Notes: generated from the letters alone by a model not told the origin. Positions 1 through 64,000 are shown, counted from the stretch's first letter. The stretch is 64,000 bases of DNA from Desulfomonilia bacterium (GCA_050014195.1 JBEKDT010000018.1:1-64000), one strand, 5' to 3'. Numbers and translations: made by a program.

Positions 1-454
1 ATTGATTTGGAATATCAGTGTGTTGCATGATAACCATAGCAGATATTCTCTAAATCTCCAATGAGAAAATGCTCTTTTACTCAATTATTTCAACTAACTA
101 TACTTTCCGGATGGGCACTAATTAAGCTGGAACCACTAAAATGTAATACCTGAAGTTTCGCATCCCTAATTGTCATGATGAAGAAGGAAATAATCGAAGA
201 AAAGTAGCGTAAGAAACGATTTTATAATACCGGTAATTCCTTCGATAAATTTATGACTTATATCTCGGGATTCCAATCATAGAGTACGTGCCATTCATTA
301 TGGTTAGCCCAAAATGTTGATTACTTTGATAACTATACGATTTCCCCTTAACTAGACCAGCCACTGATCTCTGATAATTATCTCTTATGAATTCCCATCA
401 CACATCCTTGACAATCATGTTTCCACAATGCCATAGGTTTTTTAGGAGGTTTCC

Positions 455-628
455 ATGCCGATTGATAAAGAACTGCTCGACATCCTCGTCTGCCCCAAGT
501 GCAAGGGCGAGCTTGTCCTTGAAAAAGACGAAAGCGGGCTTGTCTGCAATGCGTGCAGACTGAAATACCGCATAGAGGATGAAATCCCCATCATGCTCAT
601 CGATGAGGCCATACCCCTGGACAAATAA
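455..628 (+). CDS. Trm112/YcaR-family small zinc-ribbon protein (57 aa, not in ORF track)
   Basis: Manual translation MPIDKELLDILVCPKCKGEL...LVCNACRLKYRIEDEIPIMLIDEA; AGGAGG RBS upstream; stop 2 nt before next gene. Confidence 0.9.
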   Translation: MPIDKELLDILVCPKCKGELVLEKDESGLVCNACRLKYRIEDEIPIMLIDEAIPLDK

Positions 629-630
629 GC

Positions 631-1434
631 ATGGACAAAGAGACAAGGGCGGCCGAGGCACTGGGATCATTTCAAGGGGCCCGGGCCGCCGTCATCCTCG
701 GTACAGGGCTCGGCATCATGGAGAAGGAGATCAATATCCATGAAGCAATACCCTACTCAAAGATTCCGGGCTTTCCCGAATCAACGGTCACAAGCCACTC
801 CGGCAGGCTGTTGAGGGGCTCTCTGGGCGGGAAGGATGTGGTGGTCATGAGCGGACGCTTCCACCTCTACGAGGGATATACCGCCGAAGAGGCGACCCTG
901 CCTATCCGCGTATTCAAACTCCTGGGCATCAAAACGCTGTTCATCTCAAATGCTGCCGGAGGCCTCAGGAAGGCCTTATTGCCGGGCAGCGCCATGCTCA
1001 TCACCGACCATATCAACCTGACCGGGTGCAACCCCTTGGTGGGCCCAAACAAGGACCATCTCGGCCCGCGCTTCCCCGATATGACGCAGCCCTATAACCG
1101 GCGGTTGAACAACCTTGCCAGGAAACATGCCAAGGATAAGTCAATCCGGCTGCACGAGGGCGTATATGTCCAGCTCATGGGCCCCTCCATGGAGACCGCT
1201 GCCGAGACCTGGATGCTCCAGAGGATCGGCGCGGATGCCGTGGGCATGTCCACGGTCATGGAGGTGATCGAAGGCGTGCACTGCGGCATGGAGGTCCTCG
1301 CCGTCTCGGCCATCACCAACAACAACGACCCGGACAGTTACCTCCCCGTGCCCATCGAGACCGTTATCGCCATGGCCGAAAAGGCCGGGCCTACTATTGC
1401 AGACATCTTCAGGGGAGTGCTTGTGGCTCTGTGA
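631..1434 (+). CDS. punA: purine-nucleoside phosphorylase (trimeric PNP family)
   Basis: ILGTGLG, GRFHLYEG, SNAAGG, DHIN, GPSMET.AE and GADAVGMST motifs. Confidence 0.92.
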   Translation: MDKETRAAEALGSFQGARAAVILGTGLGIMEKEINIHEAIPYSKIPGFPESTVTSHSGRLLRGSLGGKDVVVMSGRFHLYEGYTAEEATLPIRVFKLLGIKTLFISNAAGGLRKALLPGSAMLITDHINLTGCNPLVGPNKDHLGPRFPDMTQPYNRRLNNLARKHAKDKSIRLHEGVYVQLMGPSMETAAETWMLQRIGADAVGMSTVMEVIEGVHCGMEVLAVSAITNNNDPDSYLPVPIETVIAMAEKAGPTIADIFRGVLVAL

Positions 1435-1581
1435 CAGCAGCAATTCAGTAGTGAGTGGTCTGTGGAGAGCTATAATCACTAAGATATGACCCTACCGCAT
1501 TTACTGAAGAATCTGAATTGGATCTGATCCCAAAGATTATATTGAGAAATATTCAATATGGCTAAAGTGTAGGTGATGGCA

Positions 1582-1689
1582 GAGTCTGTTGAAAAAGCCC
1601 AAATCATAGGTTTTCGATATTTTTATGTGATGTAAATTCAATCAGTTGGAAAATAGAAAAATTGAATTTTGAGGTTTTTCAACAATCTC
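1582..1689. mobile_element. MITE-like element (~108 bp) with terminal inverted repeats
   Basis: Left end GAGTCTGTTGAAAAA vs reverse complement of right end GAGATTGTTGAAAAA (13/15); AT-rich interior with no ORF. Confidence 0.55.
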
Positions 1690-1720
1690 GCACGTAATCT
1701 ATGGTTTAAGTATTTTAATC

Positions 1721-1809
1721 ATAGGGTCAATTCCCCACAGTTTGTTGCGATTGCCCTATTCTTTATAAAATGTTTTGATACCCCATAGCTTGCTGCGGGG
1801 TGATTCATT
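1721..1809. repeat. palindromic element resembling IS200/IS605-type end hairpins (two related copies)
   Basis: CCCCACAGTTTGTTGCG (1733) and ATACCCCATAGCTTGCTGCGGGGTGAT (1778-1804); first copy flanked by ATAGGG..CAA/TTGCCCTAT inverted repeat. Confidence 0.5.
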
Positions 1810-1849
1810 ATTTGTTTTCCCATCGTTGGCATGGTAATTCTTAGCCATC

Positions 1850-2299
1850 ATGCCGGAGTTCTCTTCACGCTATCGCTTTGCTGAATGGCCAAATCCAGCA
1901 GTGCCATTGATCGCTGTCGGCTGCTATGCTGTTTGGGAAGGACAGCAACTGATCTACTACGGAATGTCTGGTCGAACGTTTTCTCCAACTAGCATTGCGG
2001 GTAAAAAGAAGTATGGACTTTACAACCGCCTCGAAAGCCATGCTTCCGGCCGTCTCAGCGGTGACCAGTTCTGCGCCTACGTTGCTAACCGGCTAGTTCT
2101 TCCGTCCTTGAGCCCTGGAATGCTACCTAGCTTTAAAACCGGGGAAATCAGCCTGGACTTCTTGACCAAGCAATACATTCATTCACGGCTTGAGTATCAA
2201 TTCACTTGTGTCTCAACAAGTACTGAGGCCTTCGCACTAGAACAAAAGTGTCGCAGAGGAGTTGTATTCGGAACTAAACCACTAATTAACCCAGCCTAA
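1850..2299 (+). CDS. GIY-YIG-like nuclease-domain protein
   Basis: GCYAVW-x5-IYYGMS, LYNRLESH, conserved late Glu (FALEQ) and terminal PLIN match the GIY-YIG layout. Confidence 0.6.
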   Translation: MPEFSSRYRFAEWPNPAVPLIAVGCYAVWEGQQLIYYGMSGRTFSPTSIAGKKKYGLYNRLESHASGRLSGDQFCAYVANRLVLPSLSPGMLPSFKTGEISLDFLTKQYIHSRLEYQFTCVSTSTEAFALEQKCRRGVVFGTKPLINPA

Positions 2300-2423
2300 A
2301 AGTGACGGCTACGCCTCCCATATTTGATGAACTTATATGTTGCTGTATTCCTTGTCTGCGGTACGATTCCCCCATCCCAAGAAAAAGACTCTTGCACAAC
2401 CCGGAATCAATAAATATCCTCTC

Positions 2424-2945
2424 TTATAACGATAGCAGTAGCACCAGGTCATTGCCTCTCACGGTGACATTTTTAAGAACCATCTTGGCAAGGTTTTGTT
2501 TATAGTCATCCTGGTTTAATTTATAGAGCGGGTGATCCTTGAAAATACTGTTCATGATCGAGGAGATCAAACCCATAAGTTTGTCCTTCTCTAATCTGGT
2601 TTCATTGTTCATTGTGATTTCAGTCATAACAAAATCACTCAGGTAAAAGGCTGCGCTTTCCGGTTTGTAAACAGGTTTACACTTAAAAGACATGTTCCCA
2701 TCGATCTCGTCTTTAAGGAGAGAAGCGGAATATTGCAGAGATAGACCGATATTGTTGTCCTGAAAAAATACCTTCGGGGAGAACAATCTGATGTTTGTCG
2801 CAAATGAACGCTTTTCAATAGGGAATCTCTTTTCAATCATCTTCTGAATAGTAGATTCTGGTATTGAGATTTCTTTTTCAAAATATTTGCATCCGGTGAA
2901 TACCATCAACAGCAGTATTATGGGTATCAACAGTTTTTTCATCAT
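2424..2945 (-). CDS. lipoprotein, DUF1439/YceB-like
   Basis: Lipobox FTGC after hydrophobic leader; ISIPESTIQKMIEKRFP start and VTVRGNDLVL end resemble DUF1439. Confidence 0.65.
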   Translation of the reverse strand: MMKKLLIPIILLLMVFTGCKYFEKEISIPESTIQKMIEKRFPIEKRSFATNIRLFSPKVFFQDNNIGLSLQYSASLLKDEIDGNMSFKCKPVYKPESAAFYLSDFVMTEITMNNETRLEKDKLMGLISSIMNSIFKDHPLYKLNQDDYKQNLAKMVLKNVTVRGNDLVLLLSL

Positions 2946-3489
2946 TCTCCATTTATGGGCAAATCATAAGATCGTTGCGTTATCATGCAATATAACTTCC
3001 CATGTCTCTTAGCATATGGGACCATTCATAACATCGCCTTATTCGCGTAGGATCGGTTTTGATTGCTCCCTCTATCATGTGGGTGAGGTCATCATTGAAC
3101 TCTTGCTCAAAACGTATACAGGCCGGTTATTTGAGATGTTAGGTATGACACACCACATCCTTGTATCTCTACAAAAAGCGCCGAATCGGCGTTTTTCCCA
3201 TGTCGAGTAAATAGGGGTTGGTTGAAGGATTAAGGGTGAAGTGATTTATATCAGAAGCGGATCGGGCGGATGTAATTTCGATTTATTCTCGCTTTTATGA
3301 TGTCTGGAAACTGAACATCTTGGTTTGAACCCTCCATAGCCAGTCACACAATTTCAGAGCGTGACCTTTTGCGCGAACTCTATAATTTTCTTAGATGAGA
3401 TAGCCGATCAGATCAAGTGGATGGAAGATCTTCTGGCAGCATAGTGCCTAAAACGGAGATGTGAAATTACAGAAATCAGGAGTCTTGAG

Positions 3490-4332
3490 TTGGATCGCTT
3501 GACTAAGATTGTATTTTTAATTGTCCTCATTAACCTGTTCACCCAGTTTGCATACGCATCTGGAGTCATGGTAAGCTGGGTAGAAAGTTCTGAAAGTAAT
3601 GTCGCTGGGTATTTGGTTTACTATGGAACTGCCTCTCACAAATACACGAGTGACGTTAATGCAGGTACTTTCACGTCTGTAGCAATTGATGGCCTAACTG
3701 CTGGTGTTACTTACTACTTTGCAGTGACAGCTTATGATAACTCAGGAAATCAGAGTGCATATTCCCAGGAGGTTCAGGTAACCATCCCTGCGGCCGTGAC
3801 TGTTAATACGGGTTCTGGATCTGGTTCAAGTTCAAGTTCTAGCTCAGGATCTATTTCTAGCTCTGGTTCAGGTTCAGGTTTAGGATCTGGTTCTAGCTCT
3901 GCTACAGAATCTGGCTCAGGTGTTGGCACTGAGTCAGCAACCTTCACCCTGAACGCCTCCGTTGTGAATGACTATGGGACGATTACATTTACCCCGTCTA
4001 CAGGATCTTATGCTCAAGATACGATTGTCAGCCTGACTGCTACACCGGATGAAGGCTATCAAGTGAAGGCCTGGACGGGTACTGACAACGATACCTCCAA
4101 AAACAACTCGAATACCGTAACAATGAACGCAAATCGGATTGTATCGGTAGAGTTTGAGGCTATCTCGAATGCCGAAGAGAATAATGATGGCGGGGGTAAA
4201 GACGATGGGCTCTGCTTCATATCAACTTCTGTGTCGGAAAGTCCTGTTTCTCAAAGAGCAACCGTCCTGGTACTTATTGGTATTGTGCTCATGGGTACTG
4301 CAAGTTTCTTAAGAAAATATACCAACAACTGA
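3490..4332 (+). CDS. secreted fibronectin type III + InlB-B-repeat-like protein with Ser/Gly linker and C-terminal CFI motif + TM anchor
   Basis: Signal peptide ending AYA; Fn3 motifs (VAGYLVYYGT, GLTAGVTYYFAVTAYD..GNQS); ATPDEGY..AWTG repeat motif; GGG..LCFIST, hydrophobic helix, basic RK tail. Confidence 0.75.
   Translation: MDRLTKIVFLIVLINLFTQFAYASGVMVSWVESSESNVAGYLVYYGTASHKYTSDVNAGTFTSVAIDGLTAGVTYYFAVTAYDNSGNQSAYSQEVQVTIPAAVTVNTGSGSGSSSSSSSGSISSSGSGSGLGSGSSSATESGSGVGTESATFTLNASVVNDYGTITFTPSTGSYAQDTIVSLTATPDEGYQVKAWTGTDNDTSKNNSNTVTMNANRIVSVEFEAISNAEENNDGGGKDDGLCFISTSVSESPVSQRATVLVLIGIVLMGTASFLRKYTNN
3811..3925 (+). repeat. low-complexity Ser/Gly linker (imperfect hexamer repeats)
   Basis: GGTTCT/GGATCT/GGTTCA/AGTTCA units encoding GSGSGSSSSSSSGS... 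Confidence 0.8.
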
Positions 4333-4564
4333 TATCCCGTAATACTCAAAACAGGCAGCTCCAAACTTGGCTCTACCAGTATGTGTCTGTTTGCAACAGA
4401 ATTGAGTTTCATCTTCTCCTTATAGATAGCACTATAGATTCATTCGATAACTCACCGGGCTGGAATTCTGAATATCCACCGTTGATTACTGCGATAACTC
4501 ACCACTTTTGAGAAAGCCCAGACAGTATAGTTTCAGAACCAGATCTATGGTTTATCCATTGATC

Positions 4565-4610
4565 TAACAAAAACCGTCCTGCAGGTCTTCCTGCAGGACG
4601 GTTTTTGTTA
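4565..4610. terminator. bidirectional intrinsic terminator
   Basis: Perfect 21-bp inverted repeat TAACAAAAACCGTCCTGCAGG-tctt-CCTGCAGGACGGTTTTTGTTA between convergent genes. Confidence 0.9.
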
Positions 4611-4628
4611 TCTATACTGAATATTACT

Positions 4629-7037
4629 TCAGCCGGCAGCCTTAGCCTGCTTGAGTTTGGGCTTCCCGGCGGCCCTTTCCTTCACGAACACGTGCTCCAG
4701 CACCTCGTCCATGGAGCTCACGGGGTAAAACTTCAACTTCTTCTTGACCAGCGGTGGTATTTCCTCGAGGTCCTTCTCGTTATCCCTGGGGATGATGATC
4801 TCGAAGATCTTGTTGCGGTGAGCGGCAAGGGTCTTTTCCTTGAGCCCGCCGATGGGGAGCACCTTGCCCCGCAGGGTGATCTCACCCGTCATGGCGATAT
4901 CCTTGCGCAGTGCCTTGTTGGTCAGCGCCGATATCACGGCCGTCGCCATGGTGATGCCTGCGGATGGACCGTCTTTGGGGATGGCGCCTGCCGGTACGTG
5001 CACATGGATGTCGTTGTCCTTGTTGAAGGTATCCGAGAGGCCGAGCTGCTTGGCACGTGAGCGGATATACGTCAATCCGGCCTGGGCGGATTCTTTCATC
5101 ACGTCTCCCAAGTGGCCGGTGAGCACCAGCTGGCCTCCCTTCCCTTCATGGCAGGGCAGGACTGATGCCTCTATGTAGAGGATCTCGCCGCCGAACTGCG
5201 TCCAGGCAAGGCCCGTGGAAACACCTACCTCATGCTCCTTGCGCTCCTGCTCTGGCAGGAATTTGGGCACGCCCAAATAGTTGGGCACACTCTTGGCAAC
5301 AATACGGTAGGCCTTCTTGCGCTTTCCGTTCTTCTCGGCGATATCGCGGGCCACCTTCCTGCAGATGGACCCGATCTCGCGCTCCAGATTTCTTACGCCG
5401 GCCTCTTTGGTATAGTGGTTGATGAGATCGAGCACCGATTCGTCTGAGAACTTGATGTCCTCGAACTTCATTCCATTTTCTTTCACCTGCCTGGTTACCA
5501 GGTAACGCTTTGCAATCTGCAGCTTCTCCTGATCGGTGTATCCGGGCAGCTCGATAATCTCCATCCTGTCCTTCAAGGGACCGGGGATGGGGTCGATAAG
5601 GTTTGCCGTGGTGATGAACATGACCTTGGAAAGATCGAAAGGCACATTCAGATAGTGGTCCTGGAACGAGAAGTTCTGTTCCGGATCAAGTACCTCCAAG
5701 AGTGCCGATGATGGGTCGCCCCGAAAGTCCTGCCCGATTTTATCCACCTCATCGATCATGAAGACCGGGTTGTTGGAGCCCGCCTGCTTGATGCCCTGGA
5801 CAATACGGCCCGGCATGGCGCCGATATAGGTGCGCCTGTGGCCCCTGATCTCGGCCTCATCGCGTACTCCGCCCATGGAAAGCCGGTAGAATTCCCTGCC
5901 TAAGGCCCGGGCAATGGACCTGCCGAGAGAGGTCTTGCCCACACCCGGAGGCCCCACGAAACACAGGATGGCGCCCTTCTTGTCGGGGTTGAGCTTACGG
6001 ACCGCCAGATATTCCAGGATGCGCTGCTTGACCTTTTCCAGGCCATAATGATCCTCATCCAGGATTTTGGCTGCAGCCTTTATATCGAGCCTGTCCTGGG
6101 TGGACTTGCCCCAGGGTAGATCGGTCATCCAATCGAGATACGTCCTGATGATATTTGCCTCGGCCGAGTCCTGATGCATCAACTTCAGCCGGTCGATCTG
6201 CTTGGTGGCCTCCTTTTTCACTTCCTCGGGCATCCCGGCATTGTTTATCTTTTCAAGGTAGTCCTCTATCTCTTTTCCCTTCTCATCCACTTCACCCAGC
6301 TCCTGCTGAATGGCTCGCAACTGCTCGCGCAGGAAGTATTCGCGCTGGGTCTTGCTCATCTCCTCCTTGGCCTGGGACTGGATCCTGGCCTGGACCTCGG
6401 AGAGCTCCATCTCCTTGCTCAGGAGCTGGTTCACATGTCTGAGACGTTCCACCGGGTCGATAATCTCGAGCACATGCTGGGATTCCTCCACCTTGAGCCT
6501 TAAGTTCGATGCCACCAGATCGGCCAGCCTTCCCGGGTCGTCGATGGCCTCCAGGATGGACAGCGCATCGGGTGAGACGATGCCTCTGAGCTGGAGTATC
6601 CTCTCGGACTGCTCCTTGACCGTGCGCATCATGGCCTCCACCTCGACGGTGATCTCCTTGAGCTCGGGTTCCTCGATCTTCTCGATATCAACGCTGAAGA
6701 ACCCTTTTTCATCCTTGATGAACTTCTTGATGCGGGCCTTTGCAACACCCTGGACCAATATCTTCACCCTGCCGTCGGGCAGCTTGAGCATCCTGATGAC
6801 CATGGCCACGGTGCCGACGGTGAATATCTGATCTTCGACGGGCTCCTCAATGGTGGAGTCCTTCTGGGCGGCGAGAAAGATATACCGGTCCTTGTTGAGC
6901 GCCTCATCCACCGCCTTGATGGAAATACCCCTTCCCACGAACAAGGGCAGAATCATGTATGGGTATATGACGACATCCCTTATGGGAAGAAGCGGTATAT
7001 TCTCAGGTATCTCTATTGCTTGCTTCTCATTCTCCAT
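4629..7037 (-). CDS. lon: ATP-dependent Lon protease
   Basis: LON N-domain, Walker [19 protein letters not shown], catalytic PKDGPSAG and GGLKEK. Confidence 0.98.
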
Positions 7038-7048
7038 TCATTTATCTC

Positions 7049-7450
7049 CTAAGCGATCTCTATTCGCTTGATCTTCTTAACTCCGTCTTCAGCCCTCGTA
7101 ACCCTGATCTTTAAGACACCGTCAATGAAATTGGCCTCTATCTTCTCAAGGTTGAACCGCTCGGGGATATCCAGTTCCCTGGTAAACTTGCCAAAGCCGC
7201 GTTCCATCCTTACGTATCGGACCCCTCTATTGGCCAGGACATCCTTTTTCATGCCGGTGATCATCAAGGTTCTGCCTATTACCTCGACGTTCACATCATC
7301 AGGGTTGACCCCCGGAATCTCCAGTTCGACGCACAGCCCATCGGAGTTCTCATACACATCGAGCGCCGGATAGTAGACGCCGAGTCTTTCCTCGTTTGCG
7401 TCCGGCCCCAAGAGCAATCCTATAACTTCTTGAAATCTCAAATTAAACAT
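7049..7450 (-). CDS. Hsp20/alpha-crystallin small heat-shock protein
   Basis: PALDVYE, EIPGV, ER.FGKFTR, A.F.DGVLKI motifs; directly upstream of lon. Confidence 0.92.
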   Translation of the reverse strand: MFNLRFQEVIGLLLGPDANEERLGVYYPALDVYENSDGLCVELEIPGVNPDDVNVEVIGRTLMITGMKKDVLANRGVRYVRMERGFGKFTRELDIPERFNLEKIEANFIDGVLKIRVTRAEDGVKKIKRIEIA

Positions 7451-7592
7451 CTAAAGTCCTTTTTTTTATAAGTCAATAATACCTTTATAGGATCAGTTCA
7501 TTGCAAGTCAAGATCCTGTGTTGTTCCTATCATTCTCATCGGAAAAAGGAGGATGAAAAATTGAGAGGTTTTTTCCGAAGGTTATCAAATGG

Positions 7593-8609
7593 TCAGCAGA
7601 TGCGCGGGATTAACTCCCCTTCAGGGAGATCCAACTCCCTCGATCCACCCACAACGGTGCGTAGGATGACCCGGCTGCGGCCTGTCTGGGTGACCCTCCC
7701 GATGACGGCTGAGCCGCCTCCCAGAGGATGGCCTTTCATGACGGAGAGAACCTTGTCCGCATCGGATCCGGCACAGATCACCACCATCTTCCCTTCATTG
7801 GCAATGAATATCGGATCAAGCCCCAGTATCTCACAGAGCCCCCTTACATCATCCCGCACCGGGATCTGCTGCTCCTCGATCTCAAAGGCGAGCGATGATG
7901 CCATAGCGGCCTCCACCAGGACCGCACCGAGTCCGCCCCTGGTGGCGTCGCGCATGAAGCGAATGTTTTTGCTCACTGCCAGGACATCCTCAACCAGACC
8001 GTTCAGGGCTGCAGAATCAGAGAGGATGCTGGATCTGAAGCCGAGGTCCTGCCTGGTGCTGAGGATTGCCGCACCATGATCGCCGATGGTACCGCTTATG
8101 ATAATACAATCGTCTTTTCTGATGGACTTGGGAGATATGGCGGCTTTATATTCCACTATCCCAAGGCCTGAGGTATTGATAAAGATCTTATCGGCCGAGC
8201 CCTTGGGCACCACCTTGGTATCACCCGTGACTACCTGAACGCCGGCGGTCTTCGCGGCTTTTCCCATAGAGGTGATGATCCTTTCAAGATCATGTCTGGG
8301 AAAACCCTCTTCCAGAATGAGACCAACACTGATAAACTGCGGTTTTCCACCGCACATGGCGATGTCGTTCACCGTGCCGTGTATTGCAAGTGAACCGATG
8401 TCGCCGCCGGGGAAGAAGATCGGGTCCACCACATAGGAATCCGTAGTGAAACAAACCTTCTTTTTCCCAATGGTGATAACTGCACTGTCAAGCATCTGGT
8501 CGAGGTAATCGTTCTTGAACACCGGCATAAAGGCATCATGAATCAGGGCATTCATGAGCAACCCGCCGCTGCCGTGCTCTAAGAGTATCCTTTCATCCTT
8601 CATACGCAT
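7593..8609 (-). CDS. hypE: hydrogenase maturation protein HypE
   Basis: HGSGG, TTDSYVVDP, GTVND, GDTKVV, MRDATRGG, C-terminal PRIC. Confidence 0.97.
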   Translation of the reverse strand: MRMKDERILLEHGSGGLLMNALIHDAFMPVFKNDYLDQMLDSAVITIGKKKVCFTTDSYVVDPIFFPGGDIGSLAIHGTVNDIAMCGGKPQFISVGLILEEGFPRHDLERIITSMGKAAKTAGVQVVTGDTKVVPKGSADKIFINTSGLGIVEYKAAISPKSIRKDDCIIISGTIGDHGAAILSTRQDLGFRSSILSDSAALNGLVEDVLAVSKNIRFMRDATRGGLGAVLVEAAMASSLAFEIEEQQIPVRDDVRGLCEILGLDPIFIANEGKMVVICAGSDADKVLSVMKGHPLGGGSAVIGRVTQTGRSRVILRTVVGGSRELDLPEGELIPRIC

Positions 8610-8630
8610 ATGCCCCTTTCAATATCTTGG

Positions 8631-8682
8631 TTGTAGGAGCGGCTTAAAGCCGCGACAGTCGCGCCTGAAGGCGCTCCTACAA
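8631..8682. repeat. GTAG-family REP doublet (REPIN-like)
   Basis: TTGTAGGAGCGGCTTAAAGCCGCGA-cag-TCGCGCCTGAAGGCGCTCCTACAA: two inverted GTAG-headed palindromes. Confidence 0.8.
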
Positions 8683-8683
8683 T

Positions 8684-10960
8684 TTATTTATTTATCATCC
8701 TTGTCCCTGCAATAACCGCCTGCCCCAGTGCCACACCACCGTCATTCGTAGGCACCCTCTGGTGGGTGAAGACTTCGAACCCTGCCTTTTCAAGCTCATC
8801 AATACACCCTTCAAGAAGAATCCTGTTCTGGAAGCAACCGCCCGAGAGGACCACCCGATCGATGCCTGTGCGGTCCCTTAAAAGATCGGCCATATCCGTG
8901 AATGAAGCAATGAGTGTGGCATGGAATGAACTTGCCAGTTCTGCCGTGTCCATGCCTGCGAGACTGCCTTCCACTAGGGACTTGATGGCCGGTATGATAT
9001 CCAGAACGGATGTTTCTCCTTCCTGAACGATATGATAGAGAAGGATATCCCCGAAGCCCGGTCTTGCTGCAGCCTCCAGATCCATGGCCGCCTGGCCCTC
9101 GAAACTGACGGAGCGCTTCAGGTCCAGGATGGATGCAACACCGTCGAAGACCCTGCCCAGAGAAGAAGTGAGCGGGCTGTTTATGCCCGTCTCAAGTATC
9201 CTAGCAAGGCTTTCATACGAGTATCCCTGCGGGACAAGACCGAGCAGAGAAGCCACATCGGCCCATTGATCCCGGTAGGCCGCTTTCAGAAGACTCACGC
9301 CGAAGCGCCATGGTTGCTTGATTGCCGCCTCCCCACCCAGAAGAGGCAGGTATTTCAGGTGGCCGGCCCTTTCATAAACGGCTTCATCCGCAATCAGGAA
9401 CTCGCCGCCCCAGATGCAACCATCCTCGCCGTAACCTGTGCCGTCCATGGAAAGGCCGATGACCCTGCCGGTGATGCGGTTTTCCGCCATGCAGCTCACG
9501 ATATGTGCATGGTGGTGCTGGATCTTGATGACCTCATTGGCGCCGAGCTGTGAAGCAATGCGCGTGGAGTAATACCTGGGGTGGAGGTCGCAGGCAATGA
9601 TTGCGGGCGTGCACTGGGTGATGTGCTGCATGCGGGTCACTGTCTCATGCAGAAAATCTCGGGCAAGGGGGGTCTCCAGGTCGCCGATGTGGGGGCTCAG
9701 GTAAGCGAAAGCTCCTTTGAGGATACAGATCGTGGCCTTGAGATGAGGTCCCAGCGCCATCACCTCGGGTAGTGATTCCTTCAGGAGCACGGGCCTGGGG
9801 GCATATCCCCGTGAGCGCCTTAAGAGGTATGGCCTGTTCCTGGCTACCATGGCCACCGAATCGTCGCAGCGTACCAAGATCTCCCGGTTGTGCACCAAGA
9901 ATGCGTCGGCAATGCCATTAAGACGGCTTACGGCCTCTGCATTTTCGATGCAGATGGGCTCATCCGTCTGGTTTGCGCTTGTCATGACGAGTGCCGTAAA
10001 ATCACTTTTCAGGAGAAGGTGATGGAGCGGGGTATAGGGCAGCATGATGCCCAAGGTGCTCATGCCGGGTGCAACCAGGTGGGAGACCGGGGAATCCCGC
10101 CTCGCGCTCAGCAGCACGATGGGTCTGGATGGAGACAGCAGCAGCTGCCTCTCCTCATCGGATACATATGCGATTGTACGGGCATGTGTGATGTCTCTCA
10201 CCATGATGGCCAGCGGTTTTTCTTCCCGGTATTTCCGGCTTCTCAGCTTCTGTACTGCTTCGTTGTTCGTGGCATCCACACAAAGGTGAAACCCGCCGAG
10301 ACCCTTGACGGCAAGGATGGAGCCTGCCTTTATGCGTGTGATGGTTTCTGTCAGAACATCTTTTGTCGGGATCTTCTTCCCCTGTTCATCAAGAAGGGTC
10401 AGCCTGGGTCCGCACACGGGGCATGCATTGGGCTCGGCATGGAATCGCCTGTTTGCAGGGTCCTCATATTCAAGCCTGCACTGAGCGCAGAGGGGAAAGA
10501 CGGACATGGAGGTACGCTCACGGTCGTAGGGGATGTCCCTGATGATGGTGAGCCTCGGCCCGCAGTTGGTGCAGTTTATAAAGGGGTAGTTGTGGCGCCT
10601 GTCGGCAGGGTCAAAGAGCTCTGTCAGACACTCATCGCACGTGGCGATGTCGGGTGAGATATGCACGTCGGATCTGCCGGATGAGGCGCTCTCGATGATC
10701 CGGAATACCTGCTCCCCTTCAGGGTCTACATCGAACAAGGTGATCTCGTATATCTCAGCCAATGGGGGTGTCTGAGTCCTGACCTGGGAGATGAAGCCGT
10801 CAATGGCCTCCTGTGGCCCCTCGACCTCGGCAATTACCCCTTGGGTGGAATTGCGGACATACCCAACAAGGCCGTTACTTACAGCCAGGCGGTAGATGAA
10901 CGGTCTGAACCCTACGCCCTGGACGATCCCTGAAAACTGATAACGGGCCCTTCTGGTCAC
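8684..10960 (-). CDS. hypF: carbamoyltransferase HypF (start uncertain: GTG 10960 overlapping hypB stop, or ATG 11002)
   Basis: Acylphosphatase GIVQGVGFRPF, zinc fingers (CTNCGPR, CPVCGP), KGLGGFHL, QHHHAH, NDGG. Confidence 0.96.
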   Translation of the reverse strand: MTRRARYQFSGIVQGVGFRPFIYRLAVSNGLVGYVRNSTQGVIAEVEGPQEAIDGFISQVRTQTPPLAEIYEITLFDVDPEGEQVFRIIESASSGRSDVHISPDIATCDECLTELFDPADRRHNYPFINCTNCGPRLTIIRDIPYDRERTSMSVFPLCAQCRLEYEDPANRRFHAEPNACPVCGPRLTLLDEQGKKIPTKDVLTETITRIKAGSILAVKGLGGFHLCVDATNNEAVQKLRSRKYREEKPLAIMVRDITHARTIAYVSDEERQLLLSPSRPIVLLSARRDSPVSHLVAPGMSTLGIMLPYTPLHHLLLKSDFTALVMTSANQTDEPICIENAEAVSRLNGIADAFLVHNREILVRCDDSVAMVARNRPYLLRRSRGYAPRPVLLKESLPEVMALGPHLKATICILKGAFAYLSPHIGDLETPLARDFLHETVTRMQHITQCTPAIIACDLHPRYYSTRIASQLGANEVIKIQHHHAHIVSCMAENRITGRVIGLSMDGTGYGEDGCIWGGEFLIADEAVYERAGHLKYLPLLGGEAAIKQPWRFGVSLLKAAYRDQWADVASLLGLVPQGYSYESLARILETGINSPLTSSLGRVFDGVASILDLKRSVSFEGQAAMDLEAAARPGFGDILLYHIVQEGETSVLDIIPAIKSLVEGSLAGMDTAELASSFHATLIASFTDMADLLRDRTGIDRVVLSGGCFQNRILLEGCIDELEKAGFEVFTHQRVPTNDGGVALGQAVIAGTRMINK

Positions 10961-11625
10961 GAACGCCTTTGTTTGAACTGCTCGATCCGGTCGGTTATCC
11001 ATGCAAGCCAGTCAGACAGGCCTTCATTTGTCTTGCAGGAGACCTCGAAAATCTTCAAGTTCGGGTTGCACTTCAAGGCATCGGTCTTTGCCTTCTGAAG
11101 GTCGAAGCTCACATACGGCATGAGATCCATCTTATTTATGAGCAGCACGGATGATTCATGGAACATGAGCGGATACTTTGAAGGCTTGTCCGCACCTTCG
11201 GGTGTGGAAAGGATCATGACCTTATCGTTCTCTCCGATCTTGAATTCCGCCGGGCACACCAGGTTGCCCACATTCTCGTTGATGAGCAGGTCCACACCGT
11301 CAAGGGCAAGGTCGGCCAGGGCCTCCCGCACCATGTTGGCGTCAATATGGCATCCGCCACCCGTGTTTATCTGGACCACCGGGATATTCAGTTTTGCCAC
11401 ACGCTCGGCATCGTATGTGTCCTGGATGTCGCCTTCGATGACGGCGATGGAATAGGTATCTTTCAGACCCTCGATGGTCCTCTCTACCAGGGTAGTCTTG
11501 CCTGCACCGGGGGAACTCATGAGGTTGATGACGTATATGCCCTTCTGATTGAACAGGCTGCGGTTACTCTGAGCAATCCTGTCATTCGCATCCAAGACCT
11601 GTTTCACGACGCTGATGGTGGCCAC
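10957..11625 (-). CDS. hypB: hydrogenase nickel incorporation GTPase HypB
   Basis: SSPGAGKT, GGGCH, ENVGNLVCPA, NKMD. Confidence 0.97.
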   Translation of the reverse strand: MATISVVKQVLDANDRIAQSNRSLFNQKGIYVINLMSSPGAGKTTLVERTIEGLKDTYSIAVIEGDIQDTYDAERVAKLNIPVVQINTGGGCHIDANMVREALADLALDGVDLLINENVGNLVCPAEFKIGENDKVMILSTPEGADKPSKYPLMFHESSVLLINKMDLMPYVSFDLQKAKTDALKCNPNLKIFEVSCKTNEGLSDWLAWITDRIEQFKQRRS

Positions 11626-11640
11626 ATCTCCTCCTTTTCC

Positions 11641-12729
11641 TTAATGACACTTGTAGTACGTGGAGCATGTCCCCTCTCGGGATACCATGCAAGGCCCGAT
11701 GGGGTTTTGCGGGTTGCATGCATGCCTGAAGAGCGGGCACTCATGGGGGGTAGCAATGCCGCGCAGGATGGAGCCGCACATGCAGCCCATGATATCGCTC
11801 GATTCCATGATGGGGACATCGAACCTTGCCAGTGCATTGAACGAGGCAAAAACATCCTTGAATACCAGCCCGCTGCCATTAATAACCCCCAGACCTCTCC
11901 ACTCGGCGGGTACGCTCATGAAGACCTCTTTGAGTATTTCTTTAGCCTTGGTGTTACCTTCAGGCTTCACCGCTCGGCTGTACTGGTTTTCGACAGCGAA
12001 ATTGCCTTGAGCGATCTGGCCCAAGAGCATATAAATGCCTTCCAGGATATCTACGGGCTCGAAACCGGTGATGACTGCCGCCTTGCCCCGCTTGGGGATC
12101 TCGGAATAGCCTTCAAACCCGATGATGGTGCTGACATGTCCTGGGCATATGAAGCCGTCAAGGACGAGCTCCGGGTCGTCTAATAGCACATTTATGGCAG
12201 GCGGGATAATCTTGTGCACGGAAAAAACTGAAAGATTTCTTATGTTTTTTTTCAGGCAGGTCTTCACCATGGAGGCCACCGTGGGTGAGGTAGTCTCGAA
12301 CCCGATGCCCATGAAGATAATCTCTTTGGCGGGGTTTTGTGCAGCCACCTCGATGGCCTCAATGGTCGATGCCACCACGCGGACATCCGCCCCTTGCGCC
12401 CTGATCTTCTGGAGGCTGACTCCGCTTGAACCGGGAACACGGAGCATGTCGCCGAAGGTGGTAAAGATGACATTCTTCTTCTGAGCCAGCGATATTGCGG
12501 TATCTACATCCCTGCCCGAGGTCACGCATACGGGACAACCCGGCCCTGAAATAAGTCTGATACTCTCGGGCAGCAGATTCCTGATCCCATAGTGGCCGAT
12601 GGCATAGGTGTGGCTACCGCATACCTCCATGAGAGCAACAGGCCTTCCTATCTGATGAGCTCGTGCATGGATGGCATTCTTCAGGCGTGTGGCGATCTCG
12701 GTGTCACGGTACTCGTCAATATATTTCAT
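11641..12729 (-). CDS. hypD: hydrogenase maturation protein HypD (start trimmed to MKYIDEY)
   Basis: MEVCGSHT, GPGCPVCV, GFETT, PGHVS, GPCMVS.EG.C. Confidence 0.97.
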   Translation of the reverse strand: MKYIDEYRDTEIATRLKNAIHARAHQIGRPVALMEVCGSHTYAIGHYGIRNLLPESIRLISGPGCPVCVTSGRDVDTAISLAQKKNVIFTTFGDMLRVPGSSGVSLQKIRAQGADVRVVASTIEAIEVAAQNPAKEIIFMGIGFETTSPTVASMVKTCLKKNIRNLSVFSVHKIIPPAINVLLDDPELVLDGFICPGHVSTIIGFEGYSEIPKRGKAAVITGFEPVDILEGIYMLLGQIAQGNFAVENQYSRAVKPEGNTKAKEILKEVFMSVPAEWRGLGVINGSGLVFKDVFASFNALARFDVPIMESSDIMGCMCGSILRGIATPHECPLFRHACNPQNPIGPCMVSREGTCSTYYKCH

Positions 12730-12946
12730 GTTCCAAGAGCTCCTTGAGCAAGGCAAGCGTCTCCTGGGCTTGGGCCTCATCCACCTTGTGGATGGCATAC
12801 CCTGCATGGCACAATACATAGTCTCCGAGCCCGACCTGCTCATCGATTATGTCAAGGCAGACCTCTCTTTTGGTGCCGCCGATATCTATGAGGGCATAAT
12901 TGTTCTCATCAATGGTTATGATCTTCCCGGGAAAACCTATACACAT
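12716..12946 (-). CDS. hypC: hydrogenase chaperone HypC
   Basis: N-terminal MCIGFPG, GDYVLCHAGYA. Confidence 0.96.
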   Translation of the reverse strand: MCIGFPGKIITIDENNYALIDIGGTKREVCLDIIDEQVGLGDYVLCHAGYAIHKVDEAQAQETLALLKELLEHEIY

Positions 12947-12958
12947 CTTAGAAACCTC

Positions 12959-13303
12959 CTAGTCTACCTCCATCTCCACGATCCGTAAATCTTCAGTCCC
13001 TCCCTTCAGGACTACATCATTTGAGCTGCAGAGAGGGCATGGTGAAGGAAATTCTTCTACTGCAGAGTCGCCCCCGCAGTCAAGACACGATACGATAATG
13101 GGTGTAATATCATACTCAAGCTGTGCCCCTTGGGCCAGGGTATCCTTGGAGAGCACCTCAAAGGCAAATTCAAGGGCCTTCGGCTCGATGCAGCTCAGGG
13201 CGCCAAAGGAAAGCTTCACAGCCTTAACACTGGTGAAATGGTGATTGCGTGCATATTCAAAGATGATATCCATGATGGATGCAGTGAGTGACATCTCGTG
13301 CAT
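12959..13303 (-). CDS. hypA: hydrogenase nickel chaperone HypA
   Basis: MHEMS start, two CxxC motifs. Confidence 0.96.
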   Translation of the reverse strand: MHEMSLTASIMDIIFEYARNHHFTSVKAVKLSFGALSCIEPKALEFAFEVLSKDTLAQGAQLEYDITPIIVSCLDCGGDSAVEEFPSPCPLCSSNDVVLKGGTEDLRIVEMEVD

Positions 13304-13797
13304 CAGGTGTGTACCTCACCTGGGTTGAGCCCGAGCTTTGCGAGCTCCTGGAGCAGGAGTGTCTCCATGGCGGGGAATGCTTCCGTCATCTTCGGTGTCA
13401 TCTCAAGCTCCATGGTTCCGTAACTCTCAGGTATGATGCACAGGAAGATGACTTCAGGCAACTCACCCATAAGATCGGCCATGGAAAGCACATCCGGGAA
13501 TTCCACCTCATGGGCGGTGGTGGGGTCCGGCATCCTGAGCATCATCTCTTCCTGGGTAAAACGATACATAGCGCCGGGTTCCTCATCGAGCTTGATGACA
13601 TCGACAGCGATGAGGTAGCTGGAGCTTGTGACGATGTCCAGAAGACGGTATCCCAGGGTGCCGCCATCGAGTATGCGCACGGAATCTTTGAAATCGTGCC
13701 TTTCTAAAAACCACTTGATGAAGTGGACCCCGAAACCCTCATCCTTCAGCAGGATGTTGCCGAGACCGAGGACCGTTATCTGCTTTGTATCCGCCAT
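13303..13797 (-). CDS. hydrogenase maturation protease (HyaD/HybD family; start trimmed to MADTK)
   Basis: LGLGNILLKDEGFG, DGGT, TAH motifs. Confidence 0.93.
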   Translation of the reverse strand: MADTKQITVLGLGNILLKDEGFGVHFIKWFLERHDFKDSVRILDGGTLGYRLLDIVTSSSYLIAVDVIKLDEEPGAMYRFTQEEMMLRMPDPTTAHEVEFPDVLSMADLMGELPEVIFLCIIPESYGTMELEMTPKMTEAFPAMETLLLQELAKLGLNPGEVHT

Positions 13798-13895
13798 ACT
13801 TTTATAACCTGTCCAGAGTGCATAAAGGGGGAAAGGCCTTAAACCTTCCCCCCTCTTAAATTTCAGCAAGCGGGGTGTTATCACCCCGCCCTCGT

Positions 13896-14630
13896 TTATT
13901 CGTGAGCCTTCCGGAAAACCCTCCCACTTACCATAGATGAGATGGTCCCTTCTTTGAACACGATGTCATACCAGAATGCCATATAGATATGTACCACAAC
14001 GAACAGGATGACGAGCCATGTGAAGACATGATGGATAAACCTCACGGTCGCCAGCCCGCCAAGTGCCTTCTGGAGCGGATGAAGCACGGTATAGAAAAAA
14101 CCGATCACACCGCCGCTGTAGTCAACCCCTGCAAGAATCAGCCCTGTGAGCACAAGAACAAGCAGCATGATCAACAGAGCGCCATATGCAAGCGACTGGA
14201 GCGGGCCGTAGAGGAAGTTGTGCTTGGGCCTCTTTTCAGAAATGAACAGGTAGAACTTGATCTGGGTCCAGAAGTTTTGTGTGTCTGTCCATGCGAAGAA
14301 GTCCTTGAAGTCGGCATGGAACCTGCTGAAGAACATCAGATAGACCCTCCAGATGAACACGAAGGTGAGGATGATACCGCACATCAGGTGTACATACCTT
14401 GCGTAGCCCATCATGAACTTGTTGATGGTCTCTCCGGGCACCACCGCAACCGTGATGGAAGGAGGTATCAGGCTGTTGAAGGTAATGCTGGTGGTCTCTG
14501 CCGATAAATTTGTAAAGGGACGTGCAATATAGAAGCCTGTGATGATCAGCCCTAATATGCTGATGACCATCAGCCAGTGGTTCACCCGTATTGCCAGGCT
14601 CCACTCTTTCGTTACGGTAATAGTATCCAC
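13896..14630 (-). CDS. Ni/Fe-hydrogenase b-type cytochrome subunit
   Basis: RVNHW, YVHL, RFIHH, VHIY heme-ligand His residues in TM helices; follows large subunit. Confidence 0.92.
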   Translation of the reverse strand: MDTITVTKEWSLAIRVNHWLMVISILGLIITGFYIARPFTNLSAETTSITFNSLIPPSITVAVVPGETINKFMMGYARYVHLMCGIILTFVFIWRVYLMFFSRFHADFKDFFAWTDTQNFWTQIKFYLFISEKRPKHNFLYGPLQSLAYGALLIMLLVLVLTGLILAGVDYSGGVIGFFYTVLHPLQKALGGLATVRFIHHVFTWLVILFVVVHIYMAFWYDIVFKEGTISSMVSGRVFRKAHE

Positions 14631-14650
14631 GTGGGTCCCTCCTTAGTCTT

Positions 14651-16318
14651 TTAGAGAACCCGGAACTTTTTGATCTCGTCCGTGTCGGGCCTGATGATGT
14701 GGACCGCGCATGCCATGCAGGGGTCAAAGGAGTGGATGGTCCTCAAGATCTCGAGGGGCTGATCCGGGTTGGCAAGCTTGGTGCCGATAAGGGATTCCTC
14801 GTACGGACCCCTCTTACCGTCCTTGTTGCGCGGGGCGCAGTTCCAGGTGGACGGAACGATGGCCTGGTAGTTCCTGATCACATGGTCTTCGATGACGACC
14901 CAGTGGCCCAAGGCACCGCGAGGCGGTTCTGTCATGCCGCGGCCCTTGCCCGACTTGGGAACTGCGCAGCGGGTCCAGGTCCTGGTATCGCCGGCCTTGA
15001 TGTTGGCAACAAGCTCACCTACCCATACTTCCGCATGGTCGGCGACAAGCTTGGTCTCCAGCAACCTGGCCGCGGTCCTTCCGAGTGTTGAGAAGAGAAC
15101 GGTGGCAGGCAGGCCTGTGGCCTTCAGTGTATTGTCAACCAGGGGCTTGATCCTCTCGTCGCCCTGGGCATAGCCAAGAACCATACGTGCGAGCGGTCCG
15201 ACCTCAAAGGGCTGTCCGTCATAGTTCGGCGCCTTGCACCAGGTATACTTCTCGCCCCCCTTGACATTCCCTTTTGCATCCAGACCCGTATATTCGGGAT
15301 CTGTTGTTCCGACATAAGGATGCAGCGGCTGATCGCTCTTATACCATGAATGGGTGCTGTCCTCGGCGATCTTGTCCTCGTCAAGCGGCAGGGGTTTCGA
15401 TATGTCGCCCCCGATGATGATGCCCTTGGGCAGCAAGGTCTTGGTATAGCTGTCATCGAGCGGCATTCCGCCGTAGCAGAGGTAATTCTTCACCCCGGCA
15501 CCCACGCCTGCAAGTCCTTCGTCCTTGTAGAAGCCGGCTGCCAGGAGGACATCGGGCATATATGCGGTCTCGATGAAGTTCTTGAGTTCCTTGTACTTGA
15601 AGAGGTACTCACCGATCCTGCCGGCATCGAGCACGTCCATAACGGATGTGACGCCGCCGGCGACCAGCGTCTGCGGATGCGGGTTCTTGCCGCCGAAGAT
15701 GGCCATCATCTGGGCACCGATCTTTGAGAGCTGCAGTGCATCGAGATAATGCGATGTGATGATGAGATTGGCCTCAGGCGAGAGCTTGAAGGATGGGTTG
15801 CCCCAGTACGCATTTGCAAAGGGCCCGAGTCTGCCGGACTCAACATACTTCTTGAGCCGGTTCTGGACTGCCTTGTAGTGGGTTGCAGAGCAGTTGTAGG
15901 GGTTGTCACTGTACTGTTTGGCCAACGCGACCGCCTTATCCGGGTCTGCGACAAGGGCCTTGGTGATGTCAACCCAGTCGAGCCCGTGCAGGTGATAGAA
16001 ATGCATGACATGGTCGGTCATGTACAGGGCCGCGTGGATGAGGTTCCTCACGAGCCTGGCATTGGTCGGCGGCTTTACGCCCATGGCATCTTCCACTGCC
16101 ATGATGCTCGCCTCGTAGTGGACGTAGGTGCACACGCCGCAGAACCGCTGGACCATCAGAGGCGCATCGCGGGGGTCCCTGCCCTTCAAGATCGTCTCGA
16201 TGCCCCTCCACAGGGTGATGCTGCTCCAGGCATCCTTTACGGTATTGTTCCCGTCGAGTTCAACTTCTATACGTAAATGTCCTTCGATCCTGGTGATCGG
16301 ATCAACTATCATTCTCAT
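14651..16318 (-). CDS. [NiFe]-hydrogenase large subunit, group 1 (motifs fit 1b)
   Basis: DPITRIEGH; L1 QRFCGVCTYVH; L2 SFDPCMACAVH plus cleavable C-terminal tail; GGGAGG RBS before 16318. Confidence 0.96.
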   Translation of the reverse strand: MRMIVDPITRIEGHLRIEVELDGNNTVKDAWSSITLWRGIETILKGRDPRDAPLMVQRFCGVCTYVHYEASIMAVEDAMGVKPPTNARLVRNLIHAALYMTDHVMHFYHLHGLDWVDITKALVADPDKAVALAKQYSDNPYNCSATHYKAVQNRLKKYVESGRLGPFANAYWGNPSFKLSPEANLIITSHYLDALQLSKIGAQMMAIFGGKNPHPQTLVAGGVTSVMDVLDAGRIGEYLFKYKELKNFIETAYMPDVLLAAGFYKDEGLAGVGAGVKNYLCYGGMPLDDSYTKTLLPKGIIIGGDISKPLPLDEDKIAEDSTHSWYKSDQPLHPYVGTTDPEYTGLDAKGNVKGGEKYTWCKAPNYDGQPFEVGPLARMVLGYAQGDERIKPLVDNTLKATGLPATVLFSTLGRTAARLLETKLVADHAEVWVGELVANIKAGDTRTWTRCAVPKSGKGRGMTEPPRGALGHWVVIEDHVIRNYQAIVPSTWNCAPRNKDGKRGPYEESLIGTKLANPDQPLEILRTIHSFDPCMACAVHIIRPDTDEIKKFRVL

Positions 16319-16345
16319 AATATTCCCTCCCGTCAACTATTGCTG

Positions 16346-17560
16346 CTATTCGTGCGAACCGTGCTCAGGCTCGGACTTCTTGGGCTGGCCGTGATCCTTA
16401 GCCCCGGTGAGCCCTGCATGGGCGGCTACTCCGACGATGGTGGCAGCGGTCAGTGCCGTGCCTAAGGCATCAACCCTGGCGGTTACACCCCAGCCGCCGA
16501 CAAACTGATCACTGATGGGCTTCTCCAAAGGCGCCATGGTGTCCCAGAATGCCGGCTCGGTGCAGCCCATGCACCCGTGGCCTGCCATAATGGGCCAAGA
16601 CGCCCCGTCGTTGAACCTGACCTTTGCGCAGTTCCCGTAGGTGTAAGGACCCTTACAGCCCATCTTGTAGAGGCACCAGCCCTTCTTTGCCCCCTCATCG
16701 CCCCACTCTTCCACATACTCGCCGGCATCATAATGCGGCCTGCGCTCGCAATAGTCATGGATGCGCTTGCCGTATGCCCAAATAGGCCTTCTGAGATTGT
16801 CGAGCGGAGGCATTCCGCCGAACATGAGGAAGTGCAGCACGGTGCCGACAAAATTCTGCGGGCTCGGCGGGCAGCCTGCAATGTTGACCGTCGGAACACT
16901 CAAGGCATCAAGGATGCCCATGGCATTCGTGGGATTGGGTTTGGCGGCCTGGATATTCCCGAAACATGAGCAGCTGCCGATGCAGATGGTCGCTGCAGCC
17001 TTGGCAGTGACCTCTTTGCCGATCTCGATGGCGGTCTTTGCCTTGGGGCCGAGCCTCAGGTACTGGCCGTTCATCCCCATGGGGATCGCGCCTTCGATGA
17101 CACAGACATATTTGCCGGGGAAGTCTTTCATGCACTTCTCCAGGCACTCTTCCGCCTGCTTGCCCGCAGCGGCCATCAGTGTCTCATGATATTCAAGCGA
17201 TATGGTATCCAGCAGGACATCATCCACGTTCGGATATGATGTCCTCAGGAAGGCCTCGGAGCAGCCGGTGCACTCTGCAAAGTGGAGCCATACCACCGGC
17301 AGCCTGCTGAAGTTTTCCGCCGCCCGGGCAACCATGGGCCTGAAGATCGGCGGCAGCATCAGTGCTGCGGTCATTGCGGAAGTCCACTTCAAGAAATCCC
17401 TCCTGGTTACGCCCCTCTCCTTGAGGACCTCGCCGAAGTCCTCCCGGGCCTTGGGCAGTTCCTTGTCCATGAGATCCATGTGAACCTGGCACTGCTCCAT
17501 CAGCTCTCTGTAGTACCCGCTGATCCTGCTGCGGTATTGCGCATCCCGATCTTTACCCAT
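16346..17560 (-). CDS. [NiFe]-hydrogenase small subunit with Tat signal and C-terminal membrane anchor
   Basis: RRDFLK twin-arginine motif, ECTGCSE, GCPP, HDYC, CLYKMGCKGP, GHGCMGC; hydrophobic C-tail. Confidence 0.96.
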   Translation of the reverse strand: MGKDRDAQYRSRISGYYRELMEQCQVHMDLMDKELPKAREDFGEVLKERGVTRRDFLKWTSAMTAALMLPPIFRPMVARAAENFSRLPVVWLHFAECTGCSEAFLRTSYPNVDDVLLDTISLEYHETLMAAAGKQAEECLEKCMKDFPGKYVCVIEGAIPMGMNGQYLRLGPKAKTAIEIGKEVTAKAAATICIGSCSCFGNIQAAKPNPTNAMGILDALSVPTVNIAGCPPSPQNFVGTVLHFLMFGGMPPLDNLRRPIWAYGKRIHDYCERRPHYDAGEYVEEWGDEGAKKGWCLYKMGCKGPYTYGNCAKVRFNDGASWPIMAGHGCMGCTEPAFWDTMAPLEKPISDQFVGGWGVTARVDALGTALTAATIVGVAAHAGLTGAKDHGQPKKSEPEHGSHE

Positions 17561-18002
17561 AATACCCCCTCTGCGACATTATCTTTGCTTTGAGTTCTTT
17601 TTTCTCTAGGCGAGCTGCCCGGGTATGACCATACCTCGTCCCTTAAGTAGCCCCCCTTCCAATCCACGATCCCTTTTCAGGGACATCCAATGATAAACCA
17701 GAAATGAGAACATTGGTCAATCATTTTTCTTGTTTGTAACCCTAGATTTTCGCAGTTACTGGTCTTAGTGCACAGTTGTTGAAAGATTCATTAGGCGCTC
17801 CGCATCGTTAGATCGGAGGCCGGGCCGACCCGGCATGCCTCTCTTTACACGTTATCCCCTCGGTGCTAGAATGATTCCTTGTGGCAAAGAAAAATGAAAC
17901 CCGCGTAGTGGGTCAGTTTGAATTCAAAAGATCCAGAATCGGTAAAAACTCAGACTTGACAAGAAAATGAATAACCCTAGTATCTTAAGGTTCATTCCGG
18001 CC

Positions 18003-18416
18003 TTAGTCACGATCCGGCGAGATGATCTCAACGGTTGGGAAATAGGAACTGATCCTTGAGGTATCCCGGGTAACGAGGGGATATCCTGCAACCGCAGCAT
18101 GGGCTCCGATAAAGAAATCCGGCAGGGGAGAAACCTTGTTCCCCTTTCGCTTACGGTATTTCAGGAATGCCTTCCCGGCAAGAAATAAAGCCTCCCTGGG
18201 GATATCCTCCAGGACAAGGCCACACCCTAAGATCACCTTCTCCACCTCTTCAATCTTCCGGAACCCGATGGATACCTCGGCATAGATAATCGGGTTGATG
18301 CAAAGGATGTGTGAAGACCGGTAGTAGTCCAGCATGTACTCAGACCAGTCTGCCCAGTTGGCATCATCCTCGAACACATCGAGCAGAACGTTTGAATCCA
18401 CCAGGATGCGGCTCAT
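18003..18416 (-). CDS. vapC: VapC-family PIN toxin
   Basis: ILVDSNVLLD, IIYAE, PDFFIGAHA, LVTRD. Confidence 0.92.
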   Translation of the reverse strand: MSRILVDSNVLLDVFEDDANWADWSEYMLDYYRSSHILCINPIIYAEVSIGFRKIEEVEKVILGCGLVLEDIPREALFLAGKAFLKYRKRKGNKVSPLPDFFIGAHAAVAGYPLVTRDTSRISSYFPTVEIISPDRD

Positions 18417-18640
18417 TCGATTGATCTCGTGAGCTTCATGATCTCCTCCGTGCTCATCTTCACGGTTGCACTCCCGCGGAATTTTCTGAATCCGCTCTTT
18501 GTTTGTTTTGGGGTTTTCTTCTTTATCAGCAGGACGTTTCCATCCCGCTCAACAAAATCAACCTCAGCGCCGGGCCTGATGTTCATCTTCTCCCGAATTT
18601 CCTGGGGGATAGTTACCTGGCCCTTAGTTGTGATCCGCAT
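18413..18640 (-). CDS. AbrB/MazE/SpoVT-family antitoxin (start trimmed to MRITTKGQ)
   Basis: TTKGQVTIP swapped-hairpin motif; AGGAGG RBS; 4-nt overlap with PIN gene. Confidence 0.92.
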   Translation of the reverse strand: MRITTKGQVTIPQEIREKMNIRPGAEVDFVERDGNVLLIKKKTPKQTKSGFRKFRGSATVKMSTEEIMKLTRSIE

Positions 18641-18753
18641 ACATACCTCCTGTATGTGTAATACCGGTAATAGTAATACTAGAATAACCCCCACCTAGGA
18701 TTGTGTCAAGACCGCGTTACGAACCAGATTATCGAGATTGAAATAGTTTGCGG

Positions 18754-18819
18754 GGTGGGTGAAGTAAAGCGTAACCACCCACCTTTTCTTCGCGGGCAAA
18801 CCTACAGGCTTTGCCCGCG
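18754..18819. repeat. two adjacent hairpins, degenerate REP-like
   Basis: GGTGGGTG..CACCCACC and CGCGGGCAAA..TTTGCCCGCG. Confidence 0.45.
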
Positions 18820-18840
18820 GCACATAATGAAAAGTCATAG

Positions 18841-18866
18841 AAGGGGGCCGGGCTGCAGGCCCCCTT
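18841..18866 (-). terminator. probable terminator of sodB
   Basis: AAGGGGGCC-N8-GGCCCCCTT 5 nt past the stop codon. Confidence 0.7.
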
Positions 18867-18871
18867 GAGCA

Positions 18872-19465
18872 TTATTTGCCGAAGCAGGTGTTCACGAAGT
18901 CCCAGTTGATGAGCTTATCGATTACGGCCTGGAGGTAGTCCGGCCTGCGGTTCTGGTAGTCGAGGTAATAGGCGTGCTCCCAGACATCGATGGTGAGCAA
19001 CGGTTTTTGCCCGTGTACGAGAGGGGTGTCGGCATTGGCGGTCTTTGTGATCTTGAGCTCGCCCTTGTCCAGCACGAGCCAGGCCCATCCACTACCGAAC
19101 TGAGTGACACCGGCGTTCTTCAACTCCTCGAAGAACTTCTCCGCACTGCCCCAGGTGGAGATGATCTTTGCTGCCACGGCACCTTTGGGCGCCCCGCCCC
19201 CGCCCGGCTTCAGGCACTGCCAGTAAAAGGAATGATTCCAGACCTGGGCTGCATTATTGAAGAGTCCGGCCTTAGACGGATCTGCTGCGGCCTTCATGAT
19301 AATGGCGTCGAGAGTCTCTTTCTCCATCTCCGTCCCTGCAATGAACTTGTTGGTATTGTCCACATAAGCCTTGTGGTGCTTGCCGTGATGAAAATCCAGG
19401 GTATTCGCGCTGATGACAGGTGCCAGTGCATCTTTGGCATAGGCAAGATCGGGTAGTACTATCAT
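18872..19465 (-). CDS. sodB: superoxide dismutase [Fe]
   Basis: HHGKHH, FNNAAQVWNH (Fe-type Gln), DVWEHAYY. Confidence 0.95.
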   Translation of the reverse strand: MIVLPDLAYAKDALAPVISANTLDFHHGKHHKAYVDNTNKFIAGTEMEKETLDAIIMKAAADPSKAGLFNNAAQVWNHSFYWQCLKPGGGGAPKGAVAAKIISTWGSAEKFFEELKNAGVTQFGSGWAWLVLDKGELKITKTANADTPLVHGQKPLLTIDVWEHAYYLDYQNRRPDYLQAVIDKLINWDFVNTCFGK

Positions 19466-19595
19466 GCTTTCGTCTCCTTTCTTTTCTTCATGTCCAATCT
19501 GTCAGGACAGTATATGCCCCGATGTTCATAATAATTAATAAAACATCGTCGGTAGAAAGGAAGGCTTAAAGGCAAACAAATTTTTAAGAATGGAA

Positions 19596-21023
19596 TTAAA
19601 ACCCAATCTGCTCAGGGGTGTTTTCATCTATCTGCGTGCCGTCTCCGAGCTGGCCGTAAAAATTCCTACCCCATGTCCAGATCGTCCCATTTTTCTTGAT
19701 GGCTACGAAATGCGCCCCCCCTGCAGCCACAACGGCCCAGTCGGTGTCAGAGCCCACTTGTCCCCCATCCACCCAAAGTGAGCCGTCTGCTTTAAGGGCC
19801 ATAGTATTATTTCCACCCGCAGCTACAGCAGACCAGAGAGTACCTAAGCCGCTTATTCCCAGAACATTATCCACCCATCCCACCGGCCAGAGGGAACTGT
19901 CATCCTTGAGGGCTATGGCGCTATAACCGCCTGCACCGATTTCTTTCCAGTCGGAATCAGATCCATATTGCGTTGGTGTGTTTCTGGCGCTCGCCGAAGG
20001 ATTATCTCCTACGAGCAGACCATATGTTTTATCTCCCCATTCCCACATCGTGCCGTTGATCTTGATGGCTATAGTGAAGTTTCGACCTGCCGCTACAGCT
20101 GCCCAATCAGCATCAGAGCCTACTCGAACGGGGCTGCTCGTATCTGTCAATGTACCGTCACCGAGCTGGCCGAAATGATTACTCCCCCACGTCCAGAGAG
20201 TCCCTTCTTTCGTGATCGCTACGGAATGATTCCCTCCGCCAGCCACAGCCGCCCAATAGCTATGAGAACCCATTCGTACAGGGGAATGTCTGTCTGTATG
20301 GGTACCGTCTCCAAGTTGACCATATTGATTCTCCCCCCATGTCCAAAGTGTTCCGTCTTCCCTGATTGCCAAGGTGAAGTGGTCTCCTGCCGCTAACGTA
20401 GCCCAGGTAGTGCCAGAGCCTACTTTGACAGGAATGCTTTTATCTGCATTCGTGCCATCCCCGAGTTGGCCATATGAATTATATCCCCACGCCCAAAGGG
20501 TGCCGTCGACTTTTATCGCCGCCGTGTGTTCCCATCCGGCAGCAGCCTTAACCCAGCCTCCGGCCTCCAGCGACTCTGCCGGTGTTTGAGTACCCCCCTC
20601 GGTTACGAACGTCCACGTGTACTCGGATGAGAGTGCATTGCCGGAGGAATCCTTCAGATCTTTCGTGATTTTCACGATGTACATGGTGCCTTCTGAAAGA
20701 GGATATACAGGCCTAAACGTGGCAGTGGAACCCGATGCAGTCACATGGCATATTACCTCATTACCCAAAACACTTAATGTTATGGTTGAGTTTGTTATCG
20801 TAGCAGGGTCAATGGTTTCGCTGAAGGTAACGCTGGGGTTTATATCGATAGATACACCAGTCGCCCCTTTTGCCGGGAATGTAGAGCTTACCGTAAAAGC
20901 AGATTCTCCGGATACACTATGACCCCCAGTGTGTCCACCCCACCACTTGCAGCCCACAAAGAGAACAACAATGACAAGAAAAACCAGAGGTCGTAAGATC
21001 CTCCATAGCCGCGCTGTTTCCAT
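19596..21023 (-). CDS. lipoprotein with bacterial Ig-like (Big_5-type) domain and RCC1/BLIP-II repeats
   Basis: Lipobox FVGC; VTFSE.ID..T / D.SGNAL...YTWTF Ig signature; repeated GTLWxWGxNxxGQLGDGT. Confidence 0.85.
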   Translation of the reverse strand: METARLWRILRPLVFLVIVVLFVGCKWWGGHTGGHSVSGESAFTVSSTFPAKGATGVSIDINPSVTFSETIDPATITNSTITLSVLGNEVICHVTASGSTATFRPVYPLSEGTMYIVKITKDLKDSSGNALSSEYTWTFVTEGGTQTPAESLEAGGWVKAAAGWEHTAAIKVDGTLWAWGYNSYGQLGDGTNADKSIPVKVGSGTTWATLAAGDHFTLAIREDGTLWTWGENQYGQLGDGTHTDRHSPVRMGSHSYWAAVAGGGNHSVAITKEGTLWTWGSNHFGQLGDGTLTDTSSPVRVGSDADWAAVAAGRNFTIAIKINGTMWEWGDKTYGLLVGDNPSASARNTPTQYGSDSDWKEIGAGGYSAIALKDDSSLWPVGWVDNVLGISGLGTLWSAVAAGGNNTMALKADGSLWVDGGQVGSDTDWAVVAAGGAHFVAIKKNGTIWTWGRNFYGQLGDGTQIDENTPEQIGF

Positions 21024-21141
21024 GGTTAAGCTCCCTCACATATAAAAATAAACATTACATATGCTGCTGCGTCATAAAAACCATGCTCTCCCCTATCTAA
21101 GCAAATTCACTTTGCAGATAAAGGCATGTATTGATTTACCA

Positions 21142-21157
21142 AGCAAAGAAAATGCCA
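21142..21157 (-). promoter_or_regulatory. candidate sigma54 -24/-12 promoter for the RCC1 lipoprotein
   Basis: Minus strand TGGCAT-TTTCT-TTGCT with exact spacing, ~120 nt upstream of the start. Confidence 0.65.
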
Positions 21158-21311
21158 CCATGCATATGTTTTTGTTTCAATTAGTTAGTTTGAGAAAAGC
21201 ATGTAATATACGAATGATAGGAGAATATTATTTCCATTAATGGAGAAAAATATTGCACTTTAGTTGAGGATGAAAATAATTTATTAGTGATGTGGACATG
21301 GGAAAGAACTC

Positions 21312-22493
21312 TCAGATCTTTTCCACTTCGACATATTTTTCGCGGGCGGACAATACCTGTACCAGTTCCCTGATATAGACCATGCGCATGGGTTCGCCGC
21401 GGATGATGTCCGCGACCTGATTCGGATTGATTGCCGTACCGACGATGAGGTGAATATCATCTGCCATCATAAGAGAACGGGCCAGGCGTGTTGAGGCATC
21501 GTTATCATTGGGCAGGTCATAAATGGTTTTTGACGTTCGGAGAATTTCCGCCGCCTGCCCGAGAGTGAGTATCCCCTCGGTAACCAGATCAACCCCTTTC
21601 ATGAGGGCTGTGGGAGGAGAACCTTTCTTATGCTTGGGTGCGTCCTTCTTTCTTTTGGCAGGAGGGACCCAGTCCACCACAAGCTCTTCCTTCAGGACAC
21701 GGGCCGCCATCTGTGCGGTGCTGCCGCCGCAGATGATCTTTTCGCCTAAAGCGCCCAAAAGCCTTTTGACGGCAAATTCATCAAGGTCTTTGTTTGCCGG
21801 AGGCCCGGTGAGGATGGTCGTGGATATGGCCGGACGCACCTTCATGCCGATGACCGTAGCATCATCACCCGGTTTGTCTTCATATAATTTGAGGCATGTA
21901 TTGGACAGGGCCTGGGTCAGCTTGAATGTGTCGACAATCCCTGCCTGTACGAAGCGTTGAACCGACTTGGCGATATTGCCCCAGCCCCAGCCAAGCCGGT
22001 AGATACCCCCCAACCCGGCATGTTCGTATCCGTCACTGATCAGGACCATGTAATCGTTTTCCTGGAGATCAAACCGTACCTCCCTGACCTTTCTGCCGCT
22101 CACTTCCCGTTCCTCCATGGGAAGGTTGATGAGATCATTATCCCGCACCAGGATGAGTGGTGGGGAATCAAACTCTACGAGATGTGCATCGCGTCCGTTA
22201 TAAACGGAGAGCACGGCGAATGTTGCATATGCAAGCTTGCGAACACTGCATTCCGGCAAGGTTTCCGCCAGGGTCTGCATGACATCTTCCACCGGGGCGC
22301 CCGATTCGAACATCCGGGCGGCTATCTCCGAAGTCAGTGTCGAGAGGATGCTGGCCTTTACCCCGCTGCCCAGGCCGTCGGAAAGCACTGCAATGAAGGA
22401 GTCGGGTTTCGAGCGGATGATGACCGAATCACCGCACAGCTCTTCACCGGCCTTGTTAAGGCTGGACCAGGAGAATTCAACGAGCTGCCTCAC
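21312..22493 (-). CDS. SpoIIE/PP2C-type serine phosphatase (HfsC-like)
   Basis: ELCGD, LSDGLGSG, ISDG, PGDDAT; C-terminal extension with ICGGSTA and VTEGILTL. Confidence 0.88.
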   Translation of the reverse strand: MRQLVEFSWSSLNKAGEELCGDSVIIRSKPDSFIAVLSDGLGSGVKASILSTLTSEIAARMFESGAPVEDVMQTLAETLPECSVRKLAYATFAVLSVYNGRDAHLVEFDSPPLILVRDNDLINLPMEEREVSGRKVREVRFDLQENDYMVLISDGYEHAGLGGIYRLGWGWGNIAKSVQRFVQAGIVDTFKLTQALSNTCLKLYEDKPGDDATVIGMKVRPAISTTILTGPPANKDLDEFAVKRLLGALGEKIICGGSTAQMAARVLKEELVVDWVPPAKRKKDAPKHKKGSPPTALMKGVDLVTEGILTLGQAAEILRTSKTIYDLPNDNDASTRLARSLMMADDIHLIVGTAINPNQVADIIRGEPMRMVYIRELVQVLSAREKYVEVEKI

Positions 22494-24208
22494 TTGCTCC
22501 CTTCCTTTTCAAGGAGCTTGGCCAGATGGGAAACGATGGCCTTGCTCTCGGCCGTGGTTTCCCCCAGGAGGTGGGCAATCTCATGGGCGACCCGCATCTG
22601 CTTGCTCACTACCTCGCGGGTCCTCTCGAGGGTTTCCTCACGGATAGATTTGAATTTTTCCCTTTCCCTTTCCCTCTCCGTAACATCACGCATGATGGCG
22701 ACCATCAGCGGCTGGCCTTCCACCCGCACTATGGTTTGCTCTGCAATAAGATCCTTTCTGAGCTGGCGCGCCTTGCCCATGACGGGTTTGCCCTTATCAC
22801 GGACAGAAAGAAAATCGTCCAGTACGGATATCAGGACAGACAGGTGTTTTCCCTCGACGTCTGAGCGTTTGCATTGAAAGAGCTTTTCCGCCGAGGGTGA
22901 CATGTCATGAATGATGAGGTCGTTGTCGATGATGATGATCGAGTTGGGGGTGACATCCATGACGACCTGGCGCAAGGATTCGGAACGGCTGCGCATATAT
23001 GGGATGCACATGGTGGCTTCAGCCATCCCTCTCAAGGTTGCAACGGCCTTTTCCCTGCAACTGGAATACCCGCAGGCCCCGCAGTTCAGTTCATCGTCTT
23101 TGGTGTACTTATTGACGCGATGCAGGACCTCCTGAATCTCATCTTCCCTGAATTCCGGCACATGCTCTTTTCTGTCCTTATAGGTGCGTTCCAGGGGCGG
23201 CCAGTCCTCTCTTGTGATGTTAATATCCGGTTGATGATGGGAATGAAAATCTATAATCTTCTGACGCGCCAGATAGATGCCCCCTGCCAGATCGGCCATT
23301 GCCGGGCCGTTCACACACCCACCCTTGCAGGCCAGGAGCTCCACCAGACTTGCGTTAAGCCTGCCTGTACGGATATCATTGAGGACATCATGGCAGGCAT
23401 CGAGCCCTGAAGCCACAATCATATGGTTATCAAGGATATCCGTATTCATCTTTGCAGTTCCTATGAGACCGCCTTCGATAGGGAACAGCCGCGCCTTCTC
23501 AGACTGCTGCCGCTCAATAATCTTTCGGGTTTGCCCGAATTGGACGTCCTTTTCCGAAAACAATTCCTTGATCCCCAGAAATGTCATGACGGCATCGATC
23601 CCTCCCGCCACGGATTCATCGACAATCTCCATTTTTTTTGCAATACACGGGCCTATGAAGACGATATAGGCTTCAGATCCGTATTTCTTTGCCAGCAACC
23701 TTCCATGGGCAATCATGGGAGAAACAATGGGCGCCAGATGGCCTATCAGATCGGGATGATACTGCTCGATCAGGTTTACCACTACCGGGCATGCCGAGGC
23801 AATGATCGGCCGGCGGTCCTGTGCCTTTTCGACAAACTCCCTGTGGGCAAAAGCCACGATCCGGGCCCCTATGGCCGTCTCTTCTGCGGCATGAAAGCCG
23901 ATAACCTTCAATGCCTTCTCAAATTCTTCAAAACTGTTCATATCGAAGTAGGCCGGGGCCGACGGCGCGACCGATGCAACAATCTTACGCCCATCTTTCT
24001 GGGCATTTAAAATATCCTGCCTGGCACTCCTTATGCTTTTCGCCTTCTGGGGACAGATGCGGACGCATGTTCCGCACAGGATGCAGAGCTCCTGCACGAC
24101 TTGCGCCTGTCCTTCCTTGACCCGTATGGCCTTGACATCGCAGTTGCGCACACACCGGTAACAGTCACGGCAACGGGCGGGATTCGTCATGATGACCGGT
24201 TCGCTCAT
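22490..24208 (-). CDS. PAS-domain sensory [FeFe]-hydrogenase, group C (HfsB/HydS-like)
   Basis: 2x[4Fe-4S] N-terminus; H-cluster motifs ASACPVV, GPCIAKKME, ELLACKGGCVNG; LNCGACGY..C; PAS; AHEIAHLLGETTAE tail. Confidence 0.9.
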   Translation of the reverse strand: MSEPVIMTNPARCRDCYRCVRNCDVKAIRVKEGQAQVVQELCILCGTCVRICPQKAKSIRSARQDILNAQKDGRKIVASVAPSAPAYFDMNSFEEFEKALKVIGFHAAEETAIGARIVAFAHREFVEKAQDRRPIIASACPVVVNLIEQYHPDLIGHLAPIVSPMIAHGRLLAKKYGSEAYIVFIGPCIAKKMEIVDESVAGGIDAVMTFLGIKELFSEKDVQFGQTRKIIERQQSEKARLFPIEGGLIGTAKMNTDILDNHMIVASGLDACHDVLNDIRTGRLNASLVELLACKGGCVNGPAMADLAGGIYLARQKIIDFHSHHQPDINITREDWPPLERTYKDRKEHVPEFREDEIQEVLHRVNKYTKDDELNCGACGYSSCREKAVATLRGMAEATMCIPYMRSRSESLRQVVMDVTPNSIIIIDNDLIIHDMSPSAEKLFQCKRSDVEGKHLSVLISVLDDFLSVRDKGKPVMGKARQLRKDLIAEQTIVRVEGQPLMVAIMRDVTEREREREKFKSIREETLERTREVVSKQMRVAHEIAHLLGETTAESKAIVSHLAKLLEKEGSK

Positions 24209-24292
24209 AGAGTCTCCTTTTAGGAAACGACATCTTGGTTAAGAACAAGATGTATTCTACTCAGGTTAATCATGTTCACGTCTTCTCACGCT

Positions 24293-24577
24293 TCATGATG
24301 ATGTCGTTCTTTTCTTTGACAATAGCTTTGTATCCACATGCCCCATGATCTCTTTATAGAAGAAGTCTTCGGCATCATCGGGTCTGATACCGCTGAAGGC
24401 ACGTTCACCGACACGTATGGAAACCCCCTTGGAACAGGTGTCCATGCAAAAGGCGCCGACAATATCCACCAGCCCTTGTAGGCCCTCTTTCTCAATCAGG
24501 CGCTGAATCTCTGAGGCAAGCTCGTCCGATCCGCGGATACTGCACGAGCTGCCGACGCAGATGGTTACGATGAGCAT
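24293..24577 (-). CDS. thioredoxin-like [2Fe-2S] ferredoxin (HfsA-like)
   Basis: ICVGSSC..RG and AFCMDTC..G cysteine pattern; GAGG RBS. Confidence 0.88.
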   Translation of the reverse strand: MLIVTICVGSSCSIRGSDELASEIQRLIEKEGLQGLVDIVGAFCMDTCSKGVSIRVGERAFSGIRPDDAEDFFYKEIMGHVDTKLLSKKRTTSS

Positions 24578-24591
24578 GTCGCCTCTTCTCC

Positions 24592-27500
24592 TCACCCCTT
24601 GGATTCGTCGAGTAATTGCATCAAATGGGCATCAATGAAAGCCGATGCATCCGCCGGATCAACCTGGCTGACGATCTTGCCGCCGACCATGACATTCGGC
24701 CCGCCTTCACACTGGCCTGTGCAGAACCGCGCCTTGACCCTGAACCGCTCGGAAAGACCCCGCTTCCTCAGTTCCGCCGAAAGACCTTCCAGAAGCCGCC
24801 AGGCCCCCTTGACGTAGCAATTCGTACCGATGCAGACACCGATGTCGACAATGGGCATCTCTTTCAGCGCCTCATCCATCCTGGCCCCTTCGATGCGCAT
24901 GGAGCGGCGGTGGTATGTGGTGTGCAGGGCATGATGCGATGTATCGCTGTCCGGCTCTCCTAGCCAGTTCGTATAGATTGCCTGGACGGTAGGATTGTCC
25001 TGGCTCGTCCTGATGGGGGAACCTTGATCGAGGCGGTAGAGGACATCGAGTCGATCGGCCGTTTCACTGATCAGTTGTGGGGCCGGGTTGCCGGAGCCGT
25101 TGATGCAGCCGCCGGGGCAGGCCATGACCTCGATGAGATCGTACGGTGCATCCGAGGCCCTGATGCGGTCGATCAGCTGCTGGGCGTTCTGTAACCCGCT
25201 GACCACGGCCAGACGCACCTGAGAGCCCCCCAGGGTGACTTCTGTCTCCTTGACCCCCTTAAGCCCCCTGACGCCTTCATAATTGAAGCTGTCCAGGCGT
25301 TTTCCCGTCACGCGCTCGGCCGCCAGACGCAGCGCCGCTTCAGCCACACCGCCGCTAGCACCGAAGATGATGCCTGCGCCGCTCACCTTGCCGAAAAAGG
25401 CATCGACCGGAACGGGTTTCACGGAATGGGGATCGATATGCCTTTCCGTGAACATATCAATGATGTCATTGGTGGTAAGGACCGTATCCACATCCGGAAT
25501 GCCACCGGTTTTGAATTCGGCCCTCCTGGCCTCATATTTCTTGGCGTTGCAGGGCATGATGGAGACGAAGTACAGCAGCTCGGGGCGCATCTTCAGCTGT
25601 TTCGCAAAATACTGTTTCATGACCGTGCCGAACATCTGCTGCGGCGATTTGCATGAAGACAGATGGGGGAGTATGTCGGGCGCCATCTTCTCACAGTAAT
25701 TCACCCAGGCCGGGCAGCAGGAGGTTATCTGCGGCAGCACGCCTCCTTCGGCAAGCCGGCTTAAGAACTCGGTCCCCTCTTCCATGATGGTCAGGTCTGC
25801 GGCCCAGCAGGTATCAAAGACAAAGTTGAAGCCGACCTGTTTCAAACAGGCGGAAAGGATCGGCATGACGTCTTCGCCTGCTATATCGTAGTGCTGGCCG
25901 AAGGCGGCGCGCACGGCAGGTGCAATCTGGGCGACAACGGTGAGCTCCGGATTTTGCAGGGCCCGGTACACGTCAGGCAGCACCGGTTTCAGCGTGAGGG
26001 CTCCGGTGGGACAGATGGTGGCGCAATGGCCGCAGGACACACACTCAGTCAAATCCAGGGGACGATGATCGTTCGGTCCGATGGTGAGGATATTGTTTGT
26101 TTCATAAAAGCTCAAGGCCGAGACGCCTTCCATCTCGCGGCAGACCTTCAGGCACAGCCCGCACAGGATGCATTTGCCGGTGTCCCTGGTAAGGATCGGG
26201 TGGTTTTCGTCGATGGGAAGCGGCCTTGCAGGCTGCGATTTATCGAACCGGACTCCGTAGAGGCTTGCATATTGACGCAGGTCGCATGCATAGCGTTCCG
26301 TACAGCCGCAGGAAAGGCAGCGCAGCGCCTCGGTCATAACGGTTTCCGTATCCCAGGTTTTACTCGATTCCTCGAAATTCTTTCTTCTCGTCTTGGGAGC
26401 CAGAGCCGTGACCTCATTGCGATCTGCCGGCTTGATGCCTTTGAACGTTTCGGCCGGGACATCGTGCCAGTCTCCCTTGGTGCACGTGTAAGGCCCTGCG
26501 GACGGTAAAACGATGCCGGTTCTCACATACTGATCGATGGCCTCGGCCGCCTTTTGACCTGCTCCGATGGCTGCAATGGCGATATCAGGACCGGTTACGC
26601 AGTCACCACCGGAAAAGACCCAGGGGACAGAAGTCTGCATGGTTGCCGGATGAACCTTGACGTTGCCCCGCTTATCGATGAGGTTCTCATCGCCGATACA
26701 GAACCCATCCACGGCCTGGCCGATGGCCGAGATGATGGTATCGGCCGTCAAGGTGAATTCTGAACCGGCAACGGGTACGGGCCGGCGCCTGCCGCTCTTG
26801 TCCGGCTCGCCCAAGACCATGTGGATGCAGTTCAGCTGCAATATATTTCCTGCCGCCTTGATTGATACAGGCGCTGTCAGATATTGGATATTGACGCCCT
26901 CTTCGACGGCCTCTTCGATCTCGATCTCCTGGGCGGGCATCTCCTGGCGCGTCCGCCGGTAGGCAATGGTCACATCTTTTGCGCCCAGCCTGACTGCACT
27001 GCGGGCCGCATCCATGGCCGTATTTCCTCCACCGATAACAATGACCCTTTCGCCCAGTTCGGGCTTTTCGCCCCTTGAGAGTCTTGCGAGAAAATCGAGA
27101 CCGGACATCACGCCCTTAAGCCCTTCCCCTTCCACACCGATGGCTGTGGCCTTCTGTGCGCCCAGACCGACAAAGACCGCGTCAAAGCTGTCTCTTTTCA
27201 GGGACTCCAGGGTGAAATCACGGCCCAGCTTCTTGTTGTATCGGATCTCTATGCCCAGATCGAGGATGGCTTGAATCTCGGCATCAAGCTGTTTCTCGGG
27301 CAGGCGGTAGTAAGGGATGCCCCACCGGAGCATGCCTCCAGCGGCTTCGTGCATCTCGAAGATCGTCACCCGGTGTCCTTTTCTCCTCAGGAAATACGTG
27401 GCGGTCAGACCGGCAGGCCCGGCACCGACGACGGCAACTTTATAACCGGTATCCGGCATGCACACAGGTTTGTAAGGAGAGAGCTGATATTGGTCCCAGT

Positions 27501-28023
27501 CCGCCACAAAGCGTTTTATTCCATTGATGTTCACAGCACCATCCCGTGCATTGCGGCGGCAATCGGACTCGCATGGATGGGGACACACGCGTCCGCACAC
27601 GGCGGGCAAGGGGTTGCTCTCTTTGATGACTTCCAGCGCCTCCATGAAATTCCCACAGGCCACATGATAGATATATTTCTGGATATCGATATGGGCGGGA
27701 CAGCGCAGCACGCAGGGGGCAACACAGTCGCCGTAATGATTCCTCAGCAGGGCCTGGAGATAGATCTTGCGATAGCTGCTCAGCGCATCGGAGTCGGTTC
27801 GAACCACCATGCCGTCTGTAACGAAAGTCGATGTGGCGGAAACGAATCTCGTTTTGTCGCCATCAGCTACTTCCACAAAGGCAACTTCAAGAGCGCTCGG
27901 AGGGCTTACCCTCGGGTCATACCCCAGTGCAGGGATGTCAATGCCGTTTGCGCGTGCCGCATCGATAATGGTCATGGTGTTTTCTGCAGTGCATGTCTTT
28001 TCATCGATTATCATCGAGATCAT
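24592..28023 (-). CDS. GltD/NfnB-like flavoprotein fused to a catalytic group A [FeFe]-hydrogenase with C-terminal Trx-like [2Fe-2S] domain
   Basis: CVAPC..RCP, CGRVCPHPCE, GAGPAG, GGGNTA, YRR; CILCGLC / CVSCGHC; TSCCPAW, MPCNAKKYE, EVMACPGGCING; CIGTNC..FCTGQC. Confidence 0.9.
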   Translation of the reverse strand: MISMIIDEKTCTAENTMTIIDAARANGIDIPALGYDPRVSPPSALEVAFVEVADGDKTRFVSATSTFVTDGMVVRTDSDALSSYRKIYLQALLRNHYGDCVAPCVLRCPAHIDIQKYIYHVACGNFMEALEVIKESNPLPAVCGRVCPHPCESDCRRNARDGAVNINGIKRFVADWDQYQLSPYKPVCMPDTGYKVAVVGAGPAGLTATYFLRRKGHRVTIFEMHEAAGGMLRWGIPYYRLPEKQLDAEIQAILDLGIEIRYNKKLGRDFTLESLKRDSFDAVFVGLGAQKATAIGVEGEGLKGVMSGLDFLARLSRGEKPELGERVIVIGGGNTAMDAARSAVRLGAKDVTIAYRRTRQEMPAQEIEIEEAVEEGVNIQYLTAPVSIKAAGNILQLNCIHMVLGEPDKSGRRRPVPVAGSEFTLTADTIISAIGQAVDGFCIGDENLIDKRGNVKVHPATMQTSVPWVFSGGDCVTGPDIAIAAIGAGQKAAEAIDQYVRTGIVLPSAGPYTCTKGDWHDVPAETFKGIKPADRNEVTALAPKTRRKNFEESSKTWDTETVMTEALRCLSCGCTERYACDLRQYASLYGVRFDKSQPARPLPIDENHPILTRDTGKCILCGLCLKVCREMEGVSALSFYETNNILTIGPNDHRPLDLTECVSCGHCATICPTGALTLKPVLPDVYRALQNPELTVVAQIAPAVRAAFGQHYDIAGEDVMPILSACLKQVGFNFVFDTCWAADLTIMEEGTEFLSRLAEGGVLPQITSCCPAWVNYCEKMAPDILPHLSSCKSPQQMFGTVMKQYFAKQLKMRPELLYFVSIMPCNAKKYEARRAEFKTGGIPDVDTVLTTNDIIDMFTERHIDPHSVKPVPVDAFFGKVSGAGIIFGASGGVAEAALRLAAERVTGKRLDSFNYEGVRGLKGVKETEVTLGGSQVRLAVVSGLQNAQQLIDRIRASDAPYDLIEVMACPGGCINGSGNPAPQLISETADRLDVLYRLDQGSPIRTSQDNPTVQAIYTNWLGEPDSDTSHHALHTTYHRRSMRIEGARMDEALKEMPIVDIGVCIGTNCYVKGAWRLLEGLSAELRKRGLSERFRVKARFCTGQCEGGPNVMVGGKIVSQVDPADASAFIDAHLMQLLDESKG

Positions 28024-28231
28024 ATCTTCTTCTCCGATCTGAGTTTTCCATGATGGCTGTAGAGACTACCGGAATGTGTAAAGCTTCCATTACCAGACTT
28101 GATGATCCGTGATACGTACTCGAGTATACCAAGATTGTTGCTATACTTACTTCTGGTGGTATCATTCATGATATACCATCCGTTCTTTCGTTAATCCCAC
28201 ATCCATCCTCTGAATCTGTCATGACGAGAGT

Positions 28232-28247
28232 AGCAAGTTTCATTCCA
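28232..28247 (-). promoter_or_regulatory. candidate sigma54 promoter of the [FeFe]-hydrogenase operon
   Basis: Minus strand TGGAAT-GAAAC-TTGCT with exact GG/GC spacing; IHF-like TATCAGCCAGTTA ~30 nt further upstream. Confidence 0.55.
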
Positions 28248-28423
28248 ATGATATATTTATTATCATATACTGTATTATCAGCCAGTTATAGATATCTGCT
28301 GGGAGTGATCACTCCAAGAGTTTATCGGTTCGTTATGGTCTAAAGAAAGAAACGTTCAATTGTGGATCGTACCCGAGTTTGCCCTTGACTCAAGAATGTA
28401 CATGAACCTAAAAAGACGTTCTC

Positions 28424-28987
28424 ATGACCGGTGTCGTACTCATAGGCGGGAAGTCCGAACGGTTCGGCAGCGACAAGGTGCTTTCACAGTTCAGAGGGAA
28501 ACCGCTTATTGAGCATGTGGTTGATACTATTCAGCCGCTTTTTGATGCAATCATCCTCGTCGGACACACGCGAAAAGGCCTGGAGAAATACCGCGTAGTG
28601 GAAGACACCGAGCCGGGCTGTGGTCCTCTGGGGGGGGTGTATACTGCATTGAATTCCATTCAATCGAAGTACTGCTTCGTCTGTGCCGGTGACATGCCGA
28701 ACATGAGCAGAGAATTTATCTCATTCATGATCACTCAAACGGATAACCACGACATAGTCATGCCTGTCTGGTCCAAGGGCAGGGAACCGCTCCATGCAAT
28801 CTATTGCAGAACAATCATCCCTTATGCGGCATCCATGTTGGAGAAGAATAATTTCAGGATCTTCTCCCTGATCGAAAAGGTGAATACACTCATCATTCCC
28901 GAAGAAACTGTTCGGATTTATGGTGATCCTTATGTATTGTTCTCGAACATCAACACCCTTGGCGATATGGTGCGTTTAAGGTCCTGA
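28424..28987 (+). CDS. mobA: molybdenum cofactor guanylyltransferase
   Basis: LIGGKSERFGSDK, GPLGG, GDMP, EPLHAIY, NIN. Confidence 0.88.
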   Translation: MTGVVLIGGKSERFGSDKVLSQFRGKPLIEHVVDTIQPLFDAIILVGHTRKGLEKYRVVEDTEPGCGPLGGVYTALNSIQSKYCFVCAGDMPNMSREFISFMITQTDNHDIVMPVWSKGREPLHAIYCRTIIPYAASMLEKNNFRIFSLIEKVNTLIIPEETVRIYGDPYVLFSNINTLGDMVRLRS

Positions 28988-29067
28988 TGCCATGTCTTCT
29001 CTGGTGGAATGCCCATAAACCCCATACCCTTTGAAAACCATAGCCCCCATGTGCTATAGGAGGCCAC

Positions 29068-29946
29068 ATGGAAGGCAGCCGGTTGCAAAAAAGCATGTAT
29101 GAGCTCATCTTAAGGACATGCACTGTGCTGCCGCAAGATATCGCCGATGCCCTTGAAAAGGCCTTTGCCAAGGAACAAAACGGTTCAATTGCGCAAGAGA
29201 CCTTGGGCATCATCATAAAAAGCGCTTCTTTATCATATGAAAAGGGTCTCCCCATCTGTCAGGACACGGGTGCACTCCTGGCCATAATAGAAACCCGGCC
29301 GGACAAGTCGGTATTCCTGATCGAGGAAGCCATCATAGATGCGCTGAAAGCCCTCACGAATGAAGGCATGCTCAGGCAGAACTGTGTAGATCCGGTGACC
29401 GAGAAGAATACCGGAGACAACACCGGTGTATATGTGCCCCAGATTCACTACGAACCTTCTAAAGGCCCAACACGGATAAGCATCATGCTCAAGGGCGGCG
29501 GCTCAGAGAACATGAGCACCCAGTATAGTCTCCCCCTTGCAAGAATACAGGCCGGCAGGGATATGGAAGGTGTACGGCGTTGCATCCTCGATGCCGTGCA
29601 TCAGGCACAGGGCCACGGCTGCGCACCGGGAATCCTTGGGGTATGCATCGGCGGCGACCGGGCTTCCGGCTATCTGGCTGCAAAGAGACAGCTCTTCCGG
29701 AAACTGGGAGACGTAAACCCATCCCCTGTTCTTGCATCATTGGAGCAGACTATCCTTCAAGAGGCAAACTCATTGGGTATAGGCCCTATGGGTCTCGGGG
29801 GTGAAACAACACTGCTGGGGGTGAAGGTTGGTGCCGCAGGCAGACACCCGGCAAGCTACTTCGTGACCGTGAGCTATTCCTGCTGGGCCACCAGGCGTTT
29901 CACGGTTGAACTCACCGATGAGGGAGCGGTCCGGGAATGGATCTGA
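29068..29946 (+). CDS. Fe-S fumarate/tartrate hydro-lyase alpha subunit
   Basis: PICQDTG, KGGGSEN, GIGPMGLGG, CWA.RR. Confidence 0.92.
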   Translation: MEGSRLQKSMYELILRTCTVLPQDIADALEKAFAKEQNGSIAQETLGIIIKSASLSYEKGLPICQDTGALLAIIETRPDKSVFLIEEAIIDALKALTNEGMLRQNCVDPVTEKNTGDNTGVYVPQIHYEPSKGPTRISIMLKGGGSENMSTQYSLPLARIQAGRDMEGVRRCILDAVHQAQGHGCAPGILGVCIGGDRASGYLAAKRQLFRKLGDVNPSPVLASLEQTILQEANSLGIGPMGLGGETTLLGVKVGAAGRHPASYFVTVSYSCWATRRFTVELTDEGAVREWI

Positions 29947-30536
29947 AGCATATCACCTCCCCCCTTAAGCCGGGTGCCATTGCGCACCTTGCAGCAGGAG
30001 ACATGGTAAGCCTCTCGGGTCTTATCGTAACAGGCCGTGACCAGGTTCACAAGTATCTTGCCTCAGGAGGCGAGCCGCCCATTGACCTCACAGGCCTGGT
30101 TATCTATCACTGCGGACCGTTGGCGGTTAAGGAAAAGGGTCAGTGGAAGATCGTTGCGGCAGGACCCACCACTTCCATGCGGGAGGAACCCTACGAGGCG
30201 GAAATAATCTCCGGATTCCGACCCGGGGCCGTCATGGGAAAGGGCGGTATGGGGGGAAAGACGCTGAAGGCCCTGTCTGAGCATGGCTGTGTTTATCTCC
30301 ATACCATAGGTGGTGCGTCACAATATTTAGCCGAACGCATCATCCGGGTCGAGACGGTATACCTCATTGAATTCGGACAGCCCGAGGCGATGTGGGTGCT
30401 GAAGATCAAAGATTTTCCTGCGCTGGTGACCATGGATTCTCATGGCAATTCGCTCCATAGCAGTATCCTGGATGATTCAACAAAAAGACTTGAAACATTA
30501 TTCGAGCAACCATTCAAGAAAAACAGTCACACATAA
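29937..30536 (+). CDS. Fe-S fumarate/tartrate hydro-lyase beta subunit
   Basis: TGRDQVH, YHCGP, GPTTSMR, GKGG, MDSHGNSL. Confidence 0.92.
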   Translation: MDLKHITSPLKPGAIAHLAAGDMVSLSGLIVTGRDQVHKYLASGGEPPIDLTGLVIYHCGPLAVKEKGQWKIVAAGPTTSMREEPYEAEIISGFRPGAVMGKGGMGGKTLKALSEHGCVYLHTIGGASQYLAERIIRVETVYLIEFGQPEAMWVLKIKDFPALVTMDSHGNSLHSSILDDSTKRLETLFEQPFKKNSHT

Positions 30537-30565
30537 TATAGACAAACCACCAAGGAGGTAGTTCA

Positions 30566-31351
30566 ATGGACGTGAAAGAAATGTTTGATCTCAAGGGCAA
30601 GGTAGCCATCATTACCGGCGGCGGTAGAGGCATCGGCAAATTCATAGCGGACGGTCTTGCCGAAGCAGGGGCTAACGTGGTCATCGCCTCCCGGAAGGTG
30701 GCCAACTGCGAAAAAGTGGCTCAGGATCTTGCAAAGCTCGGGGTAAAGACACTTGCCCTGAAGTGCGATACGGCTTCAAAGGAAGATATTTCAAACCTGG
30801 TCGAAGCCACCATGAAAGAGTTCGGCAAGATAGATATCCTGGTGAATAATGCGGGCATCACCTGGGGCGCTCCTACCCTGGAATTCCCTCTGGACCGGTG
30901 GGACAAAATCTTTGAAGTGAACGTGCGCGGGGTGTGGATCCTTACCCAGAAGGTTGCAAATATCATGAAGGATAAGGGCGGCGGCAAGGTCATCAACATC
31001 TCTTCCATATTCGGATCCCGCGGATCCATTGAGGAGGGACATCCCGCTGTAGCATATAATCCATCCAAGGCCGCCGTGGAAGTGCTCACCAAGAACCTTG
31101 CAGTGAAGCTTGCCCGCTATAACATCTATGTCAATTGCATCGCCCCCGGGTTCTTCAGGACTGACATGATGGAATATATCTTCAAGCCCGATATGAAGCC
31201 GATTCTCGACCTTACCGTTGCACAGATACCCCTGCTTAAGTATGGCGAGGAAGAGCATGTAAAAGGCCTTGCAGTATTCCTCGCATCAAAGGCATCGGAT
31301 TTCGTGACCGGGGCCATCATTCCCTGTGATGGTGGTATGGCTTCGAAGTAA
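30566..31351 (+). CDS. short-chain dehydrogenase/reductase
   Basis: TGGGRGIG, NNAG, YNPSK catalytic motif. Confidence 0.93.
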   Translation: MDVKEMFDLKGKVAIITGGGRGIGKFIADGLAEAGANVVIASRKVANCEKVAQDLAKLGVKTLALKCDTASKEDISNLVEATMKEFGKIDILVNNAGITWGAPTLEFPLDRWDKIFEVNVRGVWILTQKVANIMKDKGGGKVINISSIFGSRGSIEEGHPAVAYNPSKAAVEVLTKNLAVKLARYNIYVNCIAPGFFRTDMMEYIFKPDMKPILDLTVAQIPLLKYGEEEHVKGLAVFLASKASDFVTGAIIPCDGGMASK

Positions 31352-31387
31352 TATAAGCCTCAAGCCCGCTAGGATTATCGCTCGATA

Positions 31388-31423
31388 ACTCACCACTCGC
31401 CCTGACACAGGCAAGTGGTGAGT
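31388..31423. terminator. hairpin between convergent genes
   Basis: ACTCACCACT...AGTGGTGAGT stem. Confidence 0.55.
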
Positions 31424-31437
31424 CTTATTATTCAGAT

Positions 31438-31842
31438 TCAAAACCAGAATATACGTCTCCTGATCTCCGCAATCTTATCCTTGGCCGAGAAGTACCCCTC
31501 TTCTACAAAAAGGTCGAAATGATCGAAGTCGGACCATGGATAAGAGCCGATAGCCGGCCTGATCAAACAGTCCAATTCCTTGGCAAGGTATATGTTCATG
31601 AATTCCTGTGAGATATCAAAGCTGCGAAACACCACATCAAGACTGTGATGTATTTCCGACTCCTCATCGATGTCCTGATAGAGGCTGTAAAGGGCACCTA
31701 TTATGGCACCAAATGAAATACCTGCGATACAGTCAATAGGGATGAGAGAATCCTTCAGTGCCCTGATGACACCTATGTGGGCAAGTCCCCTTGAACCTCC
31801 GGCCCCCAGGGCAAGTGCCACCCTCTTTTTCCTTCTCAGCAT
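31438..31842 (-). pseudogene. patatin-like phospholipase with apparent internal in-frame deletion
   Basis: GAGGSRG and GISFG motifs and C-terminal LIRP segment present, DGG catalytic region absent; only ~134 aa. Confidence 0.6.
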
Positions 31843-33149
31843 CAAAGTTTCCTGCAGATATATTGGTCCTGATCCATATCCTGCATATAAACGGCATAAT
31901 AGCTGCCGGCGGGGTTGTCAAACCAGCTCATACCCTGGTCGCGGCAGGCATTACATGCATGGCGCGGCACATGGATGCCCAGGATATGATAACCCGTGGT
32001 TGCCGCAGAATCTATTCTGAATGTTCCGGGGCAGGCAGTGCAGTACCTAAGGACTTCCTGCTGATTCTCGGAGATCCCGTCCGTGTCGTAGAAGATGCTC
32101 CTGAACCGCTCCATGAAGGGCCGCCTCTCAGGCCTCAATCCTGCACGGGTTTTCCACATGGTAAGAATCTGTTCACACAGCGCTTTGATGTAATCCGTGA
32201 TCCTCGGATCCTGTTTTAATTTCACAAGGTCAAGATCGGGTTCCCGTACATAAGAATAGTCAACGCCTGCCAATGCCAGGATGATGCCGGTGTTCACATA
32301 AGGAAGGGCTCCTTCAATGGAGTAGCCGCCCTCGAGAACACAGATATCAGGACCAAGCATCTCATTGAGCTTTGCATAGCCTCCTGCGGTGAAGGACATA
32401 TTGGTGATGGGGTCTGTATAATGGTTGTCCTGGCCTGCGGAGTTGATGATGAGGTCAGGTTTGAAATCCTCTATCACCGGCATCACAAGGTTTTCCACTG
32501 CATAGAGAATGCCCTCATCGCTGGTCTTAGGCGGCAGGGGGATGTTCAATGTGAGCCCGGCGGCATTAGGCCCGCCGTATTCTGCGGGGAACCCGGAGCC
32601 CGGATACAAGGTCCTGCCGTCCTGATGAATGGAGATGTAGAGCACATCCGGATCATGCCAATAGATATCCTGGGTTCCGTCTCCATGATGGCAGTCCGTA
32701 TCCACGATCGCGATCTTTTTAATCCTTGGGTAATGAGTCCTCACCCACTCCACCATAACCGCCTCAATGTTGATATTGCAGAAGCCGCGGGCACCCTGGA
32801 CCACCCGCATGGCATGGTGCCCCGGAGGCCTCACAAGGGCAAAGGCATTGTCAACTACCCCTTCAAGAACAAGTCGGGCCGCCTCGATGCATCCTCCTGC
32901 AGATACATTATGGGACGGTGTAATGCGGGAGCCGACATCGGGGACGCAAAAATGGGCCCTGTTAATATCATGATCTTCCGCCAGGCCTGCCTTAAACTCG
33001 CGGATACCCTCGATATCGAGGATCCCCTCCTCCAGGATCTGGTCCTGGGTATAGAGGAGTCTCTCCTTACGTTCGGGATGGGTGGGTGTGATCTCCCAAT
33101 CATATGCCGGGAAAAAGATCAGCCCTGTCCTCTTCTTTGCCTTGATCAT
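31842..33149 (-). CDS. histone deacetylase-family amidohydrolase with C-terminal Cys-rich extension
   Basis: [31 protein letters not shown]; two C-terminal CxxC. Confidence 0.92.
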
Positions 33150-34801
33150 TTTCCGCTCCATTCATGCAGGATGCCGGGCCTTGTCTGGATCTTGACCCTC
33201 ATGTTCTTCCCTACGGTGGAAAAACCCCTTACCATATTGAAGCTTTGTTCTTCGATAACGCTGAACTCCGCATTATCACTAAGCCCAAGCAGGGAGGCAT
33301 TCTCTCTTATAGCGGCAAACCCAAAGGCCTTCAGTTCATCCATGCTCAGCGTCTGTTCAGCCTCTTTTTCCATGTGCAGCTCGGGGCAGACGATCCTGCG
33401 CAACTGTGTGTCGGCAACCAGGGTGATCTGGGCCGTGGTCCGGGCAAGGGCCGCACCCAGGGCATTGGCCACCATTGCATGCTCGGGCACCTCACACTCC
33501 ATGTTCAGCGACGCCTCGATATACGGTTTGAGCAACCTGGCCGGGCCTCCGATGAGGATAACCCTTTGCGGCTGTACGATGTCGGGATGGAGCATCTCAT
33601 GAATGGTGTAGACCGGATGGCTGTTCACCTCGTCGACAAATTCTTTTGCCGCTTTTCTGATATTCTCCACGATTGTCGATATGATCTCGGAGTTAAGTCG
33701 GGGGATATCCATACCCAGGTGATCCCCCAGGGGCGAGAGCGCGTCTATAGACTTTCCGGCATCTCCTCCCTCAAATTCGCCACGTACTGCAAACACATCC
33801 ATGGGCGTGGGTACGACACCTCCCATGCAGGCAGGGGGACCGCTTCTCGCCGGACCGACCCGTAATTCGCCGTCTTGTTCCCATACACATGAGTCGCCGC
33901 CGGCACCCACAGAGACCACCTTGAGTCCGCGTACCAGTGTCTTGCGTCCATCGATATCCACTCCTTTAGGTTCCAGGATGGGGATGCCATCCAACAGGAT
34001 GCCGATATCCGTTGTCGTACCGCCCACATCGAGTACCAGTGCTGTCCCTTCAGGCTTTTCCGTCAACGCCAATGCCCCCATCATGCTCGCTGCCGGGCCG
34101 GAAAGAATAGTCTCCACAGGGAGCCTGTTCGCAGCCGGTGAGGCATAGGTCCCCCCATCGGCCTTGAGGAAAAACAAAGGGGCATTAACGCCCAGGTGTG
34201 CAAGGGCCTTTTGAACGGCCAAAACAAAGCGTTCCTGCACGGGCATGACTGCAACGTTGAAATAGGTGGTATTGATTCGTCTGGGAAAATTAAGGCTCCC
34301 GCTCATGGTATGGCCCTGGCAAACGAATGGGAAATCGTCTTTGACCAGAGATGCTATGAAAGACTCATGGGCAGGGTTTCTGACGGAAAACTTGGAGACA
34401 ATGCCGACGCCCTCGATACCTGAACCTTTCATATGCCGGGAAGCCCTAAGGACTTCTTGTTGATCTACCGGGACATACTCTCGGCCCCGGTGGTCGATGG
34501 CACCCTGCACAAGATGAAACGAATCAGTAAGAAAATAGTGGCCGGGATATATACCAGGGCCGGCAGAGACAATCATGCCGGTTTTTGCATATTTCTTCTC
34601 CACAATTGCATTCGTGGAGAGTGTCGTGGACAGGACCACCCTCTTTACCCCTGAGTACTTGATCCCGAGGCTGCCGAGCGCCTCCATGATGGAACCCACG
34701 AGATCTTTGCCTGTAGGGGTCTTGGCAGTTGAAAGAATGTCTCTTCCTGACAGACATACAGCATCGGTATGTGTGCCGCCAATGTCGATACCCAATATCA
34801 T
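33146..34801 (-). CDS. hydantoinase/oxoprolinase A-family protein
   Basis: GIDIGGTHTD, STTLSTNA, SGPAAS, DVGGTTTD, ANALGAA. Confidence 0.9.
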   Translation of the reverse strand: MILGIDIGGTHTDAVCLSGRDILSTAKTPTGKDLVGSIMEALGSLGIKYSGVKRVVLSTTLSTNAIVEKKYAKTGMIVSAGPGIYPGHYFLTDSFHLVQGAIDHRGREYVPVDQQEVLRASRHMKGSGIEGVGIVSKFSVRNPAHESFIASLVKDDFPFVCQGHTMSGSLNFPRRINTTYFNVAVMPVQERFVLAVQKALAHLGVNAPLFFLKADGGTYASPAANRLPVETILSGPAASMMGALALTEKPEGTALVLDVGGTTTDIGILLDGIPILEPKGVDIDGRKTLVRGLKVVSVGAGGDSCVWEQDGELRVGPARSGPPACMGGVVPTPMDVFAVRGEFEGGDAGKSIDALSPLGDHLGMDIPRLNSEIISTIVENIRKAAKEFVDEVNSHPVYTIHEMLHPDIVQPQRVILIGGPARLLKPYIEASLNMECEVPEHAMVANALGAALARTTAQITLVADTQLRRIVCPELHMEKEAEQTLSMDELKAFGFAAIRENASLLGLSDNAEFSVIEEQSFNMVRGFSTVGKNMRVKIQTRPGILHEWSGK

Positions 34802-35059
34802 AAAGACTCCTTCTTGGTCCTTGGGCATGTCTTAACTGCCGGATTTACGCTTGTGCTCCGCCATCTTGGTTATGGGCGGCGATTAACCGTCTTTAAAAAG
34901 GCCGTATCAGGATAATGAGCACAAGATGGTTTTTCAGCATGGGCACATTCGATTAAGATCATACCAATTCATTTCTAAAATGACAATCCTTTGAGGGGAT
35001 CTTGCGTTGATTGTTTGGATCTGATAGATCTCGGAAGTGAAAGTTACTTGGAGGTCGAT

Positions 35060-36208
35060 TTGAAAAAAACATTTCTCGCATGTATAGCGTTGCTCACGAT
35101 GCTGGGCTGCTCCAAATCAGGAGCTACCCTGTCGGAATCTAACATAACCAATGATAATGCGGTCACTGGCCAACGGATCTTCGCCCAGGTCAATTACCTC
35201 ACGGACAACCCCCCTATGACATACCAATGGACCGCAACAGGCGGGGTACTTGATATACCCGATACTGCACCGTATTCCACCTACTGGACAGCCCCGGATG
35301 TCCCCGGCACTTATAACCTCACCTGCACGGTTACTGACAAAACGAAGAAAAATATGACACATACCTTCAATATCCAGGTTCGTGCTCGGTCCTTGGAGAG
35401 CAACCTTGTCGGTACCGGTCTTGAAGTCATCACTATCTCCAAGGAGACTGAGTACGAAATCGGGGGGATATGGGCTTCTGTTAAAGATAATAAACTCAGG
35501 TTCATCACATCACAAACCAATGAGGAGAGCATCTGGAGCATGAATTTCTTTACCATGCTGAACCATACAGATCCTACTACTCAGCTATACACCCTCTGGG
35601 GGGTTGAGTCTGTGGGTAACAATATCATAGAACTCACGTCCTCCACCGAGACTACCCTTGTCTGTGGAACCTGTTTGAATATTGATAAGATAACGGCATT
35701 GGCACAGGATGTAACTGATACTTCCGTTCTCTGGGTAGGCACTGAATCAAGCCTCAATTATTACACACCCGCAACCGATACAACCACCGCATCGTGGACC
35801 AATTATTTGTCTGCACATGTCTACGACCTCTCTGAGGGGCCCGACTATGTCTATGCTGCGACGAACGGTGGAATATACAGGACCGACGGGACCAAAACCC
35901 CGATCTATGGTGGTGATACCTGTGCAGTGCTTGCAGTGGACAATGGCACCACTTCACCAGAGGTATGGTCCGTGGTCCAAGGAAAGATCCAGAAAGACGG
36001 TCAGCAGTTAGAGGTTCAGCCGAGCGTTGTGATATGCAGTCTTGACGAGGACCCTGCCGGAAACATCTGGTGCGGCAAATACTGGTGGGACGGAAGCCAG
36101 TGGCATGTTGTACCCGGTCTGGATTCAGTTACCATCGTCAAATCCGTTGCAAGCACGGAAGGCCTGACCTATTTGCTCTCCGACTCAGGGGCTCTCTACC
36201 GCTGGTAG
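35060..36208 (+). CDS. lipoprotein with PKD-like and probable beta-propeller regions (TTG start)
   Basis: GGAGG RBS; lipobox MLGC; YQWTATGG..WTAP..PGTY.LTCTVTD; repeated LWVGT/VYAAT/IWCG strands. Confidence 0.65.
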   Translation: MKKTFLACIALLTMLGCSKSGATLSESNITNDNAVTGQRIFAQVNYLTDNPPMTYQWTATGGVLDIPDTAPYSTYWTAPDVPGTYNLTCTVTDKTKKNMTHTFNIQVRARSLESNLVGTGLEVITISKETEYEIGGIWASVKDNKLRFITSQTNEESIWSMNFFTMLNHTDPTTQLYTLWGVESVGNNIIELTSSTETTLVCGTCLNIDKITALAQDVTDTSVLWVGTESSLNYYTPATDTTTASWTNYLSAHVYDLSEGPDYVYAATNGGIYRTDGTKTPIYGGDTCAVLAVDNGTTSPEVWSVVQGKIQKDGQQLEVQPSVVICSLDEDPAGNIWCGKYWWDGSQWHVVPGLDSVTIVKSVASTEGLTYLLSDSGALYRW

Positions 36209-36772
36209 GTTCGTGCGCGAGGCGATATCCTTGGCAATACCCTCAAGCATACCGTTCATGACCTCTTCGATGTAGGGTGACGGCACGTCAATACTTCGCA
36301 ACAATGTAATGTCGAAGGCACTCTTTTGGGATGACGCCTTAGCGGTACGATAGAAAAGGGTCTGGGAATCAGAAGCCCCTGTCACCCGGATTGTGAGGAA
36401 TACGGTGGTAGGTTCCTCATTGCCTCCATAAGAAAGGTGATCCAAAGTCCCAGTGATGATATAATTCACAGCCTGGGGCCTTTTTTCGACAAAGAAAACC
36501 CTGCTGAATGCCTTTTGTTCGATCAGGTATTCCGTCAGCCTCTGTGCTGCGTATACCCCCCACTCGTCATTGCCCTTTGCATGGAACGGCATTACCGCTG
36601 CAGTGTTCGAATACGCGCCTGCAAGTCCAGAGTCTATTGGGGTGGCTTCCTCATAGTGCCGGGTGGGCATGACAAGGGCGCAACCGCTTGCAAGGATAGC
36701 GATAATAATAAAGACTGCAGGCATAAAAATATGTGCGTAGCAGGTGTGACCATCTTTAAATCTTCTTCTCAT
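36185..36772 (-). CDS. hypothetical lipoprotein
   Basis: Hydrophobic leader with LASGC lipobox; AGGAG RBS. Confidence 0.6.
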   Translation of the reverse strand: MRRRFKDGHTCYAHIFMPAVFIIIAILASGCALVMPTRHYEEATPIDSGLAGAYSNTAAVMPFHAKGNDEWGVYAAQRLTEYLIEQKAFSRVFFVEKRPQAVNYIITGTLDHLSYGGNEEPTTVFLTIRVTGASDSQTLFYRTAKASSQKSAFDITLLRSIDVPSPYIEEVMNGMLEGIAKDIASRTNLPAVESP

Positions 36773-36937
36773 GCCTGGTGCTCCCTTCTATCTCTTACAC
36801 TTAAAATTATCGGGATTCCAGCATTTGATCTTTAAAAGGACCATCTTCAATTATTGGTAATTTGTTCCATATAAAACAATGAAGGGCCGACCAAATGGGG
36901 CGACCCTTTTATCACCATGAGTTTGGACATGGGATAA

Positions 36938-37363
36938 TTAATTTTTCAGACTATCCCATAACGTAGTGTTTACAGCAACTGCGGCTCCATTTAATGTTCC
37001 ACGGTTGCCGTTGTTATCAATGGCAAATACAATACCATCCCCTGCCTGAGCATTGATGGGGGTGGCTGAGGCAATAAATGCTGTTCCTCCATTCTGGGAG
37101 GTTGCTGCGATAAGGTAGTTGCTCGTACTCGGATTGGGATAATTCCTTGGGGGACCTATTAAGGTTGCCAGGCCCACATAATTATTATTTTCAGCAAAGT
37201 ACTTCTCTTCATATAAAGCCACGGTCTCCAGGGCTGTGACCGCATCAGCCCGCCTGGTCCTGGTCATATATCCTGTGTACGCAGGTATGGCAATAGCGGC
37301 GAGGATACCTACAACTACCACCACGATCATGATTTCGATCAGGGAGAATCCCTTCTTGTTCAT
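36938..37363 (-). CDS. type IV pilin (PilE-like)
   Basis: Class III signal KKG|FSLIE, ILAAIAIPAY, RRADA. Confidence 0.9.
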   Translation of the reverse strand: MNKKGFSLIEIMIVVVVVGILAAIAIPAYTGYMTRTRRADAVTALETVALYEEKYFAENNNYVGLATLIGPPRNYPNPSTSNYLIAATSQNGGTAFIASATPINAQAGDGIVFAIDNNGNRGTLNGAAVAVNTTLWDSLKN

Positions 37364-37503
37364 GCCCTGTCTCCTTTTTATACAAATGCCTCAACATAAC
37401 TTATCGGCTGTTTTCTCAGCTTGCAATAGGGATTACAAAGATTTCGAGGTTCCGGAGTGAGCAATACTTGACCCTTTGAACCGGAGGATATATTGAGGGG
37501 TTC

Positions 37504-38826
37504 ATGAAAGGCCGCATCAAGATATTCACCTATGGATGCCAGATGAACGACCTGGACAGCCAGAAGATGTATTCCGAGCTTTCCAAGGCCGGTTTCATGT
37601 CCACCCATGAGACCAAAGAGGCGGATATCATCATCATTAACACCTGCTCAGTCAGACAAAAGGCCTATGAAAAGGCCATCAGCAACCTGGGAAGATTAAA
37701 GACCCACAAATCGAGGAAGCCTTCATTGATTATAGCAGTGACAGGCTGTGTTGCACAACAGGAAGGTGAAAGCCTCCGAGAGCGTATGCCCCACGTTGAC
37801 ATCATCCTCGGCACCCATCAGCTCCATCGCCTCCCAGAGCTCATTGAGCAAATGCGTAGTAAGTCAAACCCAATAACTGAGACAAGATTCGGCAACTGCA
37901 TTCCGTCCATGGAGATTGTTCCTGACCTTGAATTCTCAGAGAAACCCCACCGCGCCTATATCAATATCATGCAAGGGTGCGACAATTACTGCTCTTATTG
38001 CATCGTACCCTCGGTAAGAGGCCGTGAGATCAGCAGGGACAGCATGAACATCCTCAATGAGGTCAGATTGCATGCCTCACGGGGGGTCAAAGAGGTGTTT
38101 TTGCTCGGCCAGAATGTCAATTCATACAACGGGGGCATTTCTTTTCCACAACTCCTGAGAGATATCCATGCAATGGAAGGGATTGAGCGCATACGCTTCA
38201 CCACATCCCATCCCAAGGATGTGAGTGATGACCTCCTCGGGTGTTTCAAGGATCTTGGAAAATTATGCAGTCACCTGCATCTCCCCTTCCAGTCCGGATC
38301 TGACCGCGTGCTCAAGGCAATGAATCGGAATTATACTCACCGGTCGTACCTCGACCTCATCGCACGACTTCGCTCGGCCAAGCCTGATATAGCCTTCAGT
38401 GCGGATGTCATGGTGGGCTTCCCGGGTGAGACGGAGCAGGATTTTCTGGACACCCTTGCCATCATCGAGGCGGTCCGGTTTGATGTGCTCTATTCATTCA
38501 AGTACTCGGTGAGACCCGGCACTGCAGCGGCATTGTTAGATGACAATGTCACGCCGGAAGAAAAGATCGAGCGGCTTACAAAACTCCAGTCCCTTCAAAA
38601 GGGGATAACCCTTGATAACAACCGGTTCCGCATCGGAAAGACATATGATGTCCTCGTGGATGGTATGAGTCCTAAAAATCCTCAACAGGTCCGCGGAAGA
38701 ACCATCCATAATGCCATAGTGAACTTCTCGGGCGAGAAGGGCCTCATCGGAAAGACCCAGGCTGTTCGCATCACCCGGGCAAACCCCAACTCGCTCACAG
38801 GAGAGATAGCCTCAGACTTTTGTTGA
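37504..38826 (+). CDS. miaB: tRNA-2-methylthio-N6-isopentenyladenosine synthase
   Basis: TYGCQMN, NTCSVR, GCVAQ, radical SAM CDNYCSYC, TRAM domain. Confidence 0.96.
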   Translation: MKGRIKIFTYGCQMNDLDSQKMYSELSKAGFMSTHETKEADIIIINTCSVRQKAYEKAISNLGRLKTHKSRKPSLIIAVTGCVAQQEGESLRERMPHVDIILGTHQLHRLPELIEQMRSKSNPITETRFGNCIPSMEIVPDLEFSEKPHRAYINIMQGCDNYCSYCIVPSVRGREISRDSMNILNEVRLHASRGVKEVFLLGQNVNSYNGGISFPQLLRDIHAMEGIERIRFTTSHPKDVSDDLLGCFKDLGKLCSHLHLPFQSGSDRVLKAMNRNYTHRSYLDLIARLRSAKPDIAFSADVMVGFPGETEQDFLDTLAIIEAVRFDVLYSFKYSVRPGTAAALLDDNVTPEEKIERLTKLQSLQKGITLDNNRFRIGKTYDVLVDGMSPKNPQQVRGRTIHNAIVNFSGEKGLIGKTQAVRITRANPNSLTGEIASDFC

Positions 38827-38895
38827 TAAAGTTTTAAGTTTGAAGATCAATTCCACTTGGATCACGTAAGCTTCTAGTGGTATGAACGTACCATC

Positions 38896-39810
38896 ATGGA
38901 ACAGCCCAAACGGTGGCCAACCATACTCATCCTCATCATCATGCAGATCGCCTGGCTTATTGTTCTGGTCATAGGGGTAGTCTGGTTTATTCATTATCGC
39001 CACATCCGCATTCGCCCGATAGGCGTCTGGGATGTTGTCGTAATCACCGAAGTCTCTATACTCTTTACCCTTATCCTCGCAGGGATTTATGTGCTCTTCA
39101 TCCTTTACCAGAGGCAGCTCACCCTTCTGAAGACCCAGATGTACATCCTCCAGTCCGTCACCCATGCCTTCAAGACGCCGCTGGCCACCATGCAGCTCTA
39201 CCTGGAAACTATTACCAAACGGGACCTCCCGGAGAAAACGAGGGTTGAACTCTTAAACGGCATGCTCATGGTGAATCAGCGCTTGAAATCGCTGGTATAT
39301 AATTTTCTTGAGAGCGCCCGTCTGAGTTCAAACCGAAGACCCTACTCTTTTTCCATGGTATCCCTACCCCGGTTCATCTCCTCCTATATTGGAAATAATG
39401 AGATCTTCCTCAAAGATGTCGATGTGCACTTCCATCCACCCGATGAAGATATCCTCGTCTGTGTGGATGCCGATACCTTTGAAATGGTATTCTCGAACCT
39501 TATCGAAAACGCCATCCATTATTCCACGTCCTCTCCGAGGGTGGACATCAGGTTGTGGAAGGATGACAGGTGGGCATTTATCGAATTTTCTGATACAGGG
39601 ATAGGTATACCCCAAGAGCGCCACCTAGATGTATTCAAGATGTTCAAGAGGCTTCCGGAGGGTGCAAACCTCTGGGGCTCAGGAACAGGTATGGGCCTGT
39701 ATGTGGTAAAAGGCATTATTAAGGCACATGGAGGGACTATAAGGGTGAACGTTAAAGACAAGGGAGAGGGCACCTCCTTCAGGATTCGATTGCCTATTAC
39801 GAGATTATGA
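38896..39810 (+). CDS. membrane sensor histidine kinase
   Basis: Two TM helices, H-box THAFKTPL, NLIENA, DTGIG, GTGMGL. Confidence 0.92.
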   Translation: MEQPKRWPTILILIIMQIAWLIVLVIGVVWFIHYRHIRIRPIGVWDVVVITEVSILFTLILAGIYVLFILYQRQLTLLKTQMYILQSVTHAFKTPLATMQLYLETITKRDLPEKTRVELLNGMLMVNQRLKSLVYNFLESARLSSNRRPYSFSMVSLPRFISSYIGNNEIFLKDVDVHFHPPDEDILVCVDADTFEMVFSNLIENAIHYSTSSPRVDIRLWKDDRWAFIEFSDTGIGIPQERHLDVFKMFKRLPEGANLWGSGTGMGLYVVKGIIKAHGGTIRVNVKDKGEGTSFRIRLPITRL

Positions 39811-40496
39811 CCATCAAATGGCGCATTCTCATTATTGAAGACGACCATGCACTGTCATTGGGGTTGAGAATTAATCTGGAGGCTGAAGGATATGAAGTTC
39901 TCCATGCATTAACCGCTGAGGAAGGTTTGGCCATCCTTGATAATTCCAGTGCAGACTTGGTGGTCCTCGACCTTATGCTGCCCGGTATGGACGGGGTTGA
40001 AGCGCTTGAGCGTATACGGAGCGAGAACCTTAAGCTTCCTGTGCTCATCCTTACTGCACGTTCTTCTGCGGATGATAAAGTCGAGGGACTGAAGGCCGGG
40101 GCCGACGACTATCTCACCAAGCCCTTTCACCTGGAGGAGTTTCTCCTCAGGGTTCGCAGGATGCTCGACCGGTACCAATGGTACAAACCGGAAGATGTAC
40201 TCCAGATCGGCAATACCAGGGTCGATTTCAATACCCTGGAGATAGAGGATAGTACCGGTAAGATCTTGCGTATCACACCTCATGAGGCAAACCTTATTCA
40301 ATACATCACCCTCCACCAGGACCGCATTGTGACACGCTCCGAGCTGCTGAAGAACGTCTGGGGACTCGACCCCGATATCGAGACAAGGACCGTGGATACA
40401 TTCATCTCCCGGATCAGGCGATATCTTGAAAAAGACCCCTCAAAACCTGAGCATATCATCAGCATCAGGGGCAAGGGATATCGGTTTCTCCCTTAG
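39807..40496 (+). CDS. OmpR-family response regulator
   Basis: Receiver (EDD, DLMLP, KPF) plus winged helix (RTVDTFI.RIR, RGKGY). Confidence 0.95.
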   Translation: MTIKWRILIIEDDHALSLGLRINLEAEGYEVLHALTAEEGLAILDNSSADLVVLDLMLPGMDGVEALERIRSENLKLPVLILTARSSADDKVEGLKAGADDYLTKPFHLEEFLLRVRRMLDRYQWYKPEDVLQIGNTRVDFNTLEIEDSTGKILRITPHEANLIQYITLHQDRIVTRSELLKNVWGLDPDIETRTVDTFISRIRRYLEKDPSKPEHIISIRGKGYRFLP

Positions 40497-40528
40497 TGAA
40501 TAGTGGCTAGTGATTACTGACTAGTGGT
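40494..40528. repeat. imperfect heptamer tandem repeat (5 units)
   Basis: TAGTGAA TAGTGGC TAGTGAT TACTGAC TAGTGGT. Confidence 0.7.
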
Positions 40529-40637
40529 GTAAAGGATTTCTTGGCAGTACAGTTAAAATGGGGGATCATAACAATTAAATAATATAGAAAACAGTAACTG
40601 ATATTTTGACACATTTGATACAATGATTTATATAAAT

Positions 40638-40654
40638 CTTATAGTTTAACTTTA
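40638..40654 (+). promoter_or_regulatory. putative operator upstream of MerR gene
   Basis: CTTATAGTTTAACTTTA, identical to 43152-43168. Confidence 0.65.
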
Positions 40655-40670
40655 TACTTAAGAGGAGCAG

Positions 40671-41366
40671 GTGATGGGGCTGAAAATAGGTGAGATTGCC
40701 AAGAAAAGCGGTGTGCCCCCCTCAACGATACGTTACTATGTGCGGCAAGGGCTCCTTCCGGAGCCGGACAAGGTCAATAAGAGCATGGCCTACTATGACG
40801 AGCAATGCATAGAAAAGATATATGCCATCCGTCATCTCCAGGAAAGGAAATACTTTCCTCTGTCGGTGATTAAAAACATCCTCCGGAGGATGGACCAGGG
40901 CCTCAGCCTCGATGAGGCTGAAGCTATTGAGGACGCTGTCTTTGGGGCTGTACCCGAAGCCGCGGAGAAGGTAATGGATAGGGCCCAGTTTCTTCAGAAC
41001 ACCAAACTTACCAATGATGAACTCCAGACAGCCCTTAAGATAGGGCTCTTGATTCCTTATCTCCAGGAAAAAGGACGCACCCTCTATAACCAAGAAGATG
41101 TCCGTTTTGCACGAGAGGCCCTCAAGAAGATACTTACCTTCGGCCAGGATCTCCATGAACTGAGCTTCTATGTGGATCTTGGGAAACAGATCGTCGACCA
41201 TGAAATGAGCCTGCGGAAAGCTGCGGTTAAAGGAAAATCTCAACAGGAAAATATCCGTGTCACAACCGAAATTTCAAAGATGGCAGACCTCCTGAGGGGC
41301 TACATTATCCGGAGACTTTTTCAGAGAAGGGTCCAAGCTGCTATCCAGAAGAGTCTTACTGAATGA
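40671..41366 (+). CDS. MerR-family transcriptional regulator
   Basis: LKIGEIAKKSGV..STIRYY..GLLP HTH; second degenerate HTH-like segment mid-protein. Confidence 0.9.
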   Translation: MMGLKIGEIAKKSGVPPSTIRYYVRQGLLPEPDKVNKSMAYYDEQCIEKIYAIRHLQERKYFPLSVIKNILRRMDQGLSLDEAEAIEDAVFGAVPEAAEKVMDRAQFLQNTKLTNDELQTALKIGLLIPYLQEKGRTLYNQEDVRFAREALKKILTFGQDLHELSFYVDLGKQIVDHEMSLRKAAVKGKSQQENIRVTTEISKMADLLRGYIIRRLFQRRVQAAIQKSLTE

Positions 41367-41737
41367 TTATCCGAGGATATTTTCTTTCCACACCTTTGGG
41401 TAATTCTTTTCCAATAAACCGGAAAATCTGTTAATCAAATTTCATAACGCACCGTATTTCCAAGCCCACGCATTGAGCATGATTTTTGCAACACAAGTAT
41501 TTGATTATTTTTTTATTTATCACATGTTTGATCAATTATTTTGAACGTGGGGGATTCTCTTTGCGGAGGTAATTATACGGGAATAGATAAAGACGTGTGA
41601 ATCCAATAATCCCTCTATAAGTCTGGCGGTCTTTGTCCGTTGAGGGCATAGGGATAAAGACCCAGAGTTGATATAATATTATGCTACAGAAATACTTTAT
41701 GGTATTATGTCCTTGAGCGTAGAAGGAAACGTATACG

Positions 41738-43003
41738 ATGCAGCAAACCCTCTCGGCAATACGAACTCATATGGTCTTTCTCTTAACCGTAAGTGCGATC
41801 CTCACCACCCTGATCGGTATTACGGGATGCGGTAGCGGAGGCGGGCCTGCTATTGCTAAACCCGAAGGCTCTTATAAAGTCGGGTATTTCATTGATAGCC
41901 CTGTGGAGGGACTGCAATATAAAACACCCTCTTGGTCCGGCCTCACGGATTCAAAAGGTAGCTTCAACTATCAAGACGGAGAAGAGATAACCTTTTCTCT
42001 TGGTACTGTTATTCTTGGACAAACACAGGCGAAAGGAATTATCACCCCTGTAGACCTTGACAGTGCGAACCCAACAACTTCAAGTACAAAAGTTATCAAC
42101 ATTTCACGGTTGCTGATAACTCTCGATCAAGACGGTAATCCTGATAATGGCATAACAATAACCCAGAGCGTCAGAGATGCACTGAAGGGAATCAACGTAG
42201 ATTTAACTAACCCGAATATTGATAACAGTGCAGGAATCCAAGAAATGTTCAAGCGGTTGAATGGTCTCGGGATCTATCCAGAAGAAGTTACCGGGCTCGT
42301 ATCTGCTGATGTTGCACAGAACCATCTTGAGAATTCCTTAAGCCAGATCGCGGCAGAAGATGAACAGGCGGCCGAAGCTCTCAAAAACTTGAAGATTCAA
42401 CCGGCTATAGGCCTGCCATTCTCAAGCATTATCATGGTGCAGGGGCAGTCATTAAACCTTAAGGGCTCCATTTCCGGCGGTAAAGCACCTTATACCTACT
42501 CATGGAGTATCAACGATGAGAAGCCCTTTTCAACAAAGCAAAGCCCAGGCAATCTCACCTTCAAGGCACAAGGTTCCTATACCCTCACATTCACCGCATC
42601 AGATAGCACCGGCGATACAAAGACGGATGTGCGCCACATCACCGTATTCGGACCGGAAACCCAGGAGGGCCCCTTTCCAAGCGATTCCATCCCTTCGGCA
42701 TCGATCCTCTCCCCCACTCAGGGTACAATAATAAAGGCAGGGAGCACCGTAAATATCCAAGCGATGATTTATAACGGCGATGTCCCATTATACTATGGCT
42801 TGAGTATGGGTGCTCCCGGTAACTCCTATACCCTCCAGAATGAGACCGTCGTTTGCGTTTCGCCTCGTACCTACCTTATTACGCAGGCTATGACCTTTAC
42901 AGCACCCGGGACATACTCTATTGGAATTGCAGTACAAGATACGGGACAAAATGGTAAAACACCTGACTACAATGCCGCCAGCGGTGGGATTACCGTAGAG
43001 TAG
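41738..43003 (+). CDS. lipoprotein with PKD/Ig-like domains
   Basis: Lipobox ITGC-GSGGG; FIDSPVEGLQY domain, LDQDGNPDNGI, PYTYSW..GSYTLTFTASD. Confidence 0.7.
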   Translation: MQQTLSAIRTHMVFLLTVSAILTTLIGITGCGSGGGPAIAKPEGSYKVGYFIDSPVEGLQYKTPSWSGLTDSKGSFNYQDGEEITFSLGTVILGQTQAKGIITPVDLDSANPTTSSTKVINISRLLITLDQDGNPDNGITITQSVRDALKGINVDLTNPNIDNSAGIQEMFKRLNGLGIYPEEVTGLVSADVAQNHLENSLSQIAAEDEQAAEALKNLKIQPAIGLPFSSIIMVQGQSLNLKGSISGGKAPYTYSWSINDEKPFSTKQSPGNLTFKAQGSYTLTFTASDSTGDTKTDVRHITVFGPETQEGPFPSDSIPSASILSPTQGTIIKAGSTVNIQAMIYNGDVPLYYGLSMGAPGNSYTLQNETVVCVSPRTYLITQAMTFTAPGTYSIGIAVQDTGQNGKTPDYNAASGGITVE

Positions 43004-43151
43004 GCAAAAAACCATACCTTCTCCTTGAGAAGGAAACTTCAATTCAATATCAAGTATGGAAATCACTTTCCGGCTCTTGAAAGTATTCATCTCCCTTCCG
43101 GGCTACTGGAAAAGTGATGTTGACAATGTATGAATATATCCGGTATAAAAC

Positions 43152-43168
43152 CTTATAGTTTAACTTTA
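43152..43168 (+). promoter_or_regulatory. putative operator upstream of first FabK/NMO paralogue
   Basis: CTTATAGTTTAACTTTA immediately downstream of TTGACA-N17-TATAAA. Confidence 0.65.
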
Positions 43169-43239
43169 ATCTTTATAACTTGCGTGGAGTATTATCGAAA
43201 GGTAGCCCTCTTAAAAAACAAATCATAGGGGAGTCATAT

Positions 43240-44379
43240 ATGAAGACACGTATAACTGAGCTCTTCGGCATCAAGCATCCCATCGTACTTTCCGGCATGA
43301 GCTGGATCAGCATTCCGAAGATGGTTGCAGCGGTATCCAATGCAGGCGGCCTGGGTATTTTGGCAACGGGGCCGTTTGATGCAGCACAGACAAGGGATGC
43401 CATCAGGGAGATCAAGTCATTAACCAATAAACCGTTCGGAACAAACGCCACACTGCTCTTCCCCGGCGCCTCTGATAATGCACGGGTGGCGCTGGAAGAA
43501 AAGGTGCCGGTCATCAACTTCTCGCTGGGCAAAGGCGATTGGATTGTTAAGGCCGCCCATGAATACGGCGGCAAGGTTGTTGCCACAGTAGTCAACCACA
43601 AGCATGCCAAGCGTGCCCAGGACTATGGGTGCGACGCACTGCTCGTAACCGGCCATGAGGCCGCAGCCCATGGCGGAGATGCCACCACCTTCTGTCTTGT
43701 ACCGAGCATTGCGAATGCGGTTAATATTCCCATCATCGCAGCAGGAGGCATTGCAGACGGAAGAGGTCTCGCGGCTGCCATTGCGCTGGGTGCCGATGCA
43801 GCGGCAATGGGTACAAGGCTCATGGCTACCAAAGAGAGTCCGCTCCACGAGAATTACAAACAACTCTCCATCCAGAAAGAGGTGTATGATACCGTGTATT
43901 CGACCCGCTTTGACGGCCTTGGCTGCAGGGTGCTTGATACAAAGGCGGCCAGAGATGCTATCCGCCAAGGCCTGAACATCAGAAAGCTCCTTGAGGCACT
44001 GCCTAATTCTGTGAGCATAGCCGACCAGCTCCATCTCCCCTACTTTAAGCTCTTCCTCGGCGTTATGGCCTCAGGATGGAAGAATGCCAGACAGCTTGCA
44101 TTCATGGCGAATGCCTTCAAGGCAATACGGATTGCCACCGAGGATGGCGACATCAAGAAGGGTGTGCTCCCCGTAGGTCAGGCTACAGGCTTAATGAGGG
44201 ATATCCCGACCGTAGCGGAGGCTATCGAGCGGACAGTGAGAGAGGCCGAGGAGATTGTCATTCATCTGGCACGAATGTCGAACGGCTCTCCAAAGGTGTA
44301 TGCAGCGCCTAACCCAAAACCCAAGGCAGCCAAAGCCCCCAGGAAGTCTGTATCCAGGAAGAAACCCAAAGAGCTCTAG
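43240..44379 (+). CDS. nitronate monooxygenase / FabK-like flavin oxidoreductase
   Basis: HPIVLSGM, VSNAGGLG, GHEAAAHGG, AAGGIADGRG, MGTR. Confidence 0.9.
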   Translation: MKTRITELFGIKHPIVLSGMSWISIPKMVAAVSNAGGLGILATGPFDAAQTRDAIREIKSLTNKPFGTNATLLFPGASDNARVALEEKVPVINFSLGKGDWIVKAAHEYGGKVVATVVNHKHAKRAQDYGCDALLVTGHEAAAHGGDATTFCLVPSIANAVNIPIIAAGGIADGRGLAAAIALGADAAAMGTRLMATKESPLHENYKQLSIQKEVYDTVYSTRFDGLGCRVLDTKAARDAIRQGLNIRKLLEALPNSVSIADQLHLPYFKLFLGVMASGWKNARQLAFMANAFKAIRIATEDGDIKKGVLPVGQATGLMRDIPTVAEAIERTVREAEEIVIHLARMSNGSPKVYAAPNPKPKAAKAPRKSVSRKKPKEL

Positions 44380-44398
44380 AATTATCCGTCAAAATGTG

Positions 44399-44438
44399 AA
44401 AAGCGGTCATGCCCCCCTTGGAGGGCATAACCGCTTTC
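44399..44438. terminator. bidirectional terminator between convergent paralogues
   Basis: AAAGCGGTCATGCCC...GGGCATAACCGCTTT stem with A/T tails. Confidence 0.75.
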
Positions 44439-44450
44439 TTTTATCGAAGT

Positions 44451-45440
44451 TTATTGGACTAGGGTTGATGTCTTTTTCAGGCAGGTAATTGCATCATCAT
44501 GCATCTTTTTCATCAGTTCGCTACAACTGATTACATCGTGAATATGACCAATGGATTGTCCCACCATCATAGGTGCATCCTCCACATCTCCGGTCTCCCA
44601 GGCCCTTTTAATACGCTGCCCGGCGATAAGCGGAATGAGGGCTTCGATCCCCTTGCCCGCTGCTTCAGCGGTAAGTACCTCTAAAATAATCTTGTTCTTC
44701 AAGGCCCTGCCCTGAAGCCCGATAGTCTTGCACATGATGGTGGTCTCGTATTCCTGGCGTTTGATGAGTTCTTGCTTGATATTATCATGCACATCACATT
44801 CTTTTGTGGCAATAAACCTGCTTGCCATCATGACGCCTTGCGCCCCAAGGGTGAGTGCTGCAGCCAAAGACCTGCCGTCGGCAATGCCTCCAACCGTGAC
44901 GACCGGAATCTTGACGGAATCGACAATCCTCGGGGTGAGAACCATGGTAGTGACATCATCTCCAAGCGGGTGCCCTCCCTCCTCGAAACCGGCGGCGTAT
45001 ACGCCATCGTAGCCGGCCTTTTGTGCGTGGACAGCATGCCTCACCGAACCCACCTTATGAAACAACTTCACTCCGGCATTTTTTAACTCTTCAAAGGTCT
45101 TTTTGCCGAGTGCCTTGTCCAGGGGGGTACCTGAGACCTCGATACCGGCAACGCGCTCTTCTCTGCACACCTTGGCATACATGGCATGATGCTCCGAGGT
45201 AATGCGTACCGATGGAAGTATGGTGATGCCCACCATAAAGGGTTTGTCCGTGAGCTTCCTCACCTCTTTTATTGCAGCCCTGAACTGCTCTTCGGTCTCA
45301 AAATTACCCGCTGTAAGGTTGCCCATACCCCCGGCATTTGAAATGGCTGCACACAGTTTCGGTGTACAAAGCCACATCATGGCACCGCAGATAACAGGGT
45401 ATTCAATGCCGAACATATCCGTAATGGCGGTCTTGATCAT
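44451..45440 (-). CDS. nitronate monooxygenase / FabK-like flavin oxidoreductase (second paralogue)
   Basis: YPVICGAM, ISNAGGMG, EEGGH, GGIADGR, GQSIG. Confidence 0.9.
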   Translation of the reverse strand: MIKTAITDMFGIEYPVICGAMMWLCTPKLCAAISNAGGMGNLTAGNFETEEQFRAAIKEVRKLTDKPFMVGITILPSVRITSEHHAMYAKVCREERVAGIEVSGTPLDKALGKKTFEELKNAGVKLFHKVGSVRHAVHAQKAGYDGVYAAGFEEGGHPLGDDVTTMVLTPRIVDSVKIPVVTVGGIADGRSLAAALTLGAQGVMMASRFIATKECDVHDNIKQELIKRQEYETTIMCKTIGLQGRALKNKIILEVLTAEAAGKGIEALIPLIAGQRIKRAWETGDVEDAPMMVGQSIGHIHDVISCSELMKKMHDDAITCLKKTSTLVQ

Positions 45441-45465
45441 GTTTCCCCCTCTGGATATAAAAGGT

Positions 45466-45480
45466 TAAAGTTGTACTTTA
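45466..45480 (-). promoter_or_regulatory. putative operator upstream of second FabK/NMO paralogue
   Basis: Perfect palindrome TAAAGT-tgt-ACTTTA matching the TAwAGT-N3-ACTTTA motif. Confidence 0.55.
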
Positions 45481-45682
45481 TGCTTTAGTATTCGTACACG
45501 CATCCCCCCACCTGTGTCAATATTTTTTTGCAAGAGAGTGTCTCATGAAAATTATTCAATGCGCTTCATATCAAGCTTTTACAAACTCTTCATTCTGTGT
45601 TCTTGCATAACAGCAGAAACTTGTCCTTTGTATAACCCTATGGTAGGTTTATCCGGCACATCGGATAAAGGGGGTACATCTT

Positions 45683-46894
45683 TTGAAATATAGGTTCTCA
45701 ACAAACGATTATTTTATTTATCTCCTGAGTTATGTCTTCTTCTTTCTCTATATAGCCGATGCCCAAGCATTTTTTATCATCCCCTTTCTCAGAGATATTC
45801 CATCCTGGATTTATCTCATCATAGCTATTGCACTCAATGTATGGGTCCTCCCTTTACCCGGCATTCACCCCAGGTTGCCGAAACCACCCGAGGTAGAGGG
45901 GCTTCCTGCCCCGCTTGAGGCCCCTGCCCTGCCGGAAAAGCCCGCTGAACGTGAAAAAAAGGCCCCACCCAAACCAACACCGGAAGAAAAACTCGGCAAA
46001 GGTTTATCGAAAACGCACAAGGGGTTCATCGATAGAATATCCGCAGTATTTAAGCGGTCATCTTCCCTTGATCAAGGTTTGCTTATTGAGCTTGAAGAGA
46101 CTCTCGTGGGCACCGACATCGGTGTAAGAACCGCCTATGCACTCTTCGAGTCAGTCCAGAAAAAGGCCGCCTCATTGAACGGCCCTGATTCGGCCTTGAG
46201 AGCCATCCGGGAAGAGGTCGAGACCATCCTTGAAAAACGGGAGTCACCCCTTGAAATTCCTGAAGGCGTTAAGCCTTTTGTCATGATGGTGACCGGGGTA
46301 AACGGTTCAGGTAAGACAACCACTATCGCCAAGATCGCCTATCATTTGAAAAACGAAGGTAAATCGGTAGTGATTGCATCAGGCGACACATTTCGAGCCG
46401 CAGCAATAGAGCAGCTCGAACACTGGGCCAATAAGGTAGGGGTCGATTTCGTCAAGGCCCAGGAAGGTGCCGACCCCTCATCCGTCGCCTTTGACGGTCT
46501 ACAGGCTGCCATCGCCAGAAATCATGATGTACTCATCATCGATACGGCCGGCAGGCTCCATACCAAAGAGAATCTCATGGAGGAATTGAAGAAGACACAG
46601 AGGGTTCTTGGAAAGAAATACGAAGGCGCACCCCATGAGATCCTCCTTGTGCTTGATGCCACCATCGGCCAGAACGCCATCGAGCAAACAAGGCAGTTCA
46701 ACAATGCCCTTACGGTTACCGGCATTGCTCTGACCAAACTGGATGGATCATCCAAGGGAGGCGTGATCGTGGGTATTGCCAATGAGTTCGAGATACCCAT
46801 ACGTTTCATCGGTATCGGCGAGGATATGGACGATCTCCAGCCGTTTCATGCGAAAAGTTTTGTAAATGCCCTCTTCCTTGACAATGAGTCTTAG
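45683..46894 (+). CDS. ftsY: signal recognition particle receptor FtsY with hydrophobic N-terminus
   Basis: GVNGSGKTTT, DTFRAAA, DTAGR, TKLDG..KGG, GIGE. Confidence 0.96.
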   Translation: MKYRFSTNDYFIYLLSYVFFFLYIADAQAFFIIPFLRDIPSWIYLIIAIALNVWVLPLPGIHPRLPKPPEVEGLPAPLEAPALPEKPAEREKKAPPKPTPEEKLGKGLSKTHKGFIDRISAVFKRSSSLDQGLLIELEETLVGTDIGVRTAYALFESVQKKAASLNGPDSALRAIREEVETILEKRESPLEIPEGVKPFVMMVTGVNGSGKTTTIAKIAYHLKNEGKSVVIASGDTFRAAAIEQLEHWANKVGVDFVKAQEGADPSSVAFDGLQAAIARNHDVLIIDTAGRLHTKENLMEELKKTQRVLGKKYEGAPHEILLVLDATIGQNAIEQTRQFNNALTVTGIALTKLDGSSKGGVIVGIANEFEIPIRFIGIGEDMDDLQPFHAKSFVNALFLDNES

Positions 46895-46912
46895 GGCTCA
46901 GGTAGTTAGGTT

Positions 46913-47911
46913 ATGCTGAAGATTCCTAAAAAAAGGCTCAAGCTTATCTTCGATGCCATGAAGTCAAAGTGCATCATGGTTATCGGCGATCTCATGCTGG
47001 ATGAATACATCTGGGGTAAAGTGGAACGCATCTCACCAGAGGCCCCGGTCCCCGTGGTAGAGGTACAAAGCGAACTCTTTAAGCTCGGCGGGGCCGGAAA
47101 CGTTGCAAACAACTTATTGGGCCTAGGGGCGCAGGTAATCATCATTGCAGTAAAAGGCAGTGACCGCCATGGCGATATCCTCCAGGGTATCCTTACAGAC
47201 TTGAAAATTTCAACCGATTCCATCTTCACCGACCACAAGCGGGGCACTACGGTAAAGACCCGGATCATTGCTCACACCCAGCAGGTGGCTAGGATCGACA
47301 AGGAAAATACATCTTTAATCACGGATGCCATGCTGAAAAAAATAGTCTCCTCATACCGGGACCGCCTGAAAAAGATCGATGCACTCATCATCTCCGACTA
47401 TGGCAAGGGGATGGTGAGCAAAAAACTTATAAACCAGGTAGTTCCCCTTGCCCGTGCTCACGGCATCCCGGTATGCGTAGATCCCAAGGAAAGAAATTTC
47501 CCCCATTATAAGAATGTGAGCGTCATCACCCCGAATATCAAAGAACTGGGCTTTGGGGCGGGCATTAAAATCGAGGATTACGATCACATCATCCAGGCGG
47601 CGCGGAAGGTTAAGGACATGCTTCACTGCAACATGATCCTGGTGACCAGAGGGGAACATGGGATGAGTCTGTTTGCCGAGGATAGTGATCCCACTGATAT
47701 CCCTACCACCGCCAAGGCAGTATTCGATGTCACCGGCGCAGGTGATACCGTTATTGCGTGTTTCACCCTGGCACTGGCATCAGGCGCCACCCCCAAGGAA
47801 GCAGCCATCATCGCCAACGTTGCGGCAGGACTTGTAGTAGCACAGGTCGGTGCCGCGAGCGTGCCCTGGGAGAAGCTCAAAAAGGTATGCATGGAGGAGA
47901 TCGGTGGGTAA
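46913..47911 (+). CDS. rfaE1: D-glycero-beta-D-manno-heptose-7-phosphate kinase (HldE domain I)
   Basis: GDLMLDEY, RISPEAPVP, GGAGNVA, SDYGKG, DVTGAGDT. Confidence 0.93.
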   Translation: MLKIPKKRLKLIFDAMKSKCIMVIGDLMLDEYIWGKVERISPEAPVPVVEVQSELFKLGGAGNVANNLLGLGAQVIIIAVKGSDRHGDILQGILTDLKISTDSIFTDHKRGTTVKTRIIAHTQQVARIDKENTSLITDAMLKKIVSSYRDRLKKIDALIISDYGKGMVSKKLINQVVPLARAHGIPVCVDPKERNFPHYKNVSVITPNIKELGFGAGIKIEDYDHIIQAARKVKDMLHCNMILVTRGEHGMSLFAEDSDPTDIPTTAKAVFDVTGAGDTVIACFTLALASGATPKEAAIIANVAAGLVVAQVGAASVPWEKLKKVCMEEIGG

Positions 47912-48440
47912 GGTGTCCTTCCCTGAAAAGGTCATGCTTTTCAGCAGCATGATCTATAATAATGAGAAGTCGCCAGTGGAGAAGGCAATTTCATTACTGA
48001 AAGAGCAATTCGGCCAGACTATCATGACTACCGAAGCCATGCCTTTTACCTACACTGATTATTACTGCAAGGAGATGGGGTCTCCCCTTTATCGGCTTAT
48101 CCTTGCATTCTCTGAGCTCGTGAAGAGAGACTCCCTGCCCGAGATAAAAATGAAAACAAATAAGATGGAAAACGATTTTCTTGAAGAAGGAAAAAGAAGG
48201 ATTAACCTCGACCCGGGACTCATCACCTTGGAGAATATATGCCTTGCCACAACAAAACCCTTCACCCACCGTATCTATCTCGGCAAAGGCATATGGGCTG
48301 AGATCACCCTCATATACCGGGGGGAATCTTACCGGAGACTGGAATGGACTTACCCTGATTATGGGTCTGATGAACTCATCGGGATCTTCAACAACCTCAG
48401 GGAGACATATAGGAGGAGGCTGAGATGCCAAGAAGCATGA
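47904..48440 (+). CDS. DUF4416-family protein (GTG start)
   Basis: TDYY..EMG, RRINLDPG, LATTK..HRIYL..GI, WTYPDY. Confidence 0.8.
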   Translation: MGKVSFPEKVMLFSSMIYNNEKSPVEKAISLLKEQFGQTIMTTEAMPFTYTDYYCKEMGSPLYRLILAFSELVKRDSLPEIKMKTNKMENDFLEEGKRRINLDPGLITLENICLATTKPFTHRIYLGKGIWAEITLIYRGESYRRLEWTYPDYGSDELIGIFNNLRETYRRRLRCQEA

Positions 48441-49288
48441 CAGGGTTCGGTCAGGCCGATGCCCACGGATATCATGTGGAGATCAAGGGGGTCAACCATC
48501 GATACAAGGATATACGGGTAAAGATGCCCAAAGACCTTTCAGCCTTTGAAATACCGGTTCGAGATATGGTTTCTGAGGCGGTCCACAGAGGGAAGGTGGA
48601 CGTAACGGTCACGAAAAGCACTACCGGCAATGCCCAGGAGAAAATGGCCATCAACTGGGAGCTGGCAAAGGCATACTTTGAAGACCTCCGCACCATGGCG
48701 AATGCCTTTGGAGGTGAGGTGACCTTCCGCGATGTCCTCCTCATTCCGGGGATATTCAGCGAGGGACCGGATCGGATTGAAGATCCATTGCCCCTCATCG
48801 CTCAGGCGCTCAGAGAGGCCCTTGGATCATTCTCCAACGCACGAGAGAATGAAGGAATGAACTTAACAAAAGATATTCTTTTCCGGGTCGGGCACTTGCA
48901 TGAAATGGCCGAGTCTATGAAAAAACTTGCATCAGATATGACAAACGTATATAAAGACAGGCTGCATGCCAATTTAAACGCACTTCTCTCAGACAAGTCA
49001 AGTATGATTGATGATGTTCGTCTGGAGCAGGAAGTGGCGTTACTGGCAGATAAAAGCGATATCACCGAAGAATTGGTGCGGCTGAACAGCCATACACGTG
49101 TACTTGAGGAGACGATCACTACCCAGACAGGTTCTATCGGCAGACACACTGATTTCATCCTTCAGGAGATCAACCGGGAGATAAACACTATCGGGTCAAA
49201 GAGCCAGATCAATGCCTTGAGCCGCATCGTGATTGATGCAAAGACGGAAATGGAAAAAATCAGAGAACAGGTTCAAAATATTGAATAG
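48425..49288 (+). CDS. yicC: YicC/YloC-family endoribonuclease
   Basis: SMTGFG, VNHRY, DITEELVRL.SH, QEINREINTIGSK, REQVQNIE. Confidence 0.93.
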   Translation: MPRSMTGFGQADAHGYHVEIKGVNHRYKDIRVKMPKDLSAFEIPVRDMVSEAVHRGKVDVTVTKSTTGNAQEKMAINWELAKAYFEDLRTMANAFGGEVTFRDVLLIPGIFSEGPDRIEDPLPLIAQALREALGSFSNARENEGMNLTKDILFRVGHLHEMAESMKKLASDMTNVYKDRLHANLNALLSDKSSMIDDVRLEQEVALLADKSDITEELVRLNSHTRVLEETITTQTGSIGRHTDFILQEINREINTIGSKSQINALSRIVIDAKTEMEKIREQVQNIE

Positions 49289-49318
49289 TAAATGGTTGAG
49301 GGAGAAAGGAGAGCGGGT

Positions 49319-49603
49319 ATGGGCAAACTTGACACCAGACTTCTCAATATCGGCTTTAACAATGGGGTGGTAGCATCAAGAATCATTGCAATTGTTAATC
49401 CATCATCTTCTCCAATGAAACGCCTCAGAGAAGAAGCCAAGGAGAGAGGTCAACTGATCGACGCAACCCAGGGAAGGAAGACGAGATCCATTATTATTAC
49501 CGATAGTTCCCATGTTATTCTGAGCGCGATTCAGGCAGAAACAATCTCAAACCGCCTTTACGACGGGGGTGGCCAGAAAGAGAATATTGCACTGAAGGAG
49601 TAG
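49319..49603 (+). CDS. RemA/DUF370-family protein
   Basis: [30 protein letters not shown]; between yicC and gmk. Confidence 0.92.
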
Positions 49604-49605
49604 CA

Positions 49606-50202
49606 GTGAGGATTTTCATCTCCGGTCCTTCCGGTGTTGGGAAATCAACTATCATCAAAGAAATACTTGCAACGAATCCTGATATGGTTCTCTCAGTTTC
49701 CTACACAACCCGTCCTCCCAGGACAGGTGAGAGGGATGGCTTCGATTATTTCTTTGTTTCCAGGGAATCGTTTGAAGAAATGATCAAGACGAATTCATTC
49801 CTGGAATGGGCTAACGTGCATGACCATCTCTATGGGACATCTTTGCAATGGATCGAATCAAAAGAACACGTTGGGTTAAGCGTCCTCTTTGATATCGACG
49901 TGCAGGGGGTTATGCAGGCGAAAGAAAAGGGATCACCCGGATGCTTCATATTCATCATTCCCCCCGATATGGAGGAGCTTGCAAAGCGCCTGAGCGGCCG
50001 GGGAACGGAAGAACCCCAGGCAGTAAAGCTCAGACTCGAGAATGCAAAGAAAGAGCTTAAGTATTGGGACATGTATGACTATCTTGTGGTAAATGATTCC
50101 CTGGAGAGGACGATTGAGGACATCTCCACGATCATGAAGGCCTATAGATCCTCAAAAGAGATAGTTATCGGGGAACTTCAATGGCTCAGAACAATCGCAT
50201 AA
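49606..50202 (+). CDS. gmk: guanylate kinase
   Basis: GPSGVGKS, SVSYTTRPPR.GE.DG.DY, DIDVQG. Confidence 0.96.
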   Translation: MRIFISGPSGVGKSTIIKEILATNPDMVLSVSYTTRPPRTGERDGFDYFFVSRESFEEMIKTNSFLEWANVHDHLYGTSLQWIESKEHVGLSVLFDIDVQGVMQAKEKGSPGCFIFIIPPDMEELAKRLSGRGTEEPQAVKLRLENAKKELKYWDMYDYLVVNDSLERTIEDISTIMKAYRSSKEIVIGELQWLRTIA

Positions 50203-50897
50203 TCTTCGCGCTGGATGTCGGCAATATGGACTCTGCCAGGCATTGGATCCGCACCCTTATGGGGCATGTCGGATGGTTTAAGGTGGGTCTTGAACTCTTC
50301 ACCGCCGTCGGCCCGGATGTTGTGAAGCTCGTGAAGGACAGCGGTATCAAATGCTTCCTCGACCTCAAGCTCCATGACATTCCGAACACCGTTGCCGGTG
50401 CCGTCAAGTCGGCTGTAAGAACGGGAGCGGACATGATGACAATCCATCTCTCCGGCGGAAGGGCCATGGTAACTGCCGCACTGACGGCTGCTCAAGATGA
50501 GTCACAAGCCCTTGGCATTGAGAGACCAAAGATTGTGGGGGTAAGTGTCCTCACCTCATTAAGCGGTGAAGATCTCAAAGAGATCGGGGTAGACAAGGCC
50601 CCTTCCGAGCAGGTGGAACATCTTGCACGATTTGCAGCCTCCTGTGGTACTGATGCCCTGGTCTGCTCTGCAGAAGATCTCGCCCATATCCGCTCGAACG
50701 TTCCCAAAGCCCTCATGCTCATCACCCCGGGGATAAGGCCCGGCTGGTCGCAAAAAGGAGATCAGAAGCGTATTGCCACGCCACGCTCAGCCCTGCAGGC
50801 AGGGGCTGATCTTCTGGTGATAGGCAGGCCCATCAGTGACTCACCGGACCCTGTAGGGGCTGTTCAAAAGATCACACACGAGATGGAAACCCCTTAG
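50181..50897 (+). CDS. pyrF: orotidine-5'-phosphate decarboxylase
   Basis: ALD, KVGLEL, DLKLHDIPNT, TPGIRP, VIGRPI. Confidence 0.97.
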   Translation: MAQNNRIIFALDVGNMDSARHWIRTLMGHVGWFKVGLELFTAVGPDVVKLVKDSGIKCFLDLKLHDIPNTVAGAVKSAVRTGADMMTIHLSGGRAMVTAALTAAQDESQALGIERPKIVGVSVLTSLSGEDLKEIGVDKAPSEQVEHLARFAASCGTDALVCSAEDLAHIRSNVPKALMLITPGIRPGWSQKGDQKRIATPRSALQAGADLLVIGRPISDSPDPVGAVQKITHEMETP

Positions 50898-50991
50898 GGG
50901 AGCCGGTATTCTTATCACGAGAGAAAAACTAAGAGCACGTTCTTTTTGATGTTGTGTTGACCTCTTAACTGTTCTCCCCTATCGTGCATCC

Positions 50992-51522
50992 ATGTCTATC
51001 AGGATATGCGGCGGCAGATACCGTTCAATTCGTCTTGATTGTCCTGCTTCCCGCGTGCGGCCAACGACCGATCGCGTAAAAGAAGCGATATTCTCAACGC
51101 TGGTCCATGACCTTGAGGATTCTGTTGTCCTGGATCTTTTTGCAGGAAGCGGCAGCCTCGGGATTGAGGCCATAAGCAGGGGTGCATCCCAGGTCACCTT
51201 TATTGAGAAATCAGGCGAATGCATCAAGGTCATCAAGCAAAACATCGAGACCATAGGGGCGCAGCAGCGCTCAATCATCATCAAGTCGGATGTCCGAACC
51301 TATATCAATACATGCCCCACATCCTTTGACCTGATATTCATGGACCCTCCTTACCATAAAGATCTTGCCTCACAATTGGCGCCTCATGTATATAACCTCC
51401 TCAAGATTGGAGGGATATTGGTGGTGGAACACTCAATCAGAGAGGAGGTCCCCTTGGCTGTATGGAAATCGAAGCGATATGGGGACACTGCAATCTCATA
51501 TTTTATCAGGAGTGAGCAATGA
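50992..51522 (+). CDS. rsmD: 16S rRNA m2G966 methyltransferase
   Basis: RPTTDRVKEAIF, DLFAGSG, DPPY. Confidence 0.94.
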   Translation: MSIRICGGRYRSIRLDCPASRVRPTTDRVKEAIFSTLVHDLEDSVVLDLFAGSGSLGIEAISRGASQVTFIEKSGECIKVIKQNIETIGAQQRSIIIKSDVRTYINTCPTSFDLIFMDPPYHKDLASQLAPHVYNLLKIGGILVVEHSIREEVPLAVWKSKRYGDTAISYFIRSEQ

Positions 51523-52028
51523 AGAGGAAAAAAATCGCTGTCTGCCCCGGCTCCTTTGACCCCATCACCCATGGCCACCTTGATATCGTGCGCCGAGGCC
51601 TGTGTGTGTTCGACAAGGTGATCATCGCAGTCGGCCATAACCCCCTGAAGCAGGATCTGTTCACCACGGATGAAAAAATCGAGATGATTACAAAATCCGT
51701 AGAGGGAAATCCACGGATAGAGGTAGATTCATTCGAAGGCCTGCTTGTCGACTACCTCAAGAAGGTTGGTGCCTGTGCCATCCTGCGCGGCCTGAGGGTC
51801 ATCTCGGATTTTGAGCTGGAGATGCAGCTCGCCCTCATGAATAGGAAGCTCTGCAAAGAAGCAGAGACGTTTTTCTTGATGACAGACTACAACCACCTCT
51901 TTGTGAGCTCCACCATCGTCAAGGCAACAGCCGCGGCAGGCGGATCGGTCGAGGGCCTGATTCCGCAGCCCGCCCTGGAGAAACTCCTTGAGAAGTTCCA
52001 CCATATAAATAATAAACAGCATCCGTAG
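51519..52028 (+). CDS. coaD: pantetheine-phosphate adenylyltransferase
   Basis: PGSFDPITHGH, RGLR..SDFELE, SSTIVK. Confidence 0.96.
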   Translation: MKRKKIAVCPGSFDPITHGHLDIVRRGLCVFDKVIIAVGHNPLKQDLFTTDEKIEMITKSVEGNPRIEVDSFEGLLVDYLKKVGACAILRGLRVISDFELEMQLALMNRKLCKEAETFFLMTDYNHLFVSSTIVKATAAAGGSVEGLIPQPALEKLLEKFHHINNKQHP

Positions 52029-52040
52029 GGAGGTTTTTCT

Positions 52041-53219
52041 ATGAAGATATCGAGGCTCGTATCCAAGATCCCGGGATCACCGACACTGGCCTTGACCGCC
52101 AAGGTCAATGAGCTCAAGGCTTTAGGCAAGGATGTCATCGGATTTACTGCAGGTGAACCGGATTTCGATACCCCTGAGAATATAAAGAATTCAGCTATTG
52201 AAGCCTTGGCCCGGGGAAAAACGAAGTACACACCTGTGGGCGGCACACCCAAACTCAAGGAAGCGGTCTGCGCAAACATCAATGAGGATTACGGGATTTC
52301 CGTGTCTCCCGAGAATGTCATCGTCTCTTGCGGTGCAAAGCACAGCCTGTACAACCTCTTTCTTACCCTGTTTGAAGGTGGGGATGAGGTGATCTGTCCC
52401 GGACCGTACTGGGTATCGTACCCACCCATGGTTGAGATGACCGGCGCAACCCCTGTGATCATCGACACCAGGCCCACCGGCATGAAACTCCATGCCGACA
52501 TGGTGGCAGAGGCGATCACCAGGCGCACGAAAGGCATCATCATCAATTCACCATCGAACCCTACCGGCATGGTCATTGAAAAGAACGAGCTGGAAAAGAT
52601 TGCCGAGTTGTGTGTAAGGCATGATATCATAATCATCTCTGATGATATTTATCGCAAGATCATATTCAACGGGCTCTCATTCTTCAGCCCTGCCATGATA
52701 TCACCCGCGGTCGCCGGAAGGACCTTCATCATCGATGGGTCCTCCAAGACCTATGCCATGACCGGGTGGCGCATAGGTTACTGTATAGGTGACAGCAAGG
52801 TTATCAAGGCTATGGAAAGACTCCAGAGCCAGAGTACATCGAATCCGACCAGCTTTGCCCAGGATGGCGCCATTACTTCTTTAACCAACGGCCGGATCAA
52901 CTCGATCGTGGATGAGAGAAGGCGGATATTCGAAAAACGAAGAGACCTTATCGTTACCAAGCTCAAAGAGATCCCCGGGATTGATGTTATACCTCCGAAC
53001 GGGACCTTCTATGCCTTCCCCTCAATAAACGGGTACATGGACCGGTTCGGCAACTCAACCGCCTTCTCGGAATACCTGATCGAAAAGGCCTTAGTGGCGC
53101 TCGTTCCGGGCGGTGAATTCGGCGCTCCGAACCATGTGAGGTTTTCATTTGCCACATCTGAAGAAAATATTATCAAGGGGCTGAATAGGATAAAGGAGGC
53201 CCTCGCATCGCTTAAATAA
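52041..53219 (+). CDS. PLP-dependent class I aminotransferase (aspartate aminotransferase-like)
   Basis: GEPDF, NSPSNPTG, SDDIY, SKTYAMTGWRIG. Confidence 0.93.
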   Translation: MKISRLVSKIPGSPTLALTAKVNELKALGKDVIGFTAGEPDFDTPENIKNSAIEALARGKTKYTPVGGTPKLKEAVCANINEDYGISVSPENVIVSCGAKHSLYNLFLTLFEGGDEVICPGPYWVSYPPMVEMTGATPVIIDTRPTGMKLHADMVAEAITRRTKGIIINSPSNPTGMVIEKNELEKIAELCVRHDIIIISDDIYRKIIFNGLSFFSPAMISPAVAGRTFIIDGSSKTYAMTGWRIGYCIGDSKVIKAMERLQSQSTSNPTSFAQDGAITSLTNGRINSIVDERRRIFEKRRDLIVTKLKEIPGIDVIPPNGTFYAFPSINGYMDRFGNSTAFSEYLIEKALVALVPGGEFGAPNHVRFSFATSEENIIKGLNRIKEALASLK

Positions 53220-53316
53220 TGCTTTGGAGAAATTCGTATCGAGACGGAAGGGCCGCAAACAATGCCATCAGGTGAATGTATGCATCTGATGGGCAGACCA
53301 TAAACCTTAAAACATT

Positions 53317-54138
53317 CTATACCCTGCACCTAACCTCCTTGCTGCTGAACGGGCAGATGAACACTATCTCGCAGGCCGTGAGCCTCATGGGCCGGCCGTC
53401 TTTATTGCCCTTGCCGTAGCGTGGGTCGCCCATGACCGGGTGGCCGGCGGCGGCGAGGTGGCGGCGGATCTGGTGGAGCCTGCCGGTTTCGATCTCTACC
53501 AGCAGGCTAGAAGTGTTCGCATCCGGATCGTAGGAAAGCACGCTATATCTCGTGACTGCCGGCTTGTGGTCAAGGGGCATCTCGATGGTCCCCTGCCCTT
53601 TTTCCATCTCGCCGAGCGCCTCCACCCGGTAGCGCTTGATCACATCACGGCCCTTAAAGAGGTTTGATAAACCGGACGCCGCCTGCTTTGTATGGGCGAC
53701 TATCACCAGGCCTTGAGCCTCCCGGTCGAGCCGGTGCACAAGGAATGCCCCGCGCCTCGGGGTGAAGTGTGTCTCCACCTGCCTCAGGAGCGAGCAGTGG
53801 TCGCCGAATTCCGTACCCTGGGTAAGCAGGCCTGCCGGCTTGTGCCAGATGCTGTAGTGCTGCTTGTCCATCACACATTGGGCTTGAGGCGGTTCGATGG
53901 AAAGAAGGGCAGAATCGTAGAAGAGCTCGACACGGTCTCCGGGCTTTAACACGGCGGTGGCCCTGCGCATGCGCTCACGGCCCTTTCCCTTCCTGCAAAT
54001 CCAGGCAGCACCTTTGTTCATGGCGTCCTTGATGCGTGCCTTGGCCAGGCCGGTATTGGCGGCAAGAAAGTCACTGGCTTGAAGGGGGCCGCCGGAGCCG
54101 ACTGCCTTTTTGAAAATGATCTTTTCATCCGCTGTCAT
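53317..54138 (-). CDS. RluA-family pseudouridine synthase
   Basis: KPAGL, HRLD, TGRLHQIR.H, GDPRYG. Confidence 0.92.
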   Translation of the reverse strand: MTADEKIIFKKAVGSGGPLQASDFLAANTGLAKARIKDAMNKGAAWICRKGKGRERMRRATAVLKPGDRVELFYDSALLSIEPPQAQCVMDKQHYSIWHKPAGLLTQGTEFGDHCSLLRQVETHFTPRRGAFLVHRLDREAQGLVIVAHTKQAASGLSNLFKGRDVIKRYRVEALGEMEKGQGTIEMPLDHKPAVTRYSVLSYDPDANTSSLLVEIETGRLHQIRRHLAAAGHPVMGDPRYGKGNKDGRPMRLTACEIVFICPFSSKEVRCRV

Positions 54139-54200
54139 GGATATTCATTACCCCTGTTTCAATTTGATTAAACGTGAAGATTAAAACACCTATTTACGCA

Positions 54201-54237
54201 CCCCCTCCCCTTGATCCCCTCCCGCCAGGGGAGGGGA
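54201..54237. repeat. GC-rich palindromic intergenic repeat
   Basis: CCCCTCCCC-ttga-TCCCCTCCC-gcca-GGGGAGGGGA. Confidence 0.55.
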
Positions 54238-54385
54238 ACTCAAACTTTTTACGGGATTATCGATATTGTATGGATGGCATACTCATTTCGAGCGATGCGA
54301 GAATCCTTGTCCCTACCAAAGGGGGCGATGACACAAATGGGTACCCCGGGTACGAGGGATGATCCGCCGAGGAAATCCAAAAACC

Positions 54386-56182
54386 TCACGCCCCCTGCAT
54401 CAGTGCCTTGATCTCGTCATGGTCGATCTTTTCCTTGTCCAGCAGCAGGCTCGCGCCTTTGGCAAGCACATCCCTCCTCTGTTTAAGGATATCCAGGGCG
54501 ACCTTATACTGGGCAAAGATGATCTGCCGGATCTCTTTGTCAATGGCCTGCGCCGTTGATTCGCTGTAATCGCCGCGATTTTCCATGCCGAGGTCCATAA
54601 ACTGCGAGCGTCTGTCATGGGCGAGGTAGACCTGGCCTAATGAATCGCTCATGCCGTATTCCTTGACCATGCTCCTGGCGATATCCGTGGCGCGGGACAG
54701 GTCGTTGTGCGCACCGGTGGATATATCGCTGAAGATAATCTCCTCTGCCGCCCTGCCGCCGAGCAGGGATGCGATCTTGTTTAGGAGCTCGGTCTTGCTC
54801 ATGAGAAACCGGTCCTCTGTGGGCACCTGCATGGTGTAGCCGAGCGCGGCAATACCCCGGGGGATGATGGAGATCTTCTGGACAGGGTCCGTGCCGGGCA
54901 GGCTCATGGCGACTATTGCGTGGCCCATCTCATGGTGCGCCACCACTTCCCTCTCATGCTGATTGATGAGCCGGTTCTTCTTCTCGAGCCCGCCGATGAT
55001 ACGTTCCACCGCCTCCTGGAACTCGCTCATGCCCACGAGCTTCTTGTTCCGCCTGACCGCGAGCAGCGCCGCCTCATTCGCGAGGTTCGCCAGGTCGGCG
55101 CCCACCATGCCGGGTGTCATGGCAGCGAGCTTCTCAACATCGACATCGGGTTCGGTTTTGACATTCCTTAAGTGAACCTTGAGGATATCCGCCCTGCCGA
55201 CCTTGTCGGGACGATCCACGAGGATATGGCGGTCAAACCTTCCCGGCCTGAGCAATGCAGGGTCCAGGATCTCGGGCCGGTTGGTGGCCGCCATGAGGAT
55301 GACCCCCACCTTTGAGTCGAAGCCGTCCATCTCCACCAGGAGCTGATTGAGGGTCTGCTCGCGCTCGTCATGGCCACCCATGACGCCGCCGAGCCCTCGC
55401 GCCTTGCCCAGTGCATCGAGCTCATCGATGAAGATGATGCAGGGGGCCTTCTCCTTGGCCTGGACGAAGAGGTCCCTCACCCGGGCGGCGCCAAGGCCCA
55501 CGAACATCTCCACGAAGTCGGACCCGCTCATACTGAAGAACGGCACACCGCTTTCCCCGGCCACTGCCTTTGCCAGCAGGGTCTTTCCGGTGCCCGGAGG
55601 CCCCACTAAAAGGATGCCCTTGGGGATCTTGCCACCAAGCTCGCCGAACTTCCCAGGGTTCTTGAGGAAGTCGATCACCTCCACGAGCTCCTGCTTCGCC
55701 TCATCCACGCCCGCCACATCGGTGAACCTCACATTGAGCTCATTTTCCATATAGATCTTGGCCTTGTTCTTGCCGAGCGACATGAAACCGGGCTGCTGGC
55801 CCGCCATACGCTTCATGAAAAGGTACCAGATCCCGATGAATAGGAAGATAGGCAGCACCCAGGAGATGATGTCCCTCAGGAAGGTGGACTCGATCTCGCC
55901 TTTGAATGTGACACCATACTGTTCCAGGGTCTTCGAGAGCTCCTGGTCGACCCGCACGGTTTTAAATTCTTCAGCCTTTCCCTGAGAGTCCTTCATCTTC
56001 CCCTGGATCTTGTCCTGAGTAACGGCGATCTCGGTGACCTTGCCTGTCTTGAGCAACATCATGAACTGGCTGTAGGGGATGGTCTTCACTGCGAACATCG
56101 ATGCGATGTAGCTCTGGATGATAAGCACCACCCAGACCCCGATCAGGATGTAAAAAACAGAAAACTTATGCTGTTTCTCCAA
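54386..56182 (-). CDS. ftsH: ATP-dependent zinc metalloprotease FtsH (TTG start)
   Basis: Two [26 protein letters not shown] zinc motif. Confidence 0.97.
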
Positions 56183-56299
56183 GTAGGGCCCTCCCCTTCA
56201 TCTATGGCTTATAGTGAAGTAAATATTACTATAGTTAAGATCGCGGCTATTGTACTGCAAGAGGGCATGATCTGCAAACATTTGAGAACCGGACAATCG

Positions 56300-56343
56300 G
56301 TGAACAGTGACCAGTGATCAGAAAAGAAGTGAGTGGTGACTAG
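56300..56343. repeat. imperfect heptamer repeat
   Basis: GTGAACA GTGACCA GTGATCA ... GTGAGTG GTGACTA. Confidence 0.6.
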
Positions 56344-56418
56344 ATCAATGGATAAGAGCCATGGCTGAACCATTATCATTCATGGAATCATCTAACAATG
56401 ATTCAGGGGGATTAAAAT

Positions 56419-57492
56419 ATGTTTAAGAAAATCATGAAAGGACTGATAACCATGATGTTTGTCCTGCCACTGTCTACCGGGATCTCGGCTGACACAAAAT
56501 ATGAATTGGCCACCTTCGCGGGGGGATGTTTCTGGTGTATGGTGCATCCCTTTGATAAGCTCCCAGGGGTGAAAGAGGTTATATCGGGCTATACAGGAGG
56601 CCACACCATCAACCCTACCTATGAAGAGAACTCATCCGGGACAACGGGCCATGCCGAGTCCATCCAGGTGACCTATGACCCGGCGAAGATATCGTATGCG
56701 GACCTGCTGGAGGTGTTCTGGCGGCAAATAGATCCGACCGATGCCGGAGGGCAGTTTGTGGATAGGGGAAACCAGTATAGAAGCGCCATCTTCTACCATA
56801 ACGATGAGCAGAAGAGACTCGCAGAGGAGTCCCGGGACCGGCTCGCAAAGTCCGGCAGGTTCAAAAAGCCCATCGTCACCGAGATCGTGAAGGCAGGCAC
56901 GTTCTATAAGGCAGAAGAATACCACCAATATTACTACAAGAAGAACCCCATCCGGTATAAGTACTACCGGTTCAACTCAGGCCGTGACCAGTTCCTTGAT
57001 AAGGTCTGGGGGAAAGACAGGGATTATGTGCCCGCAAAGACCGGAACTGGTTCGTACACCAAGCCGAGTGCGGAGGTCCTGAAAAAGAAGCTCACACCAA
57101 TGCAGTTCAAGGTCACCCAGAAAGAGGGAACGGAACCGCCCTTTGACAATACCTACTGGAACAACAAGCACGAGGGCATCTATGTGGACGTGGTCTCCGG
57201 AGAGCCGCTGTTCAGCTCCAAGGACAAGTACGATTCGGGCACGGGCTGGCCGAGCTTCACCAAGCCTCTGGAGCCGGGTAATATCGTGGAGAAGAAGGAC
57301 AGGAGCCTTTTCACGACAAGGACAGAGGTCAGGAGCAGGCATGCCGATTCTCATCTCGGGCATGTCTTTGATGATGGGCCGCCGCCTACGGGGCTGCGCT
57401 ACTGCATGAACTCGGCCGCATTGCGCTTCATCCCCAAGGAGGACCTGGAAAAGGACGGCTATGGCCAGTACCTCAAGCTCTTCGAAAAATGA
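56419..57492 (+). CDS. msrAB: exported bifunctional methionine sulfoxide reductase MsrA/MsrB
   Basis: Signal peptide; GGCFWC and AEEYHQ (MsrA); GTEPPF, GWPSF, HLGHVF, RYCMNS (MsrB). Confidence 0.95.
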
Positions 57493-57609
57493 TTGTCCGG
57501 ATAATGATATAATTGACTGAAGAGGGCATTTCTTTTTAGCATGCAATAGGCTATTCCAGGTATATGTATACCTTATGGGTATATACAAAGAATATATCGG
57601 TGGTTGAAA

Positions 57610-58953
57610 ATGTCCGGGCCATTATTAAATATCCTCGTCGTTGACGATGAGCTGAACATCCGCAAGACCCTGACGGTCTTCCTCGAGACCGAGGGGCATA
57701 AGGTTGTTGCCGTCAGTAATTTCCAGGATGCCGTTTCAGAGAACTCACGGCATTCTTTTGATATGGCCTTTGTGGACCTGAGACTCGGGACCCAAAGCGG
57801 CCTCGACCTCATTCCCGTGCTGATGGCTGCTTCACCCTGGATCAAGATCGTGGTGATAACGGCCTATGCATCGATCGATACGGCCGTGGAGGCGATAAAG
57901 CGGGGTGCAACGGATTATATCCCCAAACCGTTCACCCCTGCCCAGGTAAAATTGGCCGTTCAAAAGACAGCCGAGGTACGTTCTCTTGAGCAGCATGTTG
58001 ATGCCCTCCGGACGGATCTGCACCGAATCAATCCGGAGATGGAATTCACCAGCAGAAGTCCTGTCATGCAGCGAACTATCGAGCTCGCCAGGCAGGTGGC
58101 ATCGACCGACTCGATCATCCTGTTGACCGGTGAAAACGGCACCGGCAAGAGCGTGCTCGCGCGGGCGATTCATGCCTGGAGCAGCCGCTCCAACAAGCCA
58201 TTTGCCGAGATCTCATGCCCGAGCCTCTCACCGGAGCTCCTGGAGAGCGAGCTCTTCGGCCATGTCAAAGGGGCCTTTACCGGGGCAGTCAGGGACAATC
58301 CAGGGCGGATCGCCTCGTGTGAAGGCGGGACCCTTTTCCTCGACGAGATCGGCGATCTCCCCCTTTCCGTGCAACCCAAGCTCTTGAGGTTTATCCAGGA
58401 AAGGCAGTATGAGCGCCTGGGCGACCATGCCACCCGAAAGGCGGACATGAGACTGGTTACGGCCACGAACACCAATCTGGAGCAGGCCGTTAAGGACCAC
58501 AGGTTTCGCGAAGACCTCTACTACCGGCTCAATGTGATCCCCATCGAGATCCCTCCGCTTCGTGAACGGTCTGAGGATATAGCCGCCCTTGCCGTAGCGA
58601 TGCTCTCCTTTTTTGCCCGGAACAACCACCGCCCCGTGCAGCGCTTCACAGACAAAGCAATGAATGCCCTGAAAAGCTATGCCTGGCCGGGGAATGTCCG
58701 CGAGCTCCGTAATGTCGTGGAAAGGGCTTCCATCCTGTGTCCTTACGAGCTCGTAGGGACCGAATTCCTCCCGGAGGCACTCGAAACCGAAGGAGAATCC
58801 ATAAAGCCCGGAGATCTCGTTTCCATCGAGAGGCTTGAAGAGATGCACATCCGCCACGTCCTGGCTTCGACAAAATCCTTGCAGGAGGCCGCCGACATCC
58901 TCGGGATCGATCAGGCAACGCTCTGGAGGCGGCGGAAGCGATACAATATCTGA
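57610..58953 (+). CDS. sigma54-dependent response regulator (NtrC family, AlgB-like)
   Basis: Receiver domain, GENGTGKS, ESELFGH.KGAFTGA, WPGNVRELRN, Fis-type HTH. Confidence 0.95.
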   Translation: MSGPLLNILVVDDELNIRKTLTVFLETEGHKVVAVSNFQDAVSENSRHSFDMAFVDLRLGTQSGLDLIPVLMAASPWIKIVVITAYASIDTAVEAIKRGATDYIPKPFTPAQVKLAVQKTAEVRSLEQHVDALRTDLHRINPEMEFTSRSPVMQRTIELARQVASTDSIILLTGENGTGKSVLARAIHAWSSRSNKPFAEISCPSLSPELLESELFGHVKGAFTGAVRDNPGRIASCEGGTLFLDEIGDLPLSVQPKLLRFIQERQYERLGDHATRKADMRLVTATNTNLEQAVKDHRFREDLYYRLNVIPIEIPPLRERSEDIAALAVAMLSFFARNNHRPVQRFTDKAMNALKSYAWPGNVRELRNVVERASILCPYELVGTEFLPEALETEGESIKPGDLVSIERLEEMHIRHVLASTKSLQEAADILGIDQATLWRRRKRYNI

Positions 58954-58962
58954 AAGAACGCC

Positions 58963-59008
58963 TTGAAAAATGCAAGACAACCATTATCCATATCCTTGCA
59001 GAATGCAA
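58963..59008 (+). promoter_or_regulatory. candidate upstream activator sites (two copies)
   Basis: TTGAAAAATGCAA (58963) and palindromic TTGCAGAATGCAA (58996). Confidence 0.5.
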
Positions 59009-59061
59009 CGAGGGTTTGTGCTCGTTGCAACTAACCCTTTGATTTCTTATGACCTTAGTCA

Positions 59062-59076
59062 TGGCACACAGATTGC
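59062..59076 (+). promoter_or_regulatory. sigma54 -24/-12 promoter
   Basis: TGGCAC-ACAGA-TTGC, consensus match 27 nt before the kinase start. Confidence 0.8.
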
Positions 59077-59103
59077 GTAAGATAAAGAGGGAGGAGTGGA
59101 CGG

Positions 59104-60969
59104 ATGCTGAGCTTACGACAGAAGTTGCTGGTGGGGTTCGGAGGCCTTCTGCTCATTATCATTTTTCTCGGCGTGAAGAGCATCATCCAGGTCACGGACC
59201 TGGGGGGTGCCATCGATGCCATCCTCAGGGAGAATTACCGGAGCGTAATCGCATGCCAGGACATGAAAGAATCAATGGAGAAGATCGATGACGGCGCGCT
59301 GCTCGTGATCCTGGGGTTTAGAAAAGACGGGATTGATGCCATCAATAAAAATGCCCCGGATTTCGAGAAGGCACTCAACACTGAACTGCACAACATAACC
59401 CTGCCCGGCGAGGGACAAAAGGCGAACCATCTCCGGGAACTCTATGCCCGGCATAAATCCATCATACAGAACCTGGAAGATCAGTCTCTATCCCCTGGAA
59501 CGCTGCGCCGGATGTATCTGACGGATCTTAAGCGGCTCTACGGGGAGATCAGCGACACTGCGGATGAGATCCTCACCATGAACCAGAAGAATATGTACGA
59601 TGAAAGCCAGCATGCCCGCAAGAAGGCCGCAATTGCCAGGCATGAGATGTATGTCCTCCTGCTCATGGGGGCTGCGGTTGCTGTCTGCTACATGTTTCTG
59701 ATCGGTAAATGGATCTTGAGGCCGATCAAGACCCTCACCCAGTCGGTGGACGAGATCAGGCATGGGAATCTCGACCTTGTGGTGAAGAGCAACACCCATG
59801 ACGAGATCGGCCATCTCTCTGATGCATTCAACGAAATGACGGCCGGCCTCAGGGAGGTCCGCCGGAAAGATGAAGACAAGCTGATCAGGATGCAGCAGTC
59901 CACGCAGCAGACCTTCAACATCCTTCCCAATGCGGTTGCCATGGTCGATCTGGACGGAAAGGTGGAAATATCCACGGAAACGGCCTCGAAGACCTTCGGG
60001 CTCAAGCGCGGTGTGCAGATTCAGGGTCTGCATGTCAAGTGGATGAACGACCTCTTCAAAGAGGCCCTGGCAAGTGATCCTGCTCAAATGCAGAAGAAAA
60101 GTGCACCCGTCATACAGCACTTTGTCAATGCCGAAGAACACTACTTCCAGCCCACTGCCGTACCCATCCTGAACAAATGGAAGCAGATGACGGGCGTCAT
60201 CCTGGTGCTCAATGATGTCACCGAGCAGATGGAACAGGATGAGCTCAAGCGGGAGTTCATATCAACGGTCTCGCATCAGTTGAAGACTCCGCTCACCTCG
60301 GTCCGCATGGCCCTTCACATCCTGCTCGAGGAAAAAATCGGCTCTCTGACACCTAAGCAGGCCGACCTCCTGATCGCCGCACGTGAAGACTCGGAGCGAC
60401 TGCATGGTATTATCGATAACCTGCTGGACATCAGCCGTATCGAATCCGGCAAGATAGAGATGAATATACAGCCGGTCTCTCCCGCTCAGCTCGTCCTCAA
60501 GGCCGCCGAGTCTTTCCGGAGCTCAGCCCATGACCACGGTGTGGAACTGGCAACAGAACTGCCGGACGATTTACCGCATGTCTCTGCGGATACGATCCAG
60601 ATCTCTCATGTCTTTGCCAACCTCATTTCGAATGCCCTGAAGTACACTGCGTCCGGCGGCAAAATCATTGTCTCTGCCCAGGCCGACAGGGAGCTTGTCA
60701 GCTTCAAAGTGTCCGATACCGGTCAAGGCATTGATGTCCAATACCTTCCCCGGGTATTCGACCGGTTTTTCCGGGTACCCGGTCAGGAAATGGAGACAGG
60801 CACCGGACTGGGCCTTGCGATAGTCAAGGAGATCGTCGAGGCACACGAGGGGACCGTGAATGTTGAAAGTACCATCGGCATAGGAAGCACCTTCTCCTTT
60901 ACCCTTCCGAGATCGGATAGAATCAAGGTTCTCACGAGCGAAAAAGAGGAACAGACATGGTTGATGTGA
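59104..60969 (+). CDS. sensor histidine kinase (periplasmic 4-helix, HAMP, PAS-like, HisKA, HATPase; KinB-like)
   Basis: Two TM, DEIGHL..AFNEM, SHQLKTPLTS, NLISNA, DTGQG, GTGLGL. Confidence 0.93.
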   Translation: MLSLRQKLLVGFGGLLLIIIFLGVKSIIQVTDLGGAIDAILRENYRSVIACQDMKESMEKIDDGALLVILGFRKDGIDAINKNAPDFEKALNTELHNITLPGEGQKANHLRELYARHKSIIQNLEDQSLSPGTLRRMYLTDLKRLYGEISDTADEILTMNQKNMYDESQHARKKAAIARHEMYVLLLMGAAVAVCYMFLIGKWILRPIKTLTQSVDEIRHGNLDLVVKSNTHDEIGHLSDAFNEMTAGLREVRRKDEDKLIRMQQSTQQTFNILPNAVAMVDLDGKVEISTETASKTFGLKRGVQIQGLHVKWMNDLFKEALASDPAQMQKKSAPVIQHFVNAEEHYFQPTAVPILNKWKQMTGVILVLNDVTEQMEQDELKREFISTVSHQLKTPLTSVRMALHILLEEKIGSLTPKQADLLIAAREDSERLHGIIDNLLDISRIESGKIEMNIQPVSPAQLVLKAAESFRSSAHDHGVELATELPDDLPHVSADTIQISHVFANLISNALKYTASGGKIIVSAQADRELVSFKVSDTGQGIDVQYLPRVFDRFFRVPGQEMETGTGLGLAIVKEIVEAHEGTVNVESTIGIGSTFSFTLPRSDRIKVLTSEKEEQTWLM

Positions 60970-61050
60970 TCTCCATTGTATCCGCATTCTTTCAAGGATG
61001 GGTATTATCCTGATCTTAAAAAAGCAGATCCGAACAGGAACATAAAATAA

Positions 61051-62745
61051 ATGACCCCAGATAGAACCGATGCATTCTTACGAATGATCCGCCTGTCCCA
61101 ACGTGGACGGTTGAAGATATACCTTGGATATGCCGCAGGTGTCGGGAAGACCTATGAGATGCTCCAGGAGGCACACCGGCTCAAGGCGGAAGGCATCGAT
61201 GTGGTGGTCGGTCTGGTCGAAACGCACGGCCGGGCGGGGACCGCCAAACTCCTGGAAGGCCTTGAAATAATCCCCAGGCGGAAGCAGGAATATCAAGGGA
61301 TGATCCTGGAGGAAATGGATCTCGATGCCATTCTGAAACGCAAACCGGGAATCGTTCTTGTAGACGAACTTGCCCATACAAACGTACCAGAGAGCCGGAA
61401 TCCCAAACGCTATCAGGATGTCCAGGATATCCTTAGCCAAGGGATTCATGTCATCACGACCTTAAATATTCAACACCTGGAGAGCCTCTATGATGTCGTT
61501 GAGAGGGCTTCCGGAGTCAAGGTGCATGAGCGTCTTCCCGACTCTATCCTGACCGAGGCGGACCAGATCGTAAACGTCGACGTAACCACCGAAGACTTAA
61601 ACGACCGGCTGAAGGAGGGTAAGATATATCCCAAGGAAAGGGTCGAGACCGCCCTGGCGAACTTCTTCAAAAAATCGAATCTGACTCAGCTCCGCGAACT
61701 TACCCTTCGAGAGCTCGCCTCACAACTCGACGTGCGCTCCCGGGACGACCAGGAAAAAGACATGAGTGCAACCCCGGACCAGATAATGGTTTGTCTCAGC
61801 AGCAGGGGACCCAACAGCGAAAGGCTCCTCAGGTATGCGTCACGGGTGGCCGGCAGGCTCAACCGCAACTGGTACGCCGTATATGTCCAGACACCCTCCG
61901 AAGACCCGATGGTCATTGACGCCAAGATCCAGCGCCTCATTTCGAATACACTCACCCTTGCCAAGCAGCTCGGTGCAATCGTCTTCACGTTCAAGGGAGA
62001 AGACATCGTGAGCACCATCCTGCAGTTTGCAAAGGAGTACCGGGTCGGTCACATCGTCATCGGCAGCCCTGATAAGATCCCTTTCAGAAAACGGATATTC
62101 GGCAGACGGAGCATTGCCGAACGCCTTATCCAGGAGGCGGTGGGCGTCACGGTCGTTGTCCTGGATACCAAGACATCCGAGTCGGAGTATGCCCCTAAGG
62201 TGGAAGAAAAGGCTGTCCCAACGAAACCGAGCTCATCACATGCCCCTTCTCCGGGAGACGACCATGGAGGCTTAAGCCGGTTTCTCTCACCCAAAGGTAT
62301 CCTCATCTGGAATGAGCCGGTAGCAAGTGATGTCCTGTTGCAAGGGCTTACGGAGGTTGCCGCACAATGCGCGAACGACTCTCATCAAAGTCTGAAATAC
62401 CTTTCGGCCATCCTGGAAAGAGAAACCCAGGGGTCTACCTTTTTCAACGAAGGGGTTGCCTTTCCCCATGCGAGGATCGAGGGACTTGAACATGCATGTG
62501 TTGCGTTCGGACTTACCCATGGAGGTGTTTCCGATGTGACGACCGACAATCCCATTAAATGTGTTTTCCTCATTTTATCACCAATGGAAAACCCTGACCA
62601 ACAGATCCAGATCCTGGGTCTTGCCAGCAAGCTGGCCCAGGACAGGCACCTCATGGGCACGCTCCAATCCGCCATGAGACCCGATGAAGCGTATGAAGCC
62701 ATCCGCGATTGGGAATTTATCCAGGACAATAAGACGGATGAATAA
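61051..62745 (+). CDS. KdpD N-terminal sensor + USP + PTS EIIA fusion (no TM or kinase domain)
   Basis: LGYAAGVGKT, VDELAHTN, KRYQDV, QHLESL, LRELTLR; USP domain; EIIA signature ILERE..GST..GVAFPH. Confidence 0.9.
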   Translation: MTPDRTDAFLRMIRLSQRGRLKIYLGYAAGVGKTYEMLQEAHRLKAEGIDVVVGLVETHGRAGTAKLLEGLEIIPRRKQEYQGMILEEMDLDAILKRKPGIVLVDELAHTNVPESRNPKRYQDVQDILSQGIHVITTLNIQHLESLYDVVERASGVKVHERLPDSILTEADQIVNVDVTTEDLNDRLKEGKIYPKERVETALANFFKKSNLTQLRELTLRELASQLDVRSRDDQEKDMSATPDQIMVCLSSRGPNSERLLRYASRVAGRLNRNWYAVYVQTPSEDPMVIDAKIQRLISNTLTLAKQLGAIVFTFKGEDIVSTILQFAKEYRVGHIVIGSPDKIPFRKRIFGRRSIAERLIQEAVGVTVVVLDTKTSESEYAPKVEEKAVPTKPSSSHAPSPGDDHGGLSRFLSPKGILIWNEPVASDVLLQGLTEVAAQCANDSHQSLKYLSAILERETQGSTFFNEGVAFPHARIEGLEHACVAFGLTHGGVSDVTTDNPIKCVFLILSPMENPDQQIQILGLASKLAQDRHLMGTLQSAMRPDEAYEAIRDWEFIQDNKTDE

Positions 62746-62774
62746 TGAATACACAAAAAAGGAGGACCTACCCT

Positions 62775-62870
62775 ATGAACCTGATAATCTGGTTTCCGGC
62801 AATGTTTCTCTTGGGCCTGGTATCCATGGGCCTTTGTTTCCTGTTCTTGAAAGCGTGCGAGAAAATCTAA
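62775..62870 (+). CDS. 31-aa hydrophobic membrane peptide upstream of kdpF
   Basis: AGGAGG RBS; MNLIIWFPAMFLLGLVSMGLCFLFLKACEKI. Confidence 0.7.
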   Translation: MNLIIWFPAMFLLGLVSMGLCFLFLKACEKI

Positions 62871-62886
62871 AAATGAGGTGATGCCA

Positions 62887-62967
62887 ATGATCTATCTGAC
62901 AGCGGCCGTAGCGGCCTTCTTGATCGTTTACCTTTGTGTGGCCCTGATACGGCCTGAATGGTTCTGA
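62887..62967 (+). CDS. kdpF: potassium-transporting ATPase subunit F
   Basis: MIYLTAAVAAFLIVYLCVALIRPEWF with YL..AL..PE.F signature; GAGGTG RBS. Confidence 0.88.
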   Translation: MIYLTAAVAAFLIVYLCVALIRPEWF

Positions 62968-63011
62968 ACAAAGACAACAGCGGATACCGAGGTACTGAAA
63001 GGAGTTAAACA

Positions 63012-64000
63012 ATGTTTTTAAAGACCTGGTTACTTCCATTCGCGCTTCTTGCCACAGCGACCCTCATCGCGTTTCCTCTGAGTCGCTATCTAGCGTGGAT
63101 CATGGATGGAAAATATAAACCCCTGGGCATCTTCGGATGGTTCGAAAATCGTTTGAACAGCGGGGCCCAGAACTGGAAGCAGTATGCAGGCTCCCTGCTC
63201 GTTTTTCAAACCCTGCTCTTCGTCTTCGGCTTCCTTGTCCTGGCACTGCAGCCATGGATGCCGTTGAATCCTGATGGCAAGGGCATGCTGTTCCCCAGCA
63301 CCATCTTCCACAGTGTGGTGTCGTTCATGACGAACACGGACCTCCAGCATTATGCAGGGGAAGTCCATCTCTCGAATTTCAGCCAGATCTTCTTCGGCAT
63401 AACCAATCTCTTCATATCGGCTGCCATCGGGCTCTGTGCACTGACTGCGATCATCCGGGCCTTCCGGGGGGAATCAAAGGTCGGCAACTTTTTTGTGGAC
63501 ATGTGGCGGGTGCTGATTTACCTGTTCGTGCCCATTGCATTCGTCATAAGCCTCATTTTCTTGCAGCAAGGCAGTCCCATGACCCTTCAAACCTCTTCTT
63601 ACCATGTCTCCACCCTCGAACCTGCTGCCATGGGAACCACGGATAAAGGCGAAGCCAAGCAGCAGACCATCGTTGTCGGGCCGGTGGCCGCCTTCGAGTC
63701 CATCAAGATGCTCGGCACCAACGGCGGCGGGTTCTACGGTATGAATTCAGCTCACCCCTTTGAGAATCCCACTGCAGCATCCAACTTCGTGGACACCCTT
63801 TCCATGATGATGTTTCCGTTCGCTCTGGTGCTCATGTACGGCCGTATGCTCAATAGGTTCCGGCATGGCATGGTCGTTTTTCTGGTCATGCTGACAATGA
63901 TGACCGGCACTATCGTCTGGTCGGTCTGTTTCGACACTCTGATGCCGAACCCCGGGTTGACCGGCCATCCTGTGGCACGGACGTTCGAAATACCCAGTGC
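63012..64000 (+). CDS. kdpA: potassium-transporting ATPase subunit A (runs off window end)
   Basis: Manual translation: QNWKQYA, PLNP, SFMTNTDLQHYAGE, GNFFVD, GPVA, IKMLGTNGGG, NSAHPFENPT. Confidence 0.95.
   Translation, partial: MFLKTWLLPFALLATATLIAFPLSRYLAWIMDGKYKPLGIFGWFENRLNSGAQNWKQYAGSLLVFQTLLFVFGFLVLALQPWMPLNPDGKGMLFPSTIFHSVVSFMTNTDLQHYAGEVHLSNFSQIFFGITNLFISAAIGLCALTAIIRAFRGESKVGNFFVDMWRVLIYLFVPIAFVISLIFLQQGSPMTLQTSSYHVSTLEPAAMGTTDKGEAKQQTIVVGPVAAFESIKMLGTNGGGFYGMNSAHPFENPTAASNFVDTLSMMMFPFALVLMYGRMLNRFRHGMVVFLVMLTMMTGTIVWSVCFDTLMPNPGLTGHPVARTFEIPS

What the first reader, a model, noticed from the sequence alone, without database searches (positions are those of the whole stretch)
24592..28023. 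Single-chain GltD/NfnB-like flavoprotein fused to a catalytic [FeFe]-hydrogenase
Seen: one 1143-aa ORF containing, in order, a ferredoxin-like N-terminus, a GltD-type module (two Cys clusters, GAGPAG FAD site, GGGNTA...YRR dinucleotide site), a RCLSCGC..CDL cluster, 2x[4Fe-4S], canonical H-cluster motifs (TSCCPAW with the proton-transfer Cys, MPCNAKKYE, EVMACPGGC) and a C-terminal Trx-like [2Fe-2S]. Known: the GxGxxA+RR pattern is typical of NADP(H) use in GltD/NfnB proteins, and glutamate-synthase-linked group A hydrogenases are recognised but poorly characterised. Inference: a monomeric H2:NADP+ oxidoreductase; no HydB/NuoF or NfnA partner lies in the operon.
Basis: partly seen in the sequence, partly recalled or inferred. 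Interest (0 to 1): 0.78.

Follow-up and report, generated by a model that had tools for sequence, protein, structure and literature searches.

The report
Single-chain NADPH-type iron-iron hydrogenase
This gene encodes a hydrogen-making or hydrogen-using enzyme that carries its own NADPH-reading flavin module in the same protein chain; the type is already catalogued and common in uncultured anaerobes, but nobody has yet tested what it does.

Summary
The one correction is that the "ferredoxin-like" N-terminus has lost all four cluster cysteines.

It is not an assembly artefact. Full-length copies occur in more than 100 independent assemblies, and contigs from four other peat or wetland runs tile it without indels or joints.

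By the published rule it is a HydDB group A2 ("glutamate-synthase-linked") [FeFe] hydrogenase, a class still called functionally uncharacterised in 2026. Residues 3-681 are homologous end to end with NfnA/StnC of the solved NfnABC/Stn transhydrogenases, which bind NADPH. This includes the Lys-ligated cluster next to FAD. Residues 574-1119 match Thermotoga-type HydA, including its C-terminal [2Fe-2S] domain.

The [2Fe-2S] site that links NfnA/HydA to the flavoprotein HydB is gone, and no hydB is adjacent. This supports a stand-alone FAD-to-H-cluster wire (NADPH <-> H2, confidence about 0.6).

New context: the gene heads a conserved operon with a small [2Fe-2S] protein, a sensory hydrogenase (HydS) and a PP2C phosphatase (10 of 10 relatives).

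This scan had already reached the same reading twice on other genomes. It is a new member of a known, untested kind, of moderate interest.

The parts
24592..28023 (-). Gene for the 1143-aa single-chain GltD/NfnL-[FeFe]-hydrogenase (HydDB group A2 type); stop codon at 24592-24594
   Evidence: ORF; Pfam and NCBIfam; PDB homology
27739..28023 (-). Residues 1-95: N-terminal Fer2_4 (beta-grasp) domain with no cluster ligands (G34, L45, A48, T64 in place of four Cys)
   Evidence: Alignment to 9bov_A and 8oh5_C. The ligands are lost in 99 of 114 full-length rows. The domain is still 67% identical on average across 37 relatives.
26344..27738 (-). Residues 96-560: NfnL/GltD-like module. It holds two [4Fe-4S] clusters (C100, C104, C108, C143, C147, C151, C155 and K170), the FAD site GAGPAG and the NADP(H) site GGGNTAMD...YRR.
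   Evidence: The A7 ligands Cys-108, Cys-147, Cys-151 and Lys-170 of Csac NfnA (PMC11829005) are conserved at the same numbers. These columns are invariant in 114 of 114 rows.
25954..26343 (-). Residues 561-690: all-Cys cluster motif C569/C572/C574/C580, equivalent to FS4C of CpI and A3 of NfnA, followed by the 2x[4Fe-4S] F-domain (C618-C628, C661-C671)
   Evidence: Alignments to NfnA/StnC and to CpI and HydA1; conservation
24889..25953 (-). Residues 691-1045: H-cluster domain plus the fused small-subunit domain, with motifs TSCCPAW, MPCNAKKYE and EVMACPGGC
   Evidence: Fe_hyd_lg_C E 1.4e-88 and Fe_hyd_SSU; TIGR02512 above its cut-off; alignment to 8a6t_A, 7q4v_A and CpI
24595..24888 (-). Residues 1046-1143: C-terminal thioredoxin-like [2Fe-2S] domain (C1064, C1069, C1101, C1105), of the 'A5'/M3c type
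   Evidence: PF01257. The best PDB match is the C-terminal domain of T. maritima HydA, 7p5h_A 572-630. All four Cys are present in 99 of 114 rows.
24293..24577 (-). Small (94 aa) thioredoxin-like [2Fe-2S] protein gene. Its likely start is ATG at 24577, 14 nt after the hydrogenase stop and behind a GGAG.
   Evidence: Sequence. The conserved start MLI(I/V)TICVGSSC and four invariant Cys appear in 11 of 11 rows. The PF01257 hit is weak (E 8e-4, below cut-off).
22490..24208 (-). HydS-type sensory [FeFe] hydrogenase (group C, phosphatase-linked type): 2x[4Fe-4S], H-domain with altered motifs (ASACP, GPCIAKKME, ELLACKGGC), C-terminal FeS motif and PAS domain
   Evidence: Pfam; translation
21312..22493 (-). 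PP2C/SpoIIE-family phosphatase (393 aa). Its start overlaps the HydS stop by 4 nt. Residues 220-393 have no family match.
   Evidence: Pfam SpoIIE E 3.4e-13; ORF table

Best explanation
The gene encodes a stand-alone, non-bifurcating NADP(H)-linked [FeFe] hydrogenase.

Proposed mechanism: NADPH or NADP+ exchanges a hydride with FAD in an NfnA/StnC-type module. Single electrons then run along one wire to or from protons and H2:
- FAD
- the Lys170-ligated [4Fe-4S] (A7)
- the second module cluster (A6)
- the all-Cys FS4C/A3-type cluster
- the two F-domain [4Fe-4S] clusters
- the H-cluster

The [2Fe-2S] site (A1) that hands electrons to the flavoprotein HydB/NfnB in all Bfu-type relatives has been deleted. 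The branch that is a dead end in NfnA is therefore the productive one here.

Direction should follow H2 pressure. At the roughly 10 Pa typical of methanogenic peat, E(H+/H2) is about -296 mV, so NADPH oxidation to H2 is downhill. At high H2 the enzyme would make NADPH.

Expression or activity is probably set by the co-operonic H2 sensor HydS and its PP2C phosphatase.

Shown here: the domain order, the ligands, the homologies, the loss of A1, the absence of hydB, and the conservation of the operon. Inferred: the substrate (NADPH), the electron path, the direction and the regulation.
For: (1) Residues 3-681 align without large gaps to Csac NfnA 9bov_A (E 1.6e-188) and S. ovata StnC 8oh5_C (E 1e-167), and residues 29-501 and 518-679 to Tsi NfnA. 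In these enzymes FAD takes electrons from NADPH and passes them through A7-A6-A3-A2-A1 to B1 of the B subunit, and the FAD sits at the end of the chain and does not bifurcate (PMC11829005 passages; PMC10482914 passages).

(2) The A7 ligands C108, C147, C151 and K170 are conserved. Bifurcating NfnB/NfnL have Glu at the K170 column. K170 is invariant in alignments A1 and A3.

(3) The dinucleotide site GGGNTAMD...YRRT..EMPA is the same as in four NADPH-using homologues.

(4) All four A1 ligands are lost here, and in 99 of 114 full-length rows.

(5) In the genome-contig loci, a HydB-like gene is present in 0 of 7 H-cluster fusion loci but in 54 of 60 NfnA/StnC-like loci. Counting only loci with at least 1.8 kb of upstream DNA, the figures are 0 of 6 against 49 of 53.

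(6) The own genome (100% complete) has a single PF01512 hit, on contig 14, next to its own HydA.

(7) The H-domain aligns to CpI and HydA1 with all three H-cluster motifs and the acidic, Ser and Arg positions of the proton path.

(8) HydG, HydE and HydF are present in the genome.

(9) The order A2, Trx-like, HydS, PP2C holds in 10 of 10 relatives with downstream DNA.
Against: - There is no activity data for any member of the class.
- Two thioredoxin-like [2Fe-2S] modules, the C-terminal domain and the small downstream protein, are conserved but are not needed for a simple wire. This hints at another partner or branch.
- The C-terminal (A5/M3c) domain is otherwise typical of HydA subunits of bifurcating HydABC (PMC11406978 passages).
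- In 4 of 10 related loci a HydB::GltD-HydA cluster lies 2-5 kb away.
- NADPH versus NADH specificity is inferred from homology only; I found no residue-level rule in the passages I read.
- The oligomeric state is unknown.
Confidence: 0.6

Rival explanations
1. A three-substrate (confurcating or bifurcating) hydrogenase without HydBC. The NfnL-like FAD, or a site formed with the C-terminal [2Fe-2S] domain and the small thioredoxin-like protein, would couple NADPH and a low- or high-potential one-electron carrier such as ferredoxin to H2.
For: - Two extra, conserved [2Fe-2S] modules are present.
- NfnL-type FAD can bifurcate in NfnSL (PMC10482914 passages).
- The small gene starts 14 nt after the hydrogenase stop.
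- In subtype I the N-terminal [2Fe-2S] is kept, as in ferredoxin-dependent CpI-type enzymes.
Against: - The residue at position 170 is Lys, not the Glu of bifurcating NfnB/NfnL.
- In NfnA/StnC the same FAD is terminal and non-bifurcating.
- There is no second flavin domain.
Confidence: 0.2
2. It is the A subunit of a Bfu-type complex that borrows the HydB::GltD and HydC proteins encoded on contig 14.
For: - That cluster lies 2-5 kb from the operon in 4 of 10 related loci: L135, L136, L139 and L140.
- The C-terminal A5-type domain is typical of HydA in HydABC.
Against: - The A1 cluster, the only known link from BfuA to B1, has no ligands.
- The contig-14 cluster has its own complete HydA with an intact Fer2_4 domain.
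- The two loci are on different contigs in this genome.
- 0 of 7 hydrogenase-fusion loci have an adjacent hydB.
Confidence: 0.1
3. It supplies reductant directly to glutamate synthase (the literal 'glutamate-synthase-linked' reading), acting as a GltD-like small subunit for a GltB.
For: HydDB's speculative description; the GltD-family hits.
Against: - The three PF01645 (GltB catalytic domain) hits in the genome are on contigs 3 and 7, none near this operon.
- The module is nearer to NfnA/StnC (E 1e-188) than to glutamate synthase small chains (E 5e-68).
Confidence: 0.04
4. The fusion is an assembly artefact or a dead gene.
For: None found. One relative (G121, L140) has the whole operon in pieces, but its neighbouring genes are split too.
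Against: - The frame is intact.
- More than 100 independent full-length copies exist.
- Contigs of 4 other runs carry no indel or joint.
- All ligand columns are invariant.
Confidence: 0.01

Closest known systems
HydDB group A2 'glutamate synthase-linked (putative)' [FeFe] hydrogenases
   Same: A group A H-cluster domain with a GltD/glutamate-synthase-type domain in the same gene (PRK12814 and PRK12771 hits). This is the rule quoted in PMC5037454 and in bioRxiv 10.64898/2026.06.24.733704.
   Different: The class is defined only by domain content and has no assigned function. This clade also lacks the N-terminal cluster, has a C-terminal [2Fe-2S] domain, and sits in a HydS-PP2C operon. I found none of these three features in the passages read.
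NfnA of Caldicellulosiruptor saccharolyticus NfnABC (9BOV/9BP5), StnC of Sporomusa ovata StnABC (8OH5) and NfnA of Thermococcus sibiricus (9N5U)
   Same: The same order of N-terminal domain, NfnL-like FAD/NADPH module and FS4C-type plus 2x[4Fe-4S] clusters over about 680 residues. The A7 cluster ligands (three Cys plus Lys-170) are also the same.
   Different: Those proteins end in a catalytically dead Fdh-like domain, keep the A1 [2Fe-2S], and work only with the bifurcating B and C subunits. Here the C-terminal part is a live H-cluster domain, A1 is lost, and no B subunit gene is adjacent.
HydA of Thermotoga maritima HydABC (7P5H; 'M3c' type with the C-terminal A5 cluster), and T. kivui / A. 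woodii HydA1
   Same: The F-domain, H-domain, small-subunit domain and C-terminal thioredoxin-like [2Fe-2S] domain align over residues 574-1119.
   Different: Those are subunits of FMN-based bifurcating complexes that use NADH and ferredoxin, and they have a His-ligated FS4C-type cluster. Here an NADPH/FAD module is inserted after the N-terminal domain and the cluster motif is all-Cys.
NfnB/NfnL of the bifurcating NfnAB (NfnSL) transhydrogenase (4YLF, 5JCA)
   Same: The same FAD/NADPH fold and NADPH-site motifs (E 4e-93 and 4e-81).
   Different: NfnB/NfnL have Glu where this protein has Lys-170. They pair with NfnA/NfnS, and their FAD bifurcates. No NfnA-type gene lies in this operon.
hfs operon of Thermoanaerobacterium and hydA2-hydS of Ruminococcus albus
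   Same: A catalytic [FeFe] hydrogenase is co-operonic with a PAS-bearing sensory hydrogenase and a Ser/Thr phosphatase (passages of PMC5707799 and PMC11837493).
   Different: There the catalytic enzyme is a ferredoxin-linked hydrogenase; here it is the NADPH-module fusion.
Non-bifurcating NADH-dependent HydAB of Syntrophus aciditrophicus (PMC7311640; search listing and abstract only)
   Same: A pyridine-nucleotide-linked [FeFe] hydrogenase that needs no ferredoxin, from a syntrophic lineage. It is a functional analogue.
   Different: It is a two-subunit enzyme that uses an FMN/NuoF-type subunit and NADH, not a GltD-type FAD module in one chain.

Membership tests
[FeFe] hydrogenase, group A (catalytic) | H-cluster motifs L1 (TSCCPxW), L2 (MPCxxKxxE) and L3 (ExMxCxxGC), and a family model score above its cut-off | tested here: met
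   All motifs are present. TIGR02512 scores 454 bits against a cut-off of 406. The motifs align to CpI and HydA1.
[FeFe] hydrogenase, group A (catalytic) | The maturases HydE, HydF and HydG are present in the genome | tested here: met
   All three score above their cut-offs on contig 14, with a second HydE-like gene on contig 5.
HydDB group A2 | A GltD/GltA/glutamate-synthase-type domain in or next to a group A hydrogenase gene, and no NuoF | tested here: met
   PRK12771 is above its cut-off, and PRK12814 scores 705 bits over residues 2-632. No NuoF gene is in the operon. The rule was read. The HydDB classifier itself was not run.
BfuABC family, A subunit (NfnA/StnC/HydA) | The A1 [2Fe-2S] cluster in the N-terminal domain, which passes electrons to B1 | tested here: not met
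   The four ligand columns read G, L, A and T.
BfuABC family, A subunit (NfnA/StnC/HydA) | Genes for the B (NuoF-like) and C (NuoE-like) subunits in the same cluster | tested here: not met
   None is in the operon. HydB is present in 0 of 7 fusion loci against 54 of 60 NfnA-like loci.
BfuABC family, A subunit (NfnA/StnC/HydA) | An NfnL-like insertion whose A7 cluster is ligated by three Cys and one Lys | tested here: met
   C108, C147, C151 and K170 are all present.
NfnB/NfnL of bifurcating NfnSL | A Glu ligand on the FAD-proximal cluster, and an NfnA/NfnS partner gene | tested here: not met
   The Glu column holds Lys. No NfnA-type gene is in the operon. The four PF10418 hits in the genome lie on contigs 6, 10 and 14.
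NADP(H)-specific GltD-type dinucleotide site | Residues that bind the 2'-phosphate | tested here: inconclusive
   The YRR(T/S) stretch is shared with four NADPH-using homologues, but I found no residue-level rule in the passages read. That the Arg pair binds the phosphate is recalled, not tested.
Group C sensory [FeFe] hydrogenase (the neighbouring gene) | An altered L1-L3 (loss of the proton-transfer Cys), a C-terminal FeS motif and a PAS domain | tested here: met
   The motifs ASACP, GPCIAKKME and ELLACKGGC are present, together with PF04060 and PAS hits. Which substitutions define the group is recalled from the HydS literature.

The most novel reading that the evidence does not exclude
The enzyme would be a new kind of HydBC-free electron-confurcating hydrogenase. 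The NfnL-type FAD, together with the C-terminal [2Fe-2S] domain and the small thioredoxin-like protein that took the place of the lost N-terminal cluster, would couple NADPH and a second one-electron carrier to H2. This would let syntrophs vent NADPH electrons as H2 at H2 pressures where the simple reaction would stall.
Probability: 0.12. Interest if true: 0.8.

Novelty: new member of a known kind. Interest (0 to 1): 0.42.

Why it matters
Group A2 is one of the commonest [FeFe] hydrogenase classes. A 2026 preprint reports it in 17% of bacterial species of a human-gut genome collection. It still has no assigned reaction, so H2 budgets leave it out.

This clade offers a clean test case. It is a single chain whose cofactor wire can be read against solved NfnA/StnC and HydA structures, it has no B/C partner to reconstitute, and it comes with its own H2 sensor.

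If the enzyme links H2 directly to NADPH, it would be a one-protein route between H2 and anabolic reductant in peat and digester syntrophs. It would also be of interest for H2-driven NADPH regeneration.

Tried and rejected
- Complex prediction of residues 560-1143 with the small Trx-like protein: no answer, score 0.00. This is no evidence for or against binding.
- RNA evidence: no RNA holder was listed, so nothing can be said about expression.
- Promoter and terminator scan of 20900-28500: 8 promoter-like sites against 5.9±1.9 expected, and 7 terminator-like sites against 6.9±2.2. This is not informative for the operon ends.
- Equating the small protein with HfsA: dropped, because HfsA is described differently in PMC11837493. 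My recalled assignment of hfsD as a kinase was wrong; hfsD is the catalytic hydrogenase.
- My first guess that the Lys ligand lay in the GRVC stretch was wrong. It is K170, in IKRF.
- Looking for a residue-level rule for NADPH specificity in PMC10482914: none found.
- Literature searches for a biochemically characterised GltD-fused hydrogenase (full text of CC-licensed PMC papers and bioRxiv only): none found. Subscription-journal papers are not covered.
- The exact split of Cys ligands between clusters A6 and A3 could not be settled from sequence.
- Whether subtypes I and II are sister groups is unresolved in the free tree. A single clade is not rejected (AU p 0.644).
- Structure prediction and fold search were not run, because sequence homology to solved structures already covers nearly the whole chain.
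Full report
**Observation.** The ORF table and translation show one intact ATG-started frame of 1143 codons at 24592-28023, on the minus strand.

Pfam gives, in order: Fer2_4 (1-78), Fer4_20 (100-178), Pyr_redox_2 (194-489), a 4Fe-4S dicluster (612-677), Fe_hyd_lg_C (695-976, E 1.4e-88), Fe_hyd_SSU (989-1040) and 2Fe-2S_thioredx (1059-1131).

NCBIfam gives:
- PRK12814 over residues 2-632 (705 bits, below its equivalog cut-off of 916)
- PRK12771 above its cut-off (531 against 516)
- TIGR02512 '[FeFe] hydrogenase, group A' above its cut-off (454 against 406)
- the group A6 model as the best hydrogenase hit, but below its cut-off (605 against 765)

The single correction concerns the N-terminus. 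In the alignments to Csac NfnA and S. ovata StnC, the four cysteines that hold their [2Fe-2S] cluster are G34, L45, A48 and T64 here.

**Is the fusion real?** A protein search scored 7993 candidates, of which 7942 had E <= 0.001. The best 120 were listed. Of these, 113 are longer than 1000 aa; I dropped the 7 shorter, partial rows. The full-length rows include:
- copies of 63-96% identity named from Desulfomonilia, Smithella, Syntrophus, Syntrophorhabdaceae and a spirochaete MAG, some on contigs of 4.0-4.8 Mb
- copies of 46-48% identity from Bacillota (Clostridium thermosuccinogenes, Gracilibacter)

The stretch 24200-28100 is held by 24 peat or wetland metagenome runs from 23 studies; 15 of these are marked as possible sources. 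I laid the contigs of four runs that are not so marked. They tile the stretch with no other letters, no indels and no joints. Records X17-6 (26032-26925) and X19-16 (25209-26670) cross the boundary between the flavin half and the hydrogenase half. An assembly artefact is excluded.

**What the two halves are.** Against solved structures:
- Residues 3-681 align in one stretch to NfnA of Caldicellulosiruptor saccharolyticus NfnABC (9bov_A, E 1.6e-188) and to StnC of Sporomusa ovata (8oh5_C, E 1e-167).
- Residues 29-501 and 518-679 align to NfnA of Thermococcus sibiricus (9n5u_A).
- NfnB/NfnL of the NfnSL enzymes (4ylf_B, 5jca_L) match only the flavin module (102-500).
- Residues 574-1040 match HydA1 of T. 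kivui and A. woodii and also CpI. T. maritima HydA (7p5h_A) matches out to residue 1119.
- The last 103 residues searched alone hit the C-terminal domain of T. maritima HydA best (572-630).

So the protein is a Thermotoga-type HydA with an NfnL-like FAD/NADPH module inserted after the N-terminal domain. Put the other way, it is an NfnA/StnC whose dead Fdh-like tail is replaced by a live H-cluster domain.

The papers on those structures (passages read) state three things. NADPH binds next to the FAD. The FAD is at the end of the chain and does not bifurcate. Electrons run A7-A6-A3-A2-A1 to cluster B1 of the B subunit, while the branch towards the Fdh-like domain (A4, A5) is a dead end.

They also give the A7 ligands in Csac NfnA as Cys-108, Cys-147, Cys-151 and Lys-170. 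The same residues at the same numbers are present here, and they are invariant in my alignments. At the Lys-170 column the bifurcating NfnB and NfnL have Glu. The module is therefore of the non-bifurcating NfnA/StnC kind.

The NADPH-site stretch GGGNTAMD...YRRT..EMPA matches that of all four NADPH-using homologues.

**The H-cluster site.** The alignment to CpI and to two HydA1 structures shows the three H-cluster motifs. It also shows conserved residues in the stretch TIMEEGTEFLSRL / LSSCKSPQQ, which corresponds to the proton-transfer path of CpI. The residue numbers of that path are recalled. The motif C569-x2-C572-x-C574-x5-C580 aligns with the FS4C site of CpI, with Cys in place of the His ligand, as in NfnA/StnC. 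HydG, HydF and HydE are in the genome, so the cofactor can be made.

**Two subtypes.** I scored 114 full-length rows: the window protein plus its 113 homologues.
- 15 rows have the four N-terminal Cys and lack a complete C-terminal set. Four of these have no C-terminal domain, and 11 have a domain that lacks the second Cys pair.
- There are no mixed rows.

The cluster-less N-terminal domain is still 67% identical on average to its relatives (37 rows). The H-domain is 81% identical and the C-terminal domain 61%. The N-terminal domain is therefore kept, presumably for a structural role.

I built a quick maximum-likelihood tree of the flavin module from 102 rows:
- 78 of the 80 loci (2 were dropped for short coverage)
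- the window protein
- 10 of the 98 subtype II proteins and 12 of the 15 subtype I proteins
- the flavin module of the genome's own HydB::GltD

Each subtype forms one clade (SH-aLRT 100), nested among NfnA/StnC-like sequences. Their mutual relation is unresolved in that tree. A tree holding the two subtypes together had a higher likelihood than the free search found, and it is not rejected (AU p 0.644). One origin of the fusion is possible but not shown.

**Partners.** On the same strand downstream lie three genes:
- a 94-aa thioredoxin-like [2Fe-2S] protein; its likely start is ATG at 24577, 14 nt after the hydrogenase stop and behind a GGAG, and its four Cys are invariant in 11 of 11 rows
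- a 572-aa HydS-type sensory hydrogenase, with Fer4, an H-domain carrying ASACP / GPCIAKKME / ELLACKGGC, the PF04060 FeS motif and PAS
- a 393-aa PP2C/SpoIIE phosphatase whose start overlaps the HydS stop

Upstream is a divergent MobA-like gene. No NuoF/HydB or NfnA-type gene lies in the operon.

In the whole genome (29 contigs, 100% complete) PF01512 hits once, on contig 14. That gene is a 1013-aa HydB fused to its own GltD-type module. It is flanked by HydC and a complete 588-aa HydA, and followed by HydG, HydE, a Lyase_1 gene and HydF.

The genome has three Fe_hyd_lg_C hits in all. It has four DHODB_Fe-S_bind hits on contigs 6, 10 and 14. Its three GltB-type hits are on contigs 3 and 7. There is therefore no physical link to glutamate synthase.

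**Comparative control.** The genome-contig scan returned 80 loci. I sorted them by content:
- 7 encode H-cluster fusions (Smithellaceae, Syntrophales, Cellulomonas, Actinotalea, Mageeibacillus, a Negativicutes MAG and an unclassified MAG). None has a HydB-like gene in the locus; 6 of the 7 have at least 1.8 kb of upstream DNA.
- 60 encode NfnA/StnC-like proteins without H-cluster motifs. Of these, 54 have a HydB-like gene in the locus, or 49 of the 53 with at least 1.8 kb upstream.
- 13 are other GltD-type proteins.

These genomes are related to one another, so the counts are descriptive rather than a statistical test.

**Distribution and operon conservation.** I searched 122 species genomes of the same class. 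A full-length or near-full-length match occurs in 11, counting the window's own genome:
- All 11 are in family f1 (11 of 52); none is in family f2 (0 of 70).
- In the window's own genus it occurs in this genome and in 5 of 14 others.
- Only six candidates per genome were scored and 151 matches were not listed, so this is a lower bound.

I then fetched larger stretches from ten of these genomes. The order hydrogenase, Trx-like, HydS, PP2C holds in all 8 that have downstream DNA. It also holds in the two closest genome-contig loci (L020, L021). That makes 10 of 10. One further locus is cut by a contig end. In another (L140) all four genes, and the neighbouring genes too, are broken into pieces, which looks like assembly error.

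In 4 of the 10 fetched stretches (L135, L136, L139, L140) a HydB::GltD-HydA cluster like that of contig 14 lies 2-5 kb away.

**Mechanism.** The best-supported reading is a stand-alone NADP(H)-linked hydrogenase with one wire: NADP(H)/FAD, A7, A6, A3, the two F-domain clusters, and the H-cluster.

Deletion of A1 removes the only known exit to a B subunit. This agrees with the absence of an adjacent hydB.

From standard potentials (established values; my arithmetic), E(H+/H2) at pH 7 is -414 mV at 1 bar and about -296 mV at 10 Pa. E0' of NADP+/NADPH is -320 mV. The enzyme would therefore evolve H2 from NADPH at syntrophic H2 levels and reduce NADP+ at high H2. A co-operonic H2 sensor and phosphatase fit an enzyme whose useful direction depends on H2.

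This arrangement parallels hydA2-hydS of Ruminococcus albus and the hfs operon of Thermoanaerobacterium (passages). There, however, the catalytic partner is ferredoxin-linked.

What this reading does not explain is why two thioredoxin-like [2Fe-2S] modules are conserved. That is the main ground for the rival readings: a second, one-electron partner, or an association with HydB::GltD and HydC.

**Comparison with the literature.**
- A June 2026 preprint (10.64898/2026.06.24.733704, passages) still calls A2 'functionally uncharacterised'. It finds A2 in 17% of bacterial species of a gut genome collection, and it assigns A2 by the very domains hit here.
- The JBC 2025 paper on Tsi NfnABC (PMC12018979, passages) notes that the NfnL-like domain also occurs in group A [FeFe] hydrogenases.
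- Seven full-text searches found no biochemical study of such a fusion. Subscription journals are not covered.

I found none of the following in the passages read: the loss of A1, its reciprocal relation to the C-terminal cluster, or the HydS-PP2C operon.

**Earlier findings of this scan.** Two earlier reports on other genomes (e1-3086152 and e1-2397361) describe the same kind of protein with the same reading and the same closest structures. I reached the points above from my own calls before seeing them, and they agree. Notes on HydB::GltD fusions (for example e1-7427488) led me to PMC11406978. That paper describes such B subunits as 'sub-type I BfuB', and describes the M3c HydA with a C-terminal A5 cluster that is often accompanied by a group C3 sensor.

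**Verdict.** This is a real, intact and well-conserved member of a catalogued but untested enzyme class. Interest is moderate. The value lies in a clean, single-chain test case for group A2 and in a structural argument that it works without a bifurcating partner.

Noticed in passing
G000 contig 14, locus L100 6025-17363 (not in the window): A second [FeFe] hydrogenase cluster: HydC (168 aa), a 132-aa ORF, a 1013-aa HydB whose ferredoxin-like tail is replaced by a GltD/NfnL-type FAD module, HydA (588 aa), HydG, HydE, a Lyase_1 gene and HydF. This B-subunit fusion is described as 'sub-type I BfuB' in PMC11406978 and in a Kiritimatiellia preprint, and is untested. It lies 2-5 kb from the A2 operon in 4 of 10 related loci.
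   Followed up: partly
window 13303-17560 (-): A membrane-bound uptake-type [NiFe] hydrogenase cluster: a small subunit with a TAT signal, a large subunit, cytochrome b and a HycI-type protease. The organism therefore has at least three H2-active enzymes plus a sensor.
   Followed up: no
window 21312-22493 (-), residues 220-393 of the PP2C protein: The phosphatase has a roughly 170-residue C-terminal part with no Pfam match at E <= 1. It is conserved full-length in relatives (PP2C hits span 1-393). Its target is unknown.
   Followed up: no
proteins P0108-P0119 (subtype I fusions, Bacillota): Their C-terminal domain keeps a C-x-C-x2-C stretch but lacks the second Cys pair of the thioredoxin-like [2Fe-2S] site. 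Four others (P0112, P0120-P0122) have no such domain. This is the exact reciprocal of the N-terminal cluster loss in the window's clade.
   Followed up: partly
L140 (G121 contig 15, 194000-213000): The whole four-gene operon and the neighbouring HydB::GltD gene are split into many short frames. This is probably indel errors in that assembly rather than decay.
   Followed up: no
window 27008-27038: In three runs, short contigs from other organisms share only this 31-base stretch, which encodes the GGGNTAMD NADPH-site motif, and then run on unlike the window (loose ends). This is a sign of how conserved the site is at the DNA level.
   Followed up: no
window 19596-21023 (-): A 475-aa protein with a bacterial Ig-like (Big_5) domain and RCC1 repeats lies directly downstream of the operon. 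It is followed by an Fe/Mn superoxide dismutase (18872-19465) and a PIN-domain gene (18003-18416).
   Followed up: no
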